Source of the DNA: a virus
Lineage: Duplodnaviria; Heunggongvirae; Uroviricota; Caudoviricetes
Length of the DNA: 42,539 bases
Reading direction: 5' to 3' (one strand)
Virus record (IMG/VR): IMGVR_UViG_2897341779_000003
How positions within the stretch are numbered: the stretch's first letter is position 1; each line of letters starts with the position of its first letter. A program made the position numbers and the translations under genes. This document shows positions 1 to 42,539 of this stretch, piece by piece. Under the pieces are notes generated by a model. The model saw only the letters and a list, made by a program, of their open reading frames with translations. It had not been told where the DNA came from and searched no databases.

Positions 1-318
1 ATGAAAAAGATAGCTGCTATATCATTAATTAGTGTTTTTCTTATGTCTGGGTGTGCTGTACATAATGATGAGACAAGTATCGGTAAATTTGGTCTTGCAT
101 ATAAAAGTAATATTCAGCGTAAACTCGATAACCAATACTACACCGAAGCCGAAGCTTCTTTAGCCAGGGGTAGAATATCTGGTGCAGAAAATATAGTAAA
201 AAATGATGCAGTTCATTTCTGTGTTACTCAGGGCAAAAAAATGCAGATAGTTGACCTGAAGACAGAAGGTGCAGGATTACATGGCGTCGCTCGTCTGACA
301 TTCAAATGTGGAGAGTGA
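1..318 (+). CDS. small lipoprotein (105 aa), host gene flanking the prophage; position relative to the P2-type att site and yegQ suggests a yegR-like gene
   Basis: N-terminal signal peptide with lipobox LMSGC; lies outside the att core at 647-673. The yegR assignment is synteny inference only, not sequence recognition. Confidence 0.6.
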   Translation: MKKIAAISLISVFLMSGCAVHNDETSIGKFGLAYKSNIQRKLDNQYYTEAEASLARGRISGAENIVKNDAVHFCVTQGKKMQIVDLKTEGAGLHGVARLTFKCGE

Positions 319-646
319 GAATAGATTCAAGACTACCATGCACATATTTATTTTATCTGTGATGGGATATTCTTCAACACCATTATTGAATGTGAGTAAT
401 AATGACAAACAGATAGATGAAACTAAAGCAGAATTTTTATTTTATGCAGCCATCAGAAAATGATGTCAAAAATGTTCCAATGCTTTAGGTTCATTTTTTG
501 GTAAGCGTCAAACATGCGCGTTCTGGCTGTGCGTAACCGGAACCTGTGCGAGCACGATGTCGATAAGTGAAAAGCATCGTGCTATGAAGGAGGATTCTAT
601 CGATGTGGTCAATGGAAGACGGTGACCAGGGATAGGGCTTATGCAT

Positions 647-673
647 AAAAAATAAGCCCGTGTAAGGGAGATT
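647..673. other. prophage attL core (27 bp)
   Basis: AAAAAATAAGCCCGTGTAAGGGAGATT matches the P2 att core as I recall it; a second copy with 2 substitutions is at 36470-36496; int lies immediately inside. Confidence 0.75.
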
Positions 674-752
674 TAGGGTGTCACCAGTAGGGGCTTTCAA
701 CGGTACAATGCGGGTTTGAGCGGCATAAATTACCACTGAAAGCCCTTAAACG

Positions 753-1766
753 TTACTCTACTGTGGACACTGTGTGGACACTCTCGGCCTCAGTACCACC
801 TCTTAGCGGATTAAGAGAAATGGCGTCCTGAAGGTACTCTGGCGCAAAATGAGCGTAAACCATAGTTTGCTCAATCCGCGTGTGACCTAGTATCCGTTGT
901 AGCGTGATAATACTTCCTCCATTAATCATGAAATGAGTGGCAAAGCTGTGCCTTAGTGCATGTGTGGCTTGCCCCATTGGCAAATCCGGTTTTATTGCTT
1001 TCATTGTTCGTCTGAAGCGAGGGTAATCAGCATCAGGGAATAAAAAACCTCGTTTGTTATCCGCGATCATTTTGGCAACAGCCTCTGAAATCGGGACGGT
1101 GCGTGGTTTGTTTGTTTTCGTTTTAACAAACGTGACGCGGTTATGGATGATATTTTCTGCTTTCAAACGAGCTGCTTCTCCCCAACGTGCTCCTGTACTC
1201 AGGCAAAGAATCGCAATCTTTTTATTGTCGCCGTCAAGTGCTGCAAGCAGTAAGGCAATTTCTTCCTGTGTGAGATAGCCTGTTTCTGGTTTTTCCTCCT
1301 TAAGCCTCTTTGTCCCTCTGATAGGGTGCTCACCAAAGAATAACTCCGCTTCAATCAGGGCTGTAAACATGCCGCTAATACATGTTAAATCACGATTGAT
1401 ACTCGAAGGTTTAATACCCTGGCTTCTTCGGGTGGCGCAGTACTGGCTGATAAGGGATTTCGTGATTTGAAATGCGCATGGGTCATTCGTTATTTTTGTG
1501 AAGATTTCAATTTTTCCAAGATTAGATTTCCCATGCTCTTCGTGTTTACCCTTTAAATCCCACCAGATCTGTGTCAGTTCCGACAGACGTCGTTTGTCTG
1601 TTGGTTTTGATAGCCATTCTTTATTGTGGTGGTTGTACAACGTGTATTTTTCGAAAGCGACAGCTTCGCTTTTCTTATCAAACTTCCTACGGATGCGTTT
1701 TCCGTTACGTCCAGTAGGGCGGATGTCCACTTCATATCGACCATCATCGAGTTTTTTGATTGCCAT
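753..1766 (-). CDS. int: tyrosine integrase, P2 Int-like (337 aa)
   Basis: 337 aa as in P2 Int; C-terminal HxxR and catalytic Tyr motifs (ALRHSFATH, LGHTRIEQTMVYAH); adjacent to the att core; RBS GGAGGG before the ATG. Confidence 0.9.
   Translation of the reverse strand: MAIKKLDDGRYEVDIRPTGRNGKRIRRKFDKKSEAVAFEKYTLYNHHNKEWLSKPTDKRRLSELTQIWWDLKGKHEEHGKSNLGKIEIFTKITNDPCAFQITKSLISQYCATRRSQGIKPSSINRDLTCISGMFTALIEAELFFGEHPIRGTKRLKEEKPETGYLTQEEIALLLAALDGDNKKIAILCLSTGARWGEAARLKAENIIHNRVTFVKTKTNKPRTVPISEAVAKMIADNKRGFLFPDADYPRFRRTMKAIKPDLPMGQATHALRHSFATHFMINGGSIITLQRILGHTRIEQTMVYAHFAPEYLQDAISLNPLRGGTEAESVHTVSTVE
762..781. promoter_or_regulatory. tandem TGTGGACAC direct repeats, candidate Int arm-type binding sites (P-prime arm)
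   Basis: Two 9-bp direct repeats 11 bp apart next to the att core, overlapping the 3' end of int; P2-type Int arm sites are of the TGTGGACA type. Confidence 0.5.
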
Positions 1767-1881
1767 CAGAAAACCCTCCGAGTGGTACTTTTTTTTGCTA
1801 CTACTAATCGCTTTTTTCGTGGTGGCTGAAATTTAGCCACCAATAGTAGGCACTTGTGATGAATATATTCACGATAAATTG

Positions 1882-2181
1882 TTAACCAGTCTTTTGACCG
1901 GAGTGGGGCGACGTTGTTTCGTTTTGCCCAAAGTGTGCGAGAGCGGGCGCAATTTGCCCGGACTCAGGAGCGACCTGATTGGTCATGAACCATAAAGTGT
2001 ATTTGGTGAATTGTGGGGTCTGCAGGATGTTCATCATGACATCTGTTGGAGGTGTTGAACGACCACTTTCATAGTAACTCAGCGTGCCATACGGAACCCC
2101 TGTTAAATCAGCAAGTTGTTGTCTGCTCAAATACTCTGATTTTCGCATTAAGACTATCTTCTCGCTTATCGTGTTTGACAT
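1882..2181 (-). CDS. C: immunity repressor C (99 aa)
   Basis: 99 aa, position between int and a divergent cox, helix-turn-helix-like segment (LSRQQLADLTGVPYGTLSYYESG). Confidence 0.85.
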   Translation of the reverse strand: MSNTISEKIVLMRKSEYLSRQQLADLTGVPYGTLSYYESGRSTPPTDVMMNILQTPQFTKYTLWFMTNQVAPESGQIAPALAHFGQNETTSPHSGQKTG

Positions 2182-2184
2182 GGT

Positions 2185-2270
2185 GTTTAGATCTCAATAG
2201 TATTTAGTTTAGATGTAGATTGTTTAGTGCTTGGATGTGGGCACTAAAAGGCATTATAAGGCATTAAACG
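2185..2270. promoter_or_regulatory. C/cox divergent promoter-operator switch (Pe/Pc region)
   Basis: Direct repeats GTTTAGATCT (2185-2194) and GTTTAGATGT (2207-2216) spaced 22 bp centre to centre, further TTTAG copies, and a GGCATTA direct repeat (2250-2266) in the 114-bp gap between divergent C and cox. Confidence 0.5.
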
Positions 2271-2295
2271 CAATTCATGAGGGCTGGGGGACGAC

Positions 2296-2571
2296 ATGAG
2301 CAAGCAAGTAACACTCATGACTGATGCGATTCCTTATCAGGAGTTCGCAAAACTAATAGGAAAATCGACAGGAGCGGTTCGTCGGATGATCGATAAAGGA
2401 AAGCTGCCTGTAATTGATATGACCGATCCACAATCAGCTTCAGGTCGTGCAGGTGAATATTGGGTATACCTTCCGGCATGGAATAACGGACTAAAACTGG
2501 CTTATGAAAGCCGCCCTAAAGAGATTCGTGACGGCTGGTTGATGTGGTTAGGTCTCGGTGAACCACGTTAA
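2296..2571 (+). CDS. cox: Cox excisionase/transcriptional regulator (91 aa)
   Basis: 91 aa, first gene of the early rightward operon divergent from C, as in P2. Confidence 0.85.
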   Translation: MSKQVTLMTDAIPYQEFAKLIGKSTGAVRRMIDKGKLPVIDMTDPQSASGRAGEYWVYLPAWNNGLKLAYESRPKEIRDGWLMWLGLGEPR

Positions 2572-2581
2572 GGAGAACCGT

Positions 2582-2752
2582 ATGAACGAGCCTCGTTGTA
2601 TTGCTCAGTTATTGCGTAACGAAAGCCCCAGGGCGATTGACTTCACCATCACCCACGGTAAGGGGCGTAAGGGAATCATTATCCGCACCAAAAAACAGAG
2701 TCCGTTAAAAAAGGCTCTGACCTTTCTGAAAAGCCGGAGGGTATGGAAATGA
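2582..2752 (+). CDS. small early protein (orf78-position), 56 aa from the internal ATG
   Basis: ATG at 2582 has a strong RBS (AAGGAG 6 nt upstream); the ORF-track start at 2558 is GTG and overlaps cox. Confidence 0.5.
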   Translation: MNEPRCIAQLLRNESPRAIDFTITHGKGRKGIIIRTKKQSPLKKALTFLKSRRVWK

Positions 2753-3249
2753 CAGTGATGACGCTCAATCTCGTTGAAAAACAGCCAGCAGCTATGCGCC
2801 GGATAATTGGTAAGCATCTTGCCGTTCCTCGCTGGCAGGATACATGTGATTATTATAATCAGATGATGGAGCGCGAACGGCTAACGGTTTGCTTTCATGC
2901 GCAGTTAAAACAGCGTCACGCAACGATGCGTTTTGAAGAAATGAACGACGTCGAACGTGAACGACTGGTATGTGCAATTGATGAGTTGCGTGGGGCATTC
3001 TCAAAACGCCGTCAGGTTGGCGCAAGTGAGTATGCATATATTAGTTTTTTAACAGTCAGTCAGCGTCGCACTTTATTTATGCACGCACGACTGACAGAAA
3101 AAGAATTTAACCAGCCATACTGGCGAATTAATGAGGAATCATGTTACTGGCGTGATGCTTTATTCCGTGCATTACGTGAATTATTCAGTCTGTTTGAGTA
3201 TGCACCGACAATTCTGACGTCGGTAAAACCAGAGCAATATCTGCATTAA
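2743..3249 (+). CDS. B: replication protein B (DnaB helicase-loading factor of P2); start could be 2743 or 2749
   Basis: About 166-168 aa at the B position of the P2 early operon; RBS GGAGGG upstream of 2743. Confidence 0.75.
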   Translation: MEMTVMTLNLVEKQPAAMRRIIGKHLAVPRWQDTCDYYNQMMERERLTVCFHAQLKQRHATMRFEEMNDVERERLVCAIDELRGAFSKRRQVGASEYAYISFLTVSQRRTLFMHARLTEKEFNQPYWRINEESCYWRDALFRALRELFSLFEYAPTILTSVKPEQYLH

Positions 3250-3312
3250 GTAATTAACCAGAGTTTTTAACGCGCTTAATCGTGCGGGGCTTCTTTTTGC
3301 CCGGAGAAAGTC

Positions 3313-3537
3313 ATGCATACAGTTTCTGAAAATCAGTGCGGTAAATACGCATTACTGCTGCAACAGGCCAGAACCGAAGCACAGGCCGACGCTGCGACGC
3401 GCTTTTCTTCTCATCTTGACGCCATGATTCGCCATATCACAAAGGCGGAGTTATCCCGCGTGGAGATAGTCGAGCTGCTCAGTCAGGAGTCGGAAAAATT
3501 TCACAATATCGGATTGTCTCGCGGGGAGGTACTTTGA
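3313..3537 (+). CDS. early operon small protein (orf80 position), 74 aa
   Basis: ORF with RBS GGAGAAAG; position in the conserved P2 early operon. Confidence 0.5.
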
Positions 3538-3836
3538 TGTCCTGTTCTCATTCAGTTGTATTACTGAATAACGCCTTAAAAATCGCCGTTATGAAAAATG
3601 GCGATTTGTCTCTTATTCAACTTTGTCTTGATAAAGAAAAACGCGACATCACTGAATCTGTTATCGCGATTTATCAGAATGAATTAAACCTCCTGTCTGA
3701 TGTGGTCAATTTACTTGTTAAACGCGCTGTATTCCACAAGCAAATTTCCTCAGTGGATGAACTGACAAAATTAACGACAGAACTTGCCAGTTATTGCGCT
3801 GATGTATCCAGGAAACTTAACGATAAAAGGAGCTGA
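3537..3836 (+). CDS. early operon small protein (orf81 position), 99 aa from ATG 3537
   Basis: ATG preceded by GGGGAGG; the ORF-track start at 3534 is TTG. Confidence 0.5.
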   Translation: MSCSHSVVLLNNALKIAVMKNGDLSLIQLCLDKEKRDITESVIAIYQNELNLLSDVVNLLVKRAVFHKQISSVDELTKLTTELASYCADVSRKLNDKRS

Positions 3837-3838
3837 TA

Positions 3839-4063
3839 ATGCCGGACAACGTAGATTTTATTCAGGAACAACAGGCTGAATTACTGGAGCGCCAGATTAA
3901 CGCGGCAAGGGTAAAACATTGCGGTGCTTCTGCGCTGGTTTGCGAAGAGTGTGACGCGCCAATACCTGCTGCCCGTCGTGCGGCTTATCCGTCAGCCACG
4001 CGTTGTGTTTCCTGTCAGTCAGTCTTTGAAGCAAAAAACAAACATTACCGGAGAACGGCATGA
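3839..4063 (+). CDS. C4 zinc-finger protein, TraR/DksA-like (orf82 position), 74 aa
   Basis: Cys pattern C-x6-C-x2-C ... C-x2-C (CGASALVCEECD ... CVSCQ); RBS AAAGGAG. Confidence 0.6.
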   Translation: MPDNVDFIQEQQAELLERQINAARVKHCGASALVCEECDAPIPAARRAAYPSATRCVSCQSVFEAKNKHYRRTA

Positions 4064-4335
4064 GTATTCGTATTGAAATTGGCGAACGTTATGTCGTTAC
4101 CAGTGACAGCTTTCAGTTTATTCTCCACGAGAAAAAGAGAGCGGAAAGCGGTAAAAACGCCGGTCAGGAATGGCTGGCGGTGGTTGGTTATTACCCGAAA
4201 TTAAGCCAGCTCGTTTCCGGCCTGATGCATCACGATATTCTGACCGGAAGCGCAAAGTCTTTTGCTGATTTAAACGCGCAGGTTGAGCAACTCAGCAAGC
4301 GTTGTTCAGAGGCTTTTGGCTCATATGGCCGTTAA
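4060..4335 (+). CDS. early operon small protein (orf83 position), 91 aa
   Basis: ORF with RBS; overlaps the start of A. Confidence 0.5.
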   Translation: MSIRIEIGERYVVTSDSFQFILHEKKRAESGKNAGQEWLAVVGYYPKLSQLVSGLMHHDILTGSAKSFADLNAQVEQLSKRCSEAFGSYGR

Positions 4336-6616
4336 AGCCTCCGGGCGTTTTGTCCCTCCGTCAGCATTTACCGCAGGCACCGGTAAGACGTTTACCGGTG
4401 CTTATGCATGGAACGCGCCACGCGAGGCCGTCGGGCGCGAAAGACCCCTTACACGTGACGAGATGCGTCAGGTGCAAGGTGTTTTATCCACGATTAACCG
4501 CCTGCCTTACTTTTTGCGCTCGCTGTTTACTTCACGCTATGACTACATCCGGCGCAATAAAAGCCCGGTGCACGGGTTTTATTTCCTCACATCCACTTTT
4601 CAGCGTCGTTTATGGCCGCGCATTGAGCGTGTGAATCAGCGCCATGAAATGAACACCGACGCGTCGTTGCTGTTTCTGGCAGAGCGTGACCATTATGCGC
4701 GTCTGCCGGGGATGAATGATAAGGAGCTGAAAAAGTTTGCCGCCCGTATCTCATCGCAGCTTTTCATGATGTATGAGGAACTCTGCGATGCCTGGGTGGA
4801 TGCGCATGGCGAAAAAGAATCGCTGTTTACGGATGAGGCGCAGGCTCACCTCTATGGTCATGTTGCTGGCGCTGCACGTGCTTTCAATATTTCCCCGCTC
4901 TACTGGAAAAAATACCGTAAAGGACAGATGACCACGAGGCAGGCATATTCTGCCATTGCCCGCCTGTTTAACGATGAGTGGTGGATTAGTCAGCTTAAAG
5001 GCCAGCGTATGCGCTGGCATGAGGCGTTACTGATTGCTGTCGGGGAGGTCAATAAAGACCGTTCACCTTATGCCAGTAAACATGCCATTCGTGATGTGCG
5101 TGCACGCCGCCAGGCAAATCTGGAATTTCTTAAATCGTGTGACCTTGAAAACAGGGAAACCGGCGAACGCATCGACCTTATCAGTAAGGTGATGGGCAGT
5201 ATTTCTAATCCTGAAATTCGCCGGATGGAGCTGATGAACACCATTGCCGGTATTGAGCGTTACGCCGCCGCAGAGGGTGATGTGGGGATGTTTATCACGC
5301 TTACCGCGCCGTCAAAGTATCACCCGACACGTCAGGTCGGAAAAGGCGAAAGTAAAACCGTCCAGCTAAATCACGGCTGGAACGATGAGGCATTTAATCC
5401 AAAGGATGCGCAGCGTTATCTCTGCCATATCTGGAGCCTGATGCGCACGGCATTCAAGGATAATGATTTACAGGTCTACGGTTTGCGTGTCGTCGAGCCA
5501 CACCACGACGGAACGCCGCACTGGCATATGATGCTTTTTTGTAATCCACGCCAGCGTAACCAGATTATCGAAATCATGCGTCGCTATGCGCTCAAAGAGG
5601 ATGGCGACGAAAGAGGAGCCGCGCGAAACCGTTTTCAGGCAAAACATCTTAACCGGGGCGGTGCTGCGGGGTATATCGCAAAATACATCTCAAAAAACAT
5701 CGATGGCTATGCACTGGATGGTCAGCTCGATAATGATACCGGCAGGCCGCTGAAAGATACTGCTGCGGCTGTTACCGCATGGGCGTCAACGTGGCGAATT
5801 CCGCAATTTAAAACGGTTGGCCTGCCGACAATGGGGGCTTACCGTGAACTACGCAAATTGCCTCGCGGCGTCAGTATTGCTGATGAGTTTGACGAACGCG
5901 TCGAGGCTGCTCGCGCTGCCGCAGACAGTGGTGATTTTGCGTTGTATATCAGCGCGCAGGGTGGGGCAAATGTCCCGCGCGATTGTCAGACTGTCAGGGT
6001 TGCCCGTAGCCCGTCGGATGACGTTAACGAGTACGAGGAAGAAGTCGAGAGAGTGGTCGGCATTTACGCGCCGCATCTCGGCGCGCGTCATATTCATATC
6101 ACCAGAACGACGGACTGGCGCATTGTGCCGAAAGTTCCGGTCGTTGAGCCTTTGACTTTAAAAAGCGGCATCGCCGCGCCTCGGAGTCCTGTCAATAACT
6201 GTGGAAAGCTCACCGGTGGTGATACTTCGTTACCGGCTCCCACACCTTCTGAGCACGCCGCAGCAGTGCTTAATCTGGTTGATGACGGTGTTATTGAATG
6301 GAATGAACCGGAGGTCGTGAGGGCGCTCAGGGGCGCATTAAAATACGACCTGAGAACGCCAAACCGTCAGCAAAGAAACGGAAGCCCGTTAAAACCGCAT
6401 GAAATTGCACCATCTGCCAGACTGACCAGGTCTGAACGATTGCAAATCACCCGTATCCGCGTTGACCTTGCTCAGAACGGTATCATGCCGCAGCGATGGG
6501 AGCTTGAGGCGCTGGCGCGTGGAGCGACCGTAAATTATGACGGGAAAAAATTCACGTATCCGGTCGCTGATGGTTGGGGGGGATTCATAGGGCGCTTTGA
6601 TTTTTTCTGTGTTTGA
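4325..6616 (+). CDS. A: replication initiation protein A (rolling-circle nicking endonuclease), about 763 aa
   Basis: Large ORF at the A position; N-terminus MAVKASGRF from ATG 4325 (the ORF-track start 4283 is TTG); size matches P2 A (about 761 aa). Confidence 0.85.
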   Translation: MAVKASGRFVPPSAFTAGTGKTFTGAYAWNAPREAVGRERPLTRDEMRQVQGVLSTINRLPYFLRSLFTSRYDYIRRNKSPVHGFYFLTSTFQRRLWPRIERVNQRHEMNTDASLLFLAERDHYARLPGMNDKELKKFAARISSQLFMMYEELCDAWVDAHGEKESLFTDEAQAHLYGHVAGAARAFNISPLYWKKYRKGQMTTRQAYSAIARLFNDEWWISQLKGQRMRWHEALLIAVGEVNKDRSPYASKHAIRDVRARRQANLEFLKSCDLENRETGERIDLISKVMGSISNPEIRRMELMNTIAGIERYAAAEGDVGMFITLTAPSKYHPTRQVGKGESKTVQLNHGWNDEAFNPKDAQRYLCHIWSLMRTAFKDNDLQVYGLRVVEPHHDGTPHWHMMLFCNPRQRNQIIEIMRRYALKEDGDERGAARNRFQAKHLNRGGAAGYIAKYISKNIDGYALDGQLDNDTGRPLKDTAAAVTAWASTWRIPQFKTVGLPTMGAYRELRKLPRGVSIADEFDERVEAARAAADSGDFALYISAQGGANVPRDCQTVRVARSPSDDVNEYEEEVERVVGIYAPHLGARHIHITRTTDWRIVPKVPVVEPLTLKSGIAAPRSPVNNCGKLTGGDTSLPAPTPSEHAAAVLNLVDDGVIEWNEPEVVRALRGALKYDLRTPNRQQRNGSPLKPHEIAPSARLTRSERLQITRIRVDLAQNGIMPQRWELEALARGATVNYDGKKFTYPVADGWGGFIGRFDFFCV

Positions 6617-6839
6617 CATAGAATAGCCCCGTTACCGCTTGGGACATCTACTTTGCATTACTCTTGGTATTAGCTTTGTACAAAGGGTATAAAGGCTGCT
6701 ATTGGCAACAATAGTGCTGGCATGGAGATTGCCTCATGTTAAAGCTAGTGAATGTACGCCAGTACAACCGCTACCGCTTTGGGCGTTGGGAGACGGTGCG
6801 TAAGCACCGTCGTTCTTACCCAAAACGATAATATGCGGC

Positions 6840-7169
6840 CTAAGCGGTAACGTTTTCCTCTTCTAGTTCGTCCATCATTTTTAAATAATGCATTTCGTCA
6901 CCAGTAGCTGAAAATATTGTTCTCAATTGTTTTAGGTATTTATCTGGGTCTATGTCGCCCATATCAGTAATATTTACCGCATCAGAGTGAGAACCTCTGT
7001 TAATGTATCTGTAGAATGCTTTGAAATCACTGTTGCTATCGTCGCGTGCCAACTTTGTTAATTCATCTTGTAGAGCATCTGTTCTATGAACAAATGCAAA
7101 ATAATATTCTAGTATGTTTCTCATAATATTCGGTATTATGATTTTGTTTGCTTTGCTGCGTATTTTCAT
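6840..7169 (-). pseudogene. 3' fragment (108-109 codons) of the IS-interrupted RloC/PrrC-like gene; candidate nuclease domain
   Basis: Reading frame is continuous with the 9706-11643 ORF once the IS is removed; contains R-x3-E (RNILE) followed by a downstream His, reminiscent of the anticodon-nuclease Arg-Glu-His triad; AT-rich. Confidence 0.55.
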
Positions 7170-7349
7170 GAAAGGAGATCACTCAATAACTTCCATCGAG
7201 ATCGGGTAATAACATTTGAACAGATCGCTGAATAACATCGATGGAGATCACTTTTGACTCATTTTGTTATTCAGTGATCTCCATCAATGTTATTGGAACT
7301 TCACAGGTGTGTTGATCTGTATCTTTTGCCATTCCGGTAAAGGATACCT

Positions 7350-8891
7350 ATGCCAACAGTTCCAATTTCTATGAGAAAACTTAAAGAAATTCTTAGGCTT
7401 AAATACGGTGTTGGACTCAGCCATCGACAAATTGGTCGTAGTCTTGCAATCTCCCCTTCCGTTGTATCCAGATATGCTAATCGGGCGGCTCAACTTGGCA
7501 TAAAGCAGTGGCCCTTACCTACAGGATGGGATGATACAAAACTAAAACATGCGTTCCTTCAGACCCAGGTTAAGATGAAGAAGCACTCTCTGCCTGACTG
7601 GGCTACAGTACACCGGGAACTGCGTAATAAATGCGTGACGCTGCAGCTACTCTGGGAAGAATACTGTGAGCGTAATCCAGGCGGTTTTTACAGCTATAAC
7701 CATTACTGCCGGATGTACCGTGAATGGCTCAAAACCACTTCACCATCAATGCGTCAGGTACATAAAGCTGGCGAAAAACTTTTCGTTGATTACTGTGGAC
7801 CTACCGTTGGCGTTACCGACCCTGAGACCGGAGAAATAAGAACTGCTCAGGTCATCGTAGCTGTTCTCGGGGCATCAAGTTACACATGGGCAGAGGCCAC
7901 CTGGTCTCAGCAGCTTGAAGACTGGGTGATGAGTCATGTTCGCTGCTTCCAGTGGTTGGGTGGCGTTCCTGAACTTGTTGTTCCGGACAATCTGAAAAGC
8001 GCCACATCCAGGGCATGTAAGTATGATCCTGACGTTAACCCTACCTACCAGCAGATGCTTGAGCATTATAATGTCGCAGTTTTGCCTGCGCGGCCACGTA
8101 AACCGAAAGATAAAGCCAAAGCTGAAGTTGGCGTTCAGGTTGTTGAACGCTGGATCATGGCCCGAATCAGGCATGAGATCTTCTACAGCCTTGCATCGCT
8201 TAATCAGCGCATTCGGGAGTTGCTGGAAAGACTGAATAACAAAATAATGCAGAAGTTGGGTTATTCACGTGCAGAACTCTTCATCCAGCTTGATAAACCC
8301 GCACTGAAGCCTCTTCCTGAAGCCAGTTACAGTTACACCCTGGTGAAGAAAGTCAGAGTTCATGCCGATTACCACGTGGAAATCGACAAACATTACTACT
8401 CGGTTCCATGTTCGCTGTTAGGCCAGCAACTGGAAGCATGGATCTCCGGAGAACTGGTAAGACTCTTCAATCAGGGGCAGGAGGTTGCTGTGCACCCGCG
8501 CAAGCGTACTTATGGCTACAGTACCCGCAACGAGCACATGCCTGAAGCTCATCGACAGCATGCCACCTGGACGCCAGAGCGTCTTCTGGAATGGGCGGGG
8601 CACATAGGCAGTGAAACTCATAGTTATGTGCTTCATATACTGAACTCTCGTCCACATCCGGAACAAAGCTATCGCTTCTGCCTTGGACTCCTGAACCTTC
8701 ATAAAAAATACAGTAAAGCCAGACTTAATGCAGCATGTGCAAGAGCTCTGAAAACAAAGGTATGGCGTCTGTCAGGTATTAAATCGATCCTGGAAAAAGG
8801 TCTGGATAAACAACCTGTTCAGGATCCAAAACCAGATCTGTTATCCACGATGGAACACGAAAACGTACGCGGCAGTGAGTATTACCACTGA
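7350..8891 (+). CDS. istA: IS21-family transposase IstA (513 aa)
   Basis: N-terminal HTH, integrase-core-like middle region; followed by istB with a short gap. Confidence 0.85.
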   Translation: MPTVPISMRKLKEILRLKYGVGLSHRQIGRSLAISPSVVSRYANRAAQLGIKQWPLPTGWDDTKLKHAFLQTQVKMKKHSLPDWATVHRELRNKCVTLQLLWEEYCERNPGGFYSYNHYCRMYREWLKTTSPSMRQVHKAGEKLFVDYCGPTVGVTDPETGEIRTAQVIVAVLGASSYTWAEATWSQQLEDWVMSHVRCFQWLGGVPELVVPDNLKSATSRACKYDPDVNPTYQQMLEHYNVAVLPARPRKPKDKAKAEVGVQVVERWIMARIRHEIFYSLASLNQRIRELLERLNNKIMQKLGYSRAELFIQLDKPALKPLPEASYSYTLVKKVRVHADYHVEIDKHYYSVPCSLLGQQLEAWISGELVRLFNQGQEVAVHPRKRTYGYSTRNEHMPEAHRQHATWTPERLLEWAGHIGSETHSYVLHILNSRPHPEQSYRFCLGLLNLHKKYSKARLNAACARALKTKVWRLSGIKSILEKGLDKQPVQDPKPDLLSTMEHENVRGSEYYH

Positions 8892-8902
8892 TACGGGATC
8901 CA

Positions 8903-9652
8903 ATGATGAATCATCTTTACGAACAACTGACCGCACTTAAACTCACCGGCTTCCGTGATGCGCTTAAAAAGCAACTTGCTCAGCCGGGCACATACCAGGA
9001 GCTGGGCTTCGAAGAACGCCTGTCATTACTGACAGCAGAAGAACTAACCTGCCGTGAAAACAGGAAGGCAGAGCGTCTGATCAAACATGCACGGTTCAGA
9101 CTTAATGCTGAGTTATCAAAGCTGGATTATCGTAACAATAGAGGGCTGGACAGGGCCCTCATCCGTTCACTCAGTCAGGGAAACTGGTTAACCCTGAAAC
9201 AAAATATTTTACTGACCGGGGCCACCGGCAGCGGTAAAACGTTCCTGGCATGTGCACTTGGTCATAATGCCTGCCGACAGGGATACAAGGTCTACTATTA
9301 TCGCCTTAAAGCGCTGATGGAACAGTGCTATCAGGGGCATGCTGATGGAAGATACAGCAAACTTTTGACCAGGCTGAATAATAGCGATCTGCTGCTTCTG
9401 GATGACTGGGGGCTGGAACCTCTCTCATCAGAACAGCGTAGCGACCTGCTGGAAATAGTGGATCTGATGTACCAACGAGGCTCAATCATCGTAGTGAGCC
9501 AGTTGCCGGTGGAAAACTGGTACAAAATGATCGGAGACTCCACACATGCGGATGCCATCCTAGATCGACTGGTTCATGGCAGTATCAAGATCGAACTTAA
9601 AGGAGAATCAATGCGGAAAATACAATCACCGTTGACCGAAGGAGATCAGTGA
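8903..9652 (+). CDS. istB: IS21-family helper ATPase IstB (249 aa)
   Basis: Walker A LLTGATGSGKTF and Walker B LLLLDDWG; DnaC-like architecture typical of IstB. Confidence 0.85.
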   Translation: MMNHLYEQLTALKLTGFRDALKKQLAQPGTYQELGFEERLSLLTAEELTCRENRKAERLIKHARFRLNAELSKLDYRNNRGLDRALIRSLSQGNWLTLKQNILLTGATGSGKTFLACALGHNACRQGYKVYYYRLKALMEQCYQGHADGRYSKLLTRLNNSDLLLLDDWGLEPLSSEQRSDLLEIVDLMYQRGSIIVVSQLPVENWYKMIGDSTHADAILDRLVHGSIKIELKGESMRKIQSPLTEGDQ

Positions 9653-9705
9653 AGGTAATTTAAAAACGGTTCTGTGAAAGTGACACGAACCGATCTCCAT
9701 CGATG

Positions 9706-11643
9706 TTACTCACCGATCTCCTTCACGGTAATACGCACTTTGCCATCTTTTGCATCTTTTAATATTTGCCACAAAGATTGATATTCATTCTGTATGCTGT
9801 TTTTTTGTATTTCAGTAATTATACTAAAATCATTTTTCGTTACTCTACCTAGATAATAGTTTTTCTTAAATAGTTTGTCTTCTCTGCTTTTAGGAGATAG
9901 CTTAATAAGTTCATGAAAGAAATAAAGATTGTGAGTAAGGATTAATACCTTCTTTGTTAATTCATTTTTTATAATGTGGTGATGAATAATTGATGCGATG
10001 TCGTAGACATAGTTTTGCGATAGACTAGATATTGGATCGTCAATAACAATAAAAATATCCCTGCTATCGGTATCATTTTTATCGGTTTTACCTTTACAGC
10101 ACTCTAAAAAATAAAGAAACGTTATTAGTGTTTTTTCACCTTCGCTAAGAGATCTATAAACATTTTGGTTTTTTGTATGCCCTGGTCGAGATATAATGTA
10201 CATATCTTTTCTTTCTGCATGTTTTTCAATACAAAAACCAGAGATCCCTAGATTTTTTAAATGGGTGTTTATTGAGTCTATCGTAGAATCAATGTTAGAT
10301 ATTTTATCTCGCAATGCTTTTATTGTGAGATTATTTTCTTTTCCTTGTTGCTCAATATTATTTAATTCATCATGAACTTTCTTTTTGATATCAAAGAATT
10401 TTTCTTTGTGTTTGGATAAATTCTCTAAATCATCGCTGCAAAAAGCATGGAGAGCCCCCCAAACTTGTTTTCCGATTTTATTCTCATACTCTTTGAGTTT
10501 TTTAACCTTATCATTTATGTCTCTTATTTTCTTGTTAACAGCGCCTATGCTTTCCTGAACATGATTTTCTAGTTCTTTATCAATTTCTAATGTAACGCAT
10601 GTTGATGGATTGTTGATCTTATCAATAATGTTTATTAAATTTTTTTCTGCAATGTTTTGCAATATTTTAATATTGGAAATAATGTTCTCTTTATCTTTCT
10701 CATTGATTAGTGCACATGATGATATATTGTTTTGTATTTCGTTAAAATGATATATGGTATTTTTCTCATAAACTGACTTTATATCTGAGAGCTGTTTTAC
10801 TTTCTTTGAATAACTTTCGTCAAATATTGATTTAAGGGCATTTAAAAATTCGTGACTAATAGTTTTTTCCTGACAAAACGGACATGTAGAACCGTCTAAA
10901 TAATGTTCTTTACCTTTTTTTACCCAGTCAAGATTATGAAGTTTATTAATGGTTTCTGATAAATAGCTATTGCTTGTATCTATTATAGGTGTTGCTAATG
11001 TATTTACATCATCAATTGATGGGGTATATGGATGTAAAGGAGTTATTAATGCGGTTTCATTGTTTCTATTTTCTAATAGTATAGAGTATTCTTTTGCTAT
11101 ATCATTTAAATTAATAAAGGTGATTGGTGAGGATGATTTTATCATCTCAAAAAAAGGTCTTTTATAGCCAACTTTACCTTTCATTAAGGTTTTTAGTACA
11201 GAGTTTCTGATTGGTTCTGTTTTTTTCCAGATCGATTCGATGTATTCATTTTCTTTTTTTTCCATTTCTGCTTCTAATTTCAATAACACTCCTTTTTTTT
11301 GTCTATATTGCTCTGTGAGTTGCTGTTTAATTGCTTCTTTTTCAATTAATTGTTTTTCAATATCTGCATTTTCTTTACTTAATGTAAAAACACCTTTTTG
11401 TTCCTGTGCATTATAGAAGTTATCTTCAATAAATTTAGTGTTGTAAACAAGAGGTTTGTAATTGTCAAGAAGGGTACATTCACACTCGTTATAATCTGTG
11501 TGTGTAGAGTCGTAGAAATAATTTGAAATGGTAGATTTGCCACAACCATTTTGGCCGTATAGTATGTTTACTCTTTTTTCAAGATTCAGTATTGTGAAGG
11601 CGTCTTTCTTATAACTGGTAACATTTTTTAATCTAAGTTCCAT
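9706..11643 (-). pseudogene. 5' portion (about 639 native codons) of a Rad50/ABC-type ATPase with CxxC hook, RloC/PrrC-like candidate defence gene, truncated by the IS
   Basis: Walker A GQNGCGKST, coiled-coil-like stretches, CPFCQ, ABC-signature-like LSEGEK, Walker B IFIVIDDP, H-loop LILTHN; the last 6 codons and the stop derive from the IS end; about 30% GC. Confidence 0.6.
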
Positions 11644-11958
11644 TTTTATGCCTCATACGATAAAGCTTTTATTGTATGTAAAAAAGCAGCTTAATATAGC
11701 CACTTAGTGGTAAAGATCTACCTTAAGACTTTGATATGTTCAAGAGGCATATAACGTAAGTGTTCGTTGAGCCAAATGTGTTTACGCTATGACGAGTTGG
11801 TCGTTTTTTGACAATCCTGTAGGAGCTATAGATAGGCGTATATTAAGTGCGTGTTTTTGCATGTGTCAGATACTATTCTTTTTGTCAGTTTCGGTCAGTG
11901 CTGATGTGATTTCAGTTTCATCATGCAACTGCATTAAAACCGCCCCATGAAGCGGGCG

Positions 11959-11977
11959 GGCGAGGCGGGGAAAGCAC
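11959..11977. other. cos site (19-nt P2-type cohesive end sequence)
   Basis: GGCGAGGCGGGGAAAGCAC, located between the accessory slot and Q as in P2. Confidence 0.7.
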
Positions 11978-12119
11978 TGCGCGCTGGCGGTGGTGCTGAT
12001 TTTATTTTTTCAGCGTCTCAGCGCGTCGTGACGGCGCTTAGTCTGCCCGTTGAGGCGCTGGTGTGTCTGCGGGGTGTTTTGTGCGGTGGTGAGCGTGTGA
12101 GGGCGTGATGACGGGGTGT

Positions 12120-12141
12120 AAAAAAGCCGCCCGCAGGCGGC
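12120..12141 (-). terminator. rho-independent terminator downstream of Q (minus strand)
   Basis: GC-rich hairpin GCCGCC-CGCA-GGCGGC followed on the minus strand by a U-run; 5 bp after the Q stop. Confidence 0.6.
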
Positions 12142-12146
12142 GATGT

Positions 12147-13181
12147 TCAGCCGTTGTCAGTGTCCAGTGAGTAGTTTTTAAAGCGGATGACCTCCTGACC
12201 GAGCCAGCCGTTTATTTCCCGAATCCTGTCCTGTAGCGGGATAAGTTCATTGCGGACAAAGACCTTTGCCACTTTCTCAATATCACCCAGAGACCCGACG
12301 TTTTCCGGCTTGCCGCCCATCAACTGAAAGGGGATGCGGTGCGCATCCAGCAGGTCAACGGCGCTGGCTTTTTTGATATTAAAAAAATCGTCCTTCGTCG
12401 CCACTTCACTGAGCGGGATAATTTTAATGCCGTCGGCTTTCCCCTGTGGGGCATAGAGAAACAGGTTTTTAAAGTTATTGCGGCCTTTCGACTTCACCAT
12501 GTTTTCGCGAAGCATTTCGATATCGTTGCGGTCCTGCACGGCATCGGTGACGTACATGATGTATCCGGCATGCGCGCCGTTTTCGTAATACTTGCGGCGG
12601 AACAGCGTGGCCGACTCATTCAGCCAGGCAGAGTTAAGGGCGCTGAGATATTCCGGCAGGCCGTACAGCTCCTGATTAATATCCGGCTCCAGCAGGTGAA
12701 ACACGGAACCGGGCGCGAAAGGTGTCGGCTCGTTGAAGGACGGCACCCACCAGTAAACATCCTCCTCCACGCCACGGCGGGTATATTTTGCCGGTGAGGT
12801 TTCCAGTCTGATGATCTTACCGGTGGTGCTGTAACGCTTTTCCAGAAACGCATTACCGAACACCAGAAAATCCAGCACAAAGCGGCTGAAATCCTGTTGC
12901 GAAAGCCACGGATGCGGGATAAATGTCGAGGCCAGAATATTGCGTTTAACGTAAATCGGTGAGCTGTGATGCACGGCAGCACGCAGGCTTTTCGCCAGAC
13001 CGGTAAAGCTGACCGGCGGCTCATACCATCTGCCGTTACTGATGCACTCGACGTAATCCAGAATGTCACGGCGGTCGAGTACCGGCACCGGCTCACCAAA
13101 GGTGAATGCCTCCATTTTCGGGGCGCTGGCGGTCATTTTTTTTGCCGCAGGTTGCGGTGTTTTCCCTTTTTTCTTGCTCAT
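12147..13181 (-). CDS. Q: portal protein (344 aa)
   Basis: 344 aa as in P2 gpQ; first gene after cos, co-oriented with P; ATGA overlap with the P stop. Confidence 0.9.
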   Translation of the reverse strand: MSKKKGKTPQPAAKKMTASAPKMEAFTFGEPVPVLDRRDILDYVECISNGRWYEPPVSFTGLAKSLRAAVHHSSPIYVKRNILASTFIPHPWLSQQDFSRFVLDFLVFGNAFLEKRYSTTGKIIRLETSPAKYTRRGVEEDVYWWVPSFNEPTPFAPGSVFHLLEPDINQELYGLPEYLSALNSAWLNESATLFRRKYYENGAHAGYIMYVTDAVQDRNDIEMLRENMVKSKGRNNFKNLFLYAPQGKADGIKIIPLSEVATKDDFFNIKKASAVDLLDAHRIPFQLMGGKPENVGSLGDIEKVAKVFVRNELIPLQDRIREINGWLGQEVIRFKNYSLDTDNG

Positions 13182-14953
13182 CAGTAAAACTCCAGAATGG
13201 TGGATGTCAGCGGGGGGCTGATACCGGCGGTGAGTGGCTCATTTAACAGGGCGTGCATGGTCGCCCAGGCGAGGTCGGCATGGCTGGCTTCCTCGCTGCG
13301 GCTGGCCTCATAAGTGGCGCTGCGTCCGCTGCTGGTCATGGTCTTGCGGATAGCCATAAACGAGCTGGTGATGTCGGTGGCGCTGACGTCATATTCCAGA
13401 CAGCCACGGCGGATGACGTCTTTTGCCTTGAGCACCATTGCGGTTTTCATTTCCGGCGTGTAGCGGATATCGCGCGCGGCGGGATAGAACGAGCGCACGA
13501 GCTGGAACACGCCGACACCGAGGCCGGTGGCATCAATACCGATGTATTCGACGTTGTATTTTTCGGTGAGTTTGCGGATGGATTCCGCCTGAGTGGCAAA
13601 GTCCATGCCTTTCCACTGGTGACGCTCAAGTATTCTGAATTTGCCACCGGCCACCACCGGCGGTGCCAGTACCACGCATCCGGCGCTGTCGCCACGGTGT
13701 GACGGGTCGTAACCAATCCAGACCGGGCGGGAGCCGAACGGATTGGCGGCAAACGGCGCATAGTCTTCCCATTCTTCCAGCGTGTCGACCATGCAGCGTT
13801 GCAGCTCCTCGAACGGGAACACCGACGCCTTGTCGTCAACAAATTCACACATGAACAGGTTTTTAAAATCGTCGGCGCTGTTTTCGCGTTTGAGCTGTTC
13901 AATGTCGAACAGCGTGCAGCCACCTTTCAGGGCGTCCTCAATGGTGACAATCTGCCGCCACTGGCCGTCCGCACAGAGAAGCCCACCGGCAAGGGCGTTA
14001 TGACTGACGTCGATTTCCACGCGTTCGGCGGCGCTGGCGCGTCCCCGGTTGAACAGTTCACCTGACCAGAACGGGTAGGCGTCGTGCGCCAGCGTGGACG
14101 GGGTGGAGAAATAGGTCGAGCGCAGGTGACTCTGTGAGGCCATACCTGATGCCACCTTACGCAGTACCTGAAAATTCGGGATCCAGAAAATCTCGTCGAC
14201 GTACAGGTCGCCGTTATGGCTCTGTGCGGTGTTGGAGTTGGTGCCGAGAAAAATCAGTTTTGCGCCGTTATTGCCCAGGACAATCGGGTCACCGGTCAGG
14301 TCAACGTCAACCAGCCGGGCAAAGGCGATGATGTATTCGCGGAACACATACGCCTGCGTTTTACTGGCCGACAGAAAAATCTGGTTATGGCCGGTTTTCA
14401 GGGCGCGCAGCAGCGCCTCGCGGGAAAAATAAAACGTCGCGCCAATCTGGCGGGATTTCAGGATATCGCGGATGCGGTGCTCAAGCCCGGCGCGATACCA
14501 GTGCAACTGATAGTCGAAAGACTGCTCAAAGAAAATCTGCTCCAGCTTTTCGATGGCCTCGTCACTGAAAAAATTTTTTTTCGGTTTGCGCCGCCCGCCT
14601 TTGTTGCGGTTAGCGACGTTCGGATTAAGGTCTGCCTCGTTGCCGGTCTGGCTGTAACGATTTACCCGTGCCAGTCGTTCAATCTGGCGTCCCAGCAGGT
14701 CAATTTCCTTGAAGTCACCGCCGGTTTTCTGCGGTTTGATGATGAGCTGGGTCAGCCGCGCTTCCAGGCTCATTTCGACACGGCTGATGGGGGCAACGTT
14801 GTCCCAGCCGTCGCGCTGTTTCCAGCTCTGCACTGTCGGGCGTTTCATCTGCAACATGGCGGCAATCTGCGGCACGGAAAATCCCTGCCAGTACAGCAGC
14901 GCCGCCTGACGACGCGGGTCGTGTAAAAGAGTGGTGTCTGTGGTGATGGTCAT
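13181..14953 (-). CDS. P: terminase large subunit (ATPase/nuclease), 590 aa
   Basis: Size and position as in P2 gpP; ATG at 14953 with RBS GGCGAGG (the ORF-track start at 14983 is TTG). Confidence 0.9.
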   Translation of the reverse strand: MTITTDTTLLHDPRRQAALLYWQGFSVPQIAAMLQMKRPTVQSWKQRDGWDNVAPISRVEMSLEARLTQLIIKPQKTGGDFKEIDLLGRQIERLARVNRYSQTGNEADLNPNVANRNKGGRRKPKKNFFSDEAIEKLEQIFFEQSFDYQLHWYRAGLEHRIRDILKSRQIGATFYFSREALLRALKTGHNQIFLSASKTQAYVFREYIIAFARLVDVDLTGDPIVLGNNGAKLIFLGTNSNTAQSHNGDLYVDEIFWIPNFQVLRKVASGMASQSHLRSTYFSTPSTLAHDAYPFWSGELFNRGRASAAERVEIDVSHNALAGGLLCADGQWRQIVTIEDALKGGCTLFDIEQLKRENSADDFKNLFMCEFVDDKASVFPFEELQRCMVDTLEEWEDYAPFAANPFGSRPVWIGYDPSHRGDSAGCVVLAPPVVAGGKFRILERHQWKGMDFATQAESIRKLTEKYNVEYIGIDATGLGVGVFQLVRSFYPAARDIRYTPEMKTAMVLKAKDVIRRGCLEYDVSATDITSSFMAIRKTMTSSGRSATYEASRSEEASHADLAWATMHALLNEPLTAGISPPLTSTILEFY

Positions 14954-15126
14954 GAATACCTCGCCGTGATGAATACACGGCAAGGCTACTGAGTCGCGCC
15001 CTGCGATTCGCTAAGGTGCTGTTGTGTCAGTGATAAGCCATCCGGGACTGATGGCGGAGGATGCGCATCGTCGGGAAACTGATGCCGACATGTGACTCCT
15101 CTAATCACTATTCAGGACTCCTGACA

Positions 15127-15981
15127 ATGGCAAAAAAAGTCTCAAAATTCTTTCGTATCGGCGTTGAGGGTGACACCTGTGACGGGCGTGTCATCAGTGC
15201 GCAGGATATTCAGGAAATGGCTGAAACCTTTGACCCGCGTGTCTACGGTTGCCGCATTAACCTGGAACATCTGCGCGGCATCCTGCCTGACGGTATTTTT
15301 AAACGTTATGGCGATGTGGCCGAACTTAAGGCCGAAAAGATTGACGATGATTCGGCGCTGAAAGGCAAATGGGCGCTGTTTGCGAAAATCACCCCGACCG
15401 ATGACCTTATCGCGATGAACAAGGCCGCGCAGAAGGTCTACACCTCAATGGAAATTCAGCCGAACTTTGCCAACACCGGCAAATGTTATCTGGTGGGTCT
15501 GGCCGTCACCGATGACCCGGCAAGCCTCGGCACGGAATACCTGGAATTCTGCCGCACGGCAAAACACAACCCCCTGAACCGCTTCAAATTAAGCCCTGAA
15601 AACCTGATTTCAGTGGCAACGCCTGTTGAGCTGGAATTTGAAGACCTGCCTGAAACAGTGTTCACCGTCCTGACCGAAAAGGTGAAGTCCATTTTTGGCC
15701 GCAAACAGGCCAGCGATGATGCCCGTCTGAATGACGTGCATGAAGCGGTGACCGCTGTTGCTGAACATGTGCAGGAAAAACTGAGCGCCACTGAGCAGCG
15801 CCTCGCTGAGATGGAAACCGCCTTTTCCGCACTTAAGCAGGAGGTGACTGACAGGGCGGATGAAACCAGCCAGGCATTCACCCGCCTGAAAAACAGTCTC
15901 GACCACACCGAAAGTCTGACCCAGCAGCGCCGCAGCAAGGCCACCGGTGGTGGCGGTGACGCCCTGATGACGAACTGCTGA
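15127..15981 (+). CDS. O: capsid scaffolding protein (284 aa)
   Basis: 284 aa from the internal ATG, matching P2 gpO; divergent from P, followed by the capsid gene. Confidence 0.85.
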   Translation: MAKKVSKFFRIGVEGDTCDGRVISAQDIQEMAETFDPRVYGCRINLEHLRGILPDGIFKRYGDVAELKAEKIDDDSALKGKWALFAKITPTDDLIAMNKAAQKVYTSMEIQPNFANTGKCYLVGLAVTDDPASLGTEYLEFCRTAKHNPLNRFKLSPENLISVATPVELEFEDLPETVFTVLTEKVKSIFGRKQASDDARLNDVHEAVTAVAEHVQEKLSATEQRLAEMETAFSALKQEVTDRADETSQAFTRLKNSLDHTESLTQQRRSKATGGGGDALMTNC

Positions 15982-16039
15982 CCGGCGTCAGTCAGTCCGG
16001 GAAAACCTTCACGATTAACCCTTAATTTCAGGAAAAACT

Positions 16040-17113
16040 ATGCGCCAGGAAACCCGCTTTAAATTTAATGCCTACCTGTCCCGTGTTGCCGAGCTGAACG
16101 GCATCGACGCCGGTGATGTGTCGAAAAAATTCACCGTTGAACCGTCGGTCACCCAGACCCTGATGAACACCATGCAGGAGTCCTCTGACTTTCTGACCCG
16201 CATCAACATTGTGCCGGTCAGCGAAATGAAAGGGGAAAAAATTGGTATCGGTGTCACCGGCTCCATCGCCAGCACCACCGACACCGCCGGTGGCACCGAG
16301 CGTCAGCCGAAGGACTTCTCGAAGCTGGCGTCTAACAAGTACGAATGCGACCAGATTAACTTCGATTTTTATATCCGCTACAAAACGCTGGACCTGTGGG
16401 CGCGTTATCAGGATTTCCAGCTCCGTATCCGTAACGCCATTATCAAACGCCAGTCCCTTGATTTCATCATGGCCGGTTTTAACGGCGTGAAGCGTGCAGA
16501 AACCTCTGACCGCAACAGTAATCCGATGTTGCAGGATGTGGCGGTCGGCTGGCTGCAGAAATACCGCAATGAAGCCCCGGCGCGTGTGATGAGCAAGGTC
16601 ACTGACGAGGAAGGTCACACGACCTCTGAGGTCATCCGCGTGGGTAAGGGCGGTGATTATGCCAGCCTTGATGCACTGGTGATGGATGCGACCAACAACC
16701 TGATTGAACCGTGGTATCAGGAAGACCCTGACCTTGTGGTGATTGTGGGGCGTCAGCTACTGGCGGACAAGTATTTCCCCATCGTTAACAAGGAGCAGGA
16801 CAACAGCGAAATGCTGGCCGCTGACGTCATCATCAGCCAGAAACGCATCGGTAACCTGCCGGCGGTACGCGTCCCGTACTTCCCGGCGGATGCGATGCTC
16901 ATCACGAAGCTGGAAAACCTGTCCATCTACTACATGGATGACAGCCATCGCCGCGTGATTGTGGAAAACCCGAAACTCGACCGCGTGGAGAACTACGAGT
17001 CAATGAACATTGATTACGTGGTGGAAGACTACGCCGCCGGTTGTCTGGTGGAAAAAATTAAGGTCGGTGATTTCTCCACACCGGCTAAGGCGACCGCAGA
17101 GCCGGGAGCGTAA
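16040..17113 (+). CDS. N: major capsid protein (357 aa)
   Basis: 357 aa as in P2 gpN; position between O and M. Confidence 0.9.
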   Translation: MRQETRFKFNAYLSRVAELNGIDAGDVSKKFTVEPSVTQTLMNTMQESSDFLTRINIVPVSEMKGEKIGIGVTGSIASTTDTAGGTERQPKDFSKLASNKYECDQINFDFYIRYKTLDLWARYQDFQLRIRNAIIKRQSLDFIMAGFNGVKRAETSDRNSNPMLQDVAVGWLQKYRNEAPARVMSKVTDEEGHTTSEVIRVGKGGDYASLDALVMDATNNLIEPWYQEDPDLVVIVGRQLLADKYFPIVNKEQDNSEMLAADVIISQKRIGNLPAVRVPYFPADAMLITKLENLSIYYMDDSHRRVIVENPKLDRVENYESMNIDYVVEDYAAGCLVEKIKVGDFSTPAKATAEPGA

Positions 17114-17116
17114 CCG

Positions 17117-17860
17117 ATGACGAGTCCCGCACAGCGCCACATGATGCGGGTCTCGGCAGCGATGACCGCGCAGCGGGAAGCCGCCCCGCTGCGACATGCA
17201 ACTGTCTATGAGCAGATGCTGGTCAAGCTGGCCGCAGACCAGCGCACACTGAAAGCGATTTATTCAAAAGAGCTGAAGGCCGCGAAAAAGCGCGAACTGC
17301 TGCCGTTCTGGTTGCCGTGGGTGAACGGCGTGCTGGAGCAGGGCAAAGGCGCACAGGATGACATTCTGATGACGGTCATGCTGTGGCGTCTGGATACCGG
17401 CGATATTGCCGGTGCGCTGGAGATTGCCCGTTATGCCCTGAAATACGGTCTGACCATGCCGGGTAAACACCGCCGCACCCCGCCGTATATGTTCACCGAG
17501 GAGGTCGCGCTCGCGGCCATGCGCGCCCACGCGGCCGGTGAGTCTGTGGATACCCGCCTGCTGACGGAGACCCTTGAACTGACTGCCGCTGCTGACATGC
17601 CTGATGAAGTGCGCGCAAAGCTGCACAAAATCACCGGTCTGTTTCTGCGTGACGGTGGTGATGCCGCCGGTGCGCTGGCTCACCTGCAACGTGCGACACA
17701 GCTCGACTGTCAGGCAGGCGTCAAAAAAGAGATTGAGCGACTGGAGCGGGAGCTGAAACCTAAGCCGGAGCCGCAACCCAAAGCGGCCACCCGTGCCACG
17801 CGTAAGACCCGGAGCGTGACACCGGCAAAACGTGGACGCCCGAAAAAGAAAGCCAGTTAA
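17117..17860 (+). CDS. M: terminase small subunit (247 aa)
   Basis: 247 aa as in P2 gpM; basic Lys/Arg-rich C-terminus. Confidence 0.85.
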   Translation: MTSPAQRHMMRVSAAMTAQREAAPLRHATVYEQMLVKLAADQRTLKAIYSKELKAAKKRELLPFWLPWVNGVLEQGKGAQDDILMTVMLWRLDTGDIAGALEIARYALKYGLTMPGKHRRTPPYMFTEEVALAAMRAHAAGESVDTRLLTETLELTAAADMPDEVRAKLHKITGLFLRDGGDAAGALAHLQRATQLDCQAGVKKEIERLERELKPKPEPQPKAATRATRKTRSVTPAKRGRPKKKAS

Positions 17861-17959
17861 CAACCGAATGCGCCCCGCGCCAGGGCGGCACGCCGGTCAG
17901 TGAGGGTGAATCACCTGACACTGCACCGGCGTCCACCGCCCGACTTTTCAGAGGTAGTC

Positions 17960-18469
17960 ATGATGACGCTGATTATTCCGCGAAAGGAGGCTCCCGTGTC
18001 CGGTGAGGGTACGGTGGTCATCCCGCAACCGGCAGGCGACGAGCCGGTGATTAAAAACACGTTCTTTTTTCCCGATATCGACCCGAAGCGCGTCCGGGAA
18101 CGTATGCGCCTTGAGCAGACCGTCGCCCCCGCCCGTCTGCGTGAGGCCATCAAGTCAGGCATGGCGGAAACAAATGCGGAGCTGTACGAGTACCGCGAAC
18201 AGAAAATTGCCGCCGGTTTTACGCGTCTGGCGGACGTTCCGGCGGACGATATCGACGGTGAAAGTATCAAAGTTTTTTACTACGAGCGCGCCGTGTGTGC
18301 GATGGCGACCGCGTCGCTTTATGAGCGTTACCGCGGCGTGGATGCCAGTGCGAAAGGAGACAAGAAGGCCGACAGCATTGACAGCACCATTGATGAGCTG
18401 TGGCGGGATATGCGCTGGGCAGTGGCGCGCATCCAGGACAAGCCGCGCTGCATCGTGAGTCAAATCTGA
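17960..18469 (+). CDS. L: head completion protein (169 aa)
   Basis: 169 aa from ATG 17960 with RBS GAGG; size as in P2 gpL. Confidence 0.85.
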   Translation: MMTLIIPRKEAPVSGEGTVVIPQPAGDEPVIKNTFFFPDIDPKRVRERMRLEQTVAPARLREAIKSGMAETNAELYEYREQKIAAGFTRLADVPADDIDGESIKVFYYERAVCAMATASLYERYRGVDASAKGDKKADSIDSTIDELWRDMRWAVARIQDKPRCIVSQI

Positions 18470-18672
18470 TGAAGACCTTTGCGCTACAGGGCGACACGCT
18501 CGACGCCATTTGTGTCCGGTATTACGGGCGCACTGAGGGCGTGGTTGAGACCGTGCTCGCCGCAAATCCGGGACTGGCTGAACTGGGTGCGGTGCTGCCA
18601 CATGGCTCCGCCGTCGAACTGCCCGACGTTCAGACCGCGCCCGTGGCTGAAACTGTCAATCTGTGGGAGTAA
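18469..18672 (+). CDS. X: tail protein X (67 aa)
   Basis: 67 aa from ATG 18469 (ATGA overlap with the L stop); size as in P2 gpX. Confidence 0.8.
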   Translation: MKTFALQGDTLDAICVRYYGRTEGVVETVLAANPGLAELGAVLPHGSAVELPDVQTAPVAETVNLWE

Positions 18673-18675
18673 CGC

Positions 18676-18957
18676 ATGACAGCAGAAGAAAAAAGCGTCC
18701 TGTCGCTTTTCATGATTGGGGTGCTGATTGTTGTCGGCAAGGTGCTTGCCGGTGGTGAACCCATCACCCCGCGTCTGTTTATCGGGCGCATGTTGCTCGG
18801 TGGTTTTGTCTCGATGGTTGCCGGTGTTGTTCTGGTGCAGTTTCCTGACCTGTCACTGCCTGCGGTGTGCGGCATCGGCTCCATGCTGGGTATCGCCGGT
18901 TATCAGGTGATTGAGATTGCCATTCAGCGCCGCTTTAAGGGCAGGGGGAAACCGTAA
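18676..18957 (+). CDS. Y: holin (93 aa)
   Basis: 93 aa with hydrophobic transmembrane segments and a charged C-terminus; precedes the endolysin. Confidence 0.85.
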   Translation: MTAEEKSVLSLFMIGVLIVVGKVLAGGEPITPRLFIGRMLLGGFVSMVAGVVLVQFPDLSLPAVCGIGSMLGIAGYQVIEIAIQRRFKGRGKP

Positions 18958-19454
18958 TGCCGGTAATTAACACGCATCAGAATATCGCCGCCTTTCTCGA
19001 CATGCTGGCAGTGTCCGAAGGGACGGCGAACCATCCGCTGACGAAAAACCGGGGCTATGACGTGATAGTCACCGGACTGGACGGAAAGCCGGAAATTTTC
19101 ACCGACTACAGTGACCACCCGTTCGCGCATGGCCGACCGGCGAAGGTGTTTAACCGTCGCGGTGAAAAATCCACGGCCTCCGGTCGCTATCAGCAGCTTT
19201 ACCTGTTCTGGCCGCATTACCGCAAACAGCTTGCCCTGCCGGATTTCAGTCCGTTGTCACAGGACAGACTTGCCATTCAGTTGATCCGCGAACGCGGTGC
19301 ACTGGATGACGTCCGGGCGGGACGTATTGAGCGCGCCATTTCACGCTGTCGCAATATCTGGGCGTCCCTGCCGGGTGCCGGTTACGGTCAGCGTGAGCAT
19401 TCACTGGAAAAACTGGTCACCGTCTGGCGTACCGCTGGCGGCGTACCGGCTTAA
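18957..19454 (+). CDS. K: endolysin (165 aa)
   Basis: 165 aa at the P2 gpK position. Confidence 0.85.
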   Translation: MPVINTHQNIAAFLDMLAVSEGTANHPLTKNRGYDVIVTGLDGKPEIFTDYSDHPFAHGRPAKVFNRRGEKSTASGRYQQLYLFWPHYRKQLALPDFSPLSQDRLAIQLIRERGALDDVRAGRIERAISRCRNIWASLPGAGYGQREHSLEKLVTVWRTAGGVPA

Positions 19455-19468
19455 ACGGAGTAAACACC

Positions 19469-19894
19469 ATGAAGAAATTATCCCTTTCACTGATGCTGAA
19501 CGTGTCGCTGGCGCTGATGCTGGCACTGTCCCTGATTTACCCGCAGAGCGTGGCCGTCAGTTTTGTCGCCACCTGGGCGATTCTGGCGACGGTTATCTGT
19601 GTGGTTGCCGGTGGTGTCGGCGTGTATGCCACGGAGTATGTGCTGGAACGCTACGGGCGGGAGCTGCCGCCGGAATCGCTGGCCGTGAAGATTGTCACGT
19701 CGCTGTTTTTGCAGCCGGTGCCGTGGCGCAGACGGGCGGCGGCTCTGGTGGTGATGGTGGCGACGTTTATCTCGCTGGTCGCTGCCGGGTGGATTTTTAC
19801 CGCGCTGATTTATCTTGTGGCGTCGCTGTTTTTCCGGCTGATACGTAAAGCCTGTCGTCAGCGTCTTGAGGGGCGGGAACTATGTCAAAGCTGA
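19469..19894 (+). CDS. lysA: lysis accessory membrane protein LysA (141 aa)
   Basis: 141 aa with multiple hydrophobic helices; position after K. Confidence 0.8.
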   Translation: MKKLSLSLMLNVSLALMLALSLIYPQSVAVSFVATWAILATVICVVAGGVGVYATEYVLERYGRELPPESLAVKIVTSLFLQPVPWRRRAAALVVMVATFISLVAAGWIFTALIYLVASLFFRLIRKACRQRLEGRELCQS

Positions 19895-20307
19895 TGATTG
19901 TGCTGGTCGTGTTGTTATCGCTGGCGGTGGCCGGTCTGTTTCTGGTGAAACATAAAAATGCCAGCCTGCGCGCCTCGCTGGACAGGGCGAACAACGTCGC
20001 CAGTGAACAGCAGACGACCATCACCATGCTGAAAAACCAGCTTCATGTTGCCCTTACCAGGGCAGACAAAAACGAGCTGGCGCAGGTGGCACTGCGTCAG
20101 GAACTGGAGAACGCCGCGAAACGTGAAGCACAGCGCGAGAAAACCATCACGAGGTTACTTAATGAAAACGAGGATTTTCGCCGCTGGTATGGCGCTGACC
20201 TGCCTGATGCTGTGCGCCGGTTGCACCAGCGTCCGGCCTGCACTGACGCCAGTGATTGTCGCCAACGCCTGCCCGAAAGTGAGCCTTTGCCCGATGCCGG
20301 GCAGTGA
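19882..20307 (+). CDS. lysB: inner-membrane spanin LysB (Rz-like), 141 aa
   Basis: N-terminal transmembrane anchor followed by a charged coiled-coil region. Confidence 0.8.
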   Translation: MSKLMIVLVVLLSLAVAGLFLVKHKNASLRASLDRANNVASEQQTTITMLKNQLHVALTRADKNELAQVALRQELENAAKREAQREKTITRLLNENEDFRRWYGADLPDAVRRLHQRPACTDASDCRQRLPESEPLPDAGQ

Positions 20308-20452
20308 CCCGCAGACGAACGGCGATTTAAGTGCCGATATCCGGCAGCTTGAGAACGCGCTGGCACGCTGTGCCAGCCAGGTAAAAATGATTAAACACTG
20401 TCAGGACGAAAACGATGCTCAAACCCGACAGCCTGCGCAGGGCGCTGACTGA
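20162..20452 (+). CDS. lysC: outer-membrane lipoprotein spanin LysC (Rz1-like), 96 aa, in the +1 frame overlapping lysB
   Basis: Starts within lysB; lipoprotein signal peptide with lipobox LCAGC. Confidence 0.75.
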   Translation: MKTRIFAAGMALTCLMLCAGCTSVRPALTPVIVANACPKVSLCPMPGSDPQTNGDLSADIRQLENALARCASQVKMIKHCQDENDAQTRQPAQGAD

Positions 20453-20882
20453 TGCCGTCACGGTGCTGAAAACTAACCCCGATATGCTGCGGATATTCGT
20501 GGATAACGGGAGTATTGCCTCCACACTGGCGACGTCGCTGTCATTCGAAAAGCGTTACACGCTCAATGTCATTGTGACCGACTTTACCGGTGATTTTGAC
20601 CTGCTCATCGTGCCGGTGCTGGCGTGGCTGCGGGAAAATCAGCCCGACATCATGACCACCGACGAAGGCCAGAAAAAGGGCTTCACGTTTTATGCGGACA
20701 TCAACAATGACAGCAGCTTTGATATCAGCATCAGCCTGATGCTGACCGAGCGCACGCTGGTCAGTGAGGTTGACGGTGCGCTGCATGTGAAGAATATCCC
20801 GGAACCTCCGCCGCCGGAGCCGGTCACCCGCCCGATGGAGCTTTATATCAATGGCGAACTGGTGAGTAAGTGGGATGAATGA
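20415..20882 (+). CDS. R: tail completion protein R (155 aa)
   Basis: 155 aa at the P2 gpR position. Confidence 0.8.
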   Translation: MLKPDSLRRALTDAVTVLKTNPDMLRIFVDNGSIASTLATSLSFEKRYTLNVIVTDFTGDFDLLIVPVLAWLRENQPDIMTTDEGQKKGFTFYADINNDSSFDISISLMLTERTLVSEVDGALHVKNIPEPPPPEPVTRPMELYINGELVSKWDE

Positions 20883-21327
20883 GTTTAAGCGTTTTGAAGA
20901 CCGGCTGACCGGACTGACTGAATCGCTGTCACCGTCAGGGCGTCGGCGACTGAGCTCCGAACTGGCGAAACGTCTGCGGCAGAGTCAGCAGCGCCGGGTG
21001 ATGGCACAGAAAGCCCCGGACGGCACACCCTACGCACCACGCCAGCAGCAGAGCGCCAGAAAAAAGACCGGTCGCGTTAAGCGAAAAATGTTTGCGAAAC
21101 TTATCACCAGTCGTTTTTTGCATATTCGCGCCAGCCCGGAACAGGCATCAATGGAGTTTTACGGCGGGAAGTCACCGAAAATTGCCAGCGTGCATCAGTT
21201 CGGTCTGTCGGAAGAAAACCGGAAAGACGGTAAGAAAATTGATTATCCGGCGCGTCCTCTGCTCGGCTTTACCGGTGAGGATGTGCAGATGATTGAAGAG
21301 ATTATCCTGGCTCACCTCGACCGTTAG
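20875..21327 (+). CDS. S: tail completion protein S (150 aa)
   Basis: 150 aa at the P2 gpS position. Confidence 0.8.
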   Translation: MNEFKRFEDRLTGLTESLSPSGRRRLSSELAKRLRQSQQRRVMAQKAPDGTPYAPRQQQSARKKTGRVKRKMFAKLITSRFLHIRASPEQASMEFYGGKSPKIASVHQFGLSEENRKDGKKIDYPARPLLGFTGEDVQMIEEIILAHLDR

Positions 21328-21393
21328 TTGTGCCATTCCCGACACCTCATCGTCACATTGCCGCCGGTATGACCCGACGGCATCCTTCCCGTT

Positions 21394-22029
21394 ATGAACA
21401 CTCTCGCAAATATTCAGGAACTCGCGCGCGCACTGCGCAACATGATCCGCACCGGCATTATCGTCGAAACCGACCTTAACGCCGGTCGCTGCCGTGTGCA
21501 GACCGGCGGCATGTGCACCGACTGGCTTCAGTGGCTGACCCATCGCGCCGGACGTTCGCGCACGTGGTGGGCACCTTCCGAGGGGGAACAGGTGCTGATT
21601 CTGGCCGTGGGCGGTGAACTCGACACGGCGTTCGTTCTGCCGGGGATTTATTCCGGTGATAACCCCGCGCCGTCTGCGTCGGCGGATGCCCTGTACATCC
21701 GTTTCCCTGACGGGGCGGTGATTGAGTATGAACCCGAAACCAGTGCGCTCACGGCAAGCGGAATTAAAACGGCCAGCGTGACGGCTTCTGATTCTGTTAC
21801 TGCCACGGTGCCGGTGGTCATGGTGAAAGCATCAACCCGCGTCACCCTGGACACACCGGAGGTGGTCTGCACCAACAGGCTGATTACCGGCACGCTGGAA
21901 GTGCAGAAGGGCGGGACGATGCGCGGCAACATTGAACACACCGGCGGTGAACTCTCATCAAACGGTAAGGTACTGCATACCCATAAACACCCCGGCGACA
22001 GCGGCGGCACAACCGGGGGACCTCTATGA
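21394..22029 (+). CDS. V: baseplate central spike (211 aa)
   Basis: 211 aa at the P2 gpV position. Confidence 0.85.
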   Translation: MNTLANIQELARALRNMIRTGIIVETDLNAGRCRVQTGGMCTDWLQWLTHRAGRSRTWWAPSEGEQVLILAVGGELDTAFVLPGIYSGDNPAPSASADALYIRFPDGAVIEYEPETSALTASGIKTASVTASDSVTATVPVVMVKASTRVTLDTPEVVCTNRLITGTLEVQKGGTMRGNIEHTGGELSSNGKVLHTHKHPGDSGGTTGGPL

Positions 22030-22373
22030 CTGCGCGTTATCTCGGAATGAATCGCAGTGATGGCCTGACTGTCACTGACCTTGAGCATATCAGCCAGAGT
22101 ATCGGCGATATCCTGCGCACACCGGTCGGCTCGCGGGTGATGCGTCGTGATTACGGCTCGTTGCTGGCGTCAATGATTGACCAGCCGCAGACTCCGGCGC
22201 TTGAGTTGCAGATTAAGGTCGCCTGTTACATGGCGGTGCTGAAATGGGAACCCCGCGTCACCCTGTCATCCGTCACCACTGAGCGCAGTTTTGACGGGCG
22301 AATGACGGTCACGTTAACCGGTCAGCACAACGACACCGGCCAGCCACTTTCGTTAACCATCCCTGTGAGTTGA
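22026..22373 (+). CDS. W: baseplate wedge protein W (115 aa)
   Basis: 115 aa as in P2 gpW; overlaps the V stop. Confidence 0.85.
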   Translation: MTARYLGMNRSDGLTVTDLEHISQSIGDILRTPVGSRVMRRDYGSLLASMIDQPQTPALELQIKVACYMAVLKWEPRVTLSSVTTERSFDGRMTVTLTGQHNDTGQPLSLTIPVS

Positions 22374-22377
22374 AACC

Positions 22378-23286
22378 ATGCCGATTATCGACCTGAACCA
22401 GCTACCCGCACCGGATGTGGTCGAGGAGCTGGACTTTGAAACCATTCTTGCCGAACGCAAGGCGACACTGATTTCCCTTTACCCGGAAGACCAGCAGGAG
22501 GCGGTCGCCCGTACCCTGACGCTGGAATCCGAGCCTCTCGTCAAACTGCTGGAGGAAAATGCTTATCGTGAACTTATCTGGCGTCAGCGTGTGAATGAGG
22601 CCGCACGGGCGGTGATGCTGGCCTGTGCTGCCGGTAATGACCTTGATGTGATTGGTGCCAATTACAACACCACGCGCCTGATTATCACCCCGGCAGATGA
22701 TTCGACTATCCCGCCGACACCGGCAGTGATGGAGTCTGACACCGATTACCGGCTGCGTATTCAGCAGGCGTTTGAAGGCTTAAGCGTCGCCGGGTCGGTG
22801 GGTGCCTATCAGTATCATGGCCGCAGTGCCGACGGGCGTGTCGCGGATATCTCTGTCACCAGTCCGTCTCCGGCCTGCGTCACCATCTCTGTGCTGTCAC
22901 GTGAGAATAACGGTGTGGCATCCGAAGACCTGCTGGCGGTGGTACGTAACGCCCTTAATGGCGAGGATGTCAGGCCGGTGGCTGACCGCGTGACCGTGCA
23001 GTCTGCCGCCATCGTTGAATACCAGATAAACGCCACGCTTTACCTTTACCCTGGTCCCGAAAGCGAACCCATCCGCGCGGCCGCAGTAAAAAAACTGGAA
23101 GCGTATATCACGGCACAGCACCGGCTGGGGCGCGACATCCGTCTGTCTGCCATTTATGCCGCTTTGCATGTGGAAGGCGTGCAGCGTGTCGAACTGACTG
23201 CACCGCTGGCCGACATCGTGCTCAACAGTACGCAGGCGTCTTTCTGTACCGAATACCGCGTCGTGACCGGAGGCTCTGATGAGTGA
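22378..23286 (+). CDS. J: baseplate protein J (302 aa)
   Basis: 302 aa as in P2 gpJ. Confidence 0.85.
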   Translation: MPIIDLNQLPAPDVVEELDFETILAERKATLISLYPEDQQEAVARTLTLESEPLVKLLEENAYRELIWRQRVNEAARAVMLACAAGNDLDVIGANYNTTRLIITPADDSTIPPTPAVMESDTDYRLRIQQAFEGLSVAGSVGAYQYHGRSADGRVADISVTSPSPACVTISVLSRENNGVASEDLLAVVRNALNGEDVRPVADRVTVQSAAIVEYQINATLYLYPGPESEPIRAAAVKKLEAYITAQHRLGRDIRLSAIYAALHVEGVQRVELTAPLADIVLNSTQASFCTEYRVVTGGSDE

Positions 23287-23809
23287 TTCGCGCCTGCTGC
23301 CGACCGGCTCATCACCGCTTGAAGTTGCCGCCGCAAAAGCCTGTGCGGAAATTGAAAAAACGCCGGTCAGTATTCGTGAGCTGTGGAACCCGGACACCTG
23401 TCCGGCAAATCTGCTGCCGTGGCTGGCGTGGGCGTTTTCTGTTGACAGGTGGGATGAAAAGTGGCCGGAAGCAACAAAACGCGCCGTTATCCGCGATGCG
23501 TATTTCATTCACTGCCATAAGGGCACTATAGGCGCAATCCGGCGTGTGGTGGAGCCGCTCGGCTATCTCATTAACGTAAAGGAATGGTGGGAGACAAACG
23601 ACCCGCCCGGAACCTTTCGCCTTGATATCGGTGTGCTGGAAAGCGGCATCACGGAGGAGATGTATCTGGAAATGGAACGGCTTATTGCCGATGCCAAACC
23701 CGCAAGTCGCCACCTTATCGGTCTGAACATTATCCAGGACATTCCCGGCTGTCTGTATACAGGCGGTGTGGTCTGTGATGGTGATGTTATTACTGTTTAT
23801 CCCGGATAA
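23279..23809 (+). CDS. I: baseplate protein I (176 aa)
   Basis: 176 aa as in P2 gpI. Confidence 0.85.
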   Translation: MSDSRLLPTGSSPLEVAAAKACAEIEKTPVSIRELWNPDTCPANLLPWLAWAFSVDRWDEKWPEATKRAVIRDAYFIHCHKGTIGAIRRVVEPLGYLINVKEWWETNDPPGTFRLDIGVLESGITEEMYLEMERLIADAKPASRHLIGLNIIQDIPGCLYTGGVVCDGDVITVYPG

Positions 23810-23819
23810 GTGAGAAACA

Positions 23820-26549
23820 ATGAGCACGAAATTTAAAACCGTTATCACTACTGCCGGAGCCGCAAAGCTGGCAGCCGCCACTGTCCCCGGCGGGAAAAAA
23901 GTAACCCTGTCTGCAATGGCCGTGGGTGACGGTAATGGCAAATTGCCGGTGCCGGATGCCGGTCAGACGAAACTGGTGCATGAGGTCTGGCGTCACGCTC
24001 TGAATAAAGTCAGCGTGGATAACAAGAATAAAAACTATATCGTGGCTGAACTGGTTGTACCGCCCGAAGTGGGCGGCTTCTGGATGCGTGAGCTTGGTCT
24101 GTATGACGATGCCGGAACACTGATTGCGGTATCCAACATGGCTGAAAGCTATAAGCCAGAACTGGCTGAAGGCTCCGGGCGTGCGCAGACCTGCCGCATG
24201 GTTATTATTGTCAGTAACGTGGCGTCCGTTGAGCTGAGTATTGATGCCAGCACAGTGATGGCGACGCAGGATTACGTCGATGACAAAATCGCAGAGCATG
24301 AGCAGTCCCGCCGCCATCCTGACGCCACGCTGACAGAAAAAGGTTTTACTCAGTTAAGCAGTGCAACAAACAGCACCAGTGAGTCATTGGCAGCAACGCC
24401 AAAAGCGGTCAAGGCAGCAAATGACAACGCAAATTCACGTCTGGCGAAAAATCAGAATGGTGCAGATATCCAGGATAAATCAGCTTTTCTGGACAATGTT
24501 GGCGTTACCAGCCTGACGTTTATGAAAAACAATGGCGAAATGCCGGTTGATGCTGATCTGAATACGTTTGGTTCTGTTAAGGCTTATTCAGGTATCTGGT
24601 CTAAAGCAACGTCCACCAACGCAACACTGGAGAAAAACTTCCCTGAAGATAATGCTGTCGGTGTGCTTGAGGTTTTTACTGGCGGCAATTTTGCAGGCAC
24701 GCAACGCTATACCACACGTGACGGAAATTTGTATATCCGCAAACTCATTGGAACATGGAATGGTAATGATGGACCATGGGGAGCATGGCGCCATGTTCAG
24801 GCTGTAACGCGAGCTCTAAGTACGACCATTGACCTTAACTCTCTCGGTGGCGCAGAACATTTAGGTCTATGGAGAAACAGCAGTTCAGCAATAGCTTCTT
24901 TTGAACGACATTACCCCGAGCAGGGAGGAGACGCGCAGGGCATTCTGGAAATTTTCGAAGGTGGGCTATATGGACGCACACAGCGTTATACAACCCGTAA
25001 CGGGACTATGTATATTCGCGGCCTGACAGCCAAATGGGATGCAGAAAATCCACAGTGGGAAGACTGGATCCAAATTGGTTATCAGACCAGTAGTACCTTC
25101 TATGAGGATGACCTGGATGATTTGATGTCTCCAGGTATTTACAGTGTGACAGGCAAAGCGACCCACACCCCAATCCAGGGGCAGTCTGGTTTTCTGGAAG
25201 TCATCAGGCGCAAGGATGGTGTCTATGTTTTGCAACGTTACACGACCACAGGAACCAGCGCAGCTACAAAAGACCGTTTATATGAGCGAGTGTTTCTTGG
25301 TGGCTCATTTAACGCGTGGGGGGAGTGGCGACAGATTTATAACTCAAACTCTTTGCCGTTAGAGTTGGGTATCGGTGGCGCAGTGGCAAAACTCACCAGC
25401 CTGGACTGGCAGACATACGATTTTGTGCCGGGCAGTCTGATAACCGTTCGGCTGGATAACATGACCAATATTCCCGACGGTATGGACTGGGGCGTCATTG
25501 ATGGCAACCTGATAAACATCTCAGTCGGTCCGAGTGATGATTCTGGTTCGGGACGCTCAATGCATGTATGGCGCAGCACTGTAAGTAAAGCCAACTACCG
25601 CTTTTTTATGGTGCGTATTTCAGGAAATCCGGGAAGCCGCACGATCACGACAAGACGTGTGCCAATTATCGACGAAGCCCAGACATGGGGCGCGAAACAG
25701 ACATTCAGTGCTGGCCTTTCTGGTGAACTGTCCGGCAATGCGGCGACAGCAACAAAGCTGAAAACAGCCCGTAAAATTAATAACGTTTCGTTTGATGGAA
25801 CATCAGATATTAACCTGACGCCGAAAAATATTGGTGCATTTGCTTCAGGAAAAACAGGAGACACCGTTGCGAATGATAAAGCCGTTGGATGGAACTGGAG
25901 TAGCGGAGCCTATAACGCAACTATTGGTGGGGCATCAACGTTAATTCTTCATTTTAATATCGGGGAAGGAAGTTGTCCCGCCGCCCAGTTTCGCGTTAAT
26001 TATAAGAACGGTGGTATTTTTTATCGTTCTGCTCGTGACGGTTACGGATTCGAGGCTGACTGGTCTGAGTTTTATACCACAACGCGAAAACCTACAGCGG
26101 GAGATGTCGGTGCACTGCCGTTATCTGGTGGTCAATTGAATGGTGCTCTGGGTATAGGAACATCCAGTGCTCTTGGCGGTAATTCGATTGTTTTGGGTGA
26201 TAATGACACGGGCTTTAAACAAAATGGTGATGGTAATCTGGATGTTTATGCTAATAGCGTCCATGTTATGCGCTTTGTCTCCGGAAGCGTTCAAAGTAAT
26301 AAAACCATAAATATTACGGGGCGTGTTAATCCCTCGGATTACGGTAACTTTGATTCCCGCTATGTGAGAGATGTCAGACTTGGCACACGTGTTGTCCAGA
26401 CCATGCAGAAAGGGGTGATGTATGAGAAAGCAGGGCACGTAATTACCGGGCTTGGTATTGTCGGTGAAGTCGATGGTGATGACCCCGCAGTATTCAGACC
26501 AATACAAAAATACATCAATGGCACATGGTATAACGTCGCACAGGTGTAA
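23820..26549 (+). CDS. H: tail fibre protein (909 aa), conserved N-terminus and a variable repeat-containing C-terminus
   Basis: N-terminal region including the QLSSATNSTSESLAATPKAVK motif shared by P2 H and lambda Stf-type fibres; three internal QRYTTR-G-Y-R-W-W repeats; longer than P2 H (about 669 aa). Confidence 0.85.
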   Translation: MSTKFKTVITTAGAAKLAAATVPGGKKVTLSAMAVGDGNGKLPVPDAGQTKLVHEVWRHALNKVSVDNKNKNYIVAELVVPPEVGGFWMRELGLYDDAGTLIAVSNMAESYKPELAEGSGRAQTCRMVIIVSNVASVELSIDASTVMATQDYVDDKIAEHEQSRRHPDATLTEKGFTQLSSATNSTSESLAATPKAVKAANDNANSRLAKNQNGADIQDKSAFLDNVGVTSLTFMKNNGEMPVDADLNTFGSVKAYSGIWSKATSTNATLEKNFPEDNAVGVLEVFTGGNFAGTQRYTTRDGNLYIRKLIGTWNGNDGPWGAWRHVQAVTRALSTTIDLNSLGGAEHLGLWRNSSSAIASFERHYPEQGGDAQGILEIFEGGLYGRTQRYTTRNGTMYIRGLTAKWDAENPQWEDWIQIGYQTSSTFYEDDLDDLMSPGIYSVTGKATHTPIQGQSGFLEVIRRKDGVYVLQRYTTTGTSAATKDRLYERVFLGGSFNAWGEWRQIYNSNSLPLELGIGGAVAKLTSLDWQTYDFVPGSLITVRLDNMTNIPDGMDWGVIDGNLINISVGPSDDSGSGRSMHVWRSTVSKANYRFFMVRISGNPGSRTITTRRVPIIDEAQTWGAKQTFSAGLSGELSGNAATATKLKTARKINNVSFDGTSDINLTPKNIGAFASGKTGDTVANDKAVGWNWSSGAYNATIGGASTLILHFNIGEGSCPAAQFRVNYKNGGIFYRSARDGYGFEADWSEFYTTTRKPTAGDVGALPLSGGQLNGALGIGTSSALGGNSIVLGDNDTGFKQNGDGNLDVYANSVHVMRFVSGSVQSNKTINITGRVNPSDYGNFDSRYVRDVRLGTRVVQTMQKGVMYEKAGHVITGLGIVGEVDGDDPAVFRPIQKYINGTWYNVAQV

Positions 26550-26552
26550 TTT

Positions 26553-27080
26553 ATGCAGCATTTAAAAAATATTACTGCGGGTAATCCAAAAACTGTTGCC
26601 CAATATCAACTGACAAAAAATTTTGATGTTATCTGGTTATGGTCCGAAGAGGGAAAAAACTGGTATGAGGAAGTAAGTAATTTTCAGGAAGACACGATAA
26701 AGATTGTTTACGATGAGAATAATATAATTGTCGGCATCACCAGAGATGCTTCAACGCTCAACCCTGAAGGTTTTAGCGTTGTCGAGGTTCCTGATATTAC
26801 CGCCAACCGACGTGCTGATGACTCAGGTAAATGGATGTTTAAGGATGGTGCCGTGATTAAGCGGATTTATACGGCAGACGAACAGCTGCAACTGGCGGAA
26901 TTACAGAAGTCAGCTTTGCTTTCCGAAGCTGAAACTATCATTCAGCCACTGGAACGCTCTGTCAGACTGAATATGGCAACAGATGAGGAGCGTAGCCGAC
27001 TGGAAGCATGGGAACGCTACAGTGTTCTGGTCAGCCGTGTGGATCCTGCAAATCCTGAATGGCCGGAAATGCCGCAATAA
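26553..27080 (+). CDS. G: tail fibre assembly chaperone (175 aa)
   Basis: 175 aa immediately after H, as in P2. Confidence 0.8.
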
Positions 27081-27135
27081 GTTGTATGATCTCTGGAGTG
27101 AGCTAACGTATCTATAGCACAGAGTAAAGCCTAAT

Positions 27136-27146
27136 CTGACAGTCTG
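27136..27146. repeat. inverted copy (CTGACAGTCTG) of the 11-bp repeat core CAGACTGTCAG, sitting in the loop of a 10-bp inverted repeat (27115-27124 / 27147-27156)
   Basis: Exact reverse complement of the cores at 27259-27269 and 29569-29579. Confidence 0.6.
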
Positions 27147-27258
27147 CTCTGTGCTAGGAGCGGACTGACCTGCTTCCCGATGATTAATACACAGCTATGC
27201 TAGTAATGTCCGTAGATCGCTGTGTGTTGCATCCATCGGTTGAACTCACAGTCCAAAC

Positions 27259-27302
27259 CAGACTGTCAGCTTTGATTAGATTCTACCTACTCAACCTGTC
27301 AG
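27259..27302. repeat. left copy of an about 45-bp imperfect direct repeat bracketing the G-FI cargo
   Basis: Framework CAGACTGTCAG-c/g-TTTGAT...TGTCAG, with the two TGTCAG elements 32 bp apart in both copies. Confidence 0.65.
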
Positions 27303-27501
27303 ATAAGGTCTGAGCTAATACATCTAATATATGGCTTCGTGCAGGGGACGGCTATCGCGAACGTTAGGCCAGGTATCTGAATACGCACAGTTCACTTGGT
27401 TGTACTTCTTGCACTGATCTGCTATCCCGCACAGCTATTTATAGGTAATCTTCAGTGTATAATCTGCCAACTTATGGAAGCTTGTACAACAGGAGAAATA
27501 T

Positions 27502-28344
27502 ATGAAAAAAGAATTGTTTGGACGTTGCCCGTTTGATCTTGACGAAGATGTAAAAAAAATAGCCGCGATAAATAAATATATCCATGCAAAATTTGAGGAG
27601 CATAAAAATAAAATAGACAACCTAAAGGGTGTGGAACAAAAATTGATGGTCTTACAGTACTTTAATGTACTGAATGAACTTAGTAATCAGGCTATCTCTT
27701 CTTTGAATATAGGAGCCTTTTCAGCATCGGAAGTATTAGCTAGGGTTATAATAGAACAGGCTGCCAATCAATTTTATATAGCAATAGATGATGGCGAAAA
27801 TGCACAAGCATTACTCAAGGCTAGTAAGAAATTAGTTCATAGTAATGGAAAACGGTGGCTGGAGTGTTTAAAATCCAAAGGAATGACTAATCCAGCAGCA
27901 AATGAAAGGATTCGCATGGGAAAAGAACTAACTGATCTATTTAATAGATTGTGGCCAAATACACCTGAATATCCAGGAACCAGAAGACTTTTTGAATTAA
28001 TTGGCTGGGAAACACACTATCATGCCCATTACGTTCCCCTTTGTGATTCAATACATACATTCTCTGATGATATGGTAAATATAGTATCTCTATATAATGC
28101 AATCCAAAGTGATGAAAATACTGCTATCGAATTCATTCTTGCAGTTAAACAAGAAAATAAACGGCTGGCAATTTATAATTTTGTAATTGCTACGGCCCTT
28201 CGGTGTGAGGCCTTAGTAAATGTATTTAACTCTTTAGGTTATCAGGATATTATAACAGAAATGACACCAACAATAGATACAGTCAACCAGACTATAATTC
28301 GATATGATGATTTTGATCATTCCAGAATTGATGATTGTCAATAA
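27502..28344 (+). CDS. hypothetical protein (280 aa), AT-rich cargo gene; candidate phage-defence or superinfection-exclusion effector
   Basis: RBS AGGAG 7 nt before the ATG; candidate -10 TATAAT at 27458-27463; no confidently recognised domain; C-terminal R-x5-H (RYDDFDH). Confidence 0.6.
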   Translation: MKKELFGRCPFDLDEDVKKIAAINKYIHAKFEEHKNKIDNLKGVEQKLMVLQYFNVLNELSNQAISSLNIGAFSASEVLARVIIEQAANQFYIAIDDGENAQALLKASKKLVHSNGKRWLECLKSKGMTNPAANERIRMGKELTDLFNRLWPNTPEYPGTRRLFELIGWETHYHAHYVPLCDSIHTFSDDMVNIVSLYNAIQSDENTAIEFILAVKQENKRLAIYNFVIATALRCEALVNVFNSLGYQDIITEMTPTIDTVNQTIIRYDDFDHSRIDDCQ

Positions 28345-28450
28345 TTAATTGACAGAATACGTACATGCGCAACAACTAGTGATAGTTGACTTATTTTCGC
28401 TCTTGAGAGACAACCATACTCAAATCTCCCACATTGCAGGAGATTTGAAT

Positions 28451-29035
28451 ATGAAAACGTCACCGTGGAATAAAGACCGTACCATCGGTCAAAAAAGGCC
28501 ACTTCAGATATTTCATATCTGGGGGATCCGGATTAGACTTGAGTTGGAAGGTAAAACACGCGATCTAGCTCTGTTCAACATGGCTTTGGACACTAAGCTA
28601 CGGGGCTGTGATTTGGTCAAACTCAAAGTATCAGATGCTGCATATGGCAGTTCTGTCTCAAGCAGAGCAACGGTGTTGCAACAGAAAACCGGCAGCCCTG
28701 TCCAATTTGAGATAACCAAAGGGACAAGGGAAGCGGTTACTGCATTGATAAAGCTCGGCAACTGGCATAGTAAAGGCTTCCTGTTCCGCTCTCGGGTCGG
28801 AACTAACCACCATATATCAACCCGGCAATACAACCGAATTTTTCATGGGTGGGTAGAAAAGCTTGGTCTCGAAGATTCGCTGTACAGCACACATTCCATG
28901 AGAAGAACAAAACCTTACTTAATCTACAAGAAAACCAAGAGTCTCCGGGTGATCCAACTTCTGTTGGGCCATAAGAAACTGGAAAGCACAGTCCGTTATT
29001 TGGGCATTGAAGTCGATATAGAAGGTCTCTTTTAA
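28451..29035 (+). CDS. small tyrosine recombinase, catalytic domain only (about 194 aa), FimB/FimE-like
   Basis: Catalytic residues present in order: Arg (LRGCDL), Lys (QQKTG), His-x-x-Arg (HSMRRT), His (LLGHKK), Tyr (VRYLG); RBS AGGAG before ATG 28451; no N-terminal DNA-binding domain. Confidence 0.7.
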   Translation: MKTSPWNKDRTIGQKRPLQIFHIWGIRIRLELEGKTRDLALFNMALDTKLRGCDLVKLKVSDAAYGSSVSSRATVLQQKTGSPVQFEITKGTREAVTALIKLGNWHSKGFLFRSRVGTNHHISTRQYNRIFHGWVEKLGLEDSLYSTHSMRRTKPYLIYKKTKSLRVIQLLLGHKKLESTVRYLGIEVDIEGLF

Positions 29036-29057
29036 GTTATGGGGGCTGATTTTATAT

Positions 29058-29447
29058 TCAATAGCGTATGCTCATCGAAGAAATAAACTCATAAAATGTA
29101 AAGACAGCCAGCAAAAACATACAGATAAAGATAAGGGAAATAGCACACTTAACTAAGGGCTGAACCCCCCGAGGTGTTCCCCATGGTTTAGACATTTGGG
29201 TTATAACCCAAATAAATAAGGCCACAAAACAGCAAACACCAGCCAATCCGAGCAGAGATATTATGACAACTCCAAACAGATTTCCAACATCTAGTTTATC
29301 TGTTTTTGCAACTAGGGTTAACAAACCAGCAATAATAGTTGCAATCGATATTCCCGCAATGGTTGTGAGATCGGCGATAACAGCCAGTTTTTCTTTAGTA
29401 TTTCCTTGAGTAAAGACCTCTAAAATTGATTTCATGGAAATAACCAC
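29058..29447 (-). CDS. small integral membrane protein (129 aa, 3-4 predicted transmembrane helices)
   Basis: Strongly hydrophobic segments throughout; AT-rich; opposite strand to the surrounding late genes. Confidence 0.55.
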   Translation of the reverse strand: MVISMKSILEVFTQGNTKEKLAVIADLTTIAGISIATIIAGLLTLVAKTDKLDVGNLFGVVIISLLGLAGVCCFVALFIWVITQMSKPWGTPRGVQPLVKCAISLIFICMFLLAVFTFYEFISSMSIRY

Positions 29448-29568
29448 CTACTATCGATTATATTCAGGAGCTTTTTATCATAACGATATCAGATAGATAA
29501 GGACATTGTAATATTTTGGATGATTTAAACTTGCTTTTGTAACTCTAATGTCCACTTTTCGCTCAAAG

Positions 29569-29612
29569 CAGACTGTCAGGTTTGATAGCATTTGGGCTAT
29601 GTAAATTGTCAG
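29569..29612. repeat. right copy of the about 45-bp imperfect direct repeat bracketing the G-FI cargo
   Basis: CAGACTGTCAGGTTTGATAG...TTGTCAGG; same internal spacing as the left copy. Confidence 0.65.
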
Positions 29613-29642
29613 GCGGAAAATGAGTGAGTACAAATCAGGACA

Positions 29643-29669
29643 GGCGGGCGAATTGCCCGCCTTTTCTTT
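29643..29669 (+). terminator. rho-independent terminator separating the cargo from the FI late operon
   Basis: Hairpin GGCGGGC-GAATT-GCCCGCC followed by TTTTCTTT. Confidence 0.7.
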
Positions 29670-29765
29670 ATCTGTTGTTTCATCCACTGACCAGCCAGGT
29701 CAAATAGCGTCTTATGCTCTGCACAACAGAAAATAGTTGTACCCATTAACCACGGAGTTAAACGG

Positions 29766-30956
29766 ATGAGTGACTATCATCATGGCGTGCAGGTGCTGGA
29801 GATTAACGACGGCACCCGCGTCATTTCCACCGTATCCACTGCCATTGTCGGCATGGTCTGCACGGCCAGCGATGCGGATGCGGAAACCTTCCCCCTCAAT
29901 AAACCGGTGCTGATTACCAATGTGCAAAGCGCAATTGCAAAGGCCGGTAAAAAAGGCACGCTGGCGGCATCGTTGCAGGCCATCGCTGACCAGTCAAAAC
30001 CGGTCACCGTTGTCGTGCGCGTGGAAGACTGCACCGGTGATGACGAGGAAACGAAACTCGCGCAGACCGTTTCCAATATCATCGGCACCACCGACGAAAA
30101 CGGTCAGTACACCGGACTAAAAGCCCTGCTGGCGGCGGAGTCGGTAACCGGTGTTAAACCGCGTATTCTCGGTGTGCCGGGACTGGATACCAAAGAGGTG
30201 GCTGTTGCACTGGCATCCGTCTGTCAGAAGCTGCGCGCTTTCGGATATATCAGCGCATGGGGCTGTAAGACCATTTCCGAGGTGAAAGCCTACCGCCAGA
30301 ATTTCAGCCAGCGTGAGCTGATGGTCATCTGGCCGGATTTCCTCGCATGGGATACGGTCACCAGTACCACCGCTACCGCGTATGCCACCGCCCGTGCGCT
30401 GGGTCTGCGCGCTAAAATCGACCAGGAGCAGGGCTGGCATAAAACGCTGTCCAACGTCGGGGTAAACGGTGTTACCGGCATCAGCGCATCTGTATTCTGG
30501 GATTTGCAGGAGTCCGGCACCGATGCTGACCTGCTTAACGAGTCAGGCGTCACTACGCTGATTCGCCGCGACGGTTTCCGATTCTGGGGTAACCGTACCT
30601 GCTCTGATGACCCGCTGTTCCTCTTTGAAAACTACACCCGCACCGCGCAGGTACTGGCTGACACGATGGCTGAGGCGCACATGTGGGCGGTGGACAAGCC
30701 CATCACCGCAACGCTGATTCGCGACATCGTTGACGGCATCAATGCCAAATTCCGTGAGCTGAAAACAAACGGCTATATCGTGGATGCGACCTGCTGGTTC
30801 AGCGAAGAATCCAACGATGCGGAAACCCTCAAGGCCGGAAAACTGTATATCGACTACGACTATACACCGGTGCCTCCTCTTGAAAACCTGACCCTGCGCC
30901 AGCGTATTACCGATAAATACCTGGCAAATCTGGTCACCTCGGTTAACAGCAATTAA
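29766..30956 (+). CDS. FI: tail sheath protein (396 aa)
   Basis: 396 aa as in P2 gpFI. Confidence 0.9.
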   Translation: MSDYHHGVQVLEINDGTRVISTVSTAIVGMVCTASDADAETFPLNKPVLITNVQSAIAKAGKKGTLAASLQAIADQSKPVTVVVRVEDCTGDDEETKLAQTVSNIIGTTDENGQYTGLKALLAAESVTGVKPRILGVPGLDTKEVAVALASVCQKLRAFGYISAWGCKTISEVKAYRQNFSQRELMVIWPDFLAWDTVTSTTATAYATARALGLRAKIDQEQGWHKTLSNVGVNGVTGISASVFWDLQESGTDADLLNESGVTTLIRRDGFRFWGNRTCSDDPLFLFENYTRTAQVLADTMAEAHMWAVDKPITATLIRDIVDGINAKFRELKTNGYIVDATCWFSEESNDAETLKAGKLYIDYDYTPVPPLENLTLRQRITDKYLANLVTSVNSN

Positions 30957-30968
30957 GGAGCCTGACCG

Positions 30969-31487
30969 ATGGCAATGCCGCGCAAACTCAAGTTAATGAA
31001 CGTCTTTCTGAACGGCTACAGCTATCAGGGCGTCGCGAAGTCCGTCACGCTACCAAAACTGACCCGTAAGCTCGAAAACTATCGCGGTGCGGGGATGAAC
31101 GGCAGCGCACCGGTAGACCTCGGCCTTGATGACGATGCGCTGTCAATGGAGTGGTCGCTCGGTGGCTTCCCGGATTCGGTTATCTGGGAGCTTTACGCCG
31201 CAACCGGTGTGGATTCCGTACCGATTCGTTTTGCAGGCTCTTACCAGCGCGACGATACCGGCGAAACGGTGGCCGTCGAGGTGGTCATGCGTGGACGTCA
31301 GAAAGAAATCGACACCGGCGAGGGCAAACAGGGAGAAGACACCGAGTCGAAAATCTCCGTGGTCTGCACCTATTTCCGGCTGACGATGGACGGTAAGGAG
31401 CTGGTCGAAATCGACACCATCAACATGATTGAGAAGGTGAACGGCGTCGACCGGCTGGAGCAACACCGCCGCAATATCGGCCTGTGA
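30969..31487 (+). CDS. FII: tail tube protein (172 aa)
   Basis: 172 aa as in P2 gpFII. Confidence 0.9.
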   Translation: MAMPRKLKLMNVFLNGYSYQGVAKSVTLPKLTRKLENYRGAGMNGSAPVDLGLDDDALSMEWSLGGFPDSVIWELYAATGVDSVPIRFAGSYQRDDTGETVAVEVVMRGRQKEIDTGEGKQGEDTESKISVVCTYFRLTMDGKELVEIDTINMIEKVNGVDRLEQHRRNIGL

Positions 31488-31543
31488 TTTTCATCCGGTC
31501 AGCCTGGCTGACCGGTTAACCCCGATTCAGAAGTGAGAAAACC

Positions 31544-31819
31544 ATGAACAAAGAAAATGTGATTACCCTGGACAATCCGGTCAAGCGTGGTGAGCAGGTT
31601 ATCGAACAGGTCACGCTGATGAAACCTAATGCCGGGACGCTGCGCGGTGTCAGTCTGGCTGCGGTCGCGAACTCCGAAGTCGATGCACTGATTAAGGTGC
31701 TGCCGCGCATGACGGCACCGATGCTGACCGAGCAGGAAGTCGCCGCGCTGGAACTGCCTGACCTTGTGGCGCTGGCCGGTAAGGTGGTCGGTTTTTTGTC
31801 GCCGAACTCGGTGCAGTGA
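31544..31819 (+). CDS. E: tail assembly chaperone E (91 aa)
   Basis: 91 aa immediately upstream of the tape measure gene. Confidence 0.85.
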   Translation: MNKENVITLDNPVKRGEQVIEQVTLMKPNAGTLRGVSLAAVANSEVDALIKVLPRMTAPMLTEQEVAALELPDLVALAGKVVGFLSPNSVQ

Positions 31820-31971
31820 CGCTTCCGAAAAATCTGTCGGTCGATGACCTGATGGCGGATGTGGCAGTGATATTTCACTGGCCGCCATCAGAACTGTATC
31901 CCATGAGCCTGACCGAACTCATCACATGGCGCGAAAAGGCGCTCAGGCGAAGCGGAAACACGAATGAGTAA
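31544..31971 (+). CDS. E+E': E+E' fusion product (about 142 aa) made by programmed -1 ribosomal frameshift at T-TTT-TTG (31792-31798)
   Basis: X-XXY-YYZ slippery heptamer near the end of E; the -1 frame stays open to TAA at 31969-31971, overlapping the start of T. Confidence 0.75.
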
Positions 31972-34411
31972 CAATGTAAAATTACAGGTATTGCTCAGGG
32001 CTGTTGACCAGGCGTCCCGCCCGTTTAAATCCATCCGCACAGCGAGTAAGTTGCTGTCGGGGGATATCCGGGAAACACAAAAATCACTGCGCGAGCTGAA
32101 CGGTCACGCATCCCGTATTGAGGGATTCCGCAAGACCAGTGCACAGCTCGCCGTGACTGGTCATGCACTTGAAAAGGCACGGCAGCAGGCCGAAGCCCTT
32201 GCCACACAGTTTAAAAACACCGAACGCCCGACCCGTGCTCAGGCGAAAGTGCTGGAATCCGCAAAGCGTGCGGCGGAGGACTTACAGGCGAAATATAACC
32301 GCCTGACAGATTCCGTTAAACGCCAGCAGCGGGAACTGGCCGCTGTGGGAATTAATACCCGCAATCTTGCACATGATGAGCAGGGACTGAAAAACCGTAT
32401 CAGTGAAACCACCGCCCAGCTTAACCGGCAGCGTGACGCGCTGGCGCGTGTCAGTGCGCAACAGGCAAAACTTAACGCAGTCAAACAGCGTTATCAGGCC
32501 GGAAAGGAACTGGCCGGAAATATGGCCTCAGTGGGCGCTGCCGGTGTGGGGATTGCGGCGGCGGGAACGATGGCCGGTGTTAAGCTGCTGATGCCCGGTT
32601 ATGAGTTTGCGCAGAAAAACTCAGAATTACAGGCCGTGCTCGGTGTGGCAAAAGATTCTGCCGAAATGGCCGCGCTACGCAAACAGGCGCGCCAGCTCGG
32701 CGACAACACAGCCGCCTCGGCGGATGATGCTGCCGGTGCGCAGATTATCATTGCGAAAGCCGGTGGGGATGTTGATGCCATTCAGGCGGCAACGCCGGTC
32801 ACGCTGAATATGGCGCTGGCGAACCGCCGCACGATGGAAGAAAACGCCGCCCTGCTGATGGGGATGAAATCCGCCTTTCAGCTTTCAAACGATAAGGTCG
32901 CTCATATCGGGGATGTTCTCTCCATGACGATGAACAAAACCGCCGCCGATTTTGACGGTATGAGCGATGCGCTGACCTATGCCGCACCTGTGGCAAAAAA
33001 TGCCGGTGTCAGCATTGAAGAAACAGCCGCAATGGTCGGGGCGCTGCATGATGCAAAAATTACCGGTTCAATGGCGGGAACGGGAAGCCGTGCCGTGTTA
33101 AGCCGCCTGCAGGCACCGACGGGAAAAGCATGGGATGCACTCAAAGAGCTTGGTGTGAAAACCTCAGACAGTAAGGGAAACACCCGACCAGTATTTACCA
33201 TTCTGAAAGAAATGCAGGCCAGTTTTGAGAAAAACCGGCTCGGTACTGCCCAGCAGGCTGAATACATGAAAACCATTTTCGGGGAGGAGGCCAGTTCAGC
33301 CGCCGCCGTGCTGATGACTGCCGCCTCAACCGGAAAGCTGGACAAACTGACCGCTGCGTTTAAAGCCTCAGACGGAAAGACCGCAGAACTGGTAAATATC
33401 ATGCAGGACAACCTCGGCGGTGACTTTAAGGAGTTTCAGTCCGCTTATGAGGCGGTGGGGACTGACCTGTTTGACCAGCAGGAAGGCGCACTGCGTAAGC
33501 TCACGCAGACGGCCACAAAGTATGTGTTAAAACTCGACGGCTGGATCCAGAAAAACAAATCACTGGCGTTAACCATTGGCCTAATTGCCGGTGGTGCACT
33601 GGCGCTGACTGGCATCATTGGTGCCATTGGCCTCGTAGCCTGGCCGGTTATCACCGGCATCAATGCTATTATCGCGGCAGCAGGCGCAATGGGGGCAATC
33701 TTCACGACGGTTGGCAGTGCTGTTATGACGGCCATCGGGGCGATTAGCTGGCCGGTTGTGGCCGTGGTGGCTGCCATTGTCGCCGGGGCGTTGCTTATCC
33801 GTAAATACTGGGAGCCTGTCAGCGCATTCTTTGGCGGTGTGGTTGAAGGGCTGAAAGCGGCATTTGCGCCGGTGGGGGAGCTGTTCACGCCACTTAAGCC
33901 GGTGTTTGACTGGCTGGGCGAAAAGTTACAGGCCGCGTGGCAGTGGTTTACAAACCTGATTGCTCCGGTTAAAGCCACCCGGGACACCCTGAACCGTTGC
34001 CGTGACACGGGCGTCATGTTCGGGCAGGCACTGGCTGACGCGCTGATGCTGCCGCTTAATGCGTTCAACAAACTGCGCAGCGGTATTGACTGGGTACTGG
34101 AAAAACTCGGTGTTATCAACAAAGAGTCAGACACACTTGACCAGACCGCCGCCAGAACTCATGCCGCCACGTATGGCACCGGTGGTTATATTCCGGCGAC
34201 CAGCTCTTATGCAGGCTATCAGGCTTATCAGCCGGTCACGGCACCGGCTGGCCGCTCTTATGTGGACCAGAGTAAAAACGAATATCACATCAGCCTGACG
34301 GGTGGTACTGCGCCGGGGACACAGCTTGACCGCCAGTTACAGGATGCGCTCGAAAAATACGAGCGGGATAAACGTGCGCGCGCCCGTGCCAGCATGATGC
34401 ATGACGGTTAA
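31964..34411 (+). CDS. T: tail tape measure protein (815 aa)
   Basis: 815 aa as in P2 gpT; Ala/Gly-rich hydrophobic segment near the C-terminus. Confidence 0.9.
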   Translation: MSNNVKLQVLLRAVDQASRPFKSIRTASKLLSGDIRETQKSLRELNGHASRIEGFRKTSAQLAVTGHALEKARQQAEALATQFKNTERPTRAQAKVLESAKRAAEDLQAKYNRLTDSVKRQQRELAAVGINTRNLAHDEQGLKNRISETTAQLNRQRDALARVSAQQAKLNAVKQRYQAGKELAGNMASVGAAGVGIAAAGTMAGVKLLMPGYEFAQKNSELQAVLGVAKDSAEMAALRKQARQLGDNTAASADDAAGAQIIIAKAGGDVDAIQAATPVTLNMALANRRTMEENAALLMGMKSAFQLSNDKVAHIGDVLSMTMNKTAADFDGMSDALTYAAPVAKNAGVSIEETAAMVGALHDAKITGSMAGTGSRAVLSRLQAPTGKAWDALKELGVKTSDSKGNTRPVFTILKEMQASFEKNRLGTAQQAEYMKTIFGEEASSAAAVLMTAASTGKLDKLTAAFKASDGKTAELVNIMQDNLGGDFKEFQSAYEAVGTDLFDQQEGALRKLTQTATKYVLKLDGWIQKNKSLALTIGLIAGGALALTGIIGAIGLVAWPVITGINAIIAAAGAMGAIFTTVGSAVMTAIGAISWPVVAVVAAIVAGALLIRKYWEPVSAFFGGVVEGLKAAFAPVGELFTPLKPVFDWLGEKLQAAWQWFTNLIAPVKATRDTLNRCRDTGVMFGQALADALMLPLNAFNKLRSGIDWVLEKLGVINKESDTLDQTAARTHAATYGTGGYIPATSSYAGYQAYQPVTAPAGRSYVDQSKNEYHISLTGGTAPGTQLDRQLQDALEKYERDKRARARASMMHDG

Positions 34412-34425
34412 GGAGGTGACGAAAA

Positions 34426-34905
34426 ATGATGCTCGCGTTAGGTATGTTTGTTTTTATGCGCCAGACGCTGCCACACCAGACCATGCAGCGTGAATCAGAT
34501 TATCGCTGGGCGTCAAATTCCCGTATCGGCAAACGGGATGCCTTTCAGTTTCTCGGTGTTGGCGAGGAAAATATCACGCTTGCCGGTGTGCTTTATCCCG
34601 AACTGACCGGCGGCAAGCTGACGATGACCACGCTCAGGCTGATGGCTGAGGAAGGCCGGGCGTGGCCGTTGCTGGATGGCACCGGCATGATTTACGGCAT
34701 GTATGTCATCAGCAGGGTGAGTGAAACAGGGAGTATTTTCTTTGCAGACGGCACACCCCGGAAAATTGATTTTACGCTGTCGCTCACCCGCGTTGATGAA
34801 TCACTGGCCGCGCTTTATGGCGATATCGGTAAACAGGCAGAATCGCTCATCGGTAAGGCTGGCAGTATGGCGACTAAATTCACGGATATGACGGGGGCGG
34901 GATAA
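34426..34905 (+). CDS. U: tail protein U (159 aa)
   Basis: 159 aa as in P2 gpU. Confidence 0.85.
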   Translation: MMLALGMFVFMRQTLPHQTMQRESDYRWASNSRIGKRDAFQFLGVGEENITLAGVLYPELTGGKLTMTTLRLMAEEGRAWPLLDGTGMIYGMYVISRVSETGSIFFADGTPRKIDFTLSLTRVDESLAALYGDIGKQAESLIGKAGSMATKFTDMTGAG

Positions 34906-36068
34906 TGCTGGATGCACTGACATTTGATGCAGGCAGTACGCTGACGCCGGATTACATGCTGATGCTCGACAACAGGGATATTACCGGCAATATCAGCGAC
35001 CGTCTGATGAGCATGACCCTGACGGATAACCGGGGCTTTGAGGCTGACCAGCTTGATATTGAACTGAACGATGCCGACGGGCAGGTCGGGCTGCCGGTTC
35101 GTGGCGCTGTCCTGACGGTGTATATCGGCTGGAAAGGTTTTGCCCTGGTATGCAAAGGGAAATTTACCGTTGATGAGGTTGAACACCGGGGCGCACCGGA
35201 TGTGGTCACCATCCGCGCCCGGAGTGCAGATTTTCGCGGGACGCTCAATTCCCGCCGTGAAGGCTCCTGGCATGACACCACGCTCGGTGCGATTGTTGAA
35301 GCGATAGCCTCCCGTAACAGGCTGGAAGCCAGTGTCGCTCCGTCACTGGCCGGAATTAAAATCCCGCACATCGACCAGTCGCAGGAGTCTGATGCAAAAT
35401 TCCTGACCCGCCTTGCTGAACGCAACGGCGGTGAGGTGTCGGTAAAAATGGGAAAACTGTTGTTTCTCAAGGCGGGGCAGGGGGTGACGGCCAGCGGTAA
35501 AAAAATCCCGCAGATTACCATCACCCGCAGCGACGGCGACCGCCATCATTTTGCGATTGCTGACCGTGGAGCCTATACCGGCGTAACGGCAAAGTGGTTA
35601 CACACCAAAGACCCGAAGCCACAAAAGCAGAAGGTAAAACTGAAACGCAAAAAGAAAGAGAAACACCTGCGCGCACTGGAGCACCCGAAAGCGAAACCAG
35701 TCACGCAGAAGAAAGCGCCAAAAGTACCGGAAGCGCGCGAAGGTGAATACATGGCAGGTGAGGCTGACAATGTTTTTGCCCTGACCGCGGTATATGCCAC
35801 GAAAGCGCAGGCCATGCGCGCCGCTCAGGCGAAGTGGGATAAGCTGCAACGGGGCGTTGCGGAGTTCTCCATCAGCCTGGCTACCGGTCGGGCAGATATT
35901 TACACGGAAACACCGGTTAAAGTGTCAGGCTTTAAGCGCGTCATAGACGAGCAGGACTGGACAATCACTAAGGTGACACATTTTCTGAATAATAGCGGCT
36001 TCACGACGTCCTTGGAGCTTGAGGTCAGGCTTTCTGATGTGGAGTACGAAACAGAAGATGATGAGTGA
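34905..36068 (+). CDS. D: tail protein D (387 aa)
   Basis: 387 aa as in P2 gpD. Confidence 0.85.
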   Translation: MLDALTFDAGSTLTPDYMLMLDNRDITGNISDRLMSMTLTDNRGFEADQLDIELNDADGQVGLPVRGAVLTVYIGWKGFALVCKGKFTVDEVEHRGAPDVVTIRARSADFRGTLNSRREGSWHDTTLGAIVEAIASRNRLEASVAPSLAGIKIPHIDQSQESDAKFLTRLAERNGGEVSVKMGKLLFLKAGQGVTASGKKIPQITITRSDGDRHHFAIADRGAYTGVTAKWLHTKDPKPQKQKVKLKRKKKEKHLRALEHPKAKPVTQKKAPKVPEAREGEYMAGEADNVFALTAVYATKAQAMRAAQAKWDKLQRGVAEFSISLATGRADIYTETPVKVSGFKRVIDEQDWTITKVTHFLNNSGFTTSLELEVRLSDVEYETEDDE

Positions 36069-36149
36069 TGTTTTTATTTTATCTATTTGTTTTATAAGGA
36101 TAAATTAACTAAAATAGCACCATCAACAAAACCGGAAGAGGTGCTCGCG

Positions 36150-36368
36150 ATGTTTCATTGTCCTTTATGCCAGCATGCCGCACATGCGCGTACAAGCCGC
36201 TATATCACTGACACGACAAAAGAGCGTTATCACCAGTGTCAGAACGTGAATTGCAGCGCCACATTCATCACTTATGAGTCGGTACAGCGATACATCGTGA
36301 AGCCGGGAGAAGTCCACGCCGTAAGACCGCACCCGTTGCCGTCAGGGCAGCAAATTATGTGGATGTAA
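36150..36368 (+). CDS. ogr: late transcription activator Ogr (72 aa, C4 zinc finger)
   Basis: 72 aa from the internal ATG; CPLCQ ... CQNVNC zinc finger; last phage gene before attR. Confidence 0.85.
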   Translation: MFHCPLCQHAAHARTSRYITDTTKERYHQCQNVNCSATFITYESVQRYIVKPGEVHAVRPHPLPSGQQIMWM

Positions 36369-36380
36369 TTACAAACAGGA

Positions 36381-36406
36381 AGCCCCTCAGTCGAGGGGCT
36401 TTTTTG
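36381..36406 (+). terminator. rho-independent terminator after ogr
   Basis: Hairpin GCCCCTC-AGTC-GAGGGGC followed by TTTTTT. Confidence 0.75.
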
Positions 36407-36469
36407 TCGATGTGGTCAATGTGTGGACGTGACCAGAAATAAATCCTTTTATTTCATTGTGTTACGCGT

Positions 36470-36496
36470 AAAAAATAAGCCTGCGTAAGGGAGATT
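36470..36496. other. prophage attR core (27 bp; 2 substitutions relative to the attL copy)
   Basis: AAAAAATAAGCCTGCGTAAGGGAGATT; forms the terminator of the adjacent sRNA gene. Confidence 0.7.
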
Positions 36497-36556
36497 ACAC
36501 AGGCTAAGGAGGTGGTTCCTGGTACAGCTAGCATTTTATGGGTTATGTTTTTCAGC
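36470..36556 (-). ncRNA. cyaR: CyaR (RyeE)-like Hfq-dependent sRNA, about 87 nt; its terminator overlaps the att core
   Basis: Minus-strand sequence GCTGAAAAACATAACCCATAAAATGCTAGCTGTACCAGGAACCACCTCCTTAGCCTGTGTAATCTCCCTTACGCAGGCTTATTTTTT agrees with my recollection of E. coli CyaR apart from 2 positions in the terminator stem. Confidence 0.7.
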
Positions 36557-36640
36557 GAAACGGATGATAACCTTAATAAATGCAGCTGTATGTGATCGGT
36601 TTCTAAGAATTTTCCATCCGGGAAAAATAATCGAAATTAA

Positions 36641-38002
36641 TCACTTACCGTGGGGGTTACGCGTGGTTTCCCCGGAGAAATTACGCATCAGCAGCGCGTA
36701 ATTTAGCTCAAGATCCTGCGGCACCGGGAGCCACACAGTATAACCATCGCCTGGTGCGACCGGCATCGCTTCACCTTTGGCGTTTTCCATATGCTCAAGG
36801 GTAAAGTTAATGTTGCCTTGCGGCGTCATCAGCTCAAGGCTGTCGCCAACGGAGAATTTATTTTTCACCGCTACCGCCGCGAGCTCCCCCTTGCGCTCAC
36901 CGGTAAACTCACCAACAAACTGCTGGCGGTCAGAAACCGAATAACCGTATTCGTAGTTCTGATAATCGTCGTGGGTATGACGACGCAGGAAACCTTCGGT
37001 ATAGCCACGATGCGCCAGACCTTCCAGCGTTTCCAGCAGGCTGGTATCGAACGGTTTGCCCGCAGCGGCGTCATCGATAGCTTTACGGTAAACCTGCGCG
37101 GTGCGTGCGCAATAGTAGAAAGATTTGGTACGGCCTTCGATTTTCAGCGAATGCACGCCCATTTTGGTCAGGCGTTCAACATGGGCGATGGCGCGCAGAT
37201 CTTTCGAGTTCATGATGTAAGTGCCGTGCTCATCTTCAAACGCGGTCATATACTCGCCCGGACGCTGGGCTTCTTCGATCATAAACACTTTGTCGGTTGG
37301 CGCGCCGATACCCAGCGTCGGCTCAACATTTTGCACCGGAATCGGCTCGTACTTGTGTACGATGTTGCCGACGTCATCTTCTTTCCCTTCCTGGACATTG
37401 TACTCCCAGCGGCAGGCGTTGGTGCAGGTGCCCTGGTTCGGGTCGCGCTTGTTGATATAGCCAGAGAGCAGGCAGCGACCGGAGTAGGCCATGCACAGCG
37501 CGCCGTGAACGAAGATTTCGATCTCCATATCCGGCACCTGATTGCGGATCTCTTCAATCTCTTCCAGTGACAGTTCGCGAGAGAGGATCACGCGGGTCAG
37601 ACCCATTTGCTGCCAGAATTTCACCGTCGCCCAGTTTACGGCGTTAGCCTGTACCGAGAGGTGGATTGGCATTTCCGGGAAGTGTTCACGCACCAGCATA
37701 ATCAGCCCTGGATCGGACATAATCAGCGCATCCGGCCCCATTTCCACCACCGGTTTCAGGTCACGGATAAAGGTTTTCAGCTTGGCGTTGTGCGGTGCAA
37801 TGTTGACCACGACATAAAACTTTTTCCCCAGCGCGTGGGCTTCATTGATGCCGAGCTGAAGATTTTCGTGGTTGAATTCGTTGTTGCGTACACGCAGGGA
37901 GTAACGCGGCTGGCCCGCATAAACAGCATCTGCGCCATAAGCGAAAGCGTAACGCATATTTTTCAGCGTTCCCGCCGGGGAAAGGAGTTCCGGTTTAAAC
38001 AT
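36641..38002 (-). CDS. yegQ: U32-family peptidase/hydroxylase, YegQ-like (453 aa)
   Basis: 453-aa ORF with RBS GAGAG; host-like GC content; U32 family and yegQ identity recalled from the N-terminus MFKPELLSPAGTLKNMRYAF and its position next to CyaR. Confidence 0.75.
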   Translation of the reverse strand: MFKPELLSPAGTLKNMRYAFAYGADAVYAGQPRYSLRVRNNEFNHENLQLGINEAHALGKKFYVVVNIAPHNAKLKTFIRDLKPVVEMGPDALIMSDPGLIMLVREHFPEMPIHLSVQANAVNWATVKFWQQMGLTRVILSRELSLEEIEEIRNQVPDMEIEIFVHGALCMAYSGRCLLSGYINKRDPNQGTCTNACRWEYNVQEGKEDDVGNIVHKYEPIPVQNVEPTLGIGAPTDKVFMIEEAQRPGEYMTAFEDEHGTYIMNSKDLRAIAHVERLTKMGVHSLKIEGRTKSFYYCARTAQVYRKAIDDAAAGKPFDTSLLETLEGLAHRGYTEGFLRRHTHDDYQNYEYGYSVSDRQQFVGEFTGERKGELAAVAVKNKFSVGDSLELMTPQGNINFTLEHMENAKGEAMPVAPGDGYTVWLPVPQDLELNYALLMRNFSGETTRNPHGK

Positions 38003-38489
38003 AATTCTCTCGTTCTGATGACAGGTCAGAGCCGCTTCACCTGATGAAGCGGTTAGGGGAGTGCCCCCACTTTAAGGGCGGGCATTGTAGCGCAATCGGC
38101 GGGTTTAGCTCCAGTGTAAATGTGAGGGGAGAAGTGGCAGAGATGGGAGTATCTACACGAAATCTTCATGTAGTGATAAAAGAAAAAGTTGACGATACTG
38201 ACTACTTTCCTGAATGTTCATCCCCTGATAATTATGAATGTATTTGCCGTCCTCTTACAGCCTGAATTATTGAGGATGTAAAATAATGTCATTTATCTCA
38301 ATTATTCACTAAAATAAACTGCAAATATAAGACATAATTTCCAAAGTTTGTGACGCTGCCACTATTGAGTTTACGTTATTTTCTTGAGTGGCTTACTTGA
38401 GTATGTACCTGCAACCATGCTGATTTAGATAAAAAATCTATAGTCAACAATTATTGCTTTGAGTGATATAATAAACACGGGCGGATGTT

Positions 38490-39704
38490 ATGACTGGAAA
38501 TATTCACCAGAATTATAATGCAAGGGATGTAATTAATGCCCCGGAAGTAAAAACAGCAATTTTGCAAAGAAGTCTGTTTCGCCAGGATAATGAGACCATC
38601 CAAAAATGGTTACTCAACCATTTTTATCGATGGCTAATTAGTGACTTTCCAATGGTGCAACAAATTAACTCGCTTGCAGAATATTCACTGTTTAATAAAA
38701 ATGATGATGTAATCCCGGAATGGCTGGTATCGAAGTTTAATACTGCCTCAGTATCAACTGCGACACTTTATTATATCGAAACCGATCATCAACAAATATT
38801 AACCAAAGAACGGGAGTTGGTGGAATTTCTTTCCAGGAAATGTGGTACCCGTCTGGAATCAAAACTACAGCGCATAACCTGCTACGTTGCGTTCAGAATG
38901 CGTGAAGAAGAGCATGAAAAGATGCTTCAACGACGCGAGAAAGGGTGGCAGCCGAGTGAACAAAATACTGTAAAGTCAATACTTGATGTGCCAGACGGAA
39001 AAATTGTTGAGTTTGATGCCAGTCATTCGAACCTTCGTCGTGAAATGGCTTATGAATCATGGCATATGCAACATTGCGTAGGCCAGTTTGATGATCGAAA
39101 AAATCTTACCGGTGGTTATGGTGAGTATTATGCAAATCAAATTGAGCAACATAAATTACGGTTATTCAGTTTGCGTGATAATAATAATATTCCTCATGTT
39201 ACTATTGCTCTCAATGTTGTTGGTGATTCACTTGAAATTGATCAAATAAAAGGTAAGCAAAATCGTCATCCAGTTAAAAAATATGCGGACGATGTTTTGT
39301 CTCTTTTGCAACTATTATCACCACAAGCAGTTCGACATAGTGATTGTGAAGGTATGGGTATTGTTTATGAAAATACACCTGAATATCAGGGGTGGAAATA
39401 TGTAACGGAAGTATACGAAACCAGTTTTTTACTAAGCGTACTACATAATAACTTTCATTTATTAGAACATTTTACAAATCCTTCAGTGGAGTTGCAGTGG
39501 TTACTGTTACACAGCGCACCTGATAAGTTACATTATCTTAATGCTATTGACCCTATAGTTGCTACTTCTGCGGAAATGTTATTCCCTGGCGCTGAGTGGC
39601 ATCCGCAATTTGCAGGTCAAAATATCAGCAACATTTCCTTTGAGATAGAGAGTTTGACATTACAGACATCTCATTACTTACCCCTGTCAGAGGTTGAAAA
39701 ATAA
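38490..39704 (+). CDS. hypothetical protein (404 aa), first gene of an AT-rich three-gene operon
   Basis: Long ORF with candidate sigma70 promoter (-35 TCAACA 38444-38449, -10 TATAAT 38467-38472); stop overlaps the next start (TAATG). Confidence 0.6.
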   Translation: MTGNIHQNYNARDVINAPEVKTAILQRSLFRQDNETIQKWLLNHFYRWLISDFPMVQQINSLAEYSLFNKNDDVIPEWLVSKFNTASVSTATLYYIETDHQQILTKERELVEFLSRKCGTRLESKLQRITCYVAFRMREEEHEKMLQRREKGWQPSEQNTVKSILDVPDGKIVEFDASHSNLRREMAYESWHMQHCVGQFDDRKNLTGGYGEYYANQIEQHKLRLFSLRDNNNIPHVTIALNVVGDSLEIDQIKGKQNRHPVKKYADDVLSLLQLLSPQAVRHSDCEGMGIVYENTPEYQGWKYVTEVYETSFLLSVLHNNFHLLEHFTNPSVELQWLLLHSAPDKLHYLNAIDPIVATSAEMLFPGAEWHPQFAGQNISNISFEIESLTLQTSHYLPLSEVEK

Positions 39705-40420
39705 TGAGTCTTATCATTGTTCTCCTGGTCGCAATATTTATTTTTATCTATAGATACAAAAAAAACAAACCACAAATCGATGCTTTTATTGCTAAAGAAA
39801 AAGAAAAGGATCTAATCAAGGACAAAAGACGAGCAACAAAGAGACGTAAGTGGGCATTAGCAATTGGTGATATAGTTGCTCGTCGTAATGGACTGTCAGT
39901 AAATGGCTTCACGTTAGATTTAAAGTTGACTGATGATAAGCGTCAACAACTTGCACTACAGGTTAAACAAGAGCTAGGAACAGAAACTTACCAAAGCAAC
40001 GAAGATTTCCGTCAACAAATTGGCGTTATATTACAGCGCTGGGCTACAGGGCTTGGTAATTCTCCACATGATTTTTACGAACAACTGGCAGCACAAGGCC
40101 AGGTTCTGGATGGGCTGGCGTTTGACTGTATGCGCACTGCTTTTTTAACTCGTTGCATCGCCGGTTTAGGCTGGTGCGATGAAAACCAGGCCTGGATAGT
40201 GTTATTACTGAATGCTCAAAGAGCACAAGATTGTTTCGCTTCATGGGAAGATTATGCCAGTGCTTATGTTCGCGCCCGACAAAAATGGTTAATGATATAC
40301 GATACCCCCGTCGCCACTGCGAACCGTGATTTAAAGGAAGTCACTGCATGGTTGAAAGATCCATCCAGTAACTGGAAAAAATTGCCGTGGAATGAATTTA
40401 AAATTTTTGAACCTAATTAA
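39704..40420 (+). CDS. hypothetical membrane-anchored protein (238 aa)
   Basis: N-terminal transmembrane helix (LIIVLLVAIFIFIY) followed by a basic linker; translationally coupled to the upstream gene; family (possibly DUF1266-like) is uncertain. Confidence 0.6.
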   Translation: MSLIIVLLVAIFIFIYRYKKNKPQIDAFIAKEKEKDLIKDKRRATKRRKWALAIGDIVARRNGLSVNGFTLDLKLTDDKRQQLALQVKQELGTETYQSNEDFRQQIGVILQRWATGLGNSPHDFYEQLAAQGQVLDGLAFDCMRTAFLTRCIAGLGWCDENQAWIVLLLNAQRAQDCFASWEDYASAYVRARQKWLMIYDTPVATANRDLKEVTAWLKDPSSNWKKLPWNEFKIFEPN

Positions 40421-40430
40421 AAGGATATCT

Positions 40431-42539
40431 ATGGAACAGGATGCTCGTTTACTCAGTGCAATGCAAAAGATGTGTGACCAAAAAATGCCACTTAATACTC
40501 TTGAGAGAAAATGGCAAATCGCAAATATTCCTTATATGTTACAAGAAAAACGTTATCAGGAACTAGATGAAATTTATAACCAGGTATTACAGGAGAGTTT
40601 CACTTCTCGTCAGGCTGAAAAGCGCTATTTTTTATCCTGGACCCAAATGTGCAACTATTTTTATGATATGAACACGCTAGTTGATGCCGGAACAGAAGGT
40701 TTAAGACTCATTAAAACCTGGCAGCAAGCAAGACCTCATTCTACACATGCCTGGCTTGCCGAAGCACAATACTGGAATCACCGTGCATGGTTATATCGCA
40801 GTTATGGCTGGGCAAATGATACCACACATGCAATGTGGCTTTGTGCTGGTGCATGTAATGAACAAATGGTCATCGCTACACTTAAAGCAATTGATTGTGA
40901 CCCACGACAATGGATGGCTGCATTACTTACCAGCACCAACTCAAAAGTATTTGGTCAGCCAGCCTGGCTGGCGGCACACCTTAACGGTGATAGTGTCGCA
41001 GGAATACCATTAATGATCGCACTGAAAAATTATCACCGCCGCTCCCCGCAAGAAGTGGAAGCGTTGATGGCGTATTCCGGACTTTCGTTTGAGCATGCAA
41101 TATGCCCCGTTTTGCCTCGCCCCAATATACTTCCTGAGTATGATGATGATGGTGGGCAAAAATATTGGCTTTCTGTTTGCCTGACTATTTTTCCTCACAC
41201 TTTTTATCCTTTTGTTGAATATATACCATTTCGAATGCCACGCTGGGGAGGGTCGCATAAAGAAATTTCCGAATTGCTGGATTCAGTAACCTGTAAGCAC
41301 TTATCTACCGAAGAACATGACTATATGGATCTCTTACTTTGGTGGGATGATTACCGAGATGTCAGCATTGAGGACATTGCGCCCGAGGAGCAACAATATG
41401 CAATCGACTTAGCAGAGAATATTGCTCAGTACGCACAATTTCAGGAATGTCGCCATAATGCCCTAGAGTGGTTACTTGCCTGCTATAACAAGCAGAACGA
41501 TCACGATAAGTTGTGGTGCTGTATACAGCGAGCGGTGATGGAAGACATGAAGCTCAATAATTATTACACTGCGTACGCGATAAAATTTGCATTAAGTTAT
41601 TATCCAGATTCATTCTGGATATATAATTTTATCTGCCAAAATTCACAGAATACAACTTATGCTACACCTGTTATTTATAGGGGGTTTTTCCAGCGAGAGG
41701 GTATTTTGGGTTTTGAAAAAGATGAAGGGCAGGGCGATGCTTGGCTGGAAAAAGCTAGTGACATTAAATACAATCATAATTGGCGGTCGGCAATAAAAGA
41801 TTTGAGTTGGTTTGACCTTTCTGATTATTTCATTCCGCTTGCGACAATTGGTAAGCAAAGAAATATTCCTGCCGCATTAAATTTAGTTGCTCTTGAATAT
41901 TTGGATAAGGAAGACAATACAAAATTACCTTATGAACCATCTACAGCTTTGGAGTATTTTCGACGGGCACTTAAAATACTTCAAGATGACCTAAATTTCC
42001 ATAGCTCGGTATCTTATCCACTGGTAAAAAATTATGGTTATAGCGAACATCAACAAGATCTACAAAATATTTATTTTAGCATTGCTATCTGCTACCAGGC
42101 ACTAAATAAACAAGAAATTTCTAAAGAAACACGGGCTATTTATGAAAAAAATCTCCTTGACAATTTATTTCTGGCTCATGAAGCTGGACATGAAAAAGCA
42201 TGGGGGCTTTTTTTACTTAATATCTTTGAGGTGAAAGAACTCTCACTTGCTCATTTGCACCTCCAACAGGTACAAGAAGAAGCGAATAAAGGTACGCTCG
42301 AAGCAATGATTACTTTGTCGCGCCTGTATGGTAACAAAGAAGATGAAAAACTGTTTAACATGAAACTCAGTGCGCGCTGGACACATTTTGCCGAGTCTTT
42401 ATATCCAGATAACGAAATTATTGCAGATTGCCTTTATCATCTCCATTTCTCCAGCCTGTGGAAACGCTGTCGTTATGCCTGGTATACCTTTCGTATTCCA
42501 GCTAGCGAATTACCCGGCCAGGTTAACAGTATGGTGTAA
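40431..42539 (+). CDS. hypothetical protein (about 702 aa), Trp-rich N-terminal region and a TPR/Sel1-like C-terminal region
   Basis: ATG 40431 preceded by AAGGA; the ORF-track start 40392 is in the same frame and overlaps the previous gene; TAA stop at the window end. Confidence 0.6.
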   Translation: MEQDARLLSAMQKMCDQKMPLNTLERKWQIANIPYMLQEKRYQELDEIYNQVLQESFTSRQAEKRYFLSWTQMCNYFYDMNTLVDAGTEGLRLIKTWQQARPHSTHAWLAEAQYWNHRAWLYRSYGWANDTTHAMWLCAGACNEQMVIATLKAIDCDPRQWMAALLTSTNSKVFGQPAWLAAHLNGDSVAGIPLMIALKNYHRRSPQEVEALMAYSGLSFEHAICPVLPRPNILPEYDDDGGQKYWLSVCLTIFPHTFYPFVEYIPFRMPRWGGSHKEISELLDSVTCKHLSTEEHDYMDLLLWWDDYRDVSIEDIAPEEQQYAIDLAENIAQYAQFQECRHNALEWLLACYNKQNDHDKLWCCIQRAVMEDMKLNNYYTAYAIKFALSYYPDSFWIYNFICQNSQNTTYATPVIYRGFFQREGILGFEKDEGQGDAWLEKASDIKYNHNWRSAIKDLSWFDLSDYFIPLATIGKQRNIPAALNLVALEYLDKEDNTKLPYEPSTALEYFRRALKILQDDLNFHSSVSYPLVKNYGYSEHQQDLQNIYFSIAICYQALNKQEISKETRAIYEKNLLDNLFLAHEAGHEKAWGLFLLNIFEVKELSLAHLHLQQVQEEANKGTLEAMITLSRLYGNKEDEKLFNMKLSARWTHFAESLYPDNEIIADCLYHLHFSSLWKRCRYAWYTFRIPASELPGQVNSMV

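Follow-up and report, generated by a model that had tools for sequence, protein, structure and literature searches.

The window, by which we mean the whole 42,539-nt stretch analysed here, is a segment of Escherichia coli chromosome containing yegR, a host arm, a P2-like prophage that runs from int to ogr, and trhP, also called yegQ (Table 1). The core at attL is the same as the core of P2 attP, and the site occupies the position at which K-12 carries its D'-ogrK remnant, as expected of the P2 attachment site locI. To the right of this core, 674-790 matches positions 556-669 of our P2 reference (L004), where the Cox and Int P'-arm sites are annotated. At the other end, the P arm of the resident prophage aligns with the P arms of P2-like prophages integrated at the same site in Citrobacter, Trabulsiella, Enterobacter and Huaxiibacter.

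Table 1. Coordinates of the features in the window, with the basis for each assignment where one is given.
Feature	Position	Strand	Remarks
yegR	1-318	+	105-aa lipoprotein, PF27694; ORF and annotation; cargo gene of the E. coli-specific island
Intergenic host arm	319-646		between yegR and the attL core
Second small lipoprotein gene, 5' remnant	319-437	+	73% nucleotide identity to L093/L094, from yegR through ~437; a 110-aa gene comes after yegR there
Island segment	494-599	+	hairpin inside; 568-595 weakly like the right end of IS200C
Fossil Int arm-type binding block (putative)	600-629	+	repeat 1 intact, ATGTGGTCA; repeat 2 destroyed; from sequence only
Decayed, shortened counterpart of the P-arm IHF-site region	630-646	+	17 nt versus 33 nt in the phage
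attL core AAAAAATAAGCCCGTGTAAGGGAGATT	647-673	+	27 bp, same as the P2 attP core
P' arm of resident prophage	674-790	+	arm-type direct repeats TGTGGACACTGTGTGGACAC at 766-785; overlaps the end of int
int of resident prophage	753-1766	-	ORF
ogr of resident P2-like prophage	36150-36368	+	translation MFHCPLCQHAAHARTSRY...; matches annotated P2 ogr
ogr terminator	~36381-36405		matches annotated P2 terminator
Functional-type P arm of resident prophage	36407-36469	+	Int block 36407-36436, then IHF region to core
attR core, CCTGCG variant AAAAAATAAGCCTGCGTAAGGGAGATT	36470-36496	+	25/27 to the attL core
Predicted intrinsic terminator of trhP (yegQ)	36468-36505	-	terminator scan, fold, covariation
trhP (yegQ)	36641-38002	-	ORF and annotation; its terminator is the attachment site

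The two cores of the resident prophage differ at two positions (...GCCCGTG... in attL and ...GCCTGCG... in attR). The near-isogenic empty site (L008, 3647-3673) has the attL version, so the CCTGCG variant was brought by the incoming phage and strand exchange took place to the right of the differing positions. CCTGCG is also the commonest form of the host core in other genera. Past trhP, the interval 38490-42539 contains three plus-strand ORFs of 404, 238 and 715 aa, the last of them heading to the end of the window; the 404-aa ORF is annotated in strain N1 as a PcfJ-domain protein. In K-12, Eco889 and O157 the position beyond trhP is occupied by yegP-baeR-baeS. The interval is a lineage-specific island.

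The core itself belongs to a predicted host element. On the empty site, a terminator scan places an intrinsic terminator of trhP with an 11-bp stem, a 6-nt loop and a TATTTTTTAT tail, and the fold has a z-score of -5.3. In a comparison of 21 distinct sequences from a wide range of genera, pairing is kept in 97.8% of cells, and compensatory changes occur at three pairs. Host DNA on the trhP side supplies the 5' half of the stem; the att core supplies the loop, the 3' half and the T-tract. The 27-bp core is by this prediction part of a rho-independent terminator of trhP that predates any element discussed below and is conserved across the family.

The starting point of this analysis was the sequence-only reading, which had noticed that 15 nt to the left of attL, TCGATGTGGTCAATG at 600-614, recur at 36407-36421 between ogr and attR. 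This repeat is confirmed: both copies are on the plus strand and there is no third copy in the window, for a chance expectation of about 0.02, with two copies in none of 100 shuffles. The similarity was also said to continue past the 15-mer, and it does (TCGATGTGGTCAATG-GAAGACGGTGACCAG in the host arm versus TCGATGTGGTCAATGTGTGGAC-GTGACCAG in the phage P arm). Whereas the position of the 15-mer could be kept, the extent of the features is better given as a common block of 30 nt, 600-629 against 36407-36436, with 27 of the 31 alignment columns matching, and as cores at 647-673 (attL) and 36470-36496 (attR). When the host arm minus the core was aligned locally with the P2 interval from ogr to the core, the score was 38, against 13.9 +/- 2.2 for dinucleotide shuffles, and none of 2,000 shuffles scored as high. 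An unprompted repeat search recovered the same pair (D7; 595-634 and 36402-36441) together with a second one (D8; 639-673 and 36462-36496), in which the similarity restarts 8 nt before the core with the spacing off by 16 nt. This net 16-nt shortening falls on the host side of the comparison.

The GenBank record of P2 (AF063097) annotates TCGATGTGGTCAATGTGTGGACGTGACC as a protein_bind feature, 'Int, P arm', followed by the IHF site and then by the core. The 600-629 block corresponds exactly to this footprint, beginning at its first base. Within the footprint lie two direct arm-type repeats, for which the family consensus is tgTGGaCa (PMC3448106). Repeat 1 of the host copy, TGTGGTCA, is identical to that of the phage P arm and agrees with the consensus at 7/8 positions, whereas repeat 2 is destroyed (TGTGGACG in the phage, GAAGACGG in the host) and has lost the TGG of the consensus. 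The sequence-only reading had proposed to check whether the Int arm-site consensus is retained, and the answer is a divided one: it is kept in repeat 1 and gone from repeat 2, with the IHF region decayed or deleted. A functional P2-type P arm requires two consensus repeats and an IHF region at phage-like spacing; the relic has a single such repeat and, in the allele of the window, 17 nt where the phage has 33 nt, and by sequence criteria it is no functional P arm. It resembles the P arm of P2 attP in the order of its parts, in orientation, in its side of the core, in repeat 1 and in the matching footprint columns; it differs in repeat 2, in the IHF region and in the distance to the core, which is 17 nt in the window and 29 nt in longer alleles. 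The P arm of P2 attP, with its Int arm-type repeats and IHF site, was reportedly characterised by the Haggard-Ljungquist laboratory.

These longer alleles, in which the host arm reads ...GACCAGGGATCAATCCGTATTTACAGCTTATGCAT before the core, were found in E. coli 23AR0806, 2013C-4282 and 7/2. They are the rarer form, and the three representatives (L099, L100 and L101) retain ...GGATCAATCCGTATTTACAG..., which can be aligned to the IHF region of the phage, AAATAAATCCTTTTATTTCA. Their distal part matches that region in 20-21 of 33-34 columns (6-10 of 5,000 shuffles were as good), and over the whole long-allele relic 48 of 65 columns agree with the P arm. The short allele of the window looks like the product of a further deletion in a long allele.

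For an E. coli sequence, the spacer between yegR and the core varies to an unusual degree. Over 500-664, the eight to ten alleles sampled differ at about 12% of sites and by two indels, and they apparently fall into a few deeply diverged haplotypes. The run 593-623, which includes the left 24 nt of the relic, is invariant among the sampled alleles. A 32-mer over the relic block is likewise exact for at least 28 nt in 5,223 of 5,426 genomes (96%), compared with 271 for the neighbouring 32-mer. The whole relic (600-630) has four variable sites, which is the background rate, and 624-630 also vary at that rate. An invariant run of this kind within 164 nt has an estimated p of ~0.3 if its location is unconstrained and of ~0.02 if the location is pre-specified. 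Invariance of the left 24 nt would not be the simplest prediction for a neutral fossil, and constraint on it is unproven.

A small ORF also starts within the relic. It has 10 codons (MWSMEDGDQG, then stop; 603-635, plus strand) and a Shine-Dalgarno-like AAGGAGG at 586-592, 10 nt ahead of it. Codons 1-7 lie in the invariant block, the last three differ by lineage, and in long alleles the frame extends to 24 codons. The phage P arm has an ORF of equal length in the same frame (MWSMCGRDQK, then stop) that is not preceded by an AAGGAGG-type motif, and the resemblance between the two is probably a coincidence of homology.

The invariant run and the near-exact 32-mer are the reasons to consider that the block may still be functional, with TGTGGTCA bound by the N-terminal domain of Int and altering the use of the site. 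Related proposals are that the repeat would underlie a preference for locI, that decay of the arm would let attR act as attB, or that the block would serve the host, for instance through the ORF at 603-635. We regard a surviving function as unlikely, whether in the first form or in these variants taken jointly with it. P2-like phages use the same core in genera that lack the block, which is therefore dispensable for integration. Repeat 2 and the IHF region are destroyed, the right part of the relic varies like its surroundings, and the length of the invariant run is not rare. A search of 250-760 for an RNA element found no Rfam family near threshold and a fold z-score of -1.8, which is not significant, and selection on the host to maintain a phage site is hard to motivate. 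The block is probably non-functional, and we infer that it has no remaining role in recombination.

P arms with two consensus repeats and an IHF region stand beside the same core in prophages of Citrobacter, Trabulsiella, Enterobacter, Huaxiibacter and E. albertii, and the hosts of these P2-like prophages lack the insertion described below wherever the state of the site could be seen. With a degenerate copy in the host and full P arms in island-free hosts, transfer from phage to host is the parsimonious direction. The opposite course, in which a P2 ancestor took up the E. coli host arm by imprecise excision, gains some support from GTGACCAG, which follows repeat 2 in the relic and in the P2-type arms of E. 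coli and is not shared by the P arms of other genera. It does not account for the two-repeat P arms with a conserved AAATAAATCCTTTTATTTCA in island-free Citrobacter, Trabulsiella, Enterobacter and Huaxiibacter, nor for the agreement of the arm repeats with the phage's own P' arm repeats and with the family consensus, from which the host copy has degenerated; we consider it very unlikely. A chimeric query designed for recombinants between the relic and a true P arm, an event that would cure the prophage through homologous recombination, found no hybrid junction. Six genomes were covered to at least 80% by this query, and they proved to carry an IS200C-interrupted prophage or long-allele host arms.

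The history of the site becomes visible outside E. coli. In a sample of 80 trhP loci from other species, the core is kept ~190 nt downstream of trhP throughout the Enterobacteriaceae. In Escherichia sp. E1V33 and in about 45 other species, including members of Citrobacter, Klebsiella, Enterobacter, Kosakonia and Trabulsiella, the start of yegS lies ~85 nt from the core, with neither yegR nor arm-like sequence between them. E. coli has an insertion immediately to the left of the core, of ~970 bp or, in lineages with a 170-bp deletion, ~800 bp; its left ~330 bp lie just upstream of window position 1 and include a fossil attL core. GC content is 34-39% in the island and 50-56% in the genes on either side of it. 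The exact place of the E1V33 core is taken in E. coli by a decayed copy, AAAAAGTCAGTTCAAGTATGGAGGATT, that matches the core at 18/27 positions without gaps; apart from the two real cores, only 1 of 85,026 27-mers in the window matches the core as well. In the Eco889 allele this left copy matches at 19/27 with one gap. A decayed core on the left, an intact core on the right and a P-arm-like block just inside the right end together give the layout of an integrated P2-type element.

Three marks of an element remnant are thus present: relatives lack the insertion, which sits at an established target of an integrase; copies of the att core flank it as direct repeats (18/27 on the left, intact on the right); and its base composition is unlike that of the host. 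Residual phage genes, the fourth mark looked for, are lacking, as the island consists of yegR and a truncated lipoprotein gene; that no recognisable phage gene survives in it counts against a phage origin. The left end of the island has no significant similarity to the P' arm of P2 (score 16-18, against 16.3 +/- 2.2 for shuffles). A lone TGGGGACA at that end, which agrees with the arm consensus at 7/8 positions and was considered as a relic of P', is expected by chance. Among the genomes covered, E1V33 is the single Escherichia outgroup with no prophage at the site, which leaves the timing of the insertion loose, and its lineage may have lost the element by excision. Decayed islands and prophage remnants with degenerate att repeats are comparable in being AT-rich insertions with one decayed and one intact core; unlike them, the attR of the present remnant has become the textbook attB of a model phage.

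The possibility that a host sequence came to resemble the P arm by chance or convergence would fit the occurrence of the block in strains without P2 DNA and with no phage gene nearby. Such an origin is highly improbable. Chance comes nowhere near a match of this strength, and the block has the side, orientation and order of a P arm relative to the core and spans precisely the Int footprint. Long alleles carry the homology through the IHF region, and the block sits in an AT-rich insertion, missing from outgroups and bounded by a decayed core copy.

Within E. coli, the host arm is found at empty yegR-trhP sites without phage genes in Eco889, in O157:H7 (Z1615) and in strain N1. The last of these is a near-isogenic empty site, 100% identical to the window over 1-673, in which the same 27-bp core is followed by the trhP side. 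A 117-nt query spanning the relic and the core was covered to at least 80% in 5,375 of 5,426 complete E. coli genomes (~99%). At the locus of a K-12 derivative (L001) the order is yegR, host arm, partial core, D', ogrK, P arm, core, trhP. Here the block is on the yegR side of the remnant and so predates it. What lies at 600-646 is the usual left arm of locI, the classical site of P2, and no strain-specific remnant. The sequence-only reading had instead proposed a recent, strain-specific scar, left by a cryptic P2-like remnant that occupied the site before the present prophage, and although remnants of the K-12 type (D'-ogrK, P arm, core) do exist at the locus, the empty-site data refute this proposal and we give it next to no credence.

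Other parts of that proposal fare better. Its central idea, that the host arm derives from a P2-type P arm and that the core at the right end of an older element was reused, agrees with our results. Its description of the core as residual phage DNA does not, the core being the 3' half and T-tract of the trhP terminator. It had further held that presence of the block in strains without any P2 DNA would make it host sequence. The block is present in such strains, but with a scar that is fixed in E. coli this does not settle the matter, and only outgroups without the yegR island reveal the insertion.

Homologues of YegR (PF27694) are nearly confined to E. coli and Shigella. Those in other bacteria have 45-82% identity and sit at unrelated loci, one of which (L089) is flanked by IS elements. 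In two of these loci (L093 and L097) the yegR homologue is followed by an intact gene for a lipoprotein of 108-110 aa. The remnant of this second gene in the window (319-437) falls largely within the 170-bp segment 324-493, which is deleted in the K-12 and O157 lineages. The segment is carried by the window strain and roughly 950 genomes, and is missing from K-12, O157 and most others. Searches of phage genomes, Pfam and PHROGs gave no true phage homologue of YegR and, in the local Pfam library, no domain above threshold. Two phage records with YegR matches, ON470606.1 (vB_EcoM-720R8; L005) and AY639599.1 ('Phage TP'; L006), include E. coli flank with yegS, yegR and trhP, and phrog_21109 matches YegR at E = 6e-72. 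These matches are probably host flank taken in by over-wide prophage boundaries. BLAST searches of phages and plasmids with 480-673 and 438-599 returned just the core and records with E. coli flank, namely vB_EcoM-720R8, 'Phage TP' and mislabelled chromosomal pieces. Two divergent YegR homologues (P0016 and P0043), followed as a path to sister species, came from frameshift-rich E. coli assemblies and were of no use for this.

The remaining part of the island in the window, 494-599, includes a hairpin at 550-585. Its 9-bp stems, AGCACGATG (~550-558) and CATCGTGCT (~577-585), are conserved between E. coli lineages, its loop of 15-18 nt varies at four to five positions, and no T-tract follows. 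The segment 568-595 matches the right end of IS200C at 22/28 positions, and 15 of 1,000 shuffles were as good in an unconstrained alignment; an IS200 origin of 494-599 is at this level a weak lead, no finding. In E. coli EC556 (L098, 1825-2537), a P2-like prophage at the same site carries IS200C precisely at the junction of the ogr terminator with the first base of the Int P-arm block. This insertion point is the point at which the homology between host arm and P arm begins, which hints that the ancestral element may have carried a copy of the IS200 family beside its P arm.

Other stages of decay can be seen at the same site. The K-12 remnant starts inside the attL core, where AAAAAAATAAGCCCGTGTA is joined to GCAGAGTTCTCC... 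and runs into gene D, and it retains ogr, a full P arm and an intact core. This cryptic P2 remnant at locI (3' end of gene D, ogrK, attR) is said to have been described by Barreiro and Haggard-Ljungquist in 1992 (J Bacteriol 174:4086). It shares with the fossil its locus, its orientation and its formation by deletion of the left part from within the attL core; it differs in being recent and limited to certain strains, with phage genes still in place beside a full P arm. The fossil, for its part, has reached fixation in E. coli; it is devoid of phage genes and keeps a decayed arm of ~46-59 nt, and its place to the left of the K-12 remnant makes it the older of the two.

In many genera, yegS is separated from the terminator core of trhP by inserts of 0.25-2.7 kb that are particular to the genus, as at loci of Enterobacter (L009, L069, L074), Kluyvera (L033, L039, L053) and Leclercia (L057, L081). 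Several inserts are bounded by a second copy of the core at 78-83 nt from the start of yegS, with matches to the core of 23 (L067), 23 (L076), 20 (L070), 18 (L080) and 18 (L036) out of 27. Two of them, L070 and L080, end in true P arms. At two loci from metagenome-assembled genomes (L065 and L062), putative P-arm-like sequence beside the core was recognised by eye and by an ungapped match of 19/30. In the P2-like prophages of L055 and L071, 0.5-1 kb lie between ogr and the P arm, which makes cargo at that position plausible. Taken as a whole, the yegS-trhP junction looks like a recurrent landing site that gathers remnants. At one of the loci, L009 (CP169086.1, labelled Enterobacter hormaechei B17-3), TrhP shows 100% identity to that of E. 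coli, and the DNA from the core into the 3' end of trhP agrees with E. coli at 98%, while the yegS side resembles Enterobacter. This suggests that the locus is recombinant or that the record carries a wrong label.

We conclude, with good though not complete confidence, that 600-646 is what decay has left of the P arm of an ancient P2-type element, that this element was reduced by deletion, and that its old attR is now the attB locI. This conclusion draws on direct observations: the homology of the block, its occurrence in nearly all E. coli, the lack of both the block and the island in outgroups, the decayed core copy and the terminator. In an E. coli ancestor, a P2-type element would have integrated at the 27-bp core that follows trhP and later have been cut down to ~0.8-1.0 kb, comprising yegR, the truncated second lipoprotein gene and ~100 bp more. 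Such a reduction would need just the loss of the left half of the prophage; the D'-ogrK remnant of K-12 shows a loss of this kind, with a deletion that starts within the attL core and ends in gene D. Of the two core copies, the left one, no longer needed, would have decayed, and the right one, still in use as the terminator of trhP, would have remained intact. In this way the P arm, the core and the trhP side, which together formed the old attR, would have become the present attB. The resident prophage would then have joined that core by ordinary Int-mediated recombination, so that the junction at 600-673 reads fossil P arm, core, new P' arm. We also infer that a P2-like phage, and not some other element equipped with a P2-type integrase, was the original occupant, and yegR would have arrived with it. 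The extended version, in which locI is the attR of the element that delivered yegR and the surviving repeat would still bind Int and tune the choice of site, appears to us quite unlikely.

Phage att sites that overlap the 3' end or the terminator of a host gene, with the phage carrying a replacement copy, form the pattern described in Campbell's review. The site downstream of trhP is alike in that the core is half of a terminator whose hairpin is rebuilt after integration by attR, where a phage-derived core adjoins host DNA on the trhP side; it is unlike in that the sequence across the core, 600-646, would be arm DNA of an earlier occupant, with no duplicated gene end. The original papers on locI are reportedly those of Barreiro and Haggard-Ljungquist (1992) and Yu and Haggard-Ljungquist (1993). 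In the full-text literature searched, whose coverage lies outside these two papers, there is no mention of the arm similarity at locI, and an earlier report of it may exist; decayed remnants of integrative elements are a known kind, and the site is well known.

What the finding offers is genome archaeology and no new mechanism. A classical model system can be reread, in that the 'bacterial' arm of the P2 attB locI would be old phage DNA, and yegR, an orphan gene found throughout the species, probably came in by way of the same integrase target. The site provides a decay series, from the intact prophage of the window through the K-12 remnant to the fossil fixed in E. coli, with partly comparable inserts, bounded by copies of the core, in other genera; the whole series lies at one site, where a host function, that of the trhP terminator, protects the core. 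Flanks of an 'empty site' can hold phage-derived sequence and may mislead programs that call prophage boundaries, of which the yegR-bearing phage records and PHROG are probably examples. If the surviving repeat does bind Int, it would either help to make locI the preferred site or mark the point in the decay of a P arm at which attR, a poor target, turns into a good attB.

Follow-up and report, generated by a model that had tools for sequence, protein, structure and literature searches.

The gpA-cos interval of a P2-like prophage raises the question of whether two open reading frames lying on either side of an insertion sequence (IS) element are the halves of one cargo gene or two separate genes and, if one gene was split, where the element ends, what the gene encoded and whether its interruption was more than an accident. 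The window analysed here comprises 42,539 nucleotides of viral DNA (IMG/VR record IMGVR_UViG_2897341779_000003), and the host lineage of the prophage is the E. coli type strain ATCC 11775. The slot is bordered on the left by the P2 gpA replication endonuclease (4325..6616, plus strand; RefSeq WP_000268633.1, 'replication endonuclease'), the same accession that borders the allele of E. coli APEC O1. On its far side lies the 19-mer GGCGAGGCGGGGAAAGCAC (11959..11977, plus strand; exact 19/19 match, 0 expected by chance), which we take to be the P2 cohesive end (cos), and the P2 gpQ portal protein forms the right border (12147..13181, minus strand; RefSeq WP_000038157.1, 'phage portal protein'). 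The cargo at 6840-11643 has a GC content of 29.7% compared with 53% for the backbone, and a compositionally distinct variable gene is therefore found between A and cos/portal Q, as expected for the P2 gpA-cos hotspot. Slot and low-GC single-gene cargo are the same as in the old/tin anti-phage hotspot of P2 (Rousset et al. 2022, PMC9122126; PMC13586616), whereas here the cargo is interrupted by an IS element.

The insertion element and its ends

The two minus-strand ORFs (9706-11643, 645 amino acids; 6840-7169, 109 amino acids) flank an IS21-family element, which is a complete copy of ISEc12 (2581 bp, 7157-9737, plus strand) with 99.7-100% nucleotide identity across the full 2581 bp to annotated ISEc12 copies in E. 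coli genomes. It carries istA, encoding a 513-amino-acid IS21-family DDE transposase (7350..8891, plus strand; NCBIfam transpos_IS21, 1.3e-92; Pfam rve and Mu-transpos_C_2; WP_001298859.1), followed by istB for the IS21 helper AAA+ ATPase (8903..9652, plus strand; Pfam IstB_IS21, 2.2e-67; NCBIfam IS21_help_AAA, 1.8e-80; WP_001016257.1), a 249-amino-acid ORF from 8903 for which RefSeq gives the start at 8906. The element starts with TGCGTATT at 7157 and closes with AATACGCA at 9737, and thus has the TG...CA termini that are a trait of the IS21 family. Its terminal inverted repeats are imperfect (left, TGCGTATTTTCATGAAAGGAGATC; right, as reverse complement, TGCGTATTACCGTGAAGGAGATC), and GGAGATC-type sub-terminal repeats are present near both ends. 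Five independent ISEc12 copies from other genomes (L003-L007), each 2581 bp long, share the first and last bases of the copy in the window and are flanked by target duplications of 5 to 8 bp, namely ACCGC (5 bp), CACTGTC (7 bp), GCTGCGA (7 bp), CTTTTA (6 bp) and GGCTTTGA (8 bp). For the copy in the window, the duplication read from the sequence is the 6-bp CTTTGC (left copy 7151..7156, right copy 9738..9743), which is present only once in the intact allele and falls within the range of 4-8 bp of the IS21 family. Gene order, inverted repeats, duplication size and near-identity to known copies all identify an IS21-family element; proteins, termini and duplication range are those of ISEc12, and only the insertion site differs.

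The sequence-only reading had proposed that an IS21-family element splits one gpA-cos cargo gene of a P2-like prophage, and this is borne out by istA/istB, by a Pfam AAA_13 match across both ORFs and by the intact allele. It had further placed the element at 7169-9725 (or 7169-9721), with a 4-bp TTCA target duplication and an ancestral gene of about 748 codons. TTCA is indeed found at 7165-7168 and 9722-9725, and removal of 7169-9725 leaves an open frame of 748 codons. However, the inverted repeats run on for 12 nt past the proposed ends on each side, and the five ISEc12 copies at unrelated sites include these 12 nt at both ends, which puts TTCA inside the element. In addition, the intact allele is without the extra 30 nt, and the resulting VRITVKIRSK insert occurs in none of the 24 aligned homologues. 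The two pieces do rejoin in frame, as had been claimed, but at the proposed junction, GKVRIT-V-KIRSKAN, ten codons (VRITV-KIRSK) are spurious; the frame stayed open because 12+12 nt of IS ends and the second 6-nt copy of the duplication were kept (30 nt). The intact allele and the five other ISEc12 copies thus refute this anatomy, which retains practically no probability.

The intact allele and the two pieces

Excision of 7157-9737 together with one CTTTGC yields a gpA-portal interval of 2943 bp that is identical to that of E. coli APEC O1 at 2943/2943 nt. The repaired gene, like that of APEC O1, has 738 codons, and its product matches WP_000423308.1 of this strain at 738/738 amino acids, with the true junction reading ...LKDAKDGK/ANKIIIPNIMRN... 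A 292-nt junction probe was 100% identical in at least 25 genomes. ISEc12 is inserted between Lys635 and Ala636 (codons 635/636), and the CTTTGC copy at 7151-7156 duplicates bases that belong to codons 634 (in part) and 635 and to the first position of codon 636. The 5' part of the gene (9739..11643, minus strand; assigned by AAA_13 and by identity to the APEC O1 protein) comprises codons 1-635 with the ATPase head, the coiled coil and the CPFC zinc hook, whereas the 3' part (6840..7156, minus strand; assigned by AAA_13, the PADLOC PrrC model and triad conservation) comprises codons 636-738 and the stop codon, with the anticodon-nuclease module including Arg646, Glu650 and Ser689-His690. The 645-codon ORF does run into the right IS end, as noted earlier, but not with its last six codons and stop: it continues to 9706 through 32 nt of the IS, which supply two bases of codon 636, nine codons and a stop. 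Likewise, the 109-codon ORF, thought to begin exactly at the left IS end, starts 12 nt inside ISEc12, its ATG (7169-7167), three further codons and the first base of codon 5 being IS sequence.

RefSeq annotates both pieces as ordinary 'AAA family ATPase' coding sequences and not as pseudogenes, which might suggest that an ATPase and a small partner are naturally encoded by two genes, with an IS between them. In contrast, a single Pfam model crosses both pieces without a gap (AAA_13 positions 11-630 in the 645-amino-acid ORF, 1.4e-93, and 632-713 in the 109-amino-acid ORF), and the IS itself supplies both the ATG of the small ORF and the stop at the end of the large one. Among 118 homologues, single proteins of about 700-760 amino acids form the majority and account for every entry with a query coverage of at least 95%; shorter entries represent truncated or partial sequences. 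An uninterrupted allele, which the sequence-only reading had suggested seeking in related prophages, exists in 42 E. coli genomes that contain the same DNA without the IS, mostly annotated as one 2217-bp CDS, and the allele of APEC O1 agrees base for base once the corrected excision is made. The same reading had held that fragments never contiguous in homologues would indicate two genes; the homologues with 22-100% identity, all of them single proteins of about 720-745 amino acids, speak for a split instead, as do the 42 IS-free alleles. Contiguous IS-free alleles and the continuous Pfam match refute two original genes, for which the probability is close to nil.

The cargo gene product

[quoted passage not shown] Motif conservation was scored in 24 homologues with 22-100% identity, among which the core residues of the Walker A, CPFCQ, LSEGE, DDP and TH motifs are invariant. 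The ATPase motifs are located at residues 30-37 (GQNGCGKS), 499-503 (LSEGE), 534-537 (IDDP) and 570-571 (TH), and the putatively zinc-binding hook is C254-P-F-C257-Q. In the C-terminal triad R646-x3-E650-x39-S689-H690, Arg, Ser and His are present in 24/24 homologues and Glu650 in at least 90%; its spacing agrees with the motif described for RloC, Arg-X3-Glu-X36-52-His, in which a Ser often precedes the His (PMC2610378). In an AlphaFold2 model (pLDDT 82), long helices at 90-141 and 264-446 flank the CPFC, and the folds closest to the model are those of Rad50, SMC heads and Lamassu LmuB.

The repaired protein thus has the ATPase motifs, the Rad50-like coiled-coil insert with a CxxC zinc hook and the C-terminal triad that define RloC, and it shares ATPase head, hook and triad with the RloC proteins of Geobacillus kaustophilus and Acinetobacter baylyi (COG4694 / Pfam AAA_13; PMC2610378, PMC3458546). 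Like these, it is encoded by a stand-alone gene outside any type I restriction-modification (R-M) locus. Identity to the most distant aligned homologues is 22-35%, and the likeness to characterised RloC proteins is one of architecture and motifs; some homologues carry the source name 'wobble nucleotide-excising tRNase'. The location as the single gene of a P2 prophage hotspot is a difference from RloC, and activity, tRNA substrate and trigger (DNA breaks in the case of RloC) are putative here. PrrC, the tRNA-Lys anticodon nuclease of E. coli CT196, has a homologous nuclease module with the same catalytic triad logic, and in the repaired protein the PADLOC PrrC model finds a match at residues 490-730 (9.7e-13). 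PrrC has only about 396 amino acids, however, without coiled coil or zinc hook, both of which are present in the 738-amino-acid cargo protein, and its gene always forms part of a type Ic R-M (hsd/prr) locus by which it is silenced, whereas the cargo gene has no hsd neighbours and lies beside gpA and cos/portal. Length, zinc hook and neighbours do not fit, and we consider PrrC as related but not as the identity of the gene. The strongest PADLOC match is PDC-S06, a computational candidate system whose model is covered end to end (1.3e-254; residues 2-730 against positions 4-724 of 727). Titles and abstracts of the literature naming PDC-S06 yielded no experimental validation of it, and a literature search found no experimental paper on the cargo protein. 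The earlier description of a defence-type gene agrees with the RloC-like motifs and the PDC-S06 match; motifs and genomic position suggest anticodon-nuclease activity and an anti-phage role of the gene product.

Consequences of the insertion

The sequence shows that, in the ATCC 11775 lineage, a transposing copy of ISEc12 entered the only cargo gene in the gpA-cos slot of this prophage, duplicating the 6-bp target CTTTGC and parting the nuclease triad from the ATPase. In the AlphaFold2 model the insertion point lies in a loop just ahead of the helix that bears Arg646 and Glu650. ATPase and zinc hook stay together in one ORF, extended by ten IS-encoded residues, and the whole Arg-Glu-His triad is left in the other. 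Separated from each other, or supplied in trans by co-expression, the domains of PrrC show no activity (PMC3025547). Because NTPase and nuclease modules of PrrC must be linked in cis, a requirement established for PrrC in yeast and not for an RloC, the split gene is very probably dead as a defence or toxin gene.

A promoter-like site is located upstream of the N-terminal ORF (11869-11840, minus strand), and both fragments are still open. The products might thus have kept or gained a function, the ATPase/zinc-hook fragment acting as a dominant-negative inhibitor of another RloC or PrrC, in line with the dominant-negative effect of PrrC NTPase-domain mutants (PMC3025547), or the insertion serving as a reversible switch through rare precise excision. 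However, no promoter-like site was found in 6600-7400, and hence none upstream of the C-terminal ORF, and a Shine-Dalgarno sequence is absent before the ATG of the 109-amino-acid ORF (preceding bases CTCCTTTC). Against a reversible switch, precise excision is, to our knowledge, not a programmed property of IS21-family elements. A function of the split products is very unlikely.

Origin of the insertion

The allele is present in 44 complete E. coli genomes, 42 of which lack the IS; the remaining two are records of the type strain (4.9035 Mb and 4.9036 Mb), and the insertion was seen only in this lineage. Since the flanks are identical to intact alleles and the insertion is limited to one strain lineage, we infer that the insertion is recent. 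ISEc12 occurs in 1957 of 5426 complete E. coli genomes, and 2253 records with at least 99% identity to our copy are annotated 'IS21-like element ISEc12 family'. Three more copies are present in the host genome, and copies elsewhere interrupt unrelated targets (iroN, vgrG, psiA) or lie beside cox and pptA. The insertion thus appears to have been accidental, the work of a very active IS element, and not the result of a directed mechanism. The suggestion of the sequence-only reading that phage-borne immunity is silenced in this way, be it by the host or by a competing element, finds no support in an abundant element with unrelated targets whose insertion here is confined to one lineage. Read most simply, the insertion is a recent transposition that hit an AT-rich gene by chance, and it is highly probable overall that ISEc12 hit and split an RloC-like gene in a recent, accidental event that left it non-functional.

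Could the insertion have been selected nevertheless, by relieving the cell of a self-toxic nuclease (autoimmunity cost) or by removing a barrier to a phage or satellite? Expressing RloC in E. coli is toxic and self-limiting (PMC2610378), and P2 hotspots otherwise contain few defence pseudogenes (PMC13586616). Recurrent loss could also be indicated by four of the 42 IS-free alleles (H80, H81, H91, H105), in which small length changes shift the frame and the annotation gives two CDSs; these changes may, however, stem from sequencing errors at homopolymers, as the gene has 30% GC and is rich in A-runs. Moreover, only a single lineage carries the IS, a preference of the abundant ISEc12 for the rloC-like gene is not evident among its many unrelated targets, and the strain has long been kept in culture collections. 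IS movement is common in strains held in this way. Selection for the insertion is therefore unlikely, and we regard it as distinctly improbable that the interruption was non-neutral (the IS, and perhaps the four frameshifts, representing a recurrent selected switch-off) or that the ATPase/zinc-hook fragment was kept as a dominant-negative modulator; if either were true, the locus would be a rare natural example of defence-gene decay within a P2 hotspot. As a chance insertion, it represents an ordinary strain-specific IS knockout, and the ISEc12 copy is one more of a known kind.

In a 2026 survey of P2 hotspots, replacement without pseudogenisation was the rule; defence pseudogenes were rare, at about 2% of pseudogenes, and transposable elements are infrequent in phage genomes (PMC13586616). 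Given this rarity, the IS-split cargo represents an uncommon state of a known locus and not a new one. In another P2-like prophage (L008), the slot is occupied by an rloC-like gene that is 58% identical.

An ISEc12 copy splits a single gene

Two minus-strand ORFs, a small one of 109 aa (6840-7169) and a large one of 645 aa (9706-11643), enclose the plus-strand genes istA (7350-8891) and istB (8903-9652) of an IS21-family element. Positions 11-630 of the Pfam AAA_13 model are matched by the large ORF and positions 632-713 by the small one, and because these stretches are adjacent the two ORFs are parts of a single split gene, as the sequence-only reading had noted. That reading had set the IS bounds at 7169-9725, with a 4-bp TTCA target duplication. 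However, the inverted repeat reaches outward to 7157 and 9737 (repeat finder, I17), and the hexamer CTTTGC borders the termini on both sides (7151-7156 and 9738-9743). The element, ISEc12, begins with TGCGTATTTTCATGAAAGGAGATC... and ends with ...GATCTCCTTCACGGTAATACGCA, i.e. with the termini TG...CA. Five other ISEc12 copies, which we fetched from sites at vgrG, plasmid psiA and iroN and from positions adjoining P2 cox and pptA, show the same first and last bases, are 2581 bp long each and have direct duplications of 5, 7, 7, 6 and 8 bp. ISEc12 therefore occupies 7157-9737, in agreement with the intact alleles described below, and has duplicated CTTTGC, whereas TTCA falls inside the IS termini.

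These ends also alter the reconstructed gene. The previously proposed product of about 748 codons (...GKVRIT-V-KIRSKAN...) includes ten residues that stem from translated IS ends and was joined in frame only because 12 + 12 + 6 = 30 nt remained; the gene has 738 codons, and at the true protein junction ...LKDAKDGK is followed directly by ANKIIIPNIMRN.... Likewise, the IS-derived end of the large ORF consists not of six codons and a stop but of two bases of codon 636, nine further codons and the stop, and the small ORF does not start exactly at the IS end but takes its ATG, the three following codons and one more base from the IS. The earlier observation is thus partly confirmed: the split is real, while ends, duplication and reconstruction were wrong.

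With the copy in the window included, the target-site duplications of six ISEc12 copies vary in length (5, 6, 6, 7, 7 and 8 bp), and no common target sequence was found among the six sites compared. A target-site preference was suspected at first from matches running 1-20 nt past either side of the IS, but was dropped, as these matches came first in a coverage ranking of about 5600 places and no consensus emerged from the five flanks inspected; the extensions are treated as chance.

Intact alleles in other E. coli genomes

After in silico excision of 7157-9737 and one CTTTGC copy, the whole gpA-to-portal interval is identical to that of E. coli APEC O1 (2943/2943 nt), and the encoded protein is identical to WP_000423308.1, annotated there with 738 aa. 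The search for an uninterrupted allele suggested by the sequence-only reading was thus successful, also at a larger scale. The allele is present in 44 of 5426 genomes (whole-gene query, ≥99% identity); 42 of these carriers lack the IS, which is found only in the two type-strain records. A 292-nt probe across the repaired junction has matches of 100% identity in at least 25 genomes; in 42 genomes, a match covers 80% or more of the probe. The region 7100-9800, comprising the IS and its flanks, is 100% identical over its full length in the records of DSM 30083 (= ATCC 11775) and JCM 20135, which evidently represent one strain.

In four genomes (H80, H81, H91 and H105) the IS-free allele spans 2216, 2218, 2224 and 2216 bp, compared with 2217 bp. 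Each of these four of 42 alleles, off by -1, +1, +7 and -1 nt, has been annotated as a pair of 'AAA family ATPase' CDSs. The gene has a GC content of 30% and is rich in A7-A9 runs; the frameshifts might represent either independent inactivations or, equally possible, homopolymer sequencing or assembly errors.

An RloC-like gene in the gpA-cos slot of a P2-like prophage

The repaired protein matches PDC-S06, a candidate single-gene system in PADLOC, from end to end (1.3e-254); the PADLOC PrrC model also matches, at residues 490-730. A database search yielded 118 relatives, and each of those with at least 95% query coverage is one single protein with a length of about 700-760 aa; several relatives carry the source name 'wobble nucleotide-excising tRNase', i.e. 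RloC. An alignment of 24 relatives (22-100% identity) revealed invariant ATPase columns (Walker A G30...K36, L499-S-E-G-E503, D535-D-P537 and T570-H571) as well as invariant C254-P-F-C257-Q, R646, S689-H690 and H723, with E650 kept in at least 90%. R646-x3-E650-x39-(S)H690 fits the published RloC signature Arg-X3-Glu-X36-52-His, in which Ser often precedes His (PMC2610378), and the CPFC motif would correspond to the CxxC zinc hook within the helical insert of RloC (PMC2610378, PMC3458546). Consistent with this, the ABC head is split in an AlphaFold2 model (mean pLDDT 82), with long helices flanking CPFC and a helical C-terminal module; Rad50, SMC heads and Lamassu LmuB are the PDB folds closest to this model. 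Searching the PDB by sequence gave no match at E ≤ 0.01, and no NCBIfam model was found for the protein. In contrast to PrrC, the repaired protein is about twice as long, has a coiled coil and lacks type I R-M neighbours; it is therefore not a PrrC.

According to the RefSeq annotation, the prophage adjoins yegR/yegS and is ordered integrase, C-type repressor, cox, several small genes, replication endonuclease (gpA), 'AAA family ATPase', istA, istB, 'AAA family ATPase', portal, terminase, scaffold and capsid. An exact copy of the 19-nt P2 cohesive end (cos) is located at 11959-11977 and places the split gene in the gpA-cos slot, i.e. the old/tin locus of P2. Anti-phage cargo is known to be concentrated at this hotspot (PMC9122126, PMC13586616); the main text of Rousset et al. 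2022 makes no mention of RloC or AAA_13. A 58%-identical gene of 735 aa (P0034) lies in the portal-X-gpA slot of another P2-like prophage (Logan contig SRR2239632, L008 5001-7208), and thus diverged versions are circulating in this hotspot; a 65%-identical homologue is encoded by Enterobacter phage ENT4. The rloC-like gene class is a recurrent P2-type cargo. All components, ISEc12, the RloC-like/PDC-S06 gene and the hotspot, come from known families.

Consequences of the insertion

ISEc12 is inserted between Lys635 and Ala636, in the AlphaFold2 model a loop joining helix 620-632 to helix 638-655. As the latter helix bears Arg646 and Glu650, the complete catalytic triad is cut off from the ATPase/zinc-hook part. 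In PrrC, the nuclease domain alone is inert and so are both domains in trans, i.e. they are needed in cis (PMC3025547). In addition, a promoter scan detected no promoter-like site for the C-terminal ORF in 6600-7400, nor an outward one in the left IS end, and the bases in front of its IS-derived ATG, CTCCTTTC, do not form a Shine-Dalgarno sequence. Taken together, this suggests that the interrupted gene is inactive, and we infer that this P2-borne RloC-like candidate defence gene is dead in the E. coli type strain. RefSeq/PGAP annotates the small and the large ORF (WP_029130957.1 and WP_077759295.1) as ordinary 'AAA family ATPase' genes, although the ISEc12-split vgrG, psiA and iroN of other genomes are labelled pseudogenes. 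Defence-system censuses and phage host-range work with ATCC 11775 should score the locus as a pseudogene.

The interpretation given by the sequence-only reading is partly supported: the split of a defence-type cargo gene is borne out, but no evidence was found for the proposed route by which the host or a competing element silences phage-borne immunity. ISEc12 is widespread (found in 1957 of the 5426 complete E. coli genomes, at two places per genome in the median and at 17 at most), its targets are unrelated, the insertion is limited to one strain lineage, and its flanks are unchanged compared with intact alleles in other genomes. For these reasons, the split looks like an ordinary IS knockout by recent chance transposition. 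There is a small chance that selection favoured loss of the gene: expressed RloC is self-toxic (PMC2610378), and the four length-changed alleles could be read in the same way, but errors of assembly are just as possible in a gene so rich in A runs. P2 hotspots reportedly contain few recognisable defence pseudogenes, and transposable elements are infrequent in phage genomes (PMC13586616); IS-interrupted cargo thus represents an uncommon state of a known kind. Rather than a new mechanism or a new kind of element, the insertion provides one documented case of an IS-inactivated candidate defence gene in a P2 hotspot, and such cases are reportedly rare. Because the exact intact allele is available (e.g. 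in APEC O1), a repaired and interrupted pair is easy to build and would serve as the first functional test of PDC-S06/RloC-like P2 cargo.

An ISEc12 copy in E. coli MS 124-1 (L006; NZ_CP146654.1 2951552-2954304) is located directly beside a P2-type cox gene; ISEc12 has thus entered P2-like prophages more than once.

Other variable regions and prophage size

A second P2 variable locus (27100-29700) is bordered by a tail-fibre assembly gene at 26553-27080 and by the sheath gene at 29766-30956. Its cargo has a low GC content (40-43%) and consists of a DUF5677 protein (27502-28344, plus strand), a Phage_integrase-family protein of 228 aa (28349-29035, plus strand) and a 129-aa ORF (29058-29447, minus strand). 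No PADLOC matches were found at 27.1-29.7 kb, and these genes are possibly uncharacterised hotspot cargo. Past attR and a U32 peptidase gene (36641-38002, minus strand), a low-GC (36-43%) block at 38490-42539 encodes a PcfJ-like protein of 404 aa, a DUF1266 protein of 238 aa and a DUF4034 protein of at least 715 aa that is cut by the window edge; PADLOC gave no matches among the genes at 38.5-42.5 kb.

Putative attL (~600-672) and attR (~36407-36495) are imperfect direct repeats with exact cores of 15 and 13 nt and about 75 alignable nt. The prophage between them measures about 35.9 kb, or about 33.3 kb when the IS is left out; ISEc12 thus enlarges the prophage genome by about 8%, which, speculatively, might affect packaging into a P2-size head.

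Follow-up and report, generated by a model that had tools for sequence, protein, structure and literature searches.

Introduction

[quoted passage not shown] In the G. kaustophilus protein the corresponding residues are K44, C291, D572 and R692/E696/H737; its activating signal consists of DNA ends together with ATP hydrolysis, and mutations in the hook turn it into a constitutive nuclease (PMC2610378, PMC3458546). The gene stands alone, with no linked restriction-modification locus. PrrC, the E. coli tRNA-Lys anticodon nuclease, is a protein of about 396 aa that has no coiled-coil/CxxC insert, and its gene is part of a type Ic hsd locus, by which it is kept silent.

Anantharaman et al. (2013) treated "PrrC/RloC/APECO1_4465" as one group of fusions between an ABC ATPase and a HEPN domain, and located the APECO1_4465 group, whose prototype comes from E. 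coli APEC O1, in prophages (PMC3710099). The slot between gene A and cos is filled in the reference P2 genome by old and tin (PMC9122126). Rousset et al. (2022) listed WP_000423308 (AAA_13) among the P2-hotspot loci (Table S5A) and, as system 5 of their Table S5B, "AAA_13", with 420 occurrences in the E. coli P2 hotspot and the note "RloC-like" (PMC9122126). From the order of gi numbers and of genes in the genome we infer that the APECO1_4465 prototype (gi 117623091) is WP_000423308. A RloC-like reading of the APEC O1-type gene is already in print (PMC3710099, PMC9122126). PADLOC lists the class as a candidate system, the strings AAA_13 and RloC are absent from the cloned-construct file of Rousset et al. 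(PMC9122126), and we found no published test of activity, trigger or substrate for this subfamily in the literature.

Here we analyze a gene of this kind in a 42,539-nucleotide stretch of caudoviricete DNA (IMG/VR record IMGVR_UViG_2897341779_000003), referred to below as the window. An earlier note on this DNA, made from sequence motifs alone, had proposed a RloC/PrrC-like anticodon nuclease candidate.

Results

The gene lies in the A-to-cos slot of a P2-like prophage

The two borders of the hotspot are readily recognized. On the left is a P2 gene A-type replication endonuclease (4283..6616, plus strand), and on the right, at 11959..11977 (plus strand), stands an exact copy of GGCGAGGCGGGGAAAGCAC, which we take to be the 19-mer of P2 cos. 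A search of the window with this 19-mer retrieved it with 0 mismatches, and 100 shuffles yielded 0 matches. Beyond cos lies the P2 portal gene Q (12147..13181, minus strand), after which comes the terminase gene P. The two pieces of the RloC-like gene have a GC content of 29-35%, as compared to 53-56% for the phage genes. The earlier note had placed a RloC-like gene in the slot where P2 carries old and tin, and this placement is borne out by gene A on one side and by the exact cos and gene Q on the other. In the APEC O1 hotspot, the RloC-like gene is the single cargo gene.

The gene is comparable to P2 old in its genomic slot, in being a single-gene cargo with a putative phage-exclusion role, and in encoding an N-terminal ABC-type ATPase. 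P2 Old, however, bears a TOPRIM DNase domain, whereas the effector of the window protein appears to be a helical HEPN-like domain, and no TOPRIM match was retrieved for it from Pfam or PADLOC. No hsd genes were found among the neighbours (gene A, cos and Q), unlike the setting of prrC.

A second low-GC cargo locus was observed at 27502..29035 (plus strand), with tail-fibre genes on one side and the sheath gene on the other, which corresponds to the Z/fun position of P2. It encodes a 280-aa DUF5677 protein (PF18928, 8e-10) and after it a 228-aa protein of the tyrosine recombinase family (PF00589, 1.5e-17); PADLOC has no match for either. Past the right prophage end (36641..42539) the minus strand bears a yegQ-like peptidase U32 gene, followed by a low-GC block encoding PcfJ-like, DUF1266 and DUF4034 proteins. 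K-12 carries a P2 remnant (ogrK-yegZ) beside yegQ, and the attachment locus seen here may be that same site, filled by a full prophage. The source record, NZ_AP043894.1, a 4.90-Mb genome with a complete P2-like prophage, gives its isolation source as 'feces from diphtheria convalescent', which we take to be the classical description of the origin of K-12.

ISEc12 splits the gene into two reading frames

The RloC-like gene is encoded on the minus strand in two separated parts. Its 5' part (9738..11643) comprises codons 1-635 and the first base of codon 636, and encodes the ABC ATPase head with a helical insert; its 3' part (6840..7151) comprises codons 636-738 and the stop codon, and encodes the catalytic helices of a HEPN-like nuclease domain. 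Between codons 635 and 636 the gene is broken by ISEc12 (7157..9737, plus strand), a 2581-bp element of the IS21 family that is named here after the RefSeq annotation of the source genome, E. coli JCM 20135. The terminal inverted repeats of the element begin TGCGTATT, and it carries istA (7350..8891, plus strand) and istB (8903..9652, plus strand). A 6-bp target-site duplication, CTTTGC, flanks it on the left (7151..7156) and on the right (9738..9743).

Once ISEc12 and one CTTTGC copy were deleted in silico, a single ORF of 738 aa was obtained that is uninterrupted by stops, and its product matches WP_000423308.1 of E. coli APEC O1 with 100% identity. The alignment of intact alleles from complete E. 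coli genomes begins at window position 9738, exactly where the 5' part ends. The repaired protein had previously been given as 748 aa, 10 more than the actual length, because codons from the IS ends (10 and 5) are read into both ORFs and because the target-site repeat duplicates K635, which is therefore present twice. In the large ORF (9706..11643, minus strand; 645 aa), the IS-derived codons are the last 10, VRITVKEIGE, which together with the stop codon occupy 9706..9737 (minus strand) and are foreign to the native protein. In the separate C-terminal ORF (6840..7169, minus strand; 109 aa), the ATG and the first 5 codons (MKIRS) come from the left end of ISEc12 (7157..7169).

The 645-aa product lacks N643, R646, E650 and H690. 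Since ISEc12 cuts the catalytic residues off the ATPase-bearing polypeptide, the RloC-like gene in this window is most likely inactive. The start codon of the 109-aa ORF is supplied by ISEc12, and a free HEPN-like fragment is therefore translatable in principle. In RefSeq each piece has an 'AAA family ATPase' CDS of its own (WP_077759295.1 and WP_029130957.1), with no pseudogene label. A promoter scan upstream of the RloC-like gene returned sites no more numerous than in shuffles, and a tRNA gene scan found no tRNA genes in the whole window.

At least 80% of the RloC-like gene is present in 43 of 5,426 complete E. coli genomes, and the junction between the IS and the gene (window 7117..7196) occurs in JCM 20135 only among these genomes. 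In other public assemblies and sequencing runs, at least 23 contigs likewise have the 109-aa fragment beside the same IS (GCA_900706755.1, GCA_049309725.1 and DRR003147 are examples); the disrupted allele is therefore either a lineage marker or the sign of a repeatedly sequenced stock. The ISEc12 copy itself shows 100% identity, over 2583 bp, with insertions carried by four records of Escherichia phage PhiR12 (PV340549-PV340553), and about 4 sites in the JCM 20135 chromosome match the ISEc12 end.

Truncation or splitting affects many other alleles of the family in E. coli and Salmonella, including N-terminal losses that remove Walker A and forms of 425-607 aa on contigs longer than 5 Mb, and some matches to the gene cover two 'AAA family ATPase' CDSs. 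These alleles suggest recurrent inactivation, with many of the short members being merely contig-end partials.

Both pieces belong to one AAA_13 family

The profile search that had been proposed as a check on the family found both pieces contiguous on a single profile, Pfam AAA_13 (PF13166), which scored 315 bits against a cut-off of 36. The large piece matched with E 1.4e-93 and the C-terminal fragment with 2.8e-12, and the two lie end to end on profile positions 11-630 and then 632-713 of 713. The PADLOC PDC-S06 model PDLC04886 gave 4.7e-208 and 7.1e-42 for the two pieces (691 bits), with the fragments covering 4-634 and 630-724 of its 727 positions; NCBIfam returned no family for either piece. 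Among 5.8 billion proteins searched, 118 relatives were retrieved, mostly from Enterobacteriaceae (52-66% identity), with remoter ones in many phyla. Several carry the source name "wobble nucleotide-excising tRNase", a homologue with 65% identity is found in Enterobacter phage ENT4, and homologues in Streptococcus Javan prophages are annotated "translation-disabling ACNase". Assignments to OLD/TOPRIM, Lamassu LmuB, PARIS AriA and the retron ATPase PtuA were considered and rejected, as these were weak matches at the level of the ATPase and the partner genes are absent.

The ATPase and CxxC motifs listed in the earlier note were all recovered in the 645-aa ORF, and we examined their conservation in a 62-sequence alignment with identity down to 17%. 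From the N-terminus, on the minus strand, these are Walker A (GQNGCGKST, aa 30-38, 11530..11556), in which G30, G35 and K36 are invariant; CPFC (aa 254-257, 10873..10884), a candidate zinc hook with both Cys invariant in 62/62 homologues; the ABC signature (LSEGEK, aa 499-504, 10132..10149), with G502 and E503 invariant; the Walker B/D-loop (IFIVIDDP, aa 530-537, 10033..10056), with D535 and D536 invariant; and the H-loop (LILTHN, aa 567-572, 9928..9945), with T570 and H571 invariant.

In the separated fragment, an R-x3-E followed by a His had been noticed, and this is indeed present in the 109-aa ORF as RNILE, 39 residues and then SH. The first element is the helix N643-x2-R646-N-I-L-E650 (7107..7130, minus strand), whose R646 and E650 align to R320 and E324 of PrrC; the second is R683-x5-S689-H690 (6987..7010, minus strand), whose H690 aligns to PrrC H356. 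The spacing of the putative triad is R646-x3-E650-x39-H690, with S689 preceding the His. N643 and R646 are invariant across the alignment, and E650, S689, H690, H723, Y724 and M727 are at least 90% conserved. R683-x6-H690 also fits the HEPN Rx4-6H pattern in this protein and in most homologues, with one clade having Ser in place of R683. C-terminal to the triad, an HYxxMM motif (H723, Y724 and M727; about 6876..6890, minus strand) is nearly invariant family-wide.

When the C-terminal 140 aa were shuffled, a bare R-x3-E-x36-52-H pattern arose in 9% of cases, and in 0.7% if a Ser was required before the His. Because of the 9% figure the bare pattern is weak evidence alone, and the weight of the predicted triad comes from its conservation and from the profile alignments described below.

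The C-terminal domain aligns to PrrC and to RloC-like proteins

For comparison with PrrC we used a query that we take to be the E. coli PrrC sequence. The PADLOC PrrC model scores it at 489 bits, its residues 320, 324 and 356 are R, E and H, and it shares 93% identity with the representative of a cluster from a family that NCBI names "anticodon nuclease". Aligned to this query with hhalign, our family gave a probability of 95.3% (E 2e-8), and the alignment is colinear from the signature through Walker B and the H-loop to the pairs R646/R320, E650/E324 and H690/H356. The sequence contexts of these residues are shared as well (MRNILE as compared to LRNLYE in PrrC, and YRYINRGSHS as compared to SRIINFTSHS). 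With the C-terminal domain alone the alignment was unchanged, at a P of only 0.012-0.02. The PADLOC PrrC model covers only aa 490-609 of the window protein. PrrC itself passes the AAA_13 threshold, with its residues 154-357 on profile positions 486-687, a range that overlaps the region matched by the C-terminal fragment of the window.

The C-terminal domain was also aligned to a group of RloC-like proteins of about 795 aa, which was defined by landmark positions and COG-type names in the source records and does not include the G. kaustophilus RloC itself. This comparison gave 96.7% probability (E 3.4e-10) over 115 columns. The landmarks of the group (K42, C294/C297, D575 and R699/E703/H744) lie no more than a few residues away from those published for the G. 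kaustophilus protein. A match of the group to the PADLOC PrrC model likewise runs through the nuclease region. A genome scan with the RloC-like alignment retrieved 80 loci in many phyla, with no G. kaustophilus or A. baylyi RloC among them.

The window protein therefore shares with RloC its order of domains (ABC head, helical CxxC insert, C-terminal R/E/(S)H signature), its membership in AAA_13 and its encoding by a stand-alone gene with no restriction-modification locus. It differs from RloC in matching PDLC04886 rather than PDLC04887, in having only 17-22% identity to RloC-like proteins, in being about 55 aa shorter, in a modelled insert that N-terminal to CPFC consists of short helices rather than one long coil, and in its location in the P2 A-cos hotspot. 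With PrrC it has in common the colinear signature, Walker B, H-loop and R/E/H residues, but its 738 aa include a 375-aa insert that PrrC lacks. With this insert and no hsd linkage the protein is not a PrrC, and it is best described as belonging to a distinct, shorter subfamily of RloC-like proteins. The RloC/PrrC-like candidate assignment is in this sense supported, by the AAA_13 and PDLC04886 profiles as well as by the alignments of the C-terminal domain to PrrC and to the RloC-like group.

In the predicted structure CPFC lies in a loop of a helical insert

A full-length AlphaFold2 model of the protein (mean pLDDT 84) has an ABC head formed by two lobes, aa 1-89 and about 465-611, and a C-terminal helical domain at about 612-738. 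The insert between the lobes (aa 90-464, about 375 aa) is mostly helical. According to the secondary structure of this monomer model, stalk-like helices (90-141 and 403-448) flank a distal module of about 260 aa, and CPFC belongs to the loop 249-263, which joins helices 238-248 and 264-273. Along the sequence, CPFC is about 20 aa away from the midpoint of the insert. About 105 residues of short helices precede CPFC, and four long helices follow it. A C-P-x-C form occurs in Rad50 hooks; this form, together with the invariance of both Cys, argues for CPFC being a metal site.

The best Foldseek matches in the PDB were Rad50 (from Mre11-Rad50 complexes), SMC heads, Lamassu LmuB, PtuA-type retron ATPases and AriA, whereas the C-terminal domain searched against the PDB gave generic helical bundles only (E>0.4). 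Against PDB sequences, phmmer with the intact protein returned nothing at E<=1, and a profile search picked up only P-loop and signature stretches of SMC/Rad50 proteins along with coiled-coil noise, and nothing that matched a nuclease. Neither sequence nor fold searches of the PDB turned up a structure of PrrC or RloC.

Discussion

We consider it likely that the gene is a cargo gene of the A-to-cos defence hotspot of a P2-like prophage, that it encodes a RloC-like ABC-HEPN protein, and that in this copy it was inactivated by ISEc12. The RloC-like reading is supported by the arrangement of the domains, by the conservation of the motifs, by homology and by the place of the gene in the genome. 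Function as a zinc hook, the trigger, the tRNA target and a defence phenotype may be extended to this protein by homology with RloC and PrrC. Under such a model, the intact protein would dimerize through its ABC head, as the G. kaustophilus RloC does (PMC2610378, PMC3458546), and the module formed by the ATPase and the CxxC insert would hold the RNase silent. A phage-associated signal would then flip the switch and free the RNase, which would cut tRNA anticodon loops; translation would stop, the infection would be aborted, and the lysogen population would be protected.

The architecture may be as we describe it while the C-terminal RNase cuts mRNA, rRNA or another RNA, under a trigger unlike that of RloC. 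HEPN RNases have diverse substrates (PMC3710099), the subfamily shares no more than 17-22% identity with RloC-like proteins and is some 55 residues shorter, and outside the catalytic motifs its C-terminal domain resembles PrrC only weakly. We nevertheless regard a different RNA target as unlikely, since the motif context, RN(I/L)xE and R-x-IN-x-x-SHS, is closely common with PrrC. More improbable still is a role in stabilizing the prophage, as a toxin/addiction-type module or a lysogenic-conversion factor, instead of anti-phage defence. Some P2 hotspot cargo is non-defensive, including partition systems and cytolethal distending toxin (PMC9122126), and the truncated and split alleles that recur in complete genomes would fit a costly toxic gene. 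Against this stand the single-gene state of the APEC O1 hotspot, with no antitoxin partner, the fact that RloC and PrrC bear their own silencing ATPase domain, and the flagging of the family by PADLOC defence-island statistics.

The fold matches raise one more reading, a DNA-binding SMC ATPase similar to Rad50/SbcC or Lamassu LmuB that has no enzymatic C-terminal domain. Rad50, SMC and LmuB heads are indeed the top Foldseek matches, and PADLOC reports a weak LmuB match (1.8e-12). However, no Mre11/SbcD gene is adjacent and no LmuA partner gene is present, a C-terminal domain is fused to the ATPase, unlike in the Rad50/SbcC repair ATPases, and the nearly invariant N/R/E/S-H residues of this domain align to the catalytic triad of PrrC. 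The PDC-S06 score, moreover, is about 195 orders of magnitude better than that for LmuB, and we see hardly any likelihood in this reading.

Returning to the RloC-like interpretation, a bolder version of it would make the PDLC04886-type subfamily more than a short RloC. Its distal module, which differs from a plain coiled coil, would together with the invariant CPFC sense another phage cue, its HEPN domain would cut another RNA, and the alleles broken by IS, frameshift or truncation that recur in E. coli and Salmonella would reflect a measurable autoimmunity cost that lysogens escape again and again. We hold this version to be possible but doubtful.

The motif-only call is confirmed by our analysis, which places the gene in an already published class of ABC-HEPN (RloC-like) candidates carried by prophages. 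It resembles the APECO1_4465 family in joining an ABC ATPase to a C-terminal HEPN domain and in being prophage-borne (PMC3710099), and the system 5 representative of Rousset et al. (2022; PMC9122126) is a different allele from the IS-disrupted copy in the window. Being disrupted, the window copy adds little by itself; its one use would be as a natural control allele that lacks the nuclease. If the intact allele is an anticodon nuclease, a common single-gene, tRNA-targeting abortive-infection system would join the arsenal of P2, and the gene would make E. coli a tractable host in which to study how RloC is switched on.

Follow-up and report, generated by a model that had tools for sequence, protein, structure and literature searches.

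A partly decayed cassette array in the tail-gene hotspot of a P2-like prophage and a possible integron-like exchange of defence cassettes in Enterobacterales

In the stretch of viral DNA analysed here (the window, 42,539 nucleotides), 2.7 kb of cargo with 34–47% GC, versus 51–58% in FI, lies between P2 gene G (tail fibre assembly, plus strand, 26553–27080; PF02413 Caudo_TAP, 6.7e-34, same annotation in ATCC 11775) and P2 gene FI (tail sheath, plus strand, 29766–30956; Phage_sheath_1, 1e-33), the left and right backbone genes of the locus. An earlier note, made from the sequence alone, had described AT-rich cargo with three genes at this place, and this is indeed what is present. The genes encode a 280-aa, all-helical DUF5677 protein (plus strand, 27502–28344), the cargo of the middle cassette, a small Xer-like tyrosine recombinase of 194 aa (plus strand, 28451–29035) and a small membrane protein of 125 aa (minus strand, 29058–29435; phrog_4155, 1.3e-84). 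The cargo is located upstream of the block formed by the late promoter PF and the Rho-independent terminator ahead of it (plus strand, 29637–29667, inverted repeat I19), as expected for cargo of the P2 Z/fun hotspot. Position, backbone flanks and variable AT-rich cargo are all those of this hotspot. We think it rather likely that this interval represents the P2 hotspot for Z/fun accessory genes, holding a partly decayed array with three cassette slots.

The paired direct repeats reported in the earlier note are statistically real. They occupy 27254–27302 and 29564–29612 (71% identity, 49 nt), and their core CAGACTGTCAGNTTTGAT occurs exactly twice in the 42.5 kb versus 0 times in 100 shuffles. 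With one 32-nt gap the homology covers 27203–27322 and 29545–29632, and the gapped alignment scores 44.9, compared with 18.1 ± 3.3 for shuffles (maximum 30.5). The second TGTCAG, located 32 bp further downstream, belongs to a palindrome (CTGTCAGRTTTGATAGC, 6 nt, GCTATGTAAATTGTCAG), of which it forms the far arm. A third copy, which had been missed, is inverted and located at 27133–27165, where it is 79% complementary over 33 nt to 29550–29582; this inverted repeat is kept in 13 P2-like hotspots. The hotspot is delimited by two inverted backbone sites, L (27126–27166) and R (29546–29592). The L site (plus strand, inverted relative to the R sites; inverted repeat I1/I2) has boxes GTCTGCT (27142–27148) and AGCGGAC (27159–27165) around the 10-nt spacer CTGTGCTAGG and overlaps a P2-specific hairpin (GCACAGAG...CTCTGTGC). 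In 13 P2-like hotspots it is conserved through ...GTGCC and variable beyond. The R site (plus strand), with which the right direct repeat begins, has boxes GTCCACT (29550–29556) and AGCAGAC (29567–29573) around the spacer TTTCGCTCAA, and is variable up to TCGCTCA and conserved beyond in 13 hotspots. A repeat-element HMM built exclusively from non-P2 arrays finds both P2 boundary sites, L at model positions 35–75 (E 1.5e-4 against all loci) and R at positions 5–51 (E 5e-5).

Alignment of the G–FI interval with other P2-like phages, as proposed in the earlier note, identified these sites as conserved hotspot boundaries with unrelated cargo between them. P2, Wphi, 12474III, R18C, TUM18781, SaT040, YpM_46, AC1, L-413C and PSUO2 all keep both the right repeat and the inverted left site and carry unrelated cargo. 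The idea that the repeats are cassette-specific ends is not supported, since the right copy is P2 backbone and occurs without the recombinase. That the repeats bracket the cargo holds for the right copy, which stands at the boundary, but not for the left copy as the cargo's left edge, P2 backbone homology ending at ~27165 in the comparison with other P2-like hotspots. The cargo-less hotspot of the NCTC11151 prophage, in which the terminator comes directly after the G stop codon, is the only cargo-less form found; it has neither of the two sites and shows no L-R fusion. Beyond the right R site, comparison of hotspots revealed a conserved P2 'post-R' palindrome (plus strand, 29574–29636). Phage vB_YpM_22 has a fresh recombinase leader plus ATGAACACGTCACCGTGGAA at this position, and by eye the palindrome most likely represents a diverged remnant of a recombinase 5' leader and first codons. 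An Rfam search of 26900–29900 gave no match at E <= 1, and the conserved right boundary thus corresponds to no known RNA. The possibility that the right repeat is a small RNA with its end at the terminator was considered and rejected, Rfam being empty and the fold no better than shuffles (z = -0.5).

The cargo is not one 2.6-kb cassette with its own ends, as had been claimed, but is put together from the remnant of one cassette, a cassette with DUF5677, a recombinase unit and a membrane-protein cassette, the last of which is separate and stands alone in other P2-like prophages. The proposed order would be L site, 38-bp remnant, dead recombinase unit, DUF5677 cassette, R site with truncated recombinase, membrane-protein cassette and R site; the dead recombinase unit would correspond to the left direct repeat and the final R site to the right one. 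The segment 27165–27221 is 75% identical to a cassette end and the next R site in a lambdoid prophage (L108, 6966–7022), and this match marks 27167–27202 as the end of an otherwise deleted cassette (about 38 bp). Next to it, inside the cargo, lies another copy of the P2-type right boundary (plus strand, 27203–27322; direct repeat D1), made up of an R site (TAATGTCCGTAGATCGCT), a 32-nt insertion (27222–27253), CAAACCAGAC and the palindrome with TGTCAG. This segment accompanies DUF5677 in lambdoid prophages (L017–L020). A possible degenerate L site (GGCTTCGTGCAG...CGCGAACGTT, plus strand, 27331–27366), recognised by eye, has GCTTCGTGC and GCGAACGTT in common with the L consensus and was not matched by the repeat-element HMM; it might, weakly, be taken as the end of the dead recombinase unit and the start of the DUF5677 cassette.

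The recombinase is a standalone catalytic-domain enzyme, as previously noted (PF00589, 1.5e-17). Its residues R51, K79, H148, R151, H174 and Y183, the R-K-H-x-x-R-H-Y set that is invariant across the recombinase family, are intact. The family profile aligns to XerD residues 131–278, i.e. the catalytic domain only; phmmer with the single sequence found no match in the PDB, and the family profile alone reached Xer proteins. The protein does not belong to the XerC or XerD families (42.7 bits versus 335 and 25 bits versus 330, respectively). The unit begins with an R site whose left box is degenerate (GTTGACT TATTTTCGCTCTT GAGAGAC, plus strand, 28385–28411), and homology to every other recombinase locus starts at 28394–28400. 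Homology to full-length genes ends at 29017, and the last 12 codons of the 200-aa family, a C-terminal tail that is nearly invariant, are replaced by IEGLF. Comparison with TUM18781 and SaT040, in which the terminator hairpin of the membrane-protein cassette is intact (AGAGACCTTATAGAAGGTCTCT), reveals an illegitimate junction at 29017–29030 between the truncated gene and the loop of this hairpin, where the recombinase's own L site is lost. Sister copies of the gene are pseudogenes or deleted. Self-mobilisation today is unlikely because the recombinase tail and the downstream site are missing and the sister copies have decayed in this manner; judged from these sequence features, the local recombinase is probably disabled. 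The claimed link between recombinase and repeats is supported for the recombinase family, whose gene is always nested between sites of the repeat family noticed earlier, and it is at these sites that elements differ in their cassettes; it is not supported for self-mobilisation by the truncated local enzyme. Further exchange would need a full-length recombinase in trans, and such copies are found in about one E. coli genome in six (recombinase unit in 912 of 5426).

The 280-aa protein, previously taken for an orphan, matches DUF5677 (PF18928, 8e-10) and phrog_4167. A homologue search retrieved 10 proteins only, and the AlphaFold2 model (pLDDT 76.8) had no match among PDB folds at E <= 0.001. 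Distant homologues occur in lambdoid prophages without R/L sites, and DUF5677 and the recombinase are thus not an obligate pair. None of the three cargo proteins matched the PADLOC 2.0 defence models at E <= 0.1, and PADLOC, NCBIfam and Pfam together recognised only DUF5677 and a generic integrase domain. The suggestion that the cargo is a phage-defence or superinfection-exclusion system thus finds neither a PADLOC match nor a fold match of the DUF5677 model. In an Enterococcus assay, a DUF5677 protein was not one of the active candidates (PMC12632615). The two cargo proteins, DUF5677 and the membrane protein, may be regarded as candidate anti-phage or exclusion factors, a function that we infer.

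Outside the window, the sites form a family with a defined architecture, GTCCGCT, 10 bp and AGCGGAC, i.e. inverted 7-bp boxes around a spacer, in which L sites contain GTGCCA and R sites TCGCTCA (3–4 of about 7 core positions differ). In other Enterobacterales, R and L stand side by side as imperfect palindromes of ~66 bp (64–66) between cassettes of 1–4 kb with one to three genes on either strand, and in one palindrome per array the loop harbours a gene for an Xer-like recombinase of ~200 aa. These array cassettes hold defence systems (Lit, SIR2-HerA, NsnABC, type IV REase, DUF4238). Complete ~66-bp R-L elements were present in all 11 enterobacterial recombinase loci examined, oriented as the recombinase except for two inverted ones in one locus (L035), and they number ~23 in 176 kb, whereas 5426 E. 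coli genomes have them at ~1000 places. The recombinase gene was nested between R and L in each of the enterobacterial loci examined, and inter-locus homology always spanned about 710 bp from R to L, the loci diverging beyond. Full-length recombinase genes (Acerihabitans, Providencia, E. coli and others) have ...GTCCGCTTTTCGCTCAT... upstream and ...CTGTGCCAGAAGCGGACGTT downstream. These loci establish the site family and its link with the recombinase gene. Pseudomonas-type homologues have their own inverted repeats, which change along with the protein lineage, and no arrays were found within ±8 kb of them. Each half-site, like the whole R-L element, folds as a hairpin, and the elements are not ordinary terminators since they are devoid of a U-tract. 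Conserved sites of 25–70 bp could also serve homologous recombination equally well.

Several cassettes are shared between unrelated elements, with boundaries at these sites. The P2-like phage vB_YpM_46 has a 1957-bp cassette in common with an array in a lambdoid prophage, at 98.9% identity and with breakpoints inside the L site and right after ...CTCCTCGCTCA, and the pro147 cargo is 91% identical to an Erwinia cassette. In further P2-like prophages, including TUM18781 (98%) and SaT040, the membrane-protein cassette is found by itself or next to different partners. The SaT040 hotspot has the order L, membrane cassette, complete element, DUF6650 cassette, R. Set against TUM18781, this order matches exactly what insertion of a circle by R x R recombination should produce, and in each hybrid R site the switch in the left arm falls at TCGCTCA. 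Three shared cassettes keep one constant orientation relative to L and R, as does the recombinase unit in all six Providencia loci. Illegitimate junctions were seen in the hotspot on the right side of pro147, in the IHE3034 deletion and at 29017 in the window. Recombination products in the form of a circular junction, a mixed population or an otherwise identical genome pair differing by one cassette were not found.

Taken together, the window is probably a decayed member of an integron-like cassette-exchange system. On a broader scale we tentatively propose, at somewhat less than even confidence, a previously unrecognised integron-like exchange of defence cassettes at R/L sites across P2-like and lambdoid hotspots, plasmids and islands of Enterobacterales. 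Strand exchange by the recombinase would take place inside the spacers of two sites of the same kind, R x R or L x L, a rule that we infer together with catalysis at these sites. A circle of one cassette plus one palindrome could insert beside a resident cassette, and the older cassette could then be removed, as in an integron. The differing R and L spacers would prevent inversion, and the expected circle or deletion junction would read ...TCGCTCA|A(G/A)AAGCGGAC....

Several features count against this explanation. Besides the absence of recombination products, the illegitimate junctions, the lack of arrays near the Pseudomonas-type homologues, the missing C-terminal tail and the unsupported cargo function, these are a spacer of 10 bp versus the 6–8 bp usual for tyrosine recombinases, a recombinase without core-binding domain and its absence from most P2 hotspots. 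The last one supports the view that R and L are merely conserved linkers, inherited as insulator or hairpin sequences at cassette borders, with cassettes moving by homologous or microhomology-mediated recombination and the recombinase being a selfish palindrome-inserting passenger or a relic with another job. Sites of 25–70 bp with 70–90% identity are enough for exchange driven by RecA or a phage recombinase, several junctions in the hotspot are illegitimate, and half-sites and whole elements do form hairpins. However, conserved linkers would not account for the nesting of the recombinase between R and L in every enterobacterial locus examined, for inverted repeats that change with the protein lineage in Pseudomonas, for inverted boxes around a conserved spacer, which is the architecture of a recombinase core site, or for the fact that in 11–13 hotspots variable sequence gives way to conserved sequence at one and the same position of the spacer; the missing U-tract argues against ordinary terminators. 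We regard this view as rather unlikely.

The model of the earlier note, a single self-mobilising 2.6-kb cassette ended by direct repeats and excised by its own recombinase with one repeat left behind, can draw on the reality of the repeats and on the complete set of catalytic residues, and recombining the two copies as R x R would formally be the reaction of the explanation preferred here. It appears most improbable, because the right copy belongs to the phage backbone and occurs together with unrelated cargo, the cargo is composite (the membrane-protein cassette exists alone and the DUF5677-recombinase block occurs separately in lambdoid prophages), and the recombinase gene is cut short and without its L site here, while the sister loci have it as a pseudogene or not at all. 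Moreover, the predicted one-repeat deletion form was absent from the inspected variants among 2687 E. coli genomes matching the G-cargo-FI interval. A FimB/FimE-like invertase that flips segments between inverted L and R and so switches cargo expression is suggested by the inverted sites flanking the cassettes and the recombinase unit, by the size of about 200 aa with a catalytic domain only, shared with FimB/FimE, which act on short inverted repeats, and by a weak match to NF007371 'tyrosine-type DNA invertase' (8.1e-5). This match misses the model, reaching 22.2 bits versus a cut-off of 222. What the sites enclose are exchangeable cassettes, not a promoter segment, and no inversion variants were seen: three multi-context cassettes and the recombinase unit in six Providencia loci keep one orientation, in a small sample. 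With R and L spacers differing in the core, which should block R x L, an invertible switch is very unlikely.

The integron-like system favoured here shares with integrons the cassette arrays split by imperfect palindromes of ~60–80 bp beginning ...AAC and ending GTT..., an array-attached tyrosine recombinase gene, the proposed mobile unit of a cassette plus one palindrome, and defence cargo. It differs in its recombinase, which is 200 aa long without the IntI-specific insert and encoded inside a palindrome, not beside attI; the IntI models NF011946 and TIGR02249 gave 17.8 bits versus cut-offs of 435 and 265 (194–200 aa versus about 320). The palindromes of 64–66 bp with AAC/GTT flanks and hairpin folds may recall attC in these features, but the flanks are not RYYYAAC/GTTRRRY, and the palindrome resembles two double-stranded core sites, not one folded single-strand site. 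Instead of the promoterless, co-oriented single-ORF cassettes downstream of Pc in integrons, cassettes here are 1–4 kb, often multigene, in either direction and with their own promoters. The pdif modules of Acinetobacter plasmids, in which XerC/XerD sites flank resistance and toxin-antitoxin modules, are likewise discrete, placed between inverted core sites of an Xer-like enzyme and common to unrelated replicons; unlike the present system, they have 28-bp dif-like sites and depend on chromosomal XerC/XerD rather than an element-borne 200-aa enzyme. To our knowledge, dif and pdif sites have no sequence resemblance to GTCCGCT-N10-AGCGGAC, whose boxes and 10-bp spacer are unlike the 28-bp dif (11-6-11). 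RAYT/REPIN systems also place a single-copy recombinase gene between inverted copies of a palindromic repeat dispersed elsewhere, but RAYTs are HUH (Y1) transposases (PF01797) whereas the recombinase here is PF00589, and REPINs are not cassette boundaries.

According to PMC8987985, inverted repeats around Z/fun were proposed to allow site-specific exchange with enterobacterial genomes (Nilsson, Karlsson & Haggard-Ljungquist 2004). The hotspot is also treated by Rousset et al. 2022 (PMC9122126), and Moura de Sousa et al. 2026 (PMC13586616) call its exchange mechanism unresolved; no recombinase is named for the exchange in these three articles. Inverted repeats at the locus have been known since 2004. 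What seems new is their connection with a family of ~200-aa recombinases and with arrays of several cassettes outside P2, for which full-text searches gave no earlier description. Large surveys report that defence systems of P2-like phages are replaced fast, with near-identical systems on plasmids and other elements. If the proposal is true, the P2 tail hotspot, the lambdoid hotspot and the plasmid and island arrays would be docking points of one exchange system, and this would explain by what mechanism, missing so far, unrelated mobile elements swap defence systems. It would also provide a sequence signature for cassette limits and for new defence genes, as the content between L and the next R. 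The question could then be tested directly with a defined enzyme and defined 24-bp sites. The window's own message is modest, that of a decayed example with a recombinase that is probably dead.

Two minor observations may be added. CAGACTGTCAG at 5987 was considered as another site, but it lies inside gene A without other site features and was taken as chance. In the window, a palindrome (plus strand, 28415–28453; 15-nt arms, 9-nt loop; I6, 93% complementary) covers the recombinase gene's Shine-Dalgarno sequence and its ATG. Its single-strand DNA fold has z = -3.4, and although the sequences have changed, 19 of 22 homologues keep the Shine-Dalgarno paired.

The expected tail genes H (23820-26549), G (26553-27080) and FI (29766-30956) are all present in the window, which is a P2-like prophage. 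Between G and FI lies a gap of 2.7 kb with a GC content of 34-47% (51-58% in FI), and three genes are found inside it. They encode a DUF5677 protein of 280 aa (27502-28344, plus strand), a tyrosine recombinase catalytic domain of 194 aa (28451-29035, plus strand, truncated at about 29017) and a membrane protein of 125 aa (29058-29435, minus strand). The region 26553-30956 matches E. coli ATCC 11775 at 100% identity and S88 at 99.7%, and the whole G-cargo-FI interval is present in 36 of 5426 complete E. coli genomes. The direct repeat reported around the cargo in the earlier note is real, with 71% identity over 49 nt between 27254-27302 and 29564-29612. Its 18-nt core has two copies in the window and none in 100 shuffles. 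The larger segments 27203-27322 and 29545-29632 are homologous with one 32-nt insertion (score 44.9 versus a shuffle maximum of 30.5), and an inverted copy of the repeat is located at 27133-27165.

To place these repeats, the G-FI intervals of P2, Wphi, 12474III, R18C, TUM18781, SaT040, vB_YpM_46, P2_AC1, vB_YpM_22, L-413C, pro147 and PSUO2 were compared. The cargo is unrelated in all 12. Their left flank is common up to ...CTGACAGTCCGCTCTGTGCC, and the right flank is common from ...TCGCTCAAAGCAGACTGTCAGATTTGATAGC... onward in 10 of them, the right side deviating in vB_YpM_22 and pro147. This common right flank spans the terminator and also the PF activator site known from the P2 annotation. 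Because such flanks are common to P2-like phages with unrelated cargo, we read the right repeat and the inverted left copy, from sequence comparison, as the standard boundaries of the Z/fun hotspot. The repeats had been proposed to be the cassette's own ends; the right one is instead P2 backbone, conserved next to unrelated cargo. The hotspot and its inverted repeats are already known. As cited in PMC8987985, Nilsson et al. 2004 describe inverted repeats flanking Z/fun that are thought to permit site-specific exchange with bacterial genomes.

In every enterobacterial homologue of the recombinase, homology between loci starts upstream at ...AACGTCCGCTTTTCGCTCAT... and stops downstream at ...CTGTGCCAGAAGCGGACGTT. 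The two ends form an inverted repeat; the upstream end resembles the right boundary of the P2 hotspot and the downstream end the left boundary. A scan of the recombinase loci revealed that both also occur side by side, forming imperfect palindromes of 64-66 bp. We named the half-sites R and L, and the palindrome an R-L element, with the structure AAC GTCCGCTyyTCGCTCAcAGCGGAC - loop - GTCCGCTtcGTGCCAGAAGCGGAC GTT. In each half, two inverted 7-bp boxes enclose a 10-bp spacer, which contains TCGCTCA in R and GTGCCA in L. The recombinase gene is located in the loop of one such element. Further elements repeat every 1-4 kb in the orientation of the recombinase, except in an Edaphovirga locus (L035) where two are inverted. 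Loci of this type were found in Providencia, Erwinia, Leclercia, Buttiauxella, Pectobacterium (plasmid), Pantoea, Phytobacter, Klebsiella (plasmid), Edaphovirga and Rahnella. About 23 complete elements were counted in 176 kb around recombinase genes, compared with about 1000 locations across 5426 E. coli genomes, an enrichment to be read as an order of magnitude only, since the two counts come from differing search methods.

An HMM built solely from non-P2 elements matches the window at 27126-27166 as an L half and at 29546-29592 as an R half. It matches both halves in TUM18781, P2 and Wphi; 12474III and R18C yield just the L half at the threshold used. Comparison of 13 P2 hotspots places the transition between conserved backbone and cassette-specific sequence after GTGCC in the L site and, in the R site, at or before TCGCTCA. 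The right boundary of Yersinia phage vB_YpM_22 (locus L111), about 270-120 nt before FI, has an R site and, after it, a nearly intact recombinase leader with the first seven codons (ATGAACACGTCACCGTGGAA), which then joins the terminator region. This fresh leader suggests that a recombinase 5' end survives, as an old remnant, in the conserved P2 palindrome after the R site, which has the two TGTCAG motifs; the resemblance in P2 was judged by eye. A cargo-less P2-like prophage of E. coli NCTC11151 (L106, 831-960) has only 128 bp between G and FI, with the terminator directly after the G stop codon and neither L site, R site nor cargo. The hotspot together with its sites thus looks like an acquired piece of an R/L cassette array. 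Several other genomes have the same short G-FI form.

The gap in the window begins with the P2-backbone L site (27126-27166), followed by a remnant matching the end of a cassette in a lambdoid array (27167-27202), a second P2-type R site with its palindrome, which includes the left direct repeat (27203-27322), and a possible degenerate L site seen by eye only (27331-27366). The recombinase unit has its own R site (28385-28411) and a leader hairpin (28415-28453). At 29017-29030 the recombinase gene is joined to the terminator-hairpin loop of the membrane-protein cassette, and the P2-backbone R site (29546-29592) is followed by the palindrome, terminator, PF and FI. The block 27217-29017 recurs in E. 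coli lambdoid prophages at 87-89% identity; in these copies the recombinase is a pseudogene (73-bp deletion), an intact L site follows it and an IS3 element abuts the left end. In E. coli IHE3034 (L001) a 1046-bp deletion with GTAAA microhomology (window 28556-29601; breakpoint L001 3503/3504, window 28555/29602) leaves little of the recombinase and nothing of the membrane-protein gene or the R site, and the DNA to its right is from another P2 lineage (94.9% identity). Taken together, these features make the cargo composite and decaying, rather than the single cassette with ends of its own envisaged earlier. The exact CAGACTGTCAG that occurs a fourth time at 5987-5997, inside replication gene A, has nothing else in common with R or L sites and was put down to chance.

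The recombinase is not a phage-integrase fragment, a possibility raised in the earlier note: its family, found in gamma- and betaproteobacteria, is natively about 200 aa long. Mean column identity is 77% over 22 sequences, with at least 57% identity to the window copy. The residues R51, K79, H148, R151, H174 and Y183 are invariant in the family and all present in the window copy. The family profile aligns to the XerD catalytic domain (residues 131-278), and the window protein falls below every curated family cut-off tried (Xer, integron integrase, invertase). It matches full-length genes only up to 29017, and IEGLF replaces the nearly invariant tail DALEISESIEV. In tyrosine recombinases, contacts between subunits commonly involve the C-terminal segment, as established for Cre and XerD, and the local enzyme is for this reason probably inactive. 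Full-length units, present in 912 of the 5426 E. coli genomes, could act in trans; WP_023147793.1 of E. coli UK_Dog_Liverpool is one example of a full-length enzyme. The leader hairpin holds the recombinase gene's Shine-Dalgarno sequence in its paired stem, and often the AUG as well. It lies at the same position in loci L008, L009, L015, L026-L074 and L108, and is kept in 19 of 22 homologues despite altered sequence (TCTCC/GGAGA, CCTCC/GGAGG, ACTCC/GGAGT). This hairpin may control translation or serve as a DNA site. In Pseudomonas/Stutzerimonas homologues (L058, L065, L074, L076, L081; about 62% identity) another, perfect inverted repeat (GGCCGGTTAGCG / CGCTAACCGGCC) flanks the gene, about 80 nt upstream and just downstream, with no more copies within 8 kb. 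The flanking repeat varies in step with the protein lineage.

Cassettes are shared between unrelated elements, with breakpoints in the sites. The P2 hotspot of SaT040 (ST131) contains L, a membrane-protein cassette, a complete element, a DUF6650 cassette and R, and that of TUM18781 contains L, the same membrane-protein cassette and R. The difference is the segment predicted for R x R insertion of an element-plus-cassette circle, and in the hybrid R sites the left arm switches at TCGCTCA. A 1957-bp cassette is shared at 98.9% identity by P2-like phage vB_YpM_46 and a lambdoid prophage of E. coli UK_Dog_Liverpool, where its neighbours are a complete element on one side and the recombinase unit on the other; homology begins inside the L site and ends right after ...CTCCTCGCTCA. 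An L half and an R half also delimit the lambdoid hotspot itself. The pro147 cargo is 91% identical to a cassette in an Erwinia array. Orientation relative to L and R is constant in all three shared cassettes. The main rival explanation, a plausible one, is general recombination, in which the sites would be mere homology patches. We favour a site-specific platform for cassettes, similar to an integron or a dif module, and regard the window example as a decayed member of it. The recombinase would bind the GTCCGCT/AGCGGAC boxes and exchange strands within the spacer. With 3-4 positions differing between the spacer cores of R and L, recombination would occur between like sites only (R x R, L x L), which would explain the constant orientation. 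R x R insertion followed by L x L deletion would swap one cassette for another, and the expected circle junction is ...GTCCNNTNNTCGCTCA|A(G/A)AAGCGGACGTT....

A 2026 survey of P2 and P4 defence loci regards the exchange mechanism as open (PMC13586616). Our literature search, which did not include Nilsson et al. 2004, found no account linking the sites to a specific small recombinase family, none of R-L palindromes as separators within arrays, and none of sites common to P2-like and lambdoid prophages, plasmids and islands; priority is therefore partly uncertain.

The Pectobacterium plasmid cassettes encode, in order, Lit, an unknown protein, SIR2+HerA, the recombinase unit and NsnABC, and those of Buttiauxella include a type IV restriction enzyme, a helicase system and DUF4238. 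In other arrays, NUDIX, transporter and regulator genes were recognised by eye from translations, and cassette genes point in either direction. In view of what accompanies such cassettes elsewhere, the anti-phage or exclusion role proposed for the cargo is plausible, but unsupported, for the DUF5677 or membrane protein; PADLOC gave no match for any of the three window cargo proteins. A DUF5677 protein from a Gram-positive host was one of nine candidates tried in E. faecalis, outside the five reported active (PMC12632615). The AlphaFold2 model of the window DUF5677 protein is all-helical (pLDDT 76.8), with no fold match in the PDB. The subfamily invariants Y173, H174, P179-L-C-D-S183, H185 and S188-D-D-M191 cluster at residues 172-191, the sole internal stretch with pLDDT <50, and may form a metal or active site.

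Two further loci were of note. A Buttiauxella MAG (L030) carries two recombinase units in one array (7995-8603 and 11850-12458), 3.2 kb apart and separated by a helicase-containing cassette. In a lambdoid prophage contig from a metagenome (L015, 4036-9097), the recombinase unit has an OLD-like ATPase-TOPRIM gene on one side and an AAA_15/AAA_21 plus HNH gene pair on the other, and lies directly after the phage replication genes, which is the hotspot position of E. coli prophages L017-L020 and L108. In the window itself, the other P2 hotspot, between A and Q (6840-11643), contains a candidate defence gene (PADLOC PDC-S06, Pfam AAA_13) interrupted by an IS21-family element. Its N-terminal 645 aa (9706-11643) and C-terminal 109 aa (6840-7169), both on the minus strand, are separated by IstA (7350-8891) and IstB (8903-9652).

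Follow-up and report, generated by a model that had tools for sequence, protein, structure and literature searches.

Inverted repeats where cargo meets backbone on the left side of the G–FI (Z/fun) slot in a P2-like prophage, and a possible gene-cassette system behind them

Introduction

Does the short inverted repeat upstream of a DUF5677 gene in this prophage bound an invertible switch, or do the repeats mark something else? The window (the whole stretch of DNA that was analysed, 42,539 nucleotides) is a P2-like Escherichia coli prophage with 100% identity to prophages of E. coli S88 and of APEC-type strains. Two copies of an 11-mer face each other across 112 bp between the tail fibre assembly gene and the DUF5677 gene. 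The initial annotation read this layout as a promoter or regulatory segment inverted by a small recombinase encoded downstream, and suggested that a third copy might allow inversion or deletion of the whole cargo. P2-like prophages are textbook "hotspots" at which anti-phage and other accessory genes are swapped.

The G–FI (Z/fun) locus of P2-like phages is flanked by inverted repeats (Nilsson, Karlsson and Haggård-Ljungquist 2004, Mol Biol Evol 21:1, as relayed in PMC8987985). As given in that source, its cargo is variable and low in G+C, the flanking inverted repeats occur also in bacterial genomes, and site-specific recombination was proposed in 2004, in outline, as the mechanism of exchange. 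In a large survey from 2026, how cargo is exchanged with unrelated mobile elements is still listed among the unresolved questions (PMC13586616). The name "TO region" refers to the tin/old locus between A and Q, not to the G–FI slot.

Genome context

The alignments show 27115-27279 to be the place where, on the left, the P2-like prophage backbone meets the cargo of the G–FI (Z/fun) slot. The G and FI genes of the window are homologous to those of P2; the G homologue is the backbone gene on the left of the cargo, and the slot lies between the tail fibre assembly gene G and the sheath gene FI, which is the position of the Z/fun slot. The features of the locus are summarized in Table 1.

Table 1. 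Features of the G–FI slot and its borders; positions are those of the window
Feature	Position	Strand	Details
P2 gene G homologue (tail fibre assembly)	26553-27080	+	ORF; RefSeq annotation of identical DNA; alignment to P2 G
Backbone hairpin	27115-27156	+	exact 10-bp arms; 22-nt loop holding the 11-mer (27136-27146)
S1, left boundary repeat of the G–FI slot	27133-27168	.	imperfect inverted repeat of 29547-29582
"3′ half-site" stem-loop	27142-27165	+	GTCTGCT-CTGTGCTAGG-AGCGGAC; predicted MFE stem
Imported cassette	27166-28395	+	low GC; leader 27166-27501 and DUF5677 gene 27502-28344
Second palindrome	27189-27225	.	exact 7-bp arms, 23-nt spacer; right arm overlaps the IS remnant
Right terminal repeat remnant, IS30-family (ISCfr4-like) insertion sequence	27223-27251	+	~29 bp
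S2, degraded and diverged P2-type right element	27252-27330	+	without the first half of the stem-loop
S2, direct 11-mer	27259-27269	+	
S2, second CTGTCAG box	27296-27302	+	
TATAAT, candidate -10 of a DUF5677 promoter	27458-27463	+	retained in the lambdoid copy
Degenerate "5′ half-site" upstream of recombinase	28384-28401	+	TTTTCGCTCTTGAGAGAC; counterpart of GTCCGCTCCTCGCTCATAAGAGAC at intact homologues
Palindrome over recombinase Shine-Dalgarno and ATG	28415-28453	+	15-bp arms; fold z = -4.95
Tyrosine recombinase, catalytic domain only	28451-29035	+	194 aa; PF00589 match
Right part of resident A30-type cassette	29017-29549	.	from 29017 on homologous to strain A30
Gene for a 125-129-aa protein	29058-29447	-	phrog_4155, function unknown; membrane-associated by the look of its sequence
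S4, right boundary element of the slot	29547-29612	+	repeat search, alignment, 42-class conservation
S4, "5′ half-site"	29550-29573	+	GTCCACT-TTTCGCTCAA-AGCAGAC
S4, 11-mer	29569-29579	+	
S4, second TTGTCAG box	29606-29612		
Intrinsic terminator-like hairpin	29642-29662	+	backbone; precedes the F-operon promoter region and FI (start 29766)

Comparison of the slot in 96 IMG/VR and reference loci left 86 unique sequences, which fall into 42 cargo classes of 1.0-6.1 kb. Boundary elements with copies 1 and 3 of the 11-mer sit at fixed positions across these 42 unrelated classes. In the profile of P2-like slots conservation drops exactly at 27165/27166 and 29549/29550, with variable DNA between; the motifs at these points are ...AGCGGAC/(n)TT on the left and AA(n)/GTCC.C on the right, the slash marking the end of conservation. 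Alignments with P2 and strain A30 assign copies 1 and 3 to imperfect inverted repeats of ~36 bp that are P2 backbone, and homology of the left side to both genomes stops at 27164/27165. The distance from S4 to FI is constant in nearly all P2-like loci examined, and the P2 annotation has an activator site and a transcription start downstream of the terminator-like hairpin. Internal half-sites, meaning more than one cassette, are present in 9 of the 42 classes. Covariation between the left and right end of a given cargo was not convincing and did not hold base for base.

Repeats and palindromes

The initially described repeat geometry was reproduced in part. The 11-mer CTGACAGTCTG and its exact reverse complement stand 112 bp apart at 27136-27146 and 27259-27269, and the third copy at 29569-29579, direct, is also exact. 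The motif search that the initial annotation had proposed found four copies in the window against 0.01 expected from shuffles, a non-random number; the fourth (5987-5997) is inside a 777-aa ORF and has flanks without similarity to the others. An exact inverted repeat of at least 11 nt arose in 2 of 2000 shuffles of 27115-27279. The first palindrome, TAGCACAGAG/CTCTGTGCTA at 27115-27124/27147-27156, is exact and has the 22-nt spacer given for it. The second has its arms at 27189-27195 and 27219-27225, one base away from the position first given, and its spacer is 23 nt, so the two palindromes do not share identical spacers as had been claimed. Inverted repeats of at least 7 nt occur in ~43% of shuffles, which puts this second palindrome near chance; its fold is unremarkable (z = -1.6, equalled by 13 of 200 shuffles), and it is disrupted in a lambdoid prophage copy (ACACCGC..GCTGTGT).

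A repeat search paired S1 with the right side over 33 nt at 79% complementarity. In the consensus of the 42 classes, AATCTGACAGTCCGCTCTGTGCCAGnAGCGGACnTT on the left and AATCTGACAGTCTGCTTTGAGCGAGAAGCGGACnTT, the reverse complement of the right side, are equal at ~31 of 36 positions. The slot alignments bear out that the copies at 27136 and 29569 lie inside elements that bound the cargo. Within the left element, GTGCTAGGAGCGGAC is the sole match in the window to GTGCCANNAGCGGAC (one mismatch), and the motif of the "3′ half-site" is found also 3′ of the stop codon of recombinase homologues.

The left hairpin is kept in P2 itself and in strain A30. It has two haplotypes, both fully paired, TGGCACAGAG/CTCTGTGCCA in 51 loci and TAGCACAGAG/CTCTGTGCTA in 7, which amounts to one compensatory pair. 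It has no T-run and was not called by terminator prediction. No Rfam match was obtained at E <= 1 in 26900-29900, nor at gathering thresholds in four array loci described below, so the hairpins are not accounted for by a known RNA family. The left hairpin may have a phage function of its own, e.g. protection of an mRNA 3′ end, that is independent of recombination. An alternative would take the borders as phage cis-elements only, such as mRNA-end hairpins or insulators on either side of a dispensable slot, with the cargo turned over by homologous or short-homology recombination through the conserved flanking sequences and no dedicated recombinase. The compensatory pair speaks for it, as do the backbone nature of the sequences and their fixed positions by G and before the F-operon terminator and promoter; the 2026 survey of P2 hotspots likewise considers only homologous or illegitimate recombination and transposons (PMC13586616).

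Orientation of the segment

Under the switch explanation, the 112-bp segment would be flipped by the downstream FimB/FimE-like recombinase and would act as an on/off switch for the cargo gene. In its favour are an exact 11-bp inverted repeat, far above chance, and a small tyrosine recombinase 1.2 kb away. A comparison of both orientations of 27147-27258 in genomes and contigs went against it, with no inverted match as opposed to 37 E. coli genomes with the native arrangement and 12 contigs with native junctions (7 from IMG/VR, 5 metagenome contigs). The inverted junctions GTAAAGCCTAATCTGACAGTCTGGTTTGGACTGTG and CCTAGCACAGAGCAGACTGTCAGCTTTGATTAGAT, or an inverted allele, were found in none of 5,426 E. 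coli genomes, IMG/VR and the metagenome contigs, a search that a rare inversion could escape. No sigma-70-like promoter was detected in 27147-27258 by a consensus-only scan of limited sensitivity. The only good -10, the candidate TATAAT at 27458-27463, which that scan missed because its -35 is poor, is outside the proposed invertible segment.

Two larger rearrangements were also considered and rejected. For inversion of the whole cargo, no class is present in both orientations among the 86 unique P2 slots, and the predicted junction is absent from IMG/VR. The junction CACAGTCCAAACCAGACTGTCAGGTTTGATAGCAT, expected if the DNA from copy 2 to copy 3 were deleted, is likewise absent from IMG/VR.

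Cargo genes and insertion sequence remnant

The cassette has a G+C content of 0.34-0.40, compared with 0.50 in the backbone. The product of its gene matches DUF5677 in Pfam; none of the three cargo proteins had a match in PADLOC. The cargo unit is found, at 89% identity, also in a lambdoid prophage and in an 8.4-kb circle, with homology beginning at 27165 and, in the lambdoid copy, spanning 27165-29017.

S2, with copy 2 of the 11-mer, forms a 49-nt direct repeat with 29564-29612 (71% identity). It is present in the lambdoid copy, with no inverted partner upstream (copy 1 is absent there), which indicates that the inverted pair of the window arose by juxtaposition. Next to S2, 27223-27251 has BLAST matches at the 3′ end of genes annotated as ISCfr4 transposase and at insertion sequence ends in many plasmids; the match to the right end of ISCfr4 runs up to the terminus ...AACTCACAG, and two further loci of the comparison (L218, L219) were included. 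Sequence related to S2 adjoins an IS30-family end in pKP187. The second end is absent, ~29 bp of the element being left, and no transposase ORF was detected in 27081-27501. The outer part of the element, to which the cargo junctions map, is missing from copy 2, and the IS30-family end remnant is in its place. These alignments identify copy 2 as imported with the cargo, a decayed right-type element that an IS30-family insertion deprived of its first half. A left-type element and the relic of a right-type element standing side by side thus give the appearance of an 11-mer "inverted repeat around 112 bp".

Recombinase and flanking sites

The recombinase belongs to a family with more than 7,900 homologues of ~200 aa. 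Its description as FimB/FimE-like holds for size, as it is a small tyrosine recombinase, but not for family: the match to NF007371, the NCBIfam model for tyrosine-type DNA invertases, reaches 22.9 bits against a cut-off of 222, and all NCBIfam matches are far under their cut-offs. At its C-terminus the last 12 family-conserved codons are replaced by six, and the downstream site is lost too; three other phage-borne copies seen are pseudogenes or truncated. At the nucleotide level, homology to the homologue loci starts at 28396 and ends at 29017, the same base at which homology to A30 begins.

The palindrome at 28415-28453 is conserved in homologue loci with both arms changed. It was considered as a lox-like core site, for which a second copy would be expected upstream of the cargo; none exists, so occlusion of translation or a role as a protein-binding site is more likely.

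Intact homologues carry GTCCGCTCCTCGCTCA on the upstream flank and a hairpin with CTGTGCCAGGAGCGGAC on the downstream flank. Their half-sites, GTCCGCT..TCGCTCA and GTGCCA..AGCGGAC, match the borders of the slot in the window. A strict GCCAnnAGCnGnC-type motif lies at most 100 nt from the stop codon in 20 of 78 loci, distant genera included, against 0.45% of background windows. The recombinase homologue loci checked (L005-L015) contain neither the 11-mer nor the shorter CTGTCAG; their conserved flanking sites are other sequences.

The claim of a recombinase-inverted promoter or regulatory segment of 112 bp is not supported. To the lack of an inverted allele and of an internal promoter are added a recombinase outside the invertase family, truncated in the window and a pseudogene elsewhere, a partner repeat missing from the cargo unit of the lambdoid prophage, an 11-mer found in none of the homologue loci checked, and a copy 2 without the element part to which junctions map. 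The inverted half-sites of the family can probably invert DNA, and one cassette occurs both ways round in distant genomes; even so, flipping of this segment is regarded as extremely improbable. What survives of the initial reading is its link to recombination, as the repeats are recombination-related and tied to the family of the neighbouring small recombinase; the switch role does not.

Cassette arrays

The neighbourhoods of recombinase homologues contain arrays of ~66-bp palindromes made of the same two half-sites. The palindromes separate gene modules of 0.6-5 kb, have fold z values of about -3.6 to -3.8 relative to shuffles, and end in AAC..GTT; their sequence is unrelated to attC. The genes of the arrays are in both orientations, and cassettes include LysR and DeoR regulators. 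A cassette with AbiGi is present both in a P2 slot (L061) and beside the recombinase in another locus (L005), with identical borders, and a further one is common to L132 and L156, again with identical borders. The cassette of L057 recurs the other way round in L145, and at both loci it is ~75 bp away from a half-site. No cassette system of this kind was found described in the literature.

This distribution bears on the reading of the borders as phage cis-elements. In many genera these half-sites are found around the recombinase gene and between cassettes on plasmids and on chromosomes outside phages, which a phage-specific function does not explain, and cassettes common to P2 slots and arrays have their borders at half-sites. 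That reading is considered unlikely, though it keeps some weight.

The palindromes might instead be miniature transposable elements, MITE-like and derived by deletion from a 0.7-kb "repeat–recombinase–repeat" element, which insert between genes, the "cassettes" being whatever lies between insertions. A recombinase gene between inverted repeats does resemble an insertion sequence, and joining the ends of such a unit would give something like the 66-bp palindromes. In P2, however, the order is reversed (3′ half, cargo, 5′ half), which insertion of such an element cannot yield; the DNA between half-sites varies among related phages while the half-sites are constant, and no target-site duplications were noted. 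This origin is held to be very unlikely.

As a broader and tentative proposal, about which we are more doubtful than confident, the borders of P2 Z/fun could be working recombination sites of an essentially uncharacterised, integron-like cassette system. Its 24-nt half-sites would be paired into ~66-bp palindromes, and its catalytic-domain-only recombinase of ~200 aa would be encoded inside its own split site and would shuttle one- or two-gene cassettes among chromosomal arrays, plasmids, and lambdoid and P2-like prophages. The system appears to be spread over Gamma- and Betaproteobacteria.

Proposed history of the locus

From comparison of sequences, the locus is probably best explained as a slot border, in which copies 1 and 3 belong to the backbone, copy 2 came with the cargo, and the whole records a frozen history of insertion and deletion in a half-site cassette system. 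Each element would be a half-site, a 24-nt stem-loop of the form GTCCGCT-N10-AGCGGAC, in a site-specific system of gene cassettes, and the system would be served by the family of the neighbouring ~200-aa tyrosine recombinase. Units of "cassette + element" would pass between chromosomal arrays, plasmids and prophages when like half-sites recombine. In the window, a unit consisting of the DUF5677 cassette and a half-site–recombinase–half-site element would have entered at 27165/27166, next to an A30-type cassette that was already resident. Later, ~400 bp would have been deleted, with the C-terminus of the recombinase, the half-site downstream of it and the beginning of the resident cassette, leaving the junction at 29017 and freezing the arrangement.

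The ancestral intermediate of insertion followed by deletion was found in no database. The crossover point is inferred solely from where the homologies end. The short conserved flanks could also support homology-driven exchange. As the locus of this prophage is a frozen scar, it should not be annotated as phase-variable.

The flagged repeats mark exactly where the cargo begins and ends. The same half-sites recur on both sides of a very widespread small recombinase and between the cassettes of bacterial arrays. The proposal of 2004 for site-specific exchange is thereby revived in a testable form, with defined sites, an enzyme family and predicted circular "cassette + element" intermediates. If the integron-like proposal made above is true, the cassette system would be a mechanism for the turnover of cargo and defence genes in phage hotspots.

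Comparison with known systems

The locus resembles fimS and FimB/FimE in having a short segment between inverted repeats and a recombinase of ~200 aa nearby. It differs in that no internal promoter and no second orientation were found, the recombinase is not of the invertase family, and the repeat pair is not conserved together with the module.

The pdif modules of Acinetobacter plasmids, on which XerC/XerD act, and the R64 shufflon (Rci/sfx) also consist of modules bounded by inverted copies of a site that is conserved in part. The site sequences of the present system are different, there is no 11-6-11 site of the XerC/D type, and the recombinase differs from XerC/D as well as from Rci. Only one case of orientation polymorphism was seen, between distant genomes.

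The likeness to integrons is in short gene cassettes arranged in arrays, imperfect palindromes of ~60-70 bp between them with outer ends AAC...GTT, a tyrosine recombinase, and a cargo that in bacterial arrays is typically accessory (GNAT, NUDIX, DJ-1, LysR-regulated enzymes). In contrast to integrons, the recombinase consists of the catalytic domain only, scoring 18.2-18.3 bits against integron-integrase cut-offs of 265 and 435, and it is encoded within a split palindrome, not beside attI; its cassettes can face either way and bring regulators with them, whereas those of integrons are mostly promoterless, share one orientation and are read from a common promoter.

With the Z/fun locus of P2-like phages the slot shares its place, a variable low-GC cargo and flanking inverted repeats that occur also in bacterial genomes. 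In P2 the cargo is fun; here it is the DUF5677 gene, a truncated recombinase gene and the resident gene for a small hydrophobic protein. As at Z/fun, the repeats and the cargo are found also in bacterial DNA other than P2, the half-sites occurring in chromosomal and plasmid arrays.

Location and borders of the cargo slot

The locus is the left border of the Z/fun cargo slot of P2 together with a scarred imported unit that holds a decaying recombinase gene. The window comes from E. coli and is a P2-like (Peduovirus) prophage; the 3.6 kb around the flagged repeats are 100% identical to prophages of S88, APEC O1/O2 and related strains. Its flanking genes match P2 genes G and FI, which places the repeats inside the G–FI slot, the home of Z/fun in P2. 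The slot contains three genes and has a G+C content of 0.40 vs 0.50 in the backbone.

Features of the cargo slot and related sites (window coordinates)
Feature	Position	Strand	Remark
P2 gene G homologue	26553-27080		tail fibre assembly; match to P2
Hairpin	27115-27156		TAGCACAGAG-N22-CTCTGTGCTA
11-mer, copy 1	27136-27146		CTGACAGTCTG
Second palindrome	27189-27195 / 27219-27225		spacer 23 nt
ISCfr4 right terminal repeat	27223-27251		in leader
11-mer, copy 2	27259-27269		exact reverse complement of copy 1
-10 TATAAT	27458-27463		plausible DUF5677 promoter
DUF5677 gene	27502-28344
Palindrome over Shine-Dalgarno and ATG	28415-28453		15-bp arms
Tyrosine recombinase gene	28451-29035		194 aa
Small-protein gene	29058-29447	minus	function unknown; product looks hydrophobic
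11-mer, copy 3	29569-29579		direct copy
P2 gene FI homologue	from 29766		sheath; match to P2
11-mer, fourth exact copy	5987-5997		CAGACTGTCAG, context TTGTCAGACTGTCAGGG; within 777-aa ORF (4283-6616)

What the initial annotation observed in the repeats is mostly real. The inverted 11-mer pair, the third, direct copy and the first hairpin are present exactly as described. When the flagged 165 nt were shuffled 2000 times, an exact inverted repeat of at least 11 nt turned up in two cases, and the window has four occurrences of the 11-mer where 0.01 would be expected at random. The second palindrome exists, one base away from its reported position; its spacer is 23 nt vs 22 in the first, so the claim of identical spacers fails, and it is statistically not unusual. 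The fourth copy of the 11-mer has nothing in common with the hotspot elements beyond the 11-mer itself.

On the alignments, copies 1 and 3 are assigned to the phage backbone. Homology with P2 and A30 (a strain whose P2-like prophage has other cargo) runs from G to 27164/27165 and restarts at 29551 (P2) or 29017 (A30). IMG/VR loci with the left element (n=120) were fetched; with the reference loci and the window these gave 96 complete G–FI intervals, or 86 unique sequences, in which 42 unrelated cargo classes of 1.0-6.1 kb were distinguished. The left and right elements occupy constant backbone positions in nearly all of the 96 intervals, and the limits of conservation are exact: on the left it drops past ...AGCGGAC(n)TT, on the right it sets in at AA(n)GTCCGCT. 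The left element is an imperfect inverted repeat of the right one (33 nt at 79% in the window; consensus left AATCTGACAGTCCGCTCTGTGCCAGnAGCGGACnTT vs right reverse complement AATCTGACAGTCTGCTTTGAGCGAGAAGCGGACnTT, about 31 of 36 positions alike). Straddling a boundary inside them, the 11-mer consists of the last five stem bases (CAGAC) of a half-site, a 24-nt stem-loop of 5′ or 3′ type, and the six bases that follow (TGTCAG); cargo starts about 20 nt away. One interval (L079, IMG/VR 2541047968_000016) has the left element twice in tandem, at positions 79 and 1287, 1.2 kb apart and each including about 50 nt from downstream of G, which suggests a duplication or recombination of two P2-like phages inside the slot.

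Orientation of the 112-bp segment

The segment 27147-27258 had been proposed to be a promoter or regulatory switch inverted by the nearby recombinase. Each of the 34 full-length matches in E. coli aligns colinearly and in one piece. A synthetic inverted allele had no match of at least 99% in 5,426 genomes, 37 of which carry the native form, and exact inverted-junction 35-mers were absent from a metagenome collection and IMG/VR (native junctions: 5 and 7); assemblies give the majority orientation only, so these counts leave room for rare inversion. Inversion or deletion of the whole cargo through the third copy had also been suggested; IMG/VR has neither predicted junction (inversion; deletion between copies 2 and 3), and P2 slots show every cargo class in one orientation only. 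No sigma-70-like site was found within 27147-27258; the plausible DUF5677 promoter lies outside it and is kept in the lambdoid copy described below, in which copy 2 is unpaired. The switch interpretation is not supported.

Origin of copy 2

A lambdoid prophage (CFSAN004176) and an 8.4-kb circle both carry a version of 27165-29017, the region of leader, DUF5677 and recombinase, that is 89% identical. Copy 2 is present in the lambdoid version, which lacks an upstream inverted partner and has a broken second palindrome. In plasmids the right end of ISCfr4, an IS30-family element, directly adjoins ...CACAAAGCAGAC or ...CTCAAAGCAGACTGTCAGATTTGAT, which indicates insertion into the half-site loop. 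Copy 2 (27252-27330) is without GTCCGCT..TCG, the outer element part where cargo junctions map. Together with the ISCfr4 remnant in the leader, this makes copy 2 the residue of a P2-type right element that took an IS insertion followed by a deletion. As read from sequence, copy 2 is a scar that arrived with the cargo, and the 112-bp arrangement is the juxtaposition of this relic with a backbone element.

ISCfr4 copies also lie in the loop of 24-nt half-site stem-loops (TTCCGCTTTTGG-IS-CACAAAGCAGAC; L219:1300-2560, L218:4990-5060), and ISCfr4 seems to target half-site palindromes. Short pieces of 27166-27330 match hundreds of plasmids of Klebsiella and others. Further independent insertions were seen in otherwise identical copies of the cargo region (L002, strain 98208; hit H1, GPEC128-620): an IS21-family ISEc12 at the equivalent of 27308-27314, with flanks overlapping by 7 bp, and, at another place in the slot, an IS3-family element in another strain. 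The circle (L216, NZ_CP148379.1, an 8,461-bp circular 'plasmid' record) encodes lambdoid O/P-like replication genes, Cro/CI, the DUF5677 and pseudo-recombinase unit, an AAA ATPase and HNH pair, hokD and rem, is colinear with the CFSAN004176 chromosomal prophage segment, and may represent a piece of prophage that was excised or misassembled.

The recombinase and its flanking sites

The recombinase has a catalytic domain only (PF00589) and scores far below every NCBIfam cut-off, integron integrase models included. Its description as FimB/FimE-like is not borne out (tyrosine invertase model, 22.9 vs 222 bits), and solved-structure matches are weak and to XerD only. The family of ~200-aa proteins to which it belongs is very large, with >7,900 matches that extend from Enterobacterales to Pseudomonas and Betaproteobacteria at 62-96% identity. 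At the nucleotide level, homologue loci match only 28396-29017, and six other codons replace the strongly conserved last 12 (DDALEISESIEV). Three other phage-borne versions are damaged too: that of IHE3034 and L111 is truncated at 28555, about 8 codons are left in L092, and the lambdoid copies have a frameshift, a stop and a 73-bp deletion.

Intact homologues have GTCCGCTCCTCGCTCA upstream and a hairpin plus CTGTGCCAGGAGCGGAC downstream; the upstream flank is the inner end of the right P2 element and the downstream flank that of the left one. Of 78 loci, 20 have the strict downstream motif no more than 100 nt from the stop codon (background windows, 0.45%), and it is kept in distant genera. 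In the homologue loci checked there is no 11-mer, nor even its CTGTCAG part.

The palindrome over the recombinase start (fold z = -4.95) also occurs at L005:2167-2205 and L010:5966-6003 and is preserved in distant homologues with both arms changed (e.g. ACTCAAATCTCC/GGAGATTTGAGT vs AATTAAATCTCT/AGGAGATTTAATT); possible roles are as a translation block on read-through transcripts or as a binding site. In L010-L015:100-125 (Providencia, gut metagenome contigs) a 3′-type half-site, CTGTGCCAGAAGCAGAC, about 70 nt past the end of a P4-type arm-binding integrase gene, lies at the head of a genomic island, with the small recombinase 6 kb further in. In Pseudomonas/Stutzerimonas (L168, L175, L184, L191; ~9900-10700) another inverted repeat, TTGGCCGGTTAGCGAC ... 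GTCGCTAACCGGCCAA in Pseudomonas, brackets the homologue, which suggests that sites co-evolve with the enzyme.

Cassette arrays

Around the recombinase, Enterobacterales carry arrays of ~66-bp imperfect palindromes (AAC/GTCCGCTnnTCGCTCAnAGCGGAC–loop–GTCCGCTnnGTGCCAGnAGCGGAC/GTT) of a single polarity, separated by modules of 0.6-5 kb. The palindromes fold far better than shuffles; each half is a 24-nt stem-loop, and one palindrome houses the recombinase gene. In P2 the whole phage backbone takes this gene's place, so that 3′ half, cargo and 5′ half follow one another in that order. The modules hold accessory genes of ordinary kinds, in both orientations (DJ-1/PfpI, GNAT, NUDIX, MFS with DeoR, LysR with monooxygenase). 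P2 slots and arrays have cassettes in common, bordered by half-sites: AbiGi (L061 vs L005), one in L132 vs L156, and one in L057 vs L145 in opposite orientation, both ~75 bp from a half-site. Internal half-sites occur in 9 of the 42 P2 cargo classes, which thus hold two or more cassettes each.

Proposed history and relation to known systems

The most likely history starts from an A30-type prophage (left element, 326 bp plus small-protein gene, right element). A unit of DUF5677 cassette, 5′ half, recombinase and 3′ half would have been gained at the left half-site border. Later, the C-terminal end of the recombinase, its 3′ half-site and ~326 bp at the start of the resident cassette would have been lost by deletion. 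Gain plus deletion would account for the left border at 27165/27166 and for a single base, 29017, both ending homology to homologue loci and starting that to A30. By the most likely mechanism, like half-sites in direct orientation would recombine to excise or integrate a 'cassette + element' circle, and unlike, inverted half-sites to flip a cassette.

This kind of feature is already known from a 2004 proposal, as related in PMC8987985, that inverted repeats flank the Z/fun locus for site-specific recombination. Recent hotspot papers make no use of that idea (PMC9122126, on another slot, old/tin; PMC13586616, from 2026, which leaves open the mechanism of exchange with unrelated elements). The interest of the locus lies in hotspot borders linked to a widespread small-recombinase cassette system, not in phase variation. 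Integrons have a similar layout; the cassette system departs from them in its recombinase, which is not of the IntI type, and in genes that lie in both orientations. A resemblance may also be seen to pdif modules and shufflons, where modules likewise lie between inverted, half-conserved sites.

Follow-up and report, generated by a model that had tools for sequence, protein, structure and literature searches.

The window, by which we mean the whole 42,539-nt stretch of DNA that was analysed, is a P2-like E. coli prophage according to its gene content and a Pfam scan. It carries an integrase, the replication gene A and Q/P, together with head, lysis and tail genes. Between the tail-fibre assembly gene G and the tail sheath gene FI lies a foreign segment of about 2.7 kb with three genes that code for a DUF5677-family protein, a short tyrosine recombinase and a hydrophobic protein. 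Coordinates are collected in Table 1.

Table 1. Features of the window, with strand and remarks where assigned
Feature	Position	Strand	Remarks
Integrase	753-1766	-	
Replication gene A	4283-6616		
PDC-S06, C-terminal fragment	6840-7169	-	
istA of IS21-family insertion	7350-8891		
istB of IS21-family insertion	8903-9652		
PDC-S06, N-terminal 645 codons	9706-11643	-	
Q/P	12147-14983	-	
Tail fibre gene H	23820-26549		
Tail-fibre assembly gene G	26553-27080		Caudo_TAP, E 7e-34
Left inverted repeat of the P2 Z/fun slot	27118-27165		hairpin GCACAGAG...CTCTGTGC
Probable IS3-family terminal relic	27166-27210	+	TGACCTGCTTCCCGATG...; left junction of the inserted block
Extra copy resembling the right inverted repeat	27254-27302	+	CAGACTGTCAG...; inside the mobile block
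Block a, DUF5677 gene and about 220 bp of 5' sequence	27282-28404		
-10 box TATAAT, perfect	27458-27463	+	38 nt upstream of the ATG
Ribosome-binding site AGGAG	27491-27495	+	6 nt 5' of the ATG
DUF5677-family gene	27502-28344	+	280 aa, all-helical, cytoplasmic
Block b, recombinase gene with preceding hairpin	28396-29017		
Hairpin with 15-bp arms	28414-28454	+	left end of the recombinase module; dG -17.4 kcal/mol, z = -5.2
Short tyrosine recombinase gene	28451-29035	+	194 aa
Block c, hydrophobic protein gene	29017-29573		
Hydrophobic protein gene, PHROG 4155	29058-29435	-	125 aa, about 3 membrane-spanning segments
Right inverted repeat of the P2 Z/fun slot	29550-29612		
Tail sheath gene FI	29766-30956		

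The DUF5677 ORF, which begins with the ATG at 27502 and ends with the stop codon at 28342-28344, is a genuine gene under purifying selection. With the local composition (stop probability of 0.077 per codon) a stop-free run of 280 codons has a chance probability of about 2e-10, and the dN/dS, estimated against three diverged copies, is 0.25-0.35. A preliminary description of this DNA, made from its letters, had given the gene its own ribosome-binding site and a plausible -10 element, and both are present as AGGAG and TATAAT. The promoter consists of the -10 box only: the -35 region is weak, with no convincing element, and a consensus promoter scan made no call there. The TATAAT box lies within the 5' region that moves together with the gene in every context. 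The low GC content, also pointed out earlier, is confirmed. The DUF5677 gene has a GC content of 0.34-0.36 (about 35%). The tail genes have about 57%, with 0.53-0.59 on the FI side, and the stretch upstream of gene H has 0.52-0.60; genes H and G show intermediate values of 0.40-0.52.

The same description called the product an orphan protein with no recognisable domain, which does not hold. The protein matches Pfam DUF5677 (PF18928) at residues 50-194 with 39.5 bits against a cut-off of 27.1 (E 8e-10), and PHROG 4167 from end to end (E 2e-202). The identical protein WP_000711883.1 is named 'DUF5677 domain-containing protein' in RefSeq and is found on at least 1000 public contigs. A HMMER search of 1.84 billion representative proteins resulted in 82 clusters, most of them 260-345 aa long and matched over most of their length, the remainder being shorter fragments. 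Among the 66 aligned homologues 65-66 score above the Pfam DUF5677 threshold. The Pfam model spans only the central ~145 residues, whereas the present subfamily is conserved over about 270, and no other Pfam domains or fusions appear in the nine longest or most divergent homologues scanned. The gene is present in 56 of 5426 complete E. coli genomes and the whole 2.66-kb cargo in 35 of them. The carriers include the ExPEC/APEC strains S88, IHE3034 and APEC O1:K1:H7, and also the EPEC strain E2348/69. No relative is encoded in 50,697 isolated-phage records (tblastn of the protein), and the related-locus search with close alignment returned near-identical loci only. A literature search for PF18928 and the accessions gave nothing useful. 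The gene is an already annotated member of a known, uncharacterised family, located in a known hotspot.

The place of the gene between G and FI is the Z/fun slot of P2, in agreement with the accessory slot named in the preliminary description. The flanks in the window agree with the 'Z-region' sequences deposited for P2-EC58 and P2-EC67, annotated inverted repeats included; the homology to the P2 flanks ends at about 27167 on the left and resumes at about 29556 on the right. The DUF5677 gene shares its slot and both inverted repeats with the P2 Z/fun gene and with ORF1 of P2-EC58/P2-EC67. It has the position, the Z-region repeats and the foreign base composition by which the morons of this slot are recognised. 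Like each of them, it is a single gene of low GC with its own promoter and ribosome-binding site, and such morons are interchangeable between otherwise near-identical P2-like phages. The likeness does not extend to the protein, which has no sequence relationship to P2 Fun(Z) or EC67 ORF1 (hhalign probability <1%). P2 fun(Z) blocks phage T5.

The left inverted repeat contains the 11-mer CTGACAGTCTG at 27136-27146. The 11-mer CAGACTGTCAG occurs four times in the window, at 27136-27146 on the minus strand and at 27259-27269, 29569-29579 and 5987-5997 on the plus strand, with 0.01 occurrences expected by chance. Each inverted repeat of the Z slot has one copy, the extra repeat of the mobile block has one, and one lies in replication gene A, where 16 of 17 bases are those of the right repeat. 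The 11-mer might mark a recombination or nicking site that loads the Z slot; a literature search for it gave nothing useful.

The gene had been described earlier as the likely effector of the G-FI cargo. BLAST boundaries divide this cargo into three blocks (a, b and c in Table 1). Block a alone has 94.7% identity with a locus (L010) that lies downstream of guaA in a different bacterium, and there the DUF5677 gene is followed by a PLD/NgoFVII-like nuclease instead of the recombinase. The segment 27142-29017 is 96.6% identical to a Buttiauxella locus (L009) beside a Tn3 transposase and resolvase. Copies of 27165-29017 with about 89% identity are carried by lambdoid (DicB/Rem-type) prophages of E. 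coli, that of E2348/69 among them. These lambdoid copies are placed directly after replication protein P and directly before Septu (PtuA E 2e-165, PtuB E 1e-83). Block b is found without DUF5677 on 135 plasmids, mostly conjugative ones of Klebsiella or E. coli, with varied neighbours, and the unit of hairpin and recombinase on enterobacterial plasmids has 80-92% nucleotide identity. In the window the recombinase has ...GIEVDIEGLF after 29017 in place of its native C-terminus (...GIEVDDALEISESIEV in L009). In other P2-like prophages the PHROG 4155 gene of block c fills the Z slot by itself or together with a DUF6650 gene. It is absent from every non-P2 context. Of E. coli genomes 63 carry it, and some of these do not have the DUF5677 and recombinase genes.

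Judged by these comparisons of sequence, the cargo is an assembly of three independently moving modules and not one system. A single operon or system of the three genes was considered and rejected, since their distributions are separate and the partners are not co-conserved across contexts.

A partnership of the DUF5677 protein with the adjacent recombinase, in which the pair forms a mobility or inversion cassette, would nevertheless explain why the two genes are neighbours on the same strand in three unrelated contexts, namely P2, the lambdoid prophages and the Tn3-adjacent locus. DUF5677 genes of Bacillota have also been flagged as co-transcribed with serine recombinases (preprint PMC12632615). 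However, the lambdoid copies combine an intact DUF5677 gene with a recombinase disrupted by a frameshift and an internal stop, and the recombinase is missing from L010 and from all distant homologues. The recombinase module exists on plasmids without DUF5677, and the recombinase of the window is devoid of its native C-terminus. We consider the partnership highly improbable. With the recombinase frameshifted, the DUF5677 gene intact and its dN/dS at 0.25-0.35, the DUF5677 gene is therefore selected for itself.

The junctions of the modules have several features of their own. At the left junction of the inserted block, the probable IS3-family relic marks the start of the homology with the lambdoid module copy. 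Over 46 bp it is 89% identical to L023 1905-1950, a stretch of a Kosakonia plasmid that directly precedes an IS3-family transposase. Because of this resemblance, the junction suggests an IS-assisted arrival. In genome GPEC128-620 an intact IS3-family element also interrupts the DUF5677 region. According to RNA folding, the hairpin in front of the recombinase gene buries the GGAG and AUG of this gene; it may be a translational control element or a recombination site. An Rfam scan of 26900-29900 found no RNA family. In three of the lambdoid loci (L011, L012 and L013, at about 5150-9030) the DUF5677 module is immediately upstream of a complete Septu system (PtuA/PtuB). The same 8.5-kb lambdoid segment is also deposited as a small circular 'plasmid' record, NZ_CP148379.1.

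The AlphaFold2 model of the DUF5677 protein, built with the alignment of 66 sequences, has ten helices and zero strands (pLDDT 95.1, pTM 0.92). The protein has no membrane segment, since the top 19-residue hydropathy is only 1.35. The model is not specifically similar to any solved or viral structure: Foldseek searches of PDB and BFVD gave nothing below E 0.07 (TM<0.27), a profile search of PDB sequences gave only noise at E>0.3, and hhalign of the two halves of the protein showed no internal duplication (probability <1%).

Conservation across the family, followed over 66 sequences with identities down to 15-20%, is concentrated in two places. The first is a stripe of i+4 spacing on helix 3 with E77 (57/66, the rest being D), R81 (66/66), E85 (65/66), N89 (63/66) and Y92. 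The second is the junction of helices 7 and 8 with S/C181, D182 (56/66), S183, H185 (65/66), S188, E/D189, D190 (62/66) and N193 (62/66). Elsewhere W119, W/Y157-P158, F164, E170, Y173, E218 and Y225 are conserved. The protein of the window carries the residues of the family core that are invariant or conserved in at least 90% of the alignment, namely R81, E85, N89, W119, P158, F164, Y173, H185, D190 and N193. Because many invariant polar residues are placed in a helical bundle, we argue for a catalytic or ligand-binding site of the His/carboxylate type, and the polar stripes look like such a metal- or phosphate-binding site. The two stripes would then face each other or form one site. Hydrolase chemistry of any specific kind is, in our estimate, far less probable than the function proposed below.

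This pattern bears directly on the HEPN suggestion of the preliminary description, which had pointed to RYDDFDH near the C-terminus as a possible HEPN-like RNase motif. In this reading the protein would kill by RNA cleavage in the manner of abortive infection. RYDDFDH is indeed present at residues 267-273. However, R267-x5-H273 is found in only 7 of the 66 members, all of them close enterobacterial relatives, so that the check set beforehand, the conservation of the motif in homologues, goes against the HEPN suggestion. The column of R267 is variable, H273 belongs to a poorly aligned, variable stretch, and in the column of Y268 a His stands in 55 of the 66 sequences. An R81-x4-H86 is present in 21 members; the protein of the window has Gln at this position and others have Met, Tyr, Asn or Thr, which means that position 86 is not a catalytic His either. 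In no column of the 66-sequence alignment is there a conserved Rx4-6H motif.

Profile scans for HEPN and Abi families with the protein and its 66 homologues, the mapping of the motif and a fold search were all negative or non-specific. No HEPN or Abi Pfam family is among the matches of the 66 members even at E<=5. PADLOC-DB v2.0.0 gave 0 matches for the protein of the window and scattered single weak ones among the 66 homologues, and NCBIfam gave no match for the former. Hence, unlike HEPN Abi/RNase effectors such as AbiV, AbiF/AbiD and the HEPN part of HEPN-MNT, DUF5677 has neither the conserved motif nor a profile match. Its conserved residues, E-x3-R-x3-E-x3-N and D-S-x-H-x3-[ED]-D-x2-N, are located on different helices. 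The HEPN reading fails because R-x5-H is not conserved in the homologues; we have rejected the protein as a HEPN member and give this mechanism almost no weight. The proposed activity site of the DUF5677 protein is no HEPN Rx4-6H RNase site.

Restriction-modification islands are also among the places where the module recurs. Of the contexts of the relatives, ten of the 14 informative ones are on mobile elements or beside defence-type genes, and no conserved partner gene is found across the contexts examined. P0007 and P0008 (41% identical) occupy the same post-replication slot of lambdoid prophages, without the recombinase. They are surrounded by DUF4365, PRTase-CE with NADAR, a GAPS4-type PD-(D/E)xK protein, methylases and an AAA_15/21 ATPase. 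The Leptospira member adjoins an integrase, Dcm, Vsr and HATPase_c_3, and P0018 is part of an element that carries an integrase, together with a methylase, HATPase_c_3 and a nuclease of the non-specific endonuclease type. P0025 belongs to an ICE-like contig (TraI_2 relaxase, integrase), where it adjoins a DUF4365-TPR protein, and P0048 is carried as cargo by a Tn7-like transposon (TniB, two TniQ), with P4 cII and Beta genes nearby. The context of P0022, which adjoins a DUF3800 gene on a short contig, is ambiguous. P0005, P0011 and P0014 each stand alone, with ordinary genes of metabolism or regulation around them.

As a separate observation, DUF4365 proteins adjoin DUF5677 genes both in a lambdoid prophage (L004 9293-10150) and in an ICE-like contig (L043 968-2848), two elements that are unrelated. 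In a Pseudomonas-type chromosome an 82-aa ORF with no Pfam match (L019 7756-8004) shares 4 nt with the start of the DUF5677 homologue, an arrangement that could mean translational coupling; in contig L020, which is nearly identical, this ORF is not called.

The tail-gene slot of P2 is listed among the defence hotspots, many uncharacterised genes of the P2 and P4 hotspots are predicted to be antiviral, and of eight uncharacterised P4 hotspot loci picked at random, six gave protection from phages (PMC13586616). A single DUF4238 protein from a P2 hotspot protects alone, against T7 (Rousset et al. 2022, PMC9122126). It is a close precedent in that a single protein with an uncharacterised domain is the hotspot cargo of a P2-like prophage; it differs in that the family is another one and the slot is the A-Q 'TO' hotspot rather than G-FI.

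The main rival is an accessory function other than defence, for example in stress, metabolism, regulation or selfish maintenance, with the hotspot being simply the place where elements tolerate insertions. P2 hotspots also carry partition systems and cytolethal distending toxin (PMC9122126), and no known defence model matches the protein. We also count against defence the three homologues that are single genes among housekeeping-type neighbours (P0005, P0011 and P0014). DUF5677 appears in the defence literature in one place only, a preprint (PMC12632615). There it is statistically enriched beside serine recombinases in defence contigs of Bacillota. One Enterococcus-group DUF5677 ORF, challenged with six phages in E. 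faecalis, did not belong to the five positives. The mention of DUF5677 was dropped from the published version. No other defence test of a DUF5677 protein is reported, and this negative one, on a distant homologue, is weak evidence against defence. On the other side, ten of the 14 informative contexts are of the mobile or bona fide defence kind, and the gene was captured repeatedly as a single module by unrelated elements. We regard a non-defence function as rather unlikely.

Counter-defence or competition between elements would account for the same contexts in another way, the protein helping its element to beat host immunity or to hinder other elements. Its carriers are phages, transposons and ICE-like elements, and anti-defence genes also cluster in accessory slots beside defence genes. 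However, the gene has its own promoter within a late-gene region and is kept in grounded or defective lambdoid prophages and at non-mobile chromosomal sites, which fits a function expressed in the resident cell. Furthermore, 280 aa exceeds the size of typical inhibitors, and anti-defence genes are rare in P2, with 28 among 1511 elements (PMC13586616). Counter-defence is improbable in our view.

Tentatively, and with a little less than even confidence, we suggest that the DUF5677 protein is a stand-alone accessory module, most likely for phage exclusion or defence, expressed from its own promoter in the lysogen and with chemistry centred on the E-R-E-N and D-S-H-D-N residues. The module, a single-gene moron with its own -10 box and ribosome-binding site, has been shuffled among the cargo slots of several kinds of mobile elements, in the present case the P2 G-FI (Z/fun) slot. 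The gene would be expressed in the lysogen. Its protein would act on its own, without partners, and most likely protect the lysogen, or the element that carries it, against other phages. The activity would be seated in E77-R81-E85-N89 of helix 3 and D182-S183-H185-(E/D)189-D190-N193 of helices 7 and 8. Of the role proposed in the preliminary description, the defence or accessory part is plausible from the hotspot position and the defence-type neighbours of the relatives; the HEPN effector is abandoned, and so is an effector of the G-FI cargo if that is taken as one system.

A broader form of the defence reading is possible, if more doubtful. DUF5677 would then be a new family of single-protein immunity with a fold that has no solved relative, a site of two stripes and no partner. 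Mobile elements would have spread it, namely P2-like and lambdoid prophages, Tn3- and Tn7-type transposons and ICEs, over Proteobacteria, Spirochaetes and Bacillota.

The gene is a reasonable but unproven defence candidate, and not in itself surprising. As it stands, it is one among many uncharacterised hotspot genes and a candidate for plaque assays. If the defence reading is true, a function can be assigned to an uncharacterised Pfam domain, and mechanistic work gains a new immunity protein that acts alone and has an unmodelled fold. It would also bear on host range in the ExPEC/APEC lineages of E. coli and in EPEC E2348/69. Whatever the function is, the P2 tail-gene slot is seen here to be built piecemeal from one-gene modules that circulate independently, and this is a caution against reading neighbouring hotspot genes as one 'system'.

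The other P2 hotspot of the window, between A and Q (6840-11643), carries the PADLOC candidate PDC-S06, an AAA_13 ATPase, which is split by an IS21-family insertion into the two parts listed in Table 1.

Follow-up and report, generated by a model that had tools for sequence, protein, structure and literature searches.

The window, by which we mean the whole 42,539-nucleotide stretch of Caudoviricetes DNA analysed here, carries a small tyrosine recombinase gene between the P2-type genes G (26553–27080) and FI (29766–30956). The gene lies in a low-GC cargo island (27166–29549), which has a GC content of 31–48%, compared with 52–59% for the backbone. Homology to the P2 backbone stops at 27165 (133 phage records) and returns at approximately 29544–29550 (238 records). 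The island has the characteristics of the P2 Z/fun hotspot, which consists of variable low-GC DNA with conserved borders between G (tail-fibre assembly) and FI (sheath). The first-pass annotation had placed the recombinase inside the late tail operon; the cargo island is located between two late operons and not within one. The features of the island and its borders are:

27115–27156, plus strand: hairpin of the P2 backbone that follows G, TAGCACAGAG ... CTCTGTGCTA, conserved among P2, L-413C and vB_YpM_22
27142–27165, plus strand: RH half-site GTCTGCTCTGTGCTAGGAGCGGAC, left fixed border of the hotspot (nhmmer match 27132–27172, model positions 44–83, E=2e-4)
27166–27207, plus strand: 42-nt module TGACCTGCTTCCCGATGATTAATACACAGCTATGCTAGTAAT, filling the otherwise empty RH-to-LH interval
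27208–27310, plus strand: LH remnant GTCCGTAGATCGCTG (27208–27222) followed by a degenerate second P2 right flank, repeat D1
27502–28344, plus strand: cargo gene for a 280-aa DUF5677 protein (PF18928, E=8e-10; phrog_4167)
28385–28411, plus strand: degenerate LH half of the recombinase unit, GTTGACTTATTTTCGCTCTTGAGAGAC, compared with the family consensus GTCCGCTTCTCGCTCATAAGGGAC
28415–28453, plus strand: inverted repeat (15-nt arms, 9-nt loop) in which both the Shine-Dalgarno GGAG and the ATG are paired
28451–29035, plus strand: small tyrosine recombinase gene, 194 aa, ATG start; homology to the family covers 28451–29017
29058–29447, minus strand: cargo gene for a 129-aa predicted membrane protein (phrog_4155, E=1e-84; 125 aa from an internal start in RefSeq)
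29550–29573, plus strand: LH half-site GTCCACTTTTCGCTCAAAGCAGAC, right fixed border of the hotspot (nhmmer match 29544–29581, model positions 7–44, E=2e-5)

The RH half on the left and the LH half on the right are invariant borders of both the P2 G-FI hotspot and a Qin-type lambdoid hotspot. The RH border in the window is identical to the right end of the recombinase unit at 16 of 17 bases. Relatives of the 42-nt module occur in loci L023, L031, L041, L017 and L095, where they precede an LH half, either at the end of a cargo or directly ahead of a recombinase unit. In the RH and LH half-sites at the hotspot borders, the 11-bp repeats CAGACTGTCAG to which the first-pass annotation had drawn attention form the inner arms, GCAGAC/GTCTGC plus TGTCAG. 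One of them, on the minus strand at 27136–27146, is held in the loop of the backbone hairpin as the 11-mer CTGACAGTCTG. Another, at 27259–27269, belongs to repeat D1, in which positions 27254–27302 match 29564–29612 at 71%, and the copy at 29569–29579 overlaps the right LH border. A further occurrence of CAGACTGTCAG at 5987 lies within gene A and was taken as chance.

The orientation of the island is identical in all 35 of its E. coli copies. A synthetic query of joined flanks detected no empty P2 hotspot in 1749 E. coli genomes, in which even the smallest insert measures about 0.4 kb, so excision is undocumented. Many hotspots bordered by RH and LH halves do not contain a recombinase. PADLOC gave no match for any of the three island proteins, and the membrane protein also had no match in Pfam or NCBIfam.

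A recombinase consisting of the catalytic domain

The open reading frame at 28451–29035 encodes a genuine tyrosine recombinase with the catalytic domain alone. It has the same start and end as RefSeq entry WP_001447266.1, a 'tyrosine-type recombinase/integrase'. Residues 35–184 match positions 21–166 of the 172-position profile PF00589 with 65 bits (gathering cutoff 27.1). The catalytic set proposed in the first-pass annotation is complete, comprising R51, K79, H148-x-x-R151, H174 and Y183, and an alignment to XerD matches these residues to its Arg-I, HxxR, H and Y. The AF2 model, calculated from a 75-sequence alignment that included a 211-aa sister family, has a pLDDT of 87.5 and shows about 19 unstructured residues followed directly by the first helix of the catalytic domain, which begins at residue 20. 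The in-frame extension upstream of the ATG, reaching to 28349, does not add any domain. The model and the extension thus bear out the earlier claim that the protein has neither an N-terminal arm nor a core-binding domain. Its structural matches are XerA, XerH, Cre and IntI, in each case over the catalytic half, with a query-normalised TM-score of about 0.7, which falls to about 0.4–0.5 when normalised to these 275–350-aa targets. A single-sequence phmmer search of the PDB returned no match.

The recombinase does not belong to the named families of similar enzymes. The equivalog profiles of XerC, XerD, XerA and XerS give no more than 49 bits (cutoff 220), and the Xer-type core-binding domain is missing. 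The IntI profiles TIGR02249 and NF011946 give 18 bits, with cutoffs of 265 and 435, and the protein is too short to contain a core-binding domain or the IntI insertion. The proposed FimB/FimE type agrees in size class and in the lack of a core-binding domain (about 200 aa in that type, 194 aa in the window and 200 aa in the family), but it was not upheld by the profile NF007371/PRK09871, which gives 22.9 bits where the cutoff is 222, and there is no sign of an invertible switch. The prophage does carry a full-length Int elsewhere, as had been noted, at 753–1766 on the minus strand, with Int_N and Phage_integrase domains, and the small recombinase is distinct from it.

The recombinase family and its palindrome

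The window protein belongs to a family of about 200 aa. Among the homologues listed, at least about 120 are 72–92% identical to it and nearly all of these are 200 aa long; 332 clusters (50% identity) match at E≤1e-30, and relatives with 44–57% identity measure 198–211 aa. Of 5426 E. coli genomes, 844 carry a family gene, which also occurs in many Gammaproteobacteria and has a start that is conserved across dozens of genera. After filtering the open reading frames in 80 species loci, 46 of 47 intact copies are exactly 200 aa long and start with MxxSPWNK; WP_001305361.1 and WP_113419545.1 are examples of intact members. The between-clade dN/dS of 0.02–0.08 indicates strong purifying selection on the family. 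Approximately 15 of 80 copies are pseudogenes. Recombinases of identical or nearly identical sequence have wholly different neighbours in more than 90 contexts.

Intact family genes are nested inside an imperfect palindrome, with the LH half 5′ and the RH half 3′ of the gene. LH (GTCCGCT-YY-TCGCTCA-YA-GCGGAC) begins 63 nt upstream of the ATG, and RH (GTCCGCT-TY-GTGCCAG-RA-GCGGAC) finishes 41–42 nt downstream of the stop codon. All-against-all comparison of the flanks of 93 copies places the limits of conservation at −53 to −67 from the ATG and at +40 to +47 from the stop. Allowing up to three mismatches, the LH 16-mer was found in 79 of 93 copies, mostly from −62/−63, and the RH 15-mer in 76 of 91, nearly always finishing at +41/+42; the background in random windows of the same loci is 0.8%. 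The recombinase unit therefore has terminal inverted repeats at sharp ends, as IS elements and MITEs do. The centres of the two halves differ (TCGCTCA and GTGCCAG).

The start region of the gene forms a second structure, the SD/AUG hairpin, which in the window folds with −16.3 kcal/mol (z = −6.6). The hairpin is kept across clades with compensatory changes, and 41 of 53 unique sequences have both the Shine-Dalgarno sequence and the AUG in paired positions. The 211-aa sister family, about 52% identical, retains this hairpin as well as the motif GTGCCARAAGCNGAC 3′ of the stop. A 'solo' 39-bp inverted repeat in the E. coli match L015 was considered as a recombination site and then rejected, since it belongs to a recombinase pseudogene on the minus strand that is internally deleted and has its loop flipped.

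The window copy of the recombinase unit is damaged. Family homology stops at 29017, IEGLF takes the place of the final 12 codons DDALEISESIEV, and the stop codon and downstream DNA are foreign. Five near-invariant residues are altered, the RH half of the unit is gone and its LH half is degenerate. Because of these changes we consider that the copy, which probably arrived within the cassette island, is probably now decaying. Given the 3′ damage and the loss or degradation of its own sites, the window recombinase may no longer be acting. Neither the damaged 3′ end nor the state of the flanking sites had been foreseen in the first-pass annotation.

Gene-less elements separate cassettes in arrays

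An nhmmer profile of the palindrome gave 322 matches in approximately 100 loci, all chosen as carriers of the recombinase. After removal of overlapping opposite-strand matches, the recombinase strand holds 111 full elements, 78 RH halves and 62 LH halves, and the opposite strand 6, 5 and 3, respectively, so that the bias within arrays is 251 to 14. Gene-less copies are about 64 bp long. The 110 unique full elements conserve both centres, as well as C.C and T.T mismatches, and at two pairs of the inner stem the observed covariation was reached by none of 1000 shuffles. The outer arms of the same set gave no covariation signal, either within an element or between RH(i) and LH(i+1), and support for hairpin folding is therefore confined to the inner stem. 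A search of Rfam with the elements returned no match. According to blastn, E. coli genomes with any element contain a median of one and at most five; since the loci were selected for the recombinase, this median is the sole comparison for the enrichment of elements in them, in place of a matched genome-wide control.

The gene-less elements separate unrelated cassettes of about 0.3–7 kb in same-direction arrays. The 184 intervals between elements have a median length of 1.5 kb, and their 351 open reading frames fall into 304 clusters. Cassette genes are oriented in both directions (186 minus, 179 plus). They encode MFS, GNAT, AraC, SDR and glyoxalase proteins, and also defence systems, including Lamassu, Septu, CBASS, SIR2, PD-T4 and GmrSD.

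Cassettes that are shared between different contexts are identical from the first base past the ...GCGGAC, despite differences in the final bases of RH. Such exact junctions were observed in the pairs L031/L059, L020/L077, L017/L095 and L023/window. Where backbones contain unlike cargo, their points of divergence coincide, as seen among P2, L-413C, vB_YpM_22 and the window, and also between L016 and L017. A reading of blast matches according to which a cassette carries the loop and RH of the element upstream was rejected, because in alignments at single-base resolution the elements are not alike and identity begins after RH. The junctions are asymmetric, with the left one at the outer end of RH and the right one at or within LH, and the outer arm of LH (GTCCGCTYY) travels with the cargo or varies. 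As aligned, the asymmetric junctions are not fitted to a textbook staggered exchange. Among the shared cassettes, there was no inversion of the cargo alone, and reversed matches corresponded to entire array segments.

Possible mechanism of cassette exchange

Based on the comparison of family members, half-sites and junctions, a mechanism can be proposed. The recombinase would bind the GTCCGC/GCGGAC repeats, and each half-site would be a 24-bp site composed of 8-bp inverted arms and an 8-bp centre. The enzyme would then insert, excise or exchange cassettes at these sites by site-specific recombination. Such a system would follow the logic of an integron, with a recombinase, attC-like palindromes and a pool of cassettes, and with an enzyme and sites unrelated to IntI and attC. 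The SD/AUG hairpin probably keeps read-through transcripts from being translated, a device also found in IS elements. We regard it as probable, with moderate confidence, that this is the best explanation as a whole, namely that the family of catalytic-domain-only recombinases recombines LH and RH sites and moves cassettes, and that the window copy is a decaying member. The evidence for it is comparative throughout, and no recombination product, circular junction or empty site turned up. The asymmetric junctions, the outer arms lacking covariation, the cargo genes on both strands, the pseudogenes and the hotspots devoid of a recombinase count against it. The earlier suggestion that the second recombinase acts on local sites, and not on att, agrees with the comparative evidence on the family.

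The same observations may be explained by a selfish IS-like mini-transposon of 0.7 kb, which moves only itself by means of 10–13-bp terminal inverted repeats, AACGTCCGCTTCT ... AGAAGCGGACGTT. The 64-bp elements would then be MITEs, and cassette swaps a by-product of homologous recombination between repeats. The sharp unit ends in about 90 unrelated contexts, the mini elements that join both ends with the interior absent, the fold-back hairpin over SD and AUG as a typical IS device, and the numerous pseudogenes are all in accord with this explanation. However, the nearly uniform direction of the array elements, the termination of islands in half elements (RH left, LH right) instead of whole ones, and the low number of copies per genome speak against it, and a non-systematic inspection revealed no target-site duplication. 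Furthermore, cargo identity starting right after RH, despite differing RH sequences, is not expected for a crossover in shared homology. We therefore consider the mini-transposon unlikely. If the element were merely of this selfish kind, it would still represent an undescribed IS-like class with a tyrosine recombinase.

Inversion of a local segment between inverted repeats, by which a FimB/FimE-like enzyme would switch neighbouring genes on or off, could account for the inverted RH and LH halves that bracket the island, for cargo genes on either strand, and for the size and domain composition of the protein. It is nevertheless very improbable, as the PRK09871 score is far below its cutoff, the centres of LH and RH are unlike each other in all 110 elements, the same cargo was never inverted between unchanged flanks, and the E. 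coli islands have a single orientation. About equally improbable is a three-gene defence or exclusion system in which the recombinase-like protein functions with the DUF5677 and membrane proteins and does not rearrange DNA. The trio does occur as a group in 35 E. coli genomes and several IMG/VR contigs, the locus is a known defence hotspot, and a DUF5677 gene was picked in a preprint as a candidate defence gene to test. Nevertheless, recombinases with the same or nearly the same sequence are accompanied by unrelated genes elsewhere, the membrane-protein gene lies beyond the truncation point of the recombinase unit, and PADLOC recognised none of the three proteins. The first-pass annotation had also considered a C-terminal remnant of a longer integrase, to which the in-frame extension to 28349 might belong. 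The probability of such a stump is negligible, since the extension is devoid of a domain, family members have 200 aa with a conserved start in dozens of genera, distant relatives have 198–211 aa, the family is under purifying selection, and the window copy is damaged at the 3′ end and not at the 5′ end.

Returning to cassette movement at LH and RH sites, the family is a candidate enzyme for the exchange of defence and accessory genes between phages and bacteria. More tentatively, we speculate that it constitutes a second, integron-independent system of cassette capture. In this system, the nested recombinase of about 200 aa would build and exchange arrays of accessory and anti-phage genes, and would be the missing mobilisation function of the P2 Z/fun and lambdoid replication-to-hok hotspots across Gammaproteobacteria; sister families might do likewise elsewhere. 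The analysis provides a concrete candidate enzyme and a defined pair of 24-bp sites located exactly at the hotspot borders. If confirmed, this would be a compact recombinase and site system working in an integron-like manner, which would account for cassettes common to unrelated phages, ICEs, plasmids and islands. The 64-bp element could then serve as a sequence marker for new accessory and defence cassettes, and the very small recombinase could be used in engineering.

Comparison with known systems

A full-text literature search found no paper that ties such a recombinase to such sites and no description of the system. According to the summary in the Koonin-lab review PMC8987985, Nilsson, Karlsson and Haggard-Ljungquist (2004, Mol Biol Evol 21:1) reported inverted repeats flanking Z/fun in P2-like phages and proposed that phages and enterobacterial genomes undergo site-specific exchange. 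The locus is the same, and the repeats, as far as that summary describes them, are apparently the same as the RH and LH borders. The summary does not name a recombinase, and neither arrays and gene-less elements nor the nesting of a recombinase gene are described in it.

Integrons are similar to the arrays in that a tyrosine recombinase is physically tied to unrelated, promoter-poor accessory and defence cassettes, which are separated by co-directional imperfect palindromes of about 60–70 bp. Both kinds of palindrome have inverted boxes in outer and inner positions, mismatches that are conserved, a loop that varies and an AAC...GTT at their outermost ends, and the cargo classes overlap, for example in GNAT, glyoxalase and defence systems. 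The resemblance is one of architecture, and the site sequences differ: the boxes are GTCCGC/GCGGAC here and RYYYAAC/GTTRRRY in attC, and the likeness to attC is confined to the outermost AAC and GTT. The enzyme of about 200 aa differs from IntI in its lack of a core-binding domain and of the IntI-specific insertion, as reflected in the profile scores, and its gene resides within a palindrome, whereas that of an integron lies beside attI. Cassette genes are not co-oriented from one promoter as in integrons, and the arrays occupy hotspots of phages, ICEs and plasmids.

The FimB, FimE and HbiF recombinases are likewise about 200 aa long, have no N-terminal core-binding domain and recombine sites in their vicinity, but they belong to another sequence family; the sites here are co-directional in arrays, and there is no short invertible promoter segment. 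In the pdif modules of Acinetobacter, cargo is also located between inverted pairs of short tyrosine-recombinase sites in many contexts. However, these modules depend on the host XerC/XerD and dif-like 28-bp sites, whereas here the candidate enzyme is borne by the element and the sites are unrelated. IS elements and MITEs share with the recombinase unit the terminal inverted repeats, the hairpin that sequesters SD and AUG, and short gene-less derivatives with two ends. The unit differs from them in its strong orientation bias, in the half elements at island borders, and in encoding a tyrosine recombinase instead of a DDE or HUH transposase.

A small tyrosine recombinase in the cargo hotspot of a P2-like prophage

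The window contains an E. coli P2-like prophage, in which the stretch between late genes G and FI is the classical Z/fun cargo hotspot. In comparisons with 133 and 238 phage records, homology to the P2 backbone ends at position 27165 and resumes at approximately 29544–29550. The GC content of the G-to-FI stretch is 31–48%, compared to 52–59% in the backbone.

Features of the window (RH and LH, right and left halves of the palindrome that surrounds the recombinase gene in its family)
753–1766 (−), integrase Int
4283–6616, replication gene A
23820–26549, late gene H
26553–27080, late gene G
27142–27165, RH half, GTCTGCTCTGTGCTAGGAGCGGAC, the last 24 backbone bases before the island
27502–28344, DUF5677 cargo gene
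28451–29035 (+), recombinase gene
29058–29447, gene of a 129-residue membrane protein, on the strand opposite to the recombinase
29550–29573, LH half, GTCCACTTTTCGCTCAAAGCAGAC, the first 24 bases after the island
29766–30956, late gene FI, with FII and the tape-measure gene beyond
36473–36558 (−), CyaR/RyeE sRNA gene (Rfam RF00112, 100 bits), just beyond the right end of the prophage
36641–38002, peptidase U32 gene, after CyaR/RyeE

The complete island, with the DUF5677, recombinase, and membrane-protein genes, was found in several IMG/VR contigs and, among 5426 complete E. coli genomes, in 35, every time in the G-FI hotspot. In one of the 35 strains (NZ_CM160072.1, H1), it is interrupted by an IS3-family insertion. 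None of 1749 E. coli genomes with P2-type flanks has the G and FI flanks joined directly, the shortest fill being approximately 0.4 kb (genome match H154), and the hotspot seems never to be empty.

The first-pass annotation proposed a catalytic-domain-only tyrosine recombinase with a full residue set, which is confirmed by the match of the 194-residue product to PF00589 (65 bits, residues 35–184), the catalytic residues R51, K79, H148-x-x-R151, H174, and Y183, and an AF2 model built from 75 sequences (pLDDT 87.5), in which the first helix begins at residue 20. The model superposes with the catalytic halves of XerA, XerH, Cre, VchIntIA, Tn1549 Int, and lambda Int, with TM-scores of approximately 0.7 by query length and only 0.4–0.5 by target length, because the targets carry an additional N-terminal domain. 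The possibility that the ORF is the remnant of a longer integrase fails, since the homologues, which span dozens of genera, have 200 residues and a common start, relatives at 44–57% identity have 198–211 residues, and the upstream in-frame extension contains no domain. The annotation's likening of the protein to FimB/FimE-type invertases does not hold either (22.9 bits against a cutoff of 222); its idea of a small recombinase acting on local sites agrees with the sequence comparisons described below. By profile, the Xer and integron groups are nearest, yet every family cutoff is far above the score of the recombinase.

The family protein is unusually conserved, with 72–92% identity from Enterobacterales to Idiomarina and Cycloclasticus and a between-clade dN/dS of 0.02–0.08. 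Its gene is carried by prophages, ICEs, plasmids, and islands, and one and the same protein adjoins unlike genes, including TIR, SMC/AAA_15, SIR2 with DUF87, DUF3800, and arsenic and copper operons. Several loci contain two recombinase copies, 3–5 kb apart and in one orientation.

The recombinase gene is nested in a palindrome

All flanks were compared in 80 fetched loci from 80 species. Conservation stops 53 to 67 bases before the ATG and 40 to 47 bases after the stop codon, and the ends of this unit are inverted repeats, (AAC)GTCCGCTTCTCGCTCATAAGGGAC... on the left and ...CAGCCCTGTGCCAGAAGCGGAC(GTT) on the right. The left motif is present in 79 of 93 copies and the right one in 76 of 91, and in nearly all of them its position varies by no more than a few bases; the rate in random windows is 0.8%.

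Within the unit, the Shine-Dalgarno sequence and the AUG of the recombinase gene are both paired in a 39-bp inverted repeat (28415–28453 in the window; same place in approximately 50 family loci). The hairpin is maintained across clades through compensatory changes, and that of the window has a fold energy of −16.3 kcal/mol (z = −6.6). In IS10 and IS50, such hairpins block translation from read-through transcripts, and by analogy the hairpin described here probably has the same function. An internally deleted recombinase pseudogene in E. coli C289 (L015:4859–5066) has the 9-nt loop of the repeat flipped relative to both flanks, so that it reads, in the direction of the gene, TGCAATGTG rather than CACATTGCA; a very small inversion or template switching within the palindrome could explain this.

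A sister family of 211 residues, approximately 52% identical and mostly environmental, retains an RH-like GTGCCARAAGCNGAC motif 3′ of the stop codon together with the hairpin, and this supports the view that enzyme and site are functionally connected. In one environmental genome (L134:1–5631), the sister recombinase directly follows a GASH, DO-GTPase1, DO-GTPase2, and GAP1-N1 gene set, and is directly followed by LysR, MFS, and methyltransferase cargo. A homologue of approximately 60% identity in an IMG/VR contig (L123:5057–5611) is flanked by another inverted pair, GGTTAGCGACCG ... CGTCGCTAACC, then CCAGAAGCTGC.

Gene-less elements separate cargo cassettes

A motif scan identified elements of approximately 64 bp in which both unit ends are joined, with the layout GTCCGCT-YY-TCGCTCA-YA-GCGGAC, a 16–20-nt loop, and GTCCGCT-TY-GTGCCAG-RA-GCGGAC. 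A profile made from 16 elements has 322 matches across approximately 100 loci. After removal of overlapping opposite-strand matches, the recombinase strand contains 111 full, 78 RH, and 62 LH matches, and the opposite strand only 6, 5, and 3, respectively. The 110 unique full elements have the outer edges AAC and GTT and could form a 24-bp stem in which two mismatches, C.C and T.T, are conserved. Covariation reaches significance only in the inner stem and hints that the element may fold. The elements are not annotated and match no Rfam model; blastn finds them in 1599 of 5426 E. coli genomes.

Intervals between consecutive elements (n = 184) have a median length of 1.5 kb, and their 351 ORFs, located on both strands, form 304 clusters. 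The cargo includes accessory genes (MFS, GNAT, AraC, SDR, LysR, glyoxalase) and defence genes (Lamassu, Septu, CBASS, SIR2, PD-T4-2/3, NsnA, GmrSD, AriA). A 42–50-nt module, TGACCTGCTYCC...ATTAATA...GTAAT, recurs immediately 5′ of LH halves (window 27166–27207; L023 from 6716; L031 and L041, just upstream of the recombinase unit; L017 approximately 4967–5008; L095 from approximately 3190); in some cases it is the sole content of an RH-to-LH interval.

Cargo junctions are precise

The 11-bp repeats noticed in the first-pass annotation are the inner arms of the RH and LH halves that border the island. The same RH...LH bracketing occurs in further viral contigs and at a Qin-type lambdoid hotspot between the DUF977 gene and hok, where two E. 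coli strains with unlike cargo have a common backbone that breaks off after ...GCGGAC and returns at TCGCTCA... When the same cargo occurs in unlike contexts, identity starts at the first base past RH (locus pairs L031/L059, L020/L077, L017/L095), even where the final RH bases differ. The window island is 96.6% identical over 1.9 kb to a Buttiauxella array (L023), with the cargo common from the base following GCGGAC, upstream of which are gene G in the window and a complete 64-bp element in the array. At right junctions, the switch in homology falls at LH or within it: the outer arm GTCCGCTYY travels with the cargo or varies, and from TCGCTCA onward the sequence is again that of the context. 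This left-right asymmetry is reproducible. Breakpoints that stay fixed although the repeat copies beside them differ favour a site-specific event over homologous exchange.

Proposed mechanism and relation to known systems

A conserved catalytic-only recombinase is nested in a palindrome from which arrays and hotspot borders are also built, with precise cargo junctions. In the proposed mechanism, the GTCCGC/GCGGAC repeats are bound by the recombinase, which would insert, excise, or exchange cassettes there, using either duplex sites or folded single strands as its substrate. Each half would be one site, with 8-bp arms and an 8-bp centre, and diverged recombinase clades may have site variants of their own. 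The system resembles integrons in its logic, but lacks what defines them: an IntI integrase, sites of the attC consensus, and cassette ORFs that all point one way.

According to a review (PMC8987985), Nilsson et al. 2004 described inverted repeats around fun that permit site-specific exchange, and a study from 2026 that covered thousands of P2 and P4 elements called the swap mechanism unknown. Searches of open-access full-text literature found no recombinase named for the fun or hotspot repeats and no description of the gene-less elements or arrays. As far as can be told, the wider pattern of recombinase, element, and cassette is undescribed, and it is open to direct test.

State of the window copy

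In the window recombinase, family homology extends only to 29017; beyond it, five foreign codons stand in place of the final 12, so that the C-terminal tail is swapped just past Tyr183. The LH half of its unit is degenerate (GTTGAC... at 28385–28411) and the RH half is missing. The protein carries the substitutions S21F, S48T, L105W, D109G, and N164S at positions otherwise at least 90% conserved, and its dN/dS relative to the nearest relative is 0.59, based on few changes. The segment following the tyrosine makes inter-subunit contacts in other tyrosine recombinases, and therefore the window copy is somewhat more probably inactive than active. The left end of the island (27166–27310) contains, besides a 42-nt "empty cassette" module, a degenerate second copy of the P2 right flank; both look like traces of earlier events.

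The attachment site of the prophage is probably adjacent to cyaR. The other P2 cargo hotspot, between gene A and the portal gene, contains (at 7350–9652 and 9706–11643) an IS21-type pair and, adjoining it, a 645-residue AAA_13 ATPase. The pair comprises a 513-residue IstA-like protein with rve and Mu-transposase C-terminal domains and a 249-residue IstB, and the ATPase has a PADLOC match to the candidate system PDC-S06 (E = 5e-208). Inside gene A, the sequence GCGCCTCGGAGTCCTGTCAATAAC (6176–6199) presumably resembles the P2 origin nick site, and a fourth copy of CAGACTGTCAG is located at 5987, 190 bp upstream of it.
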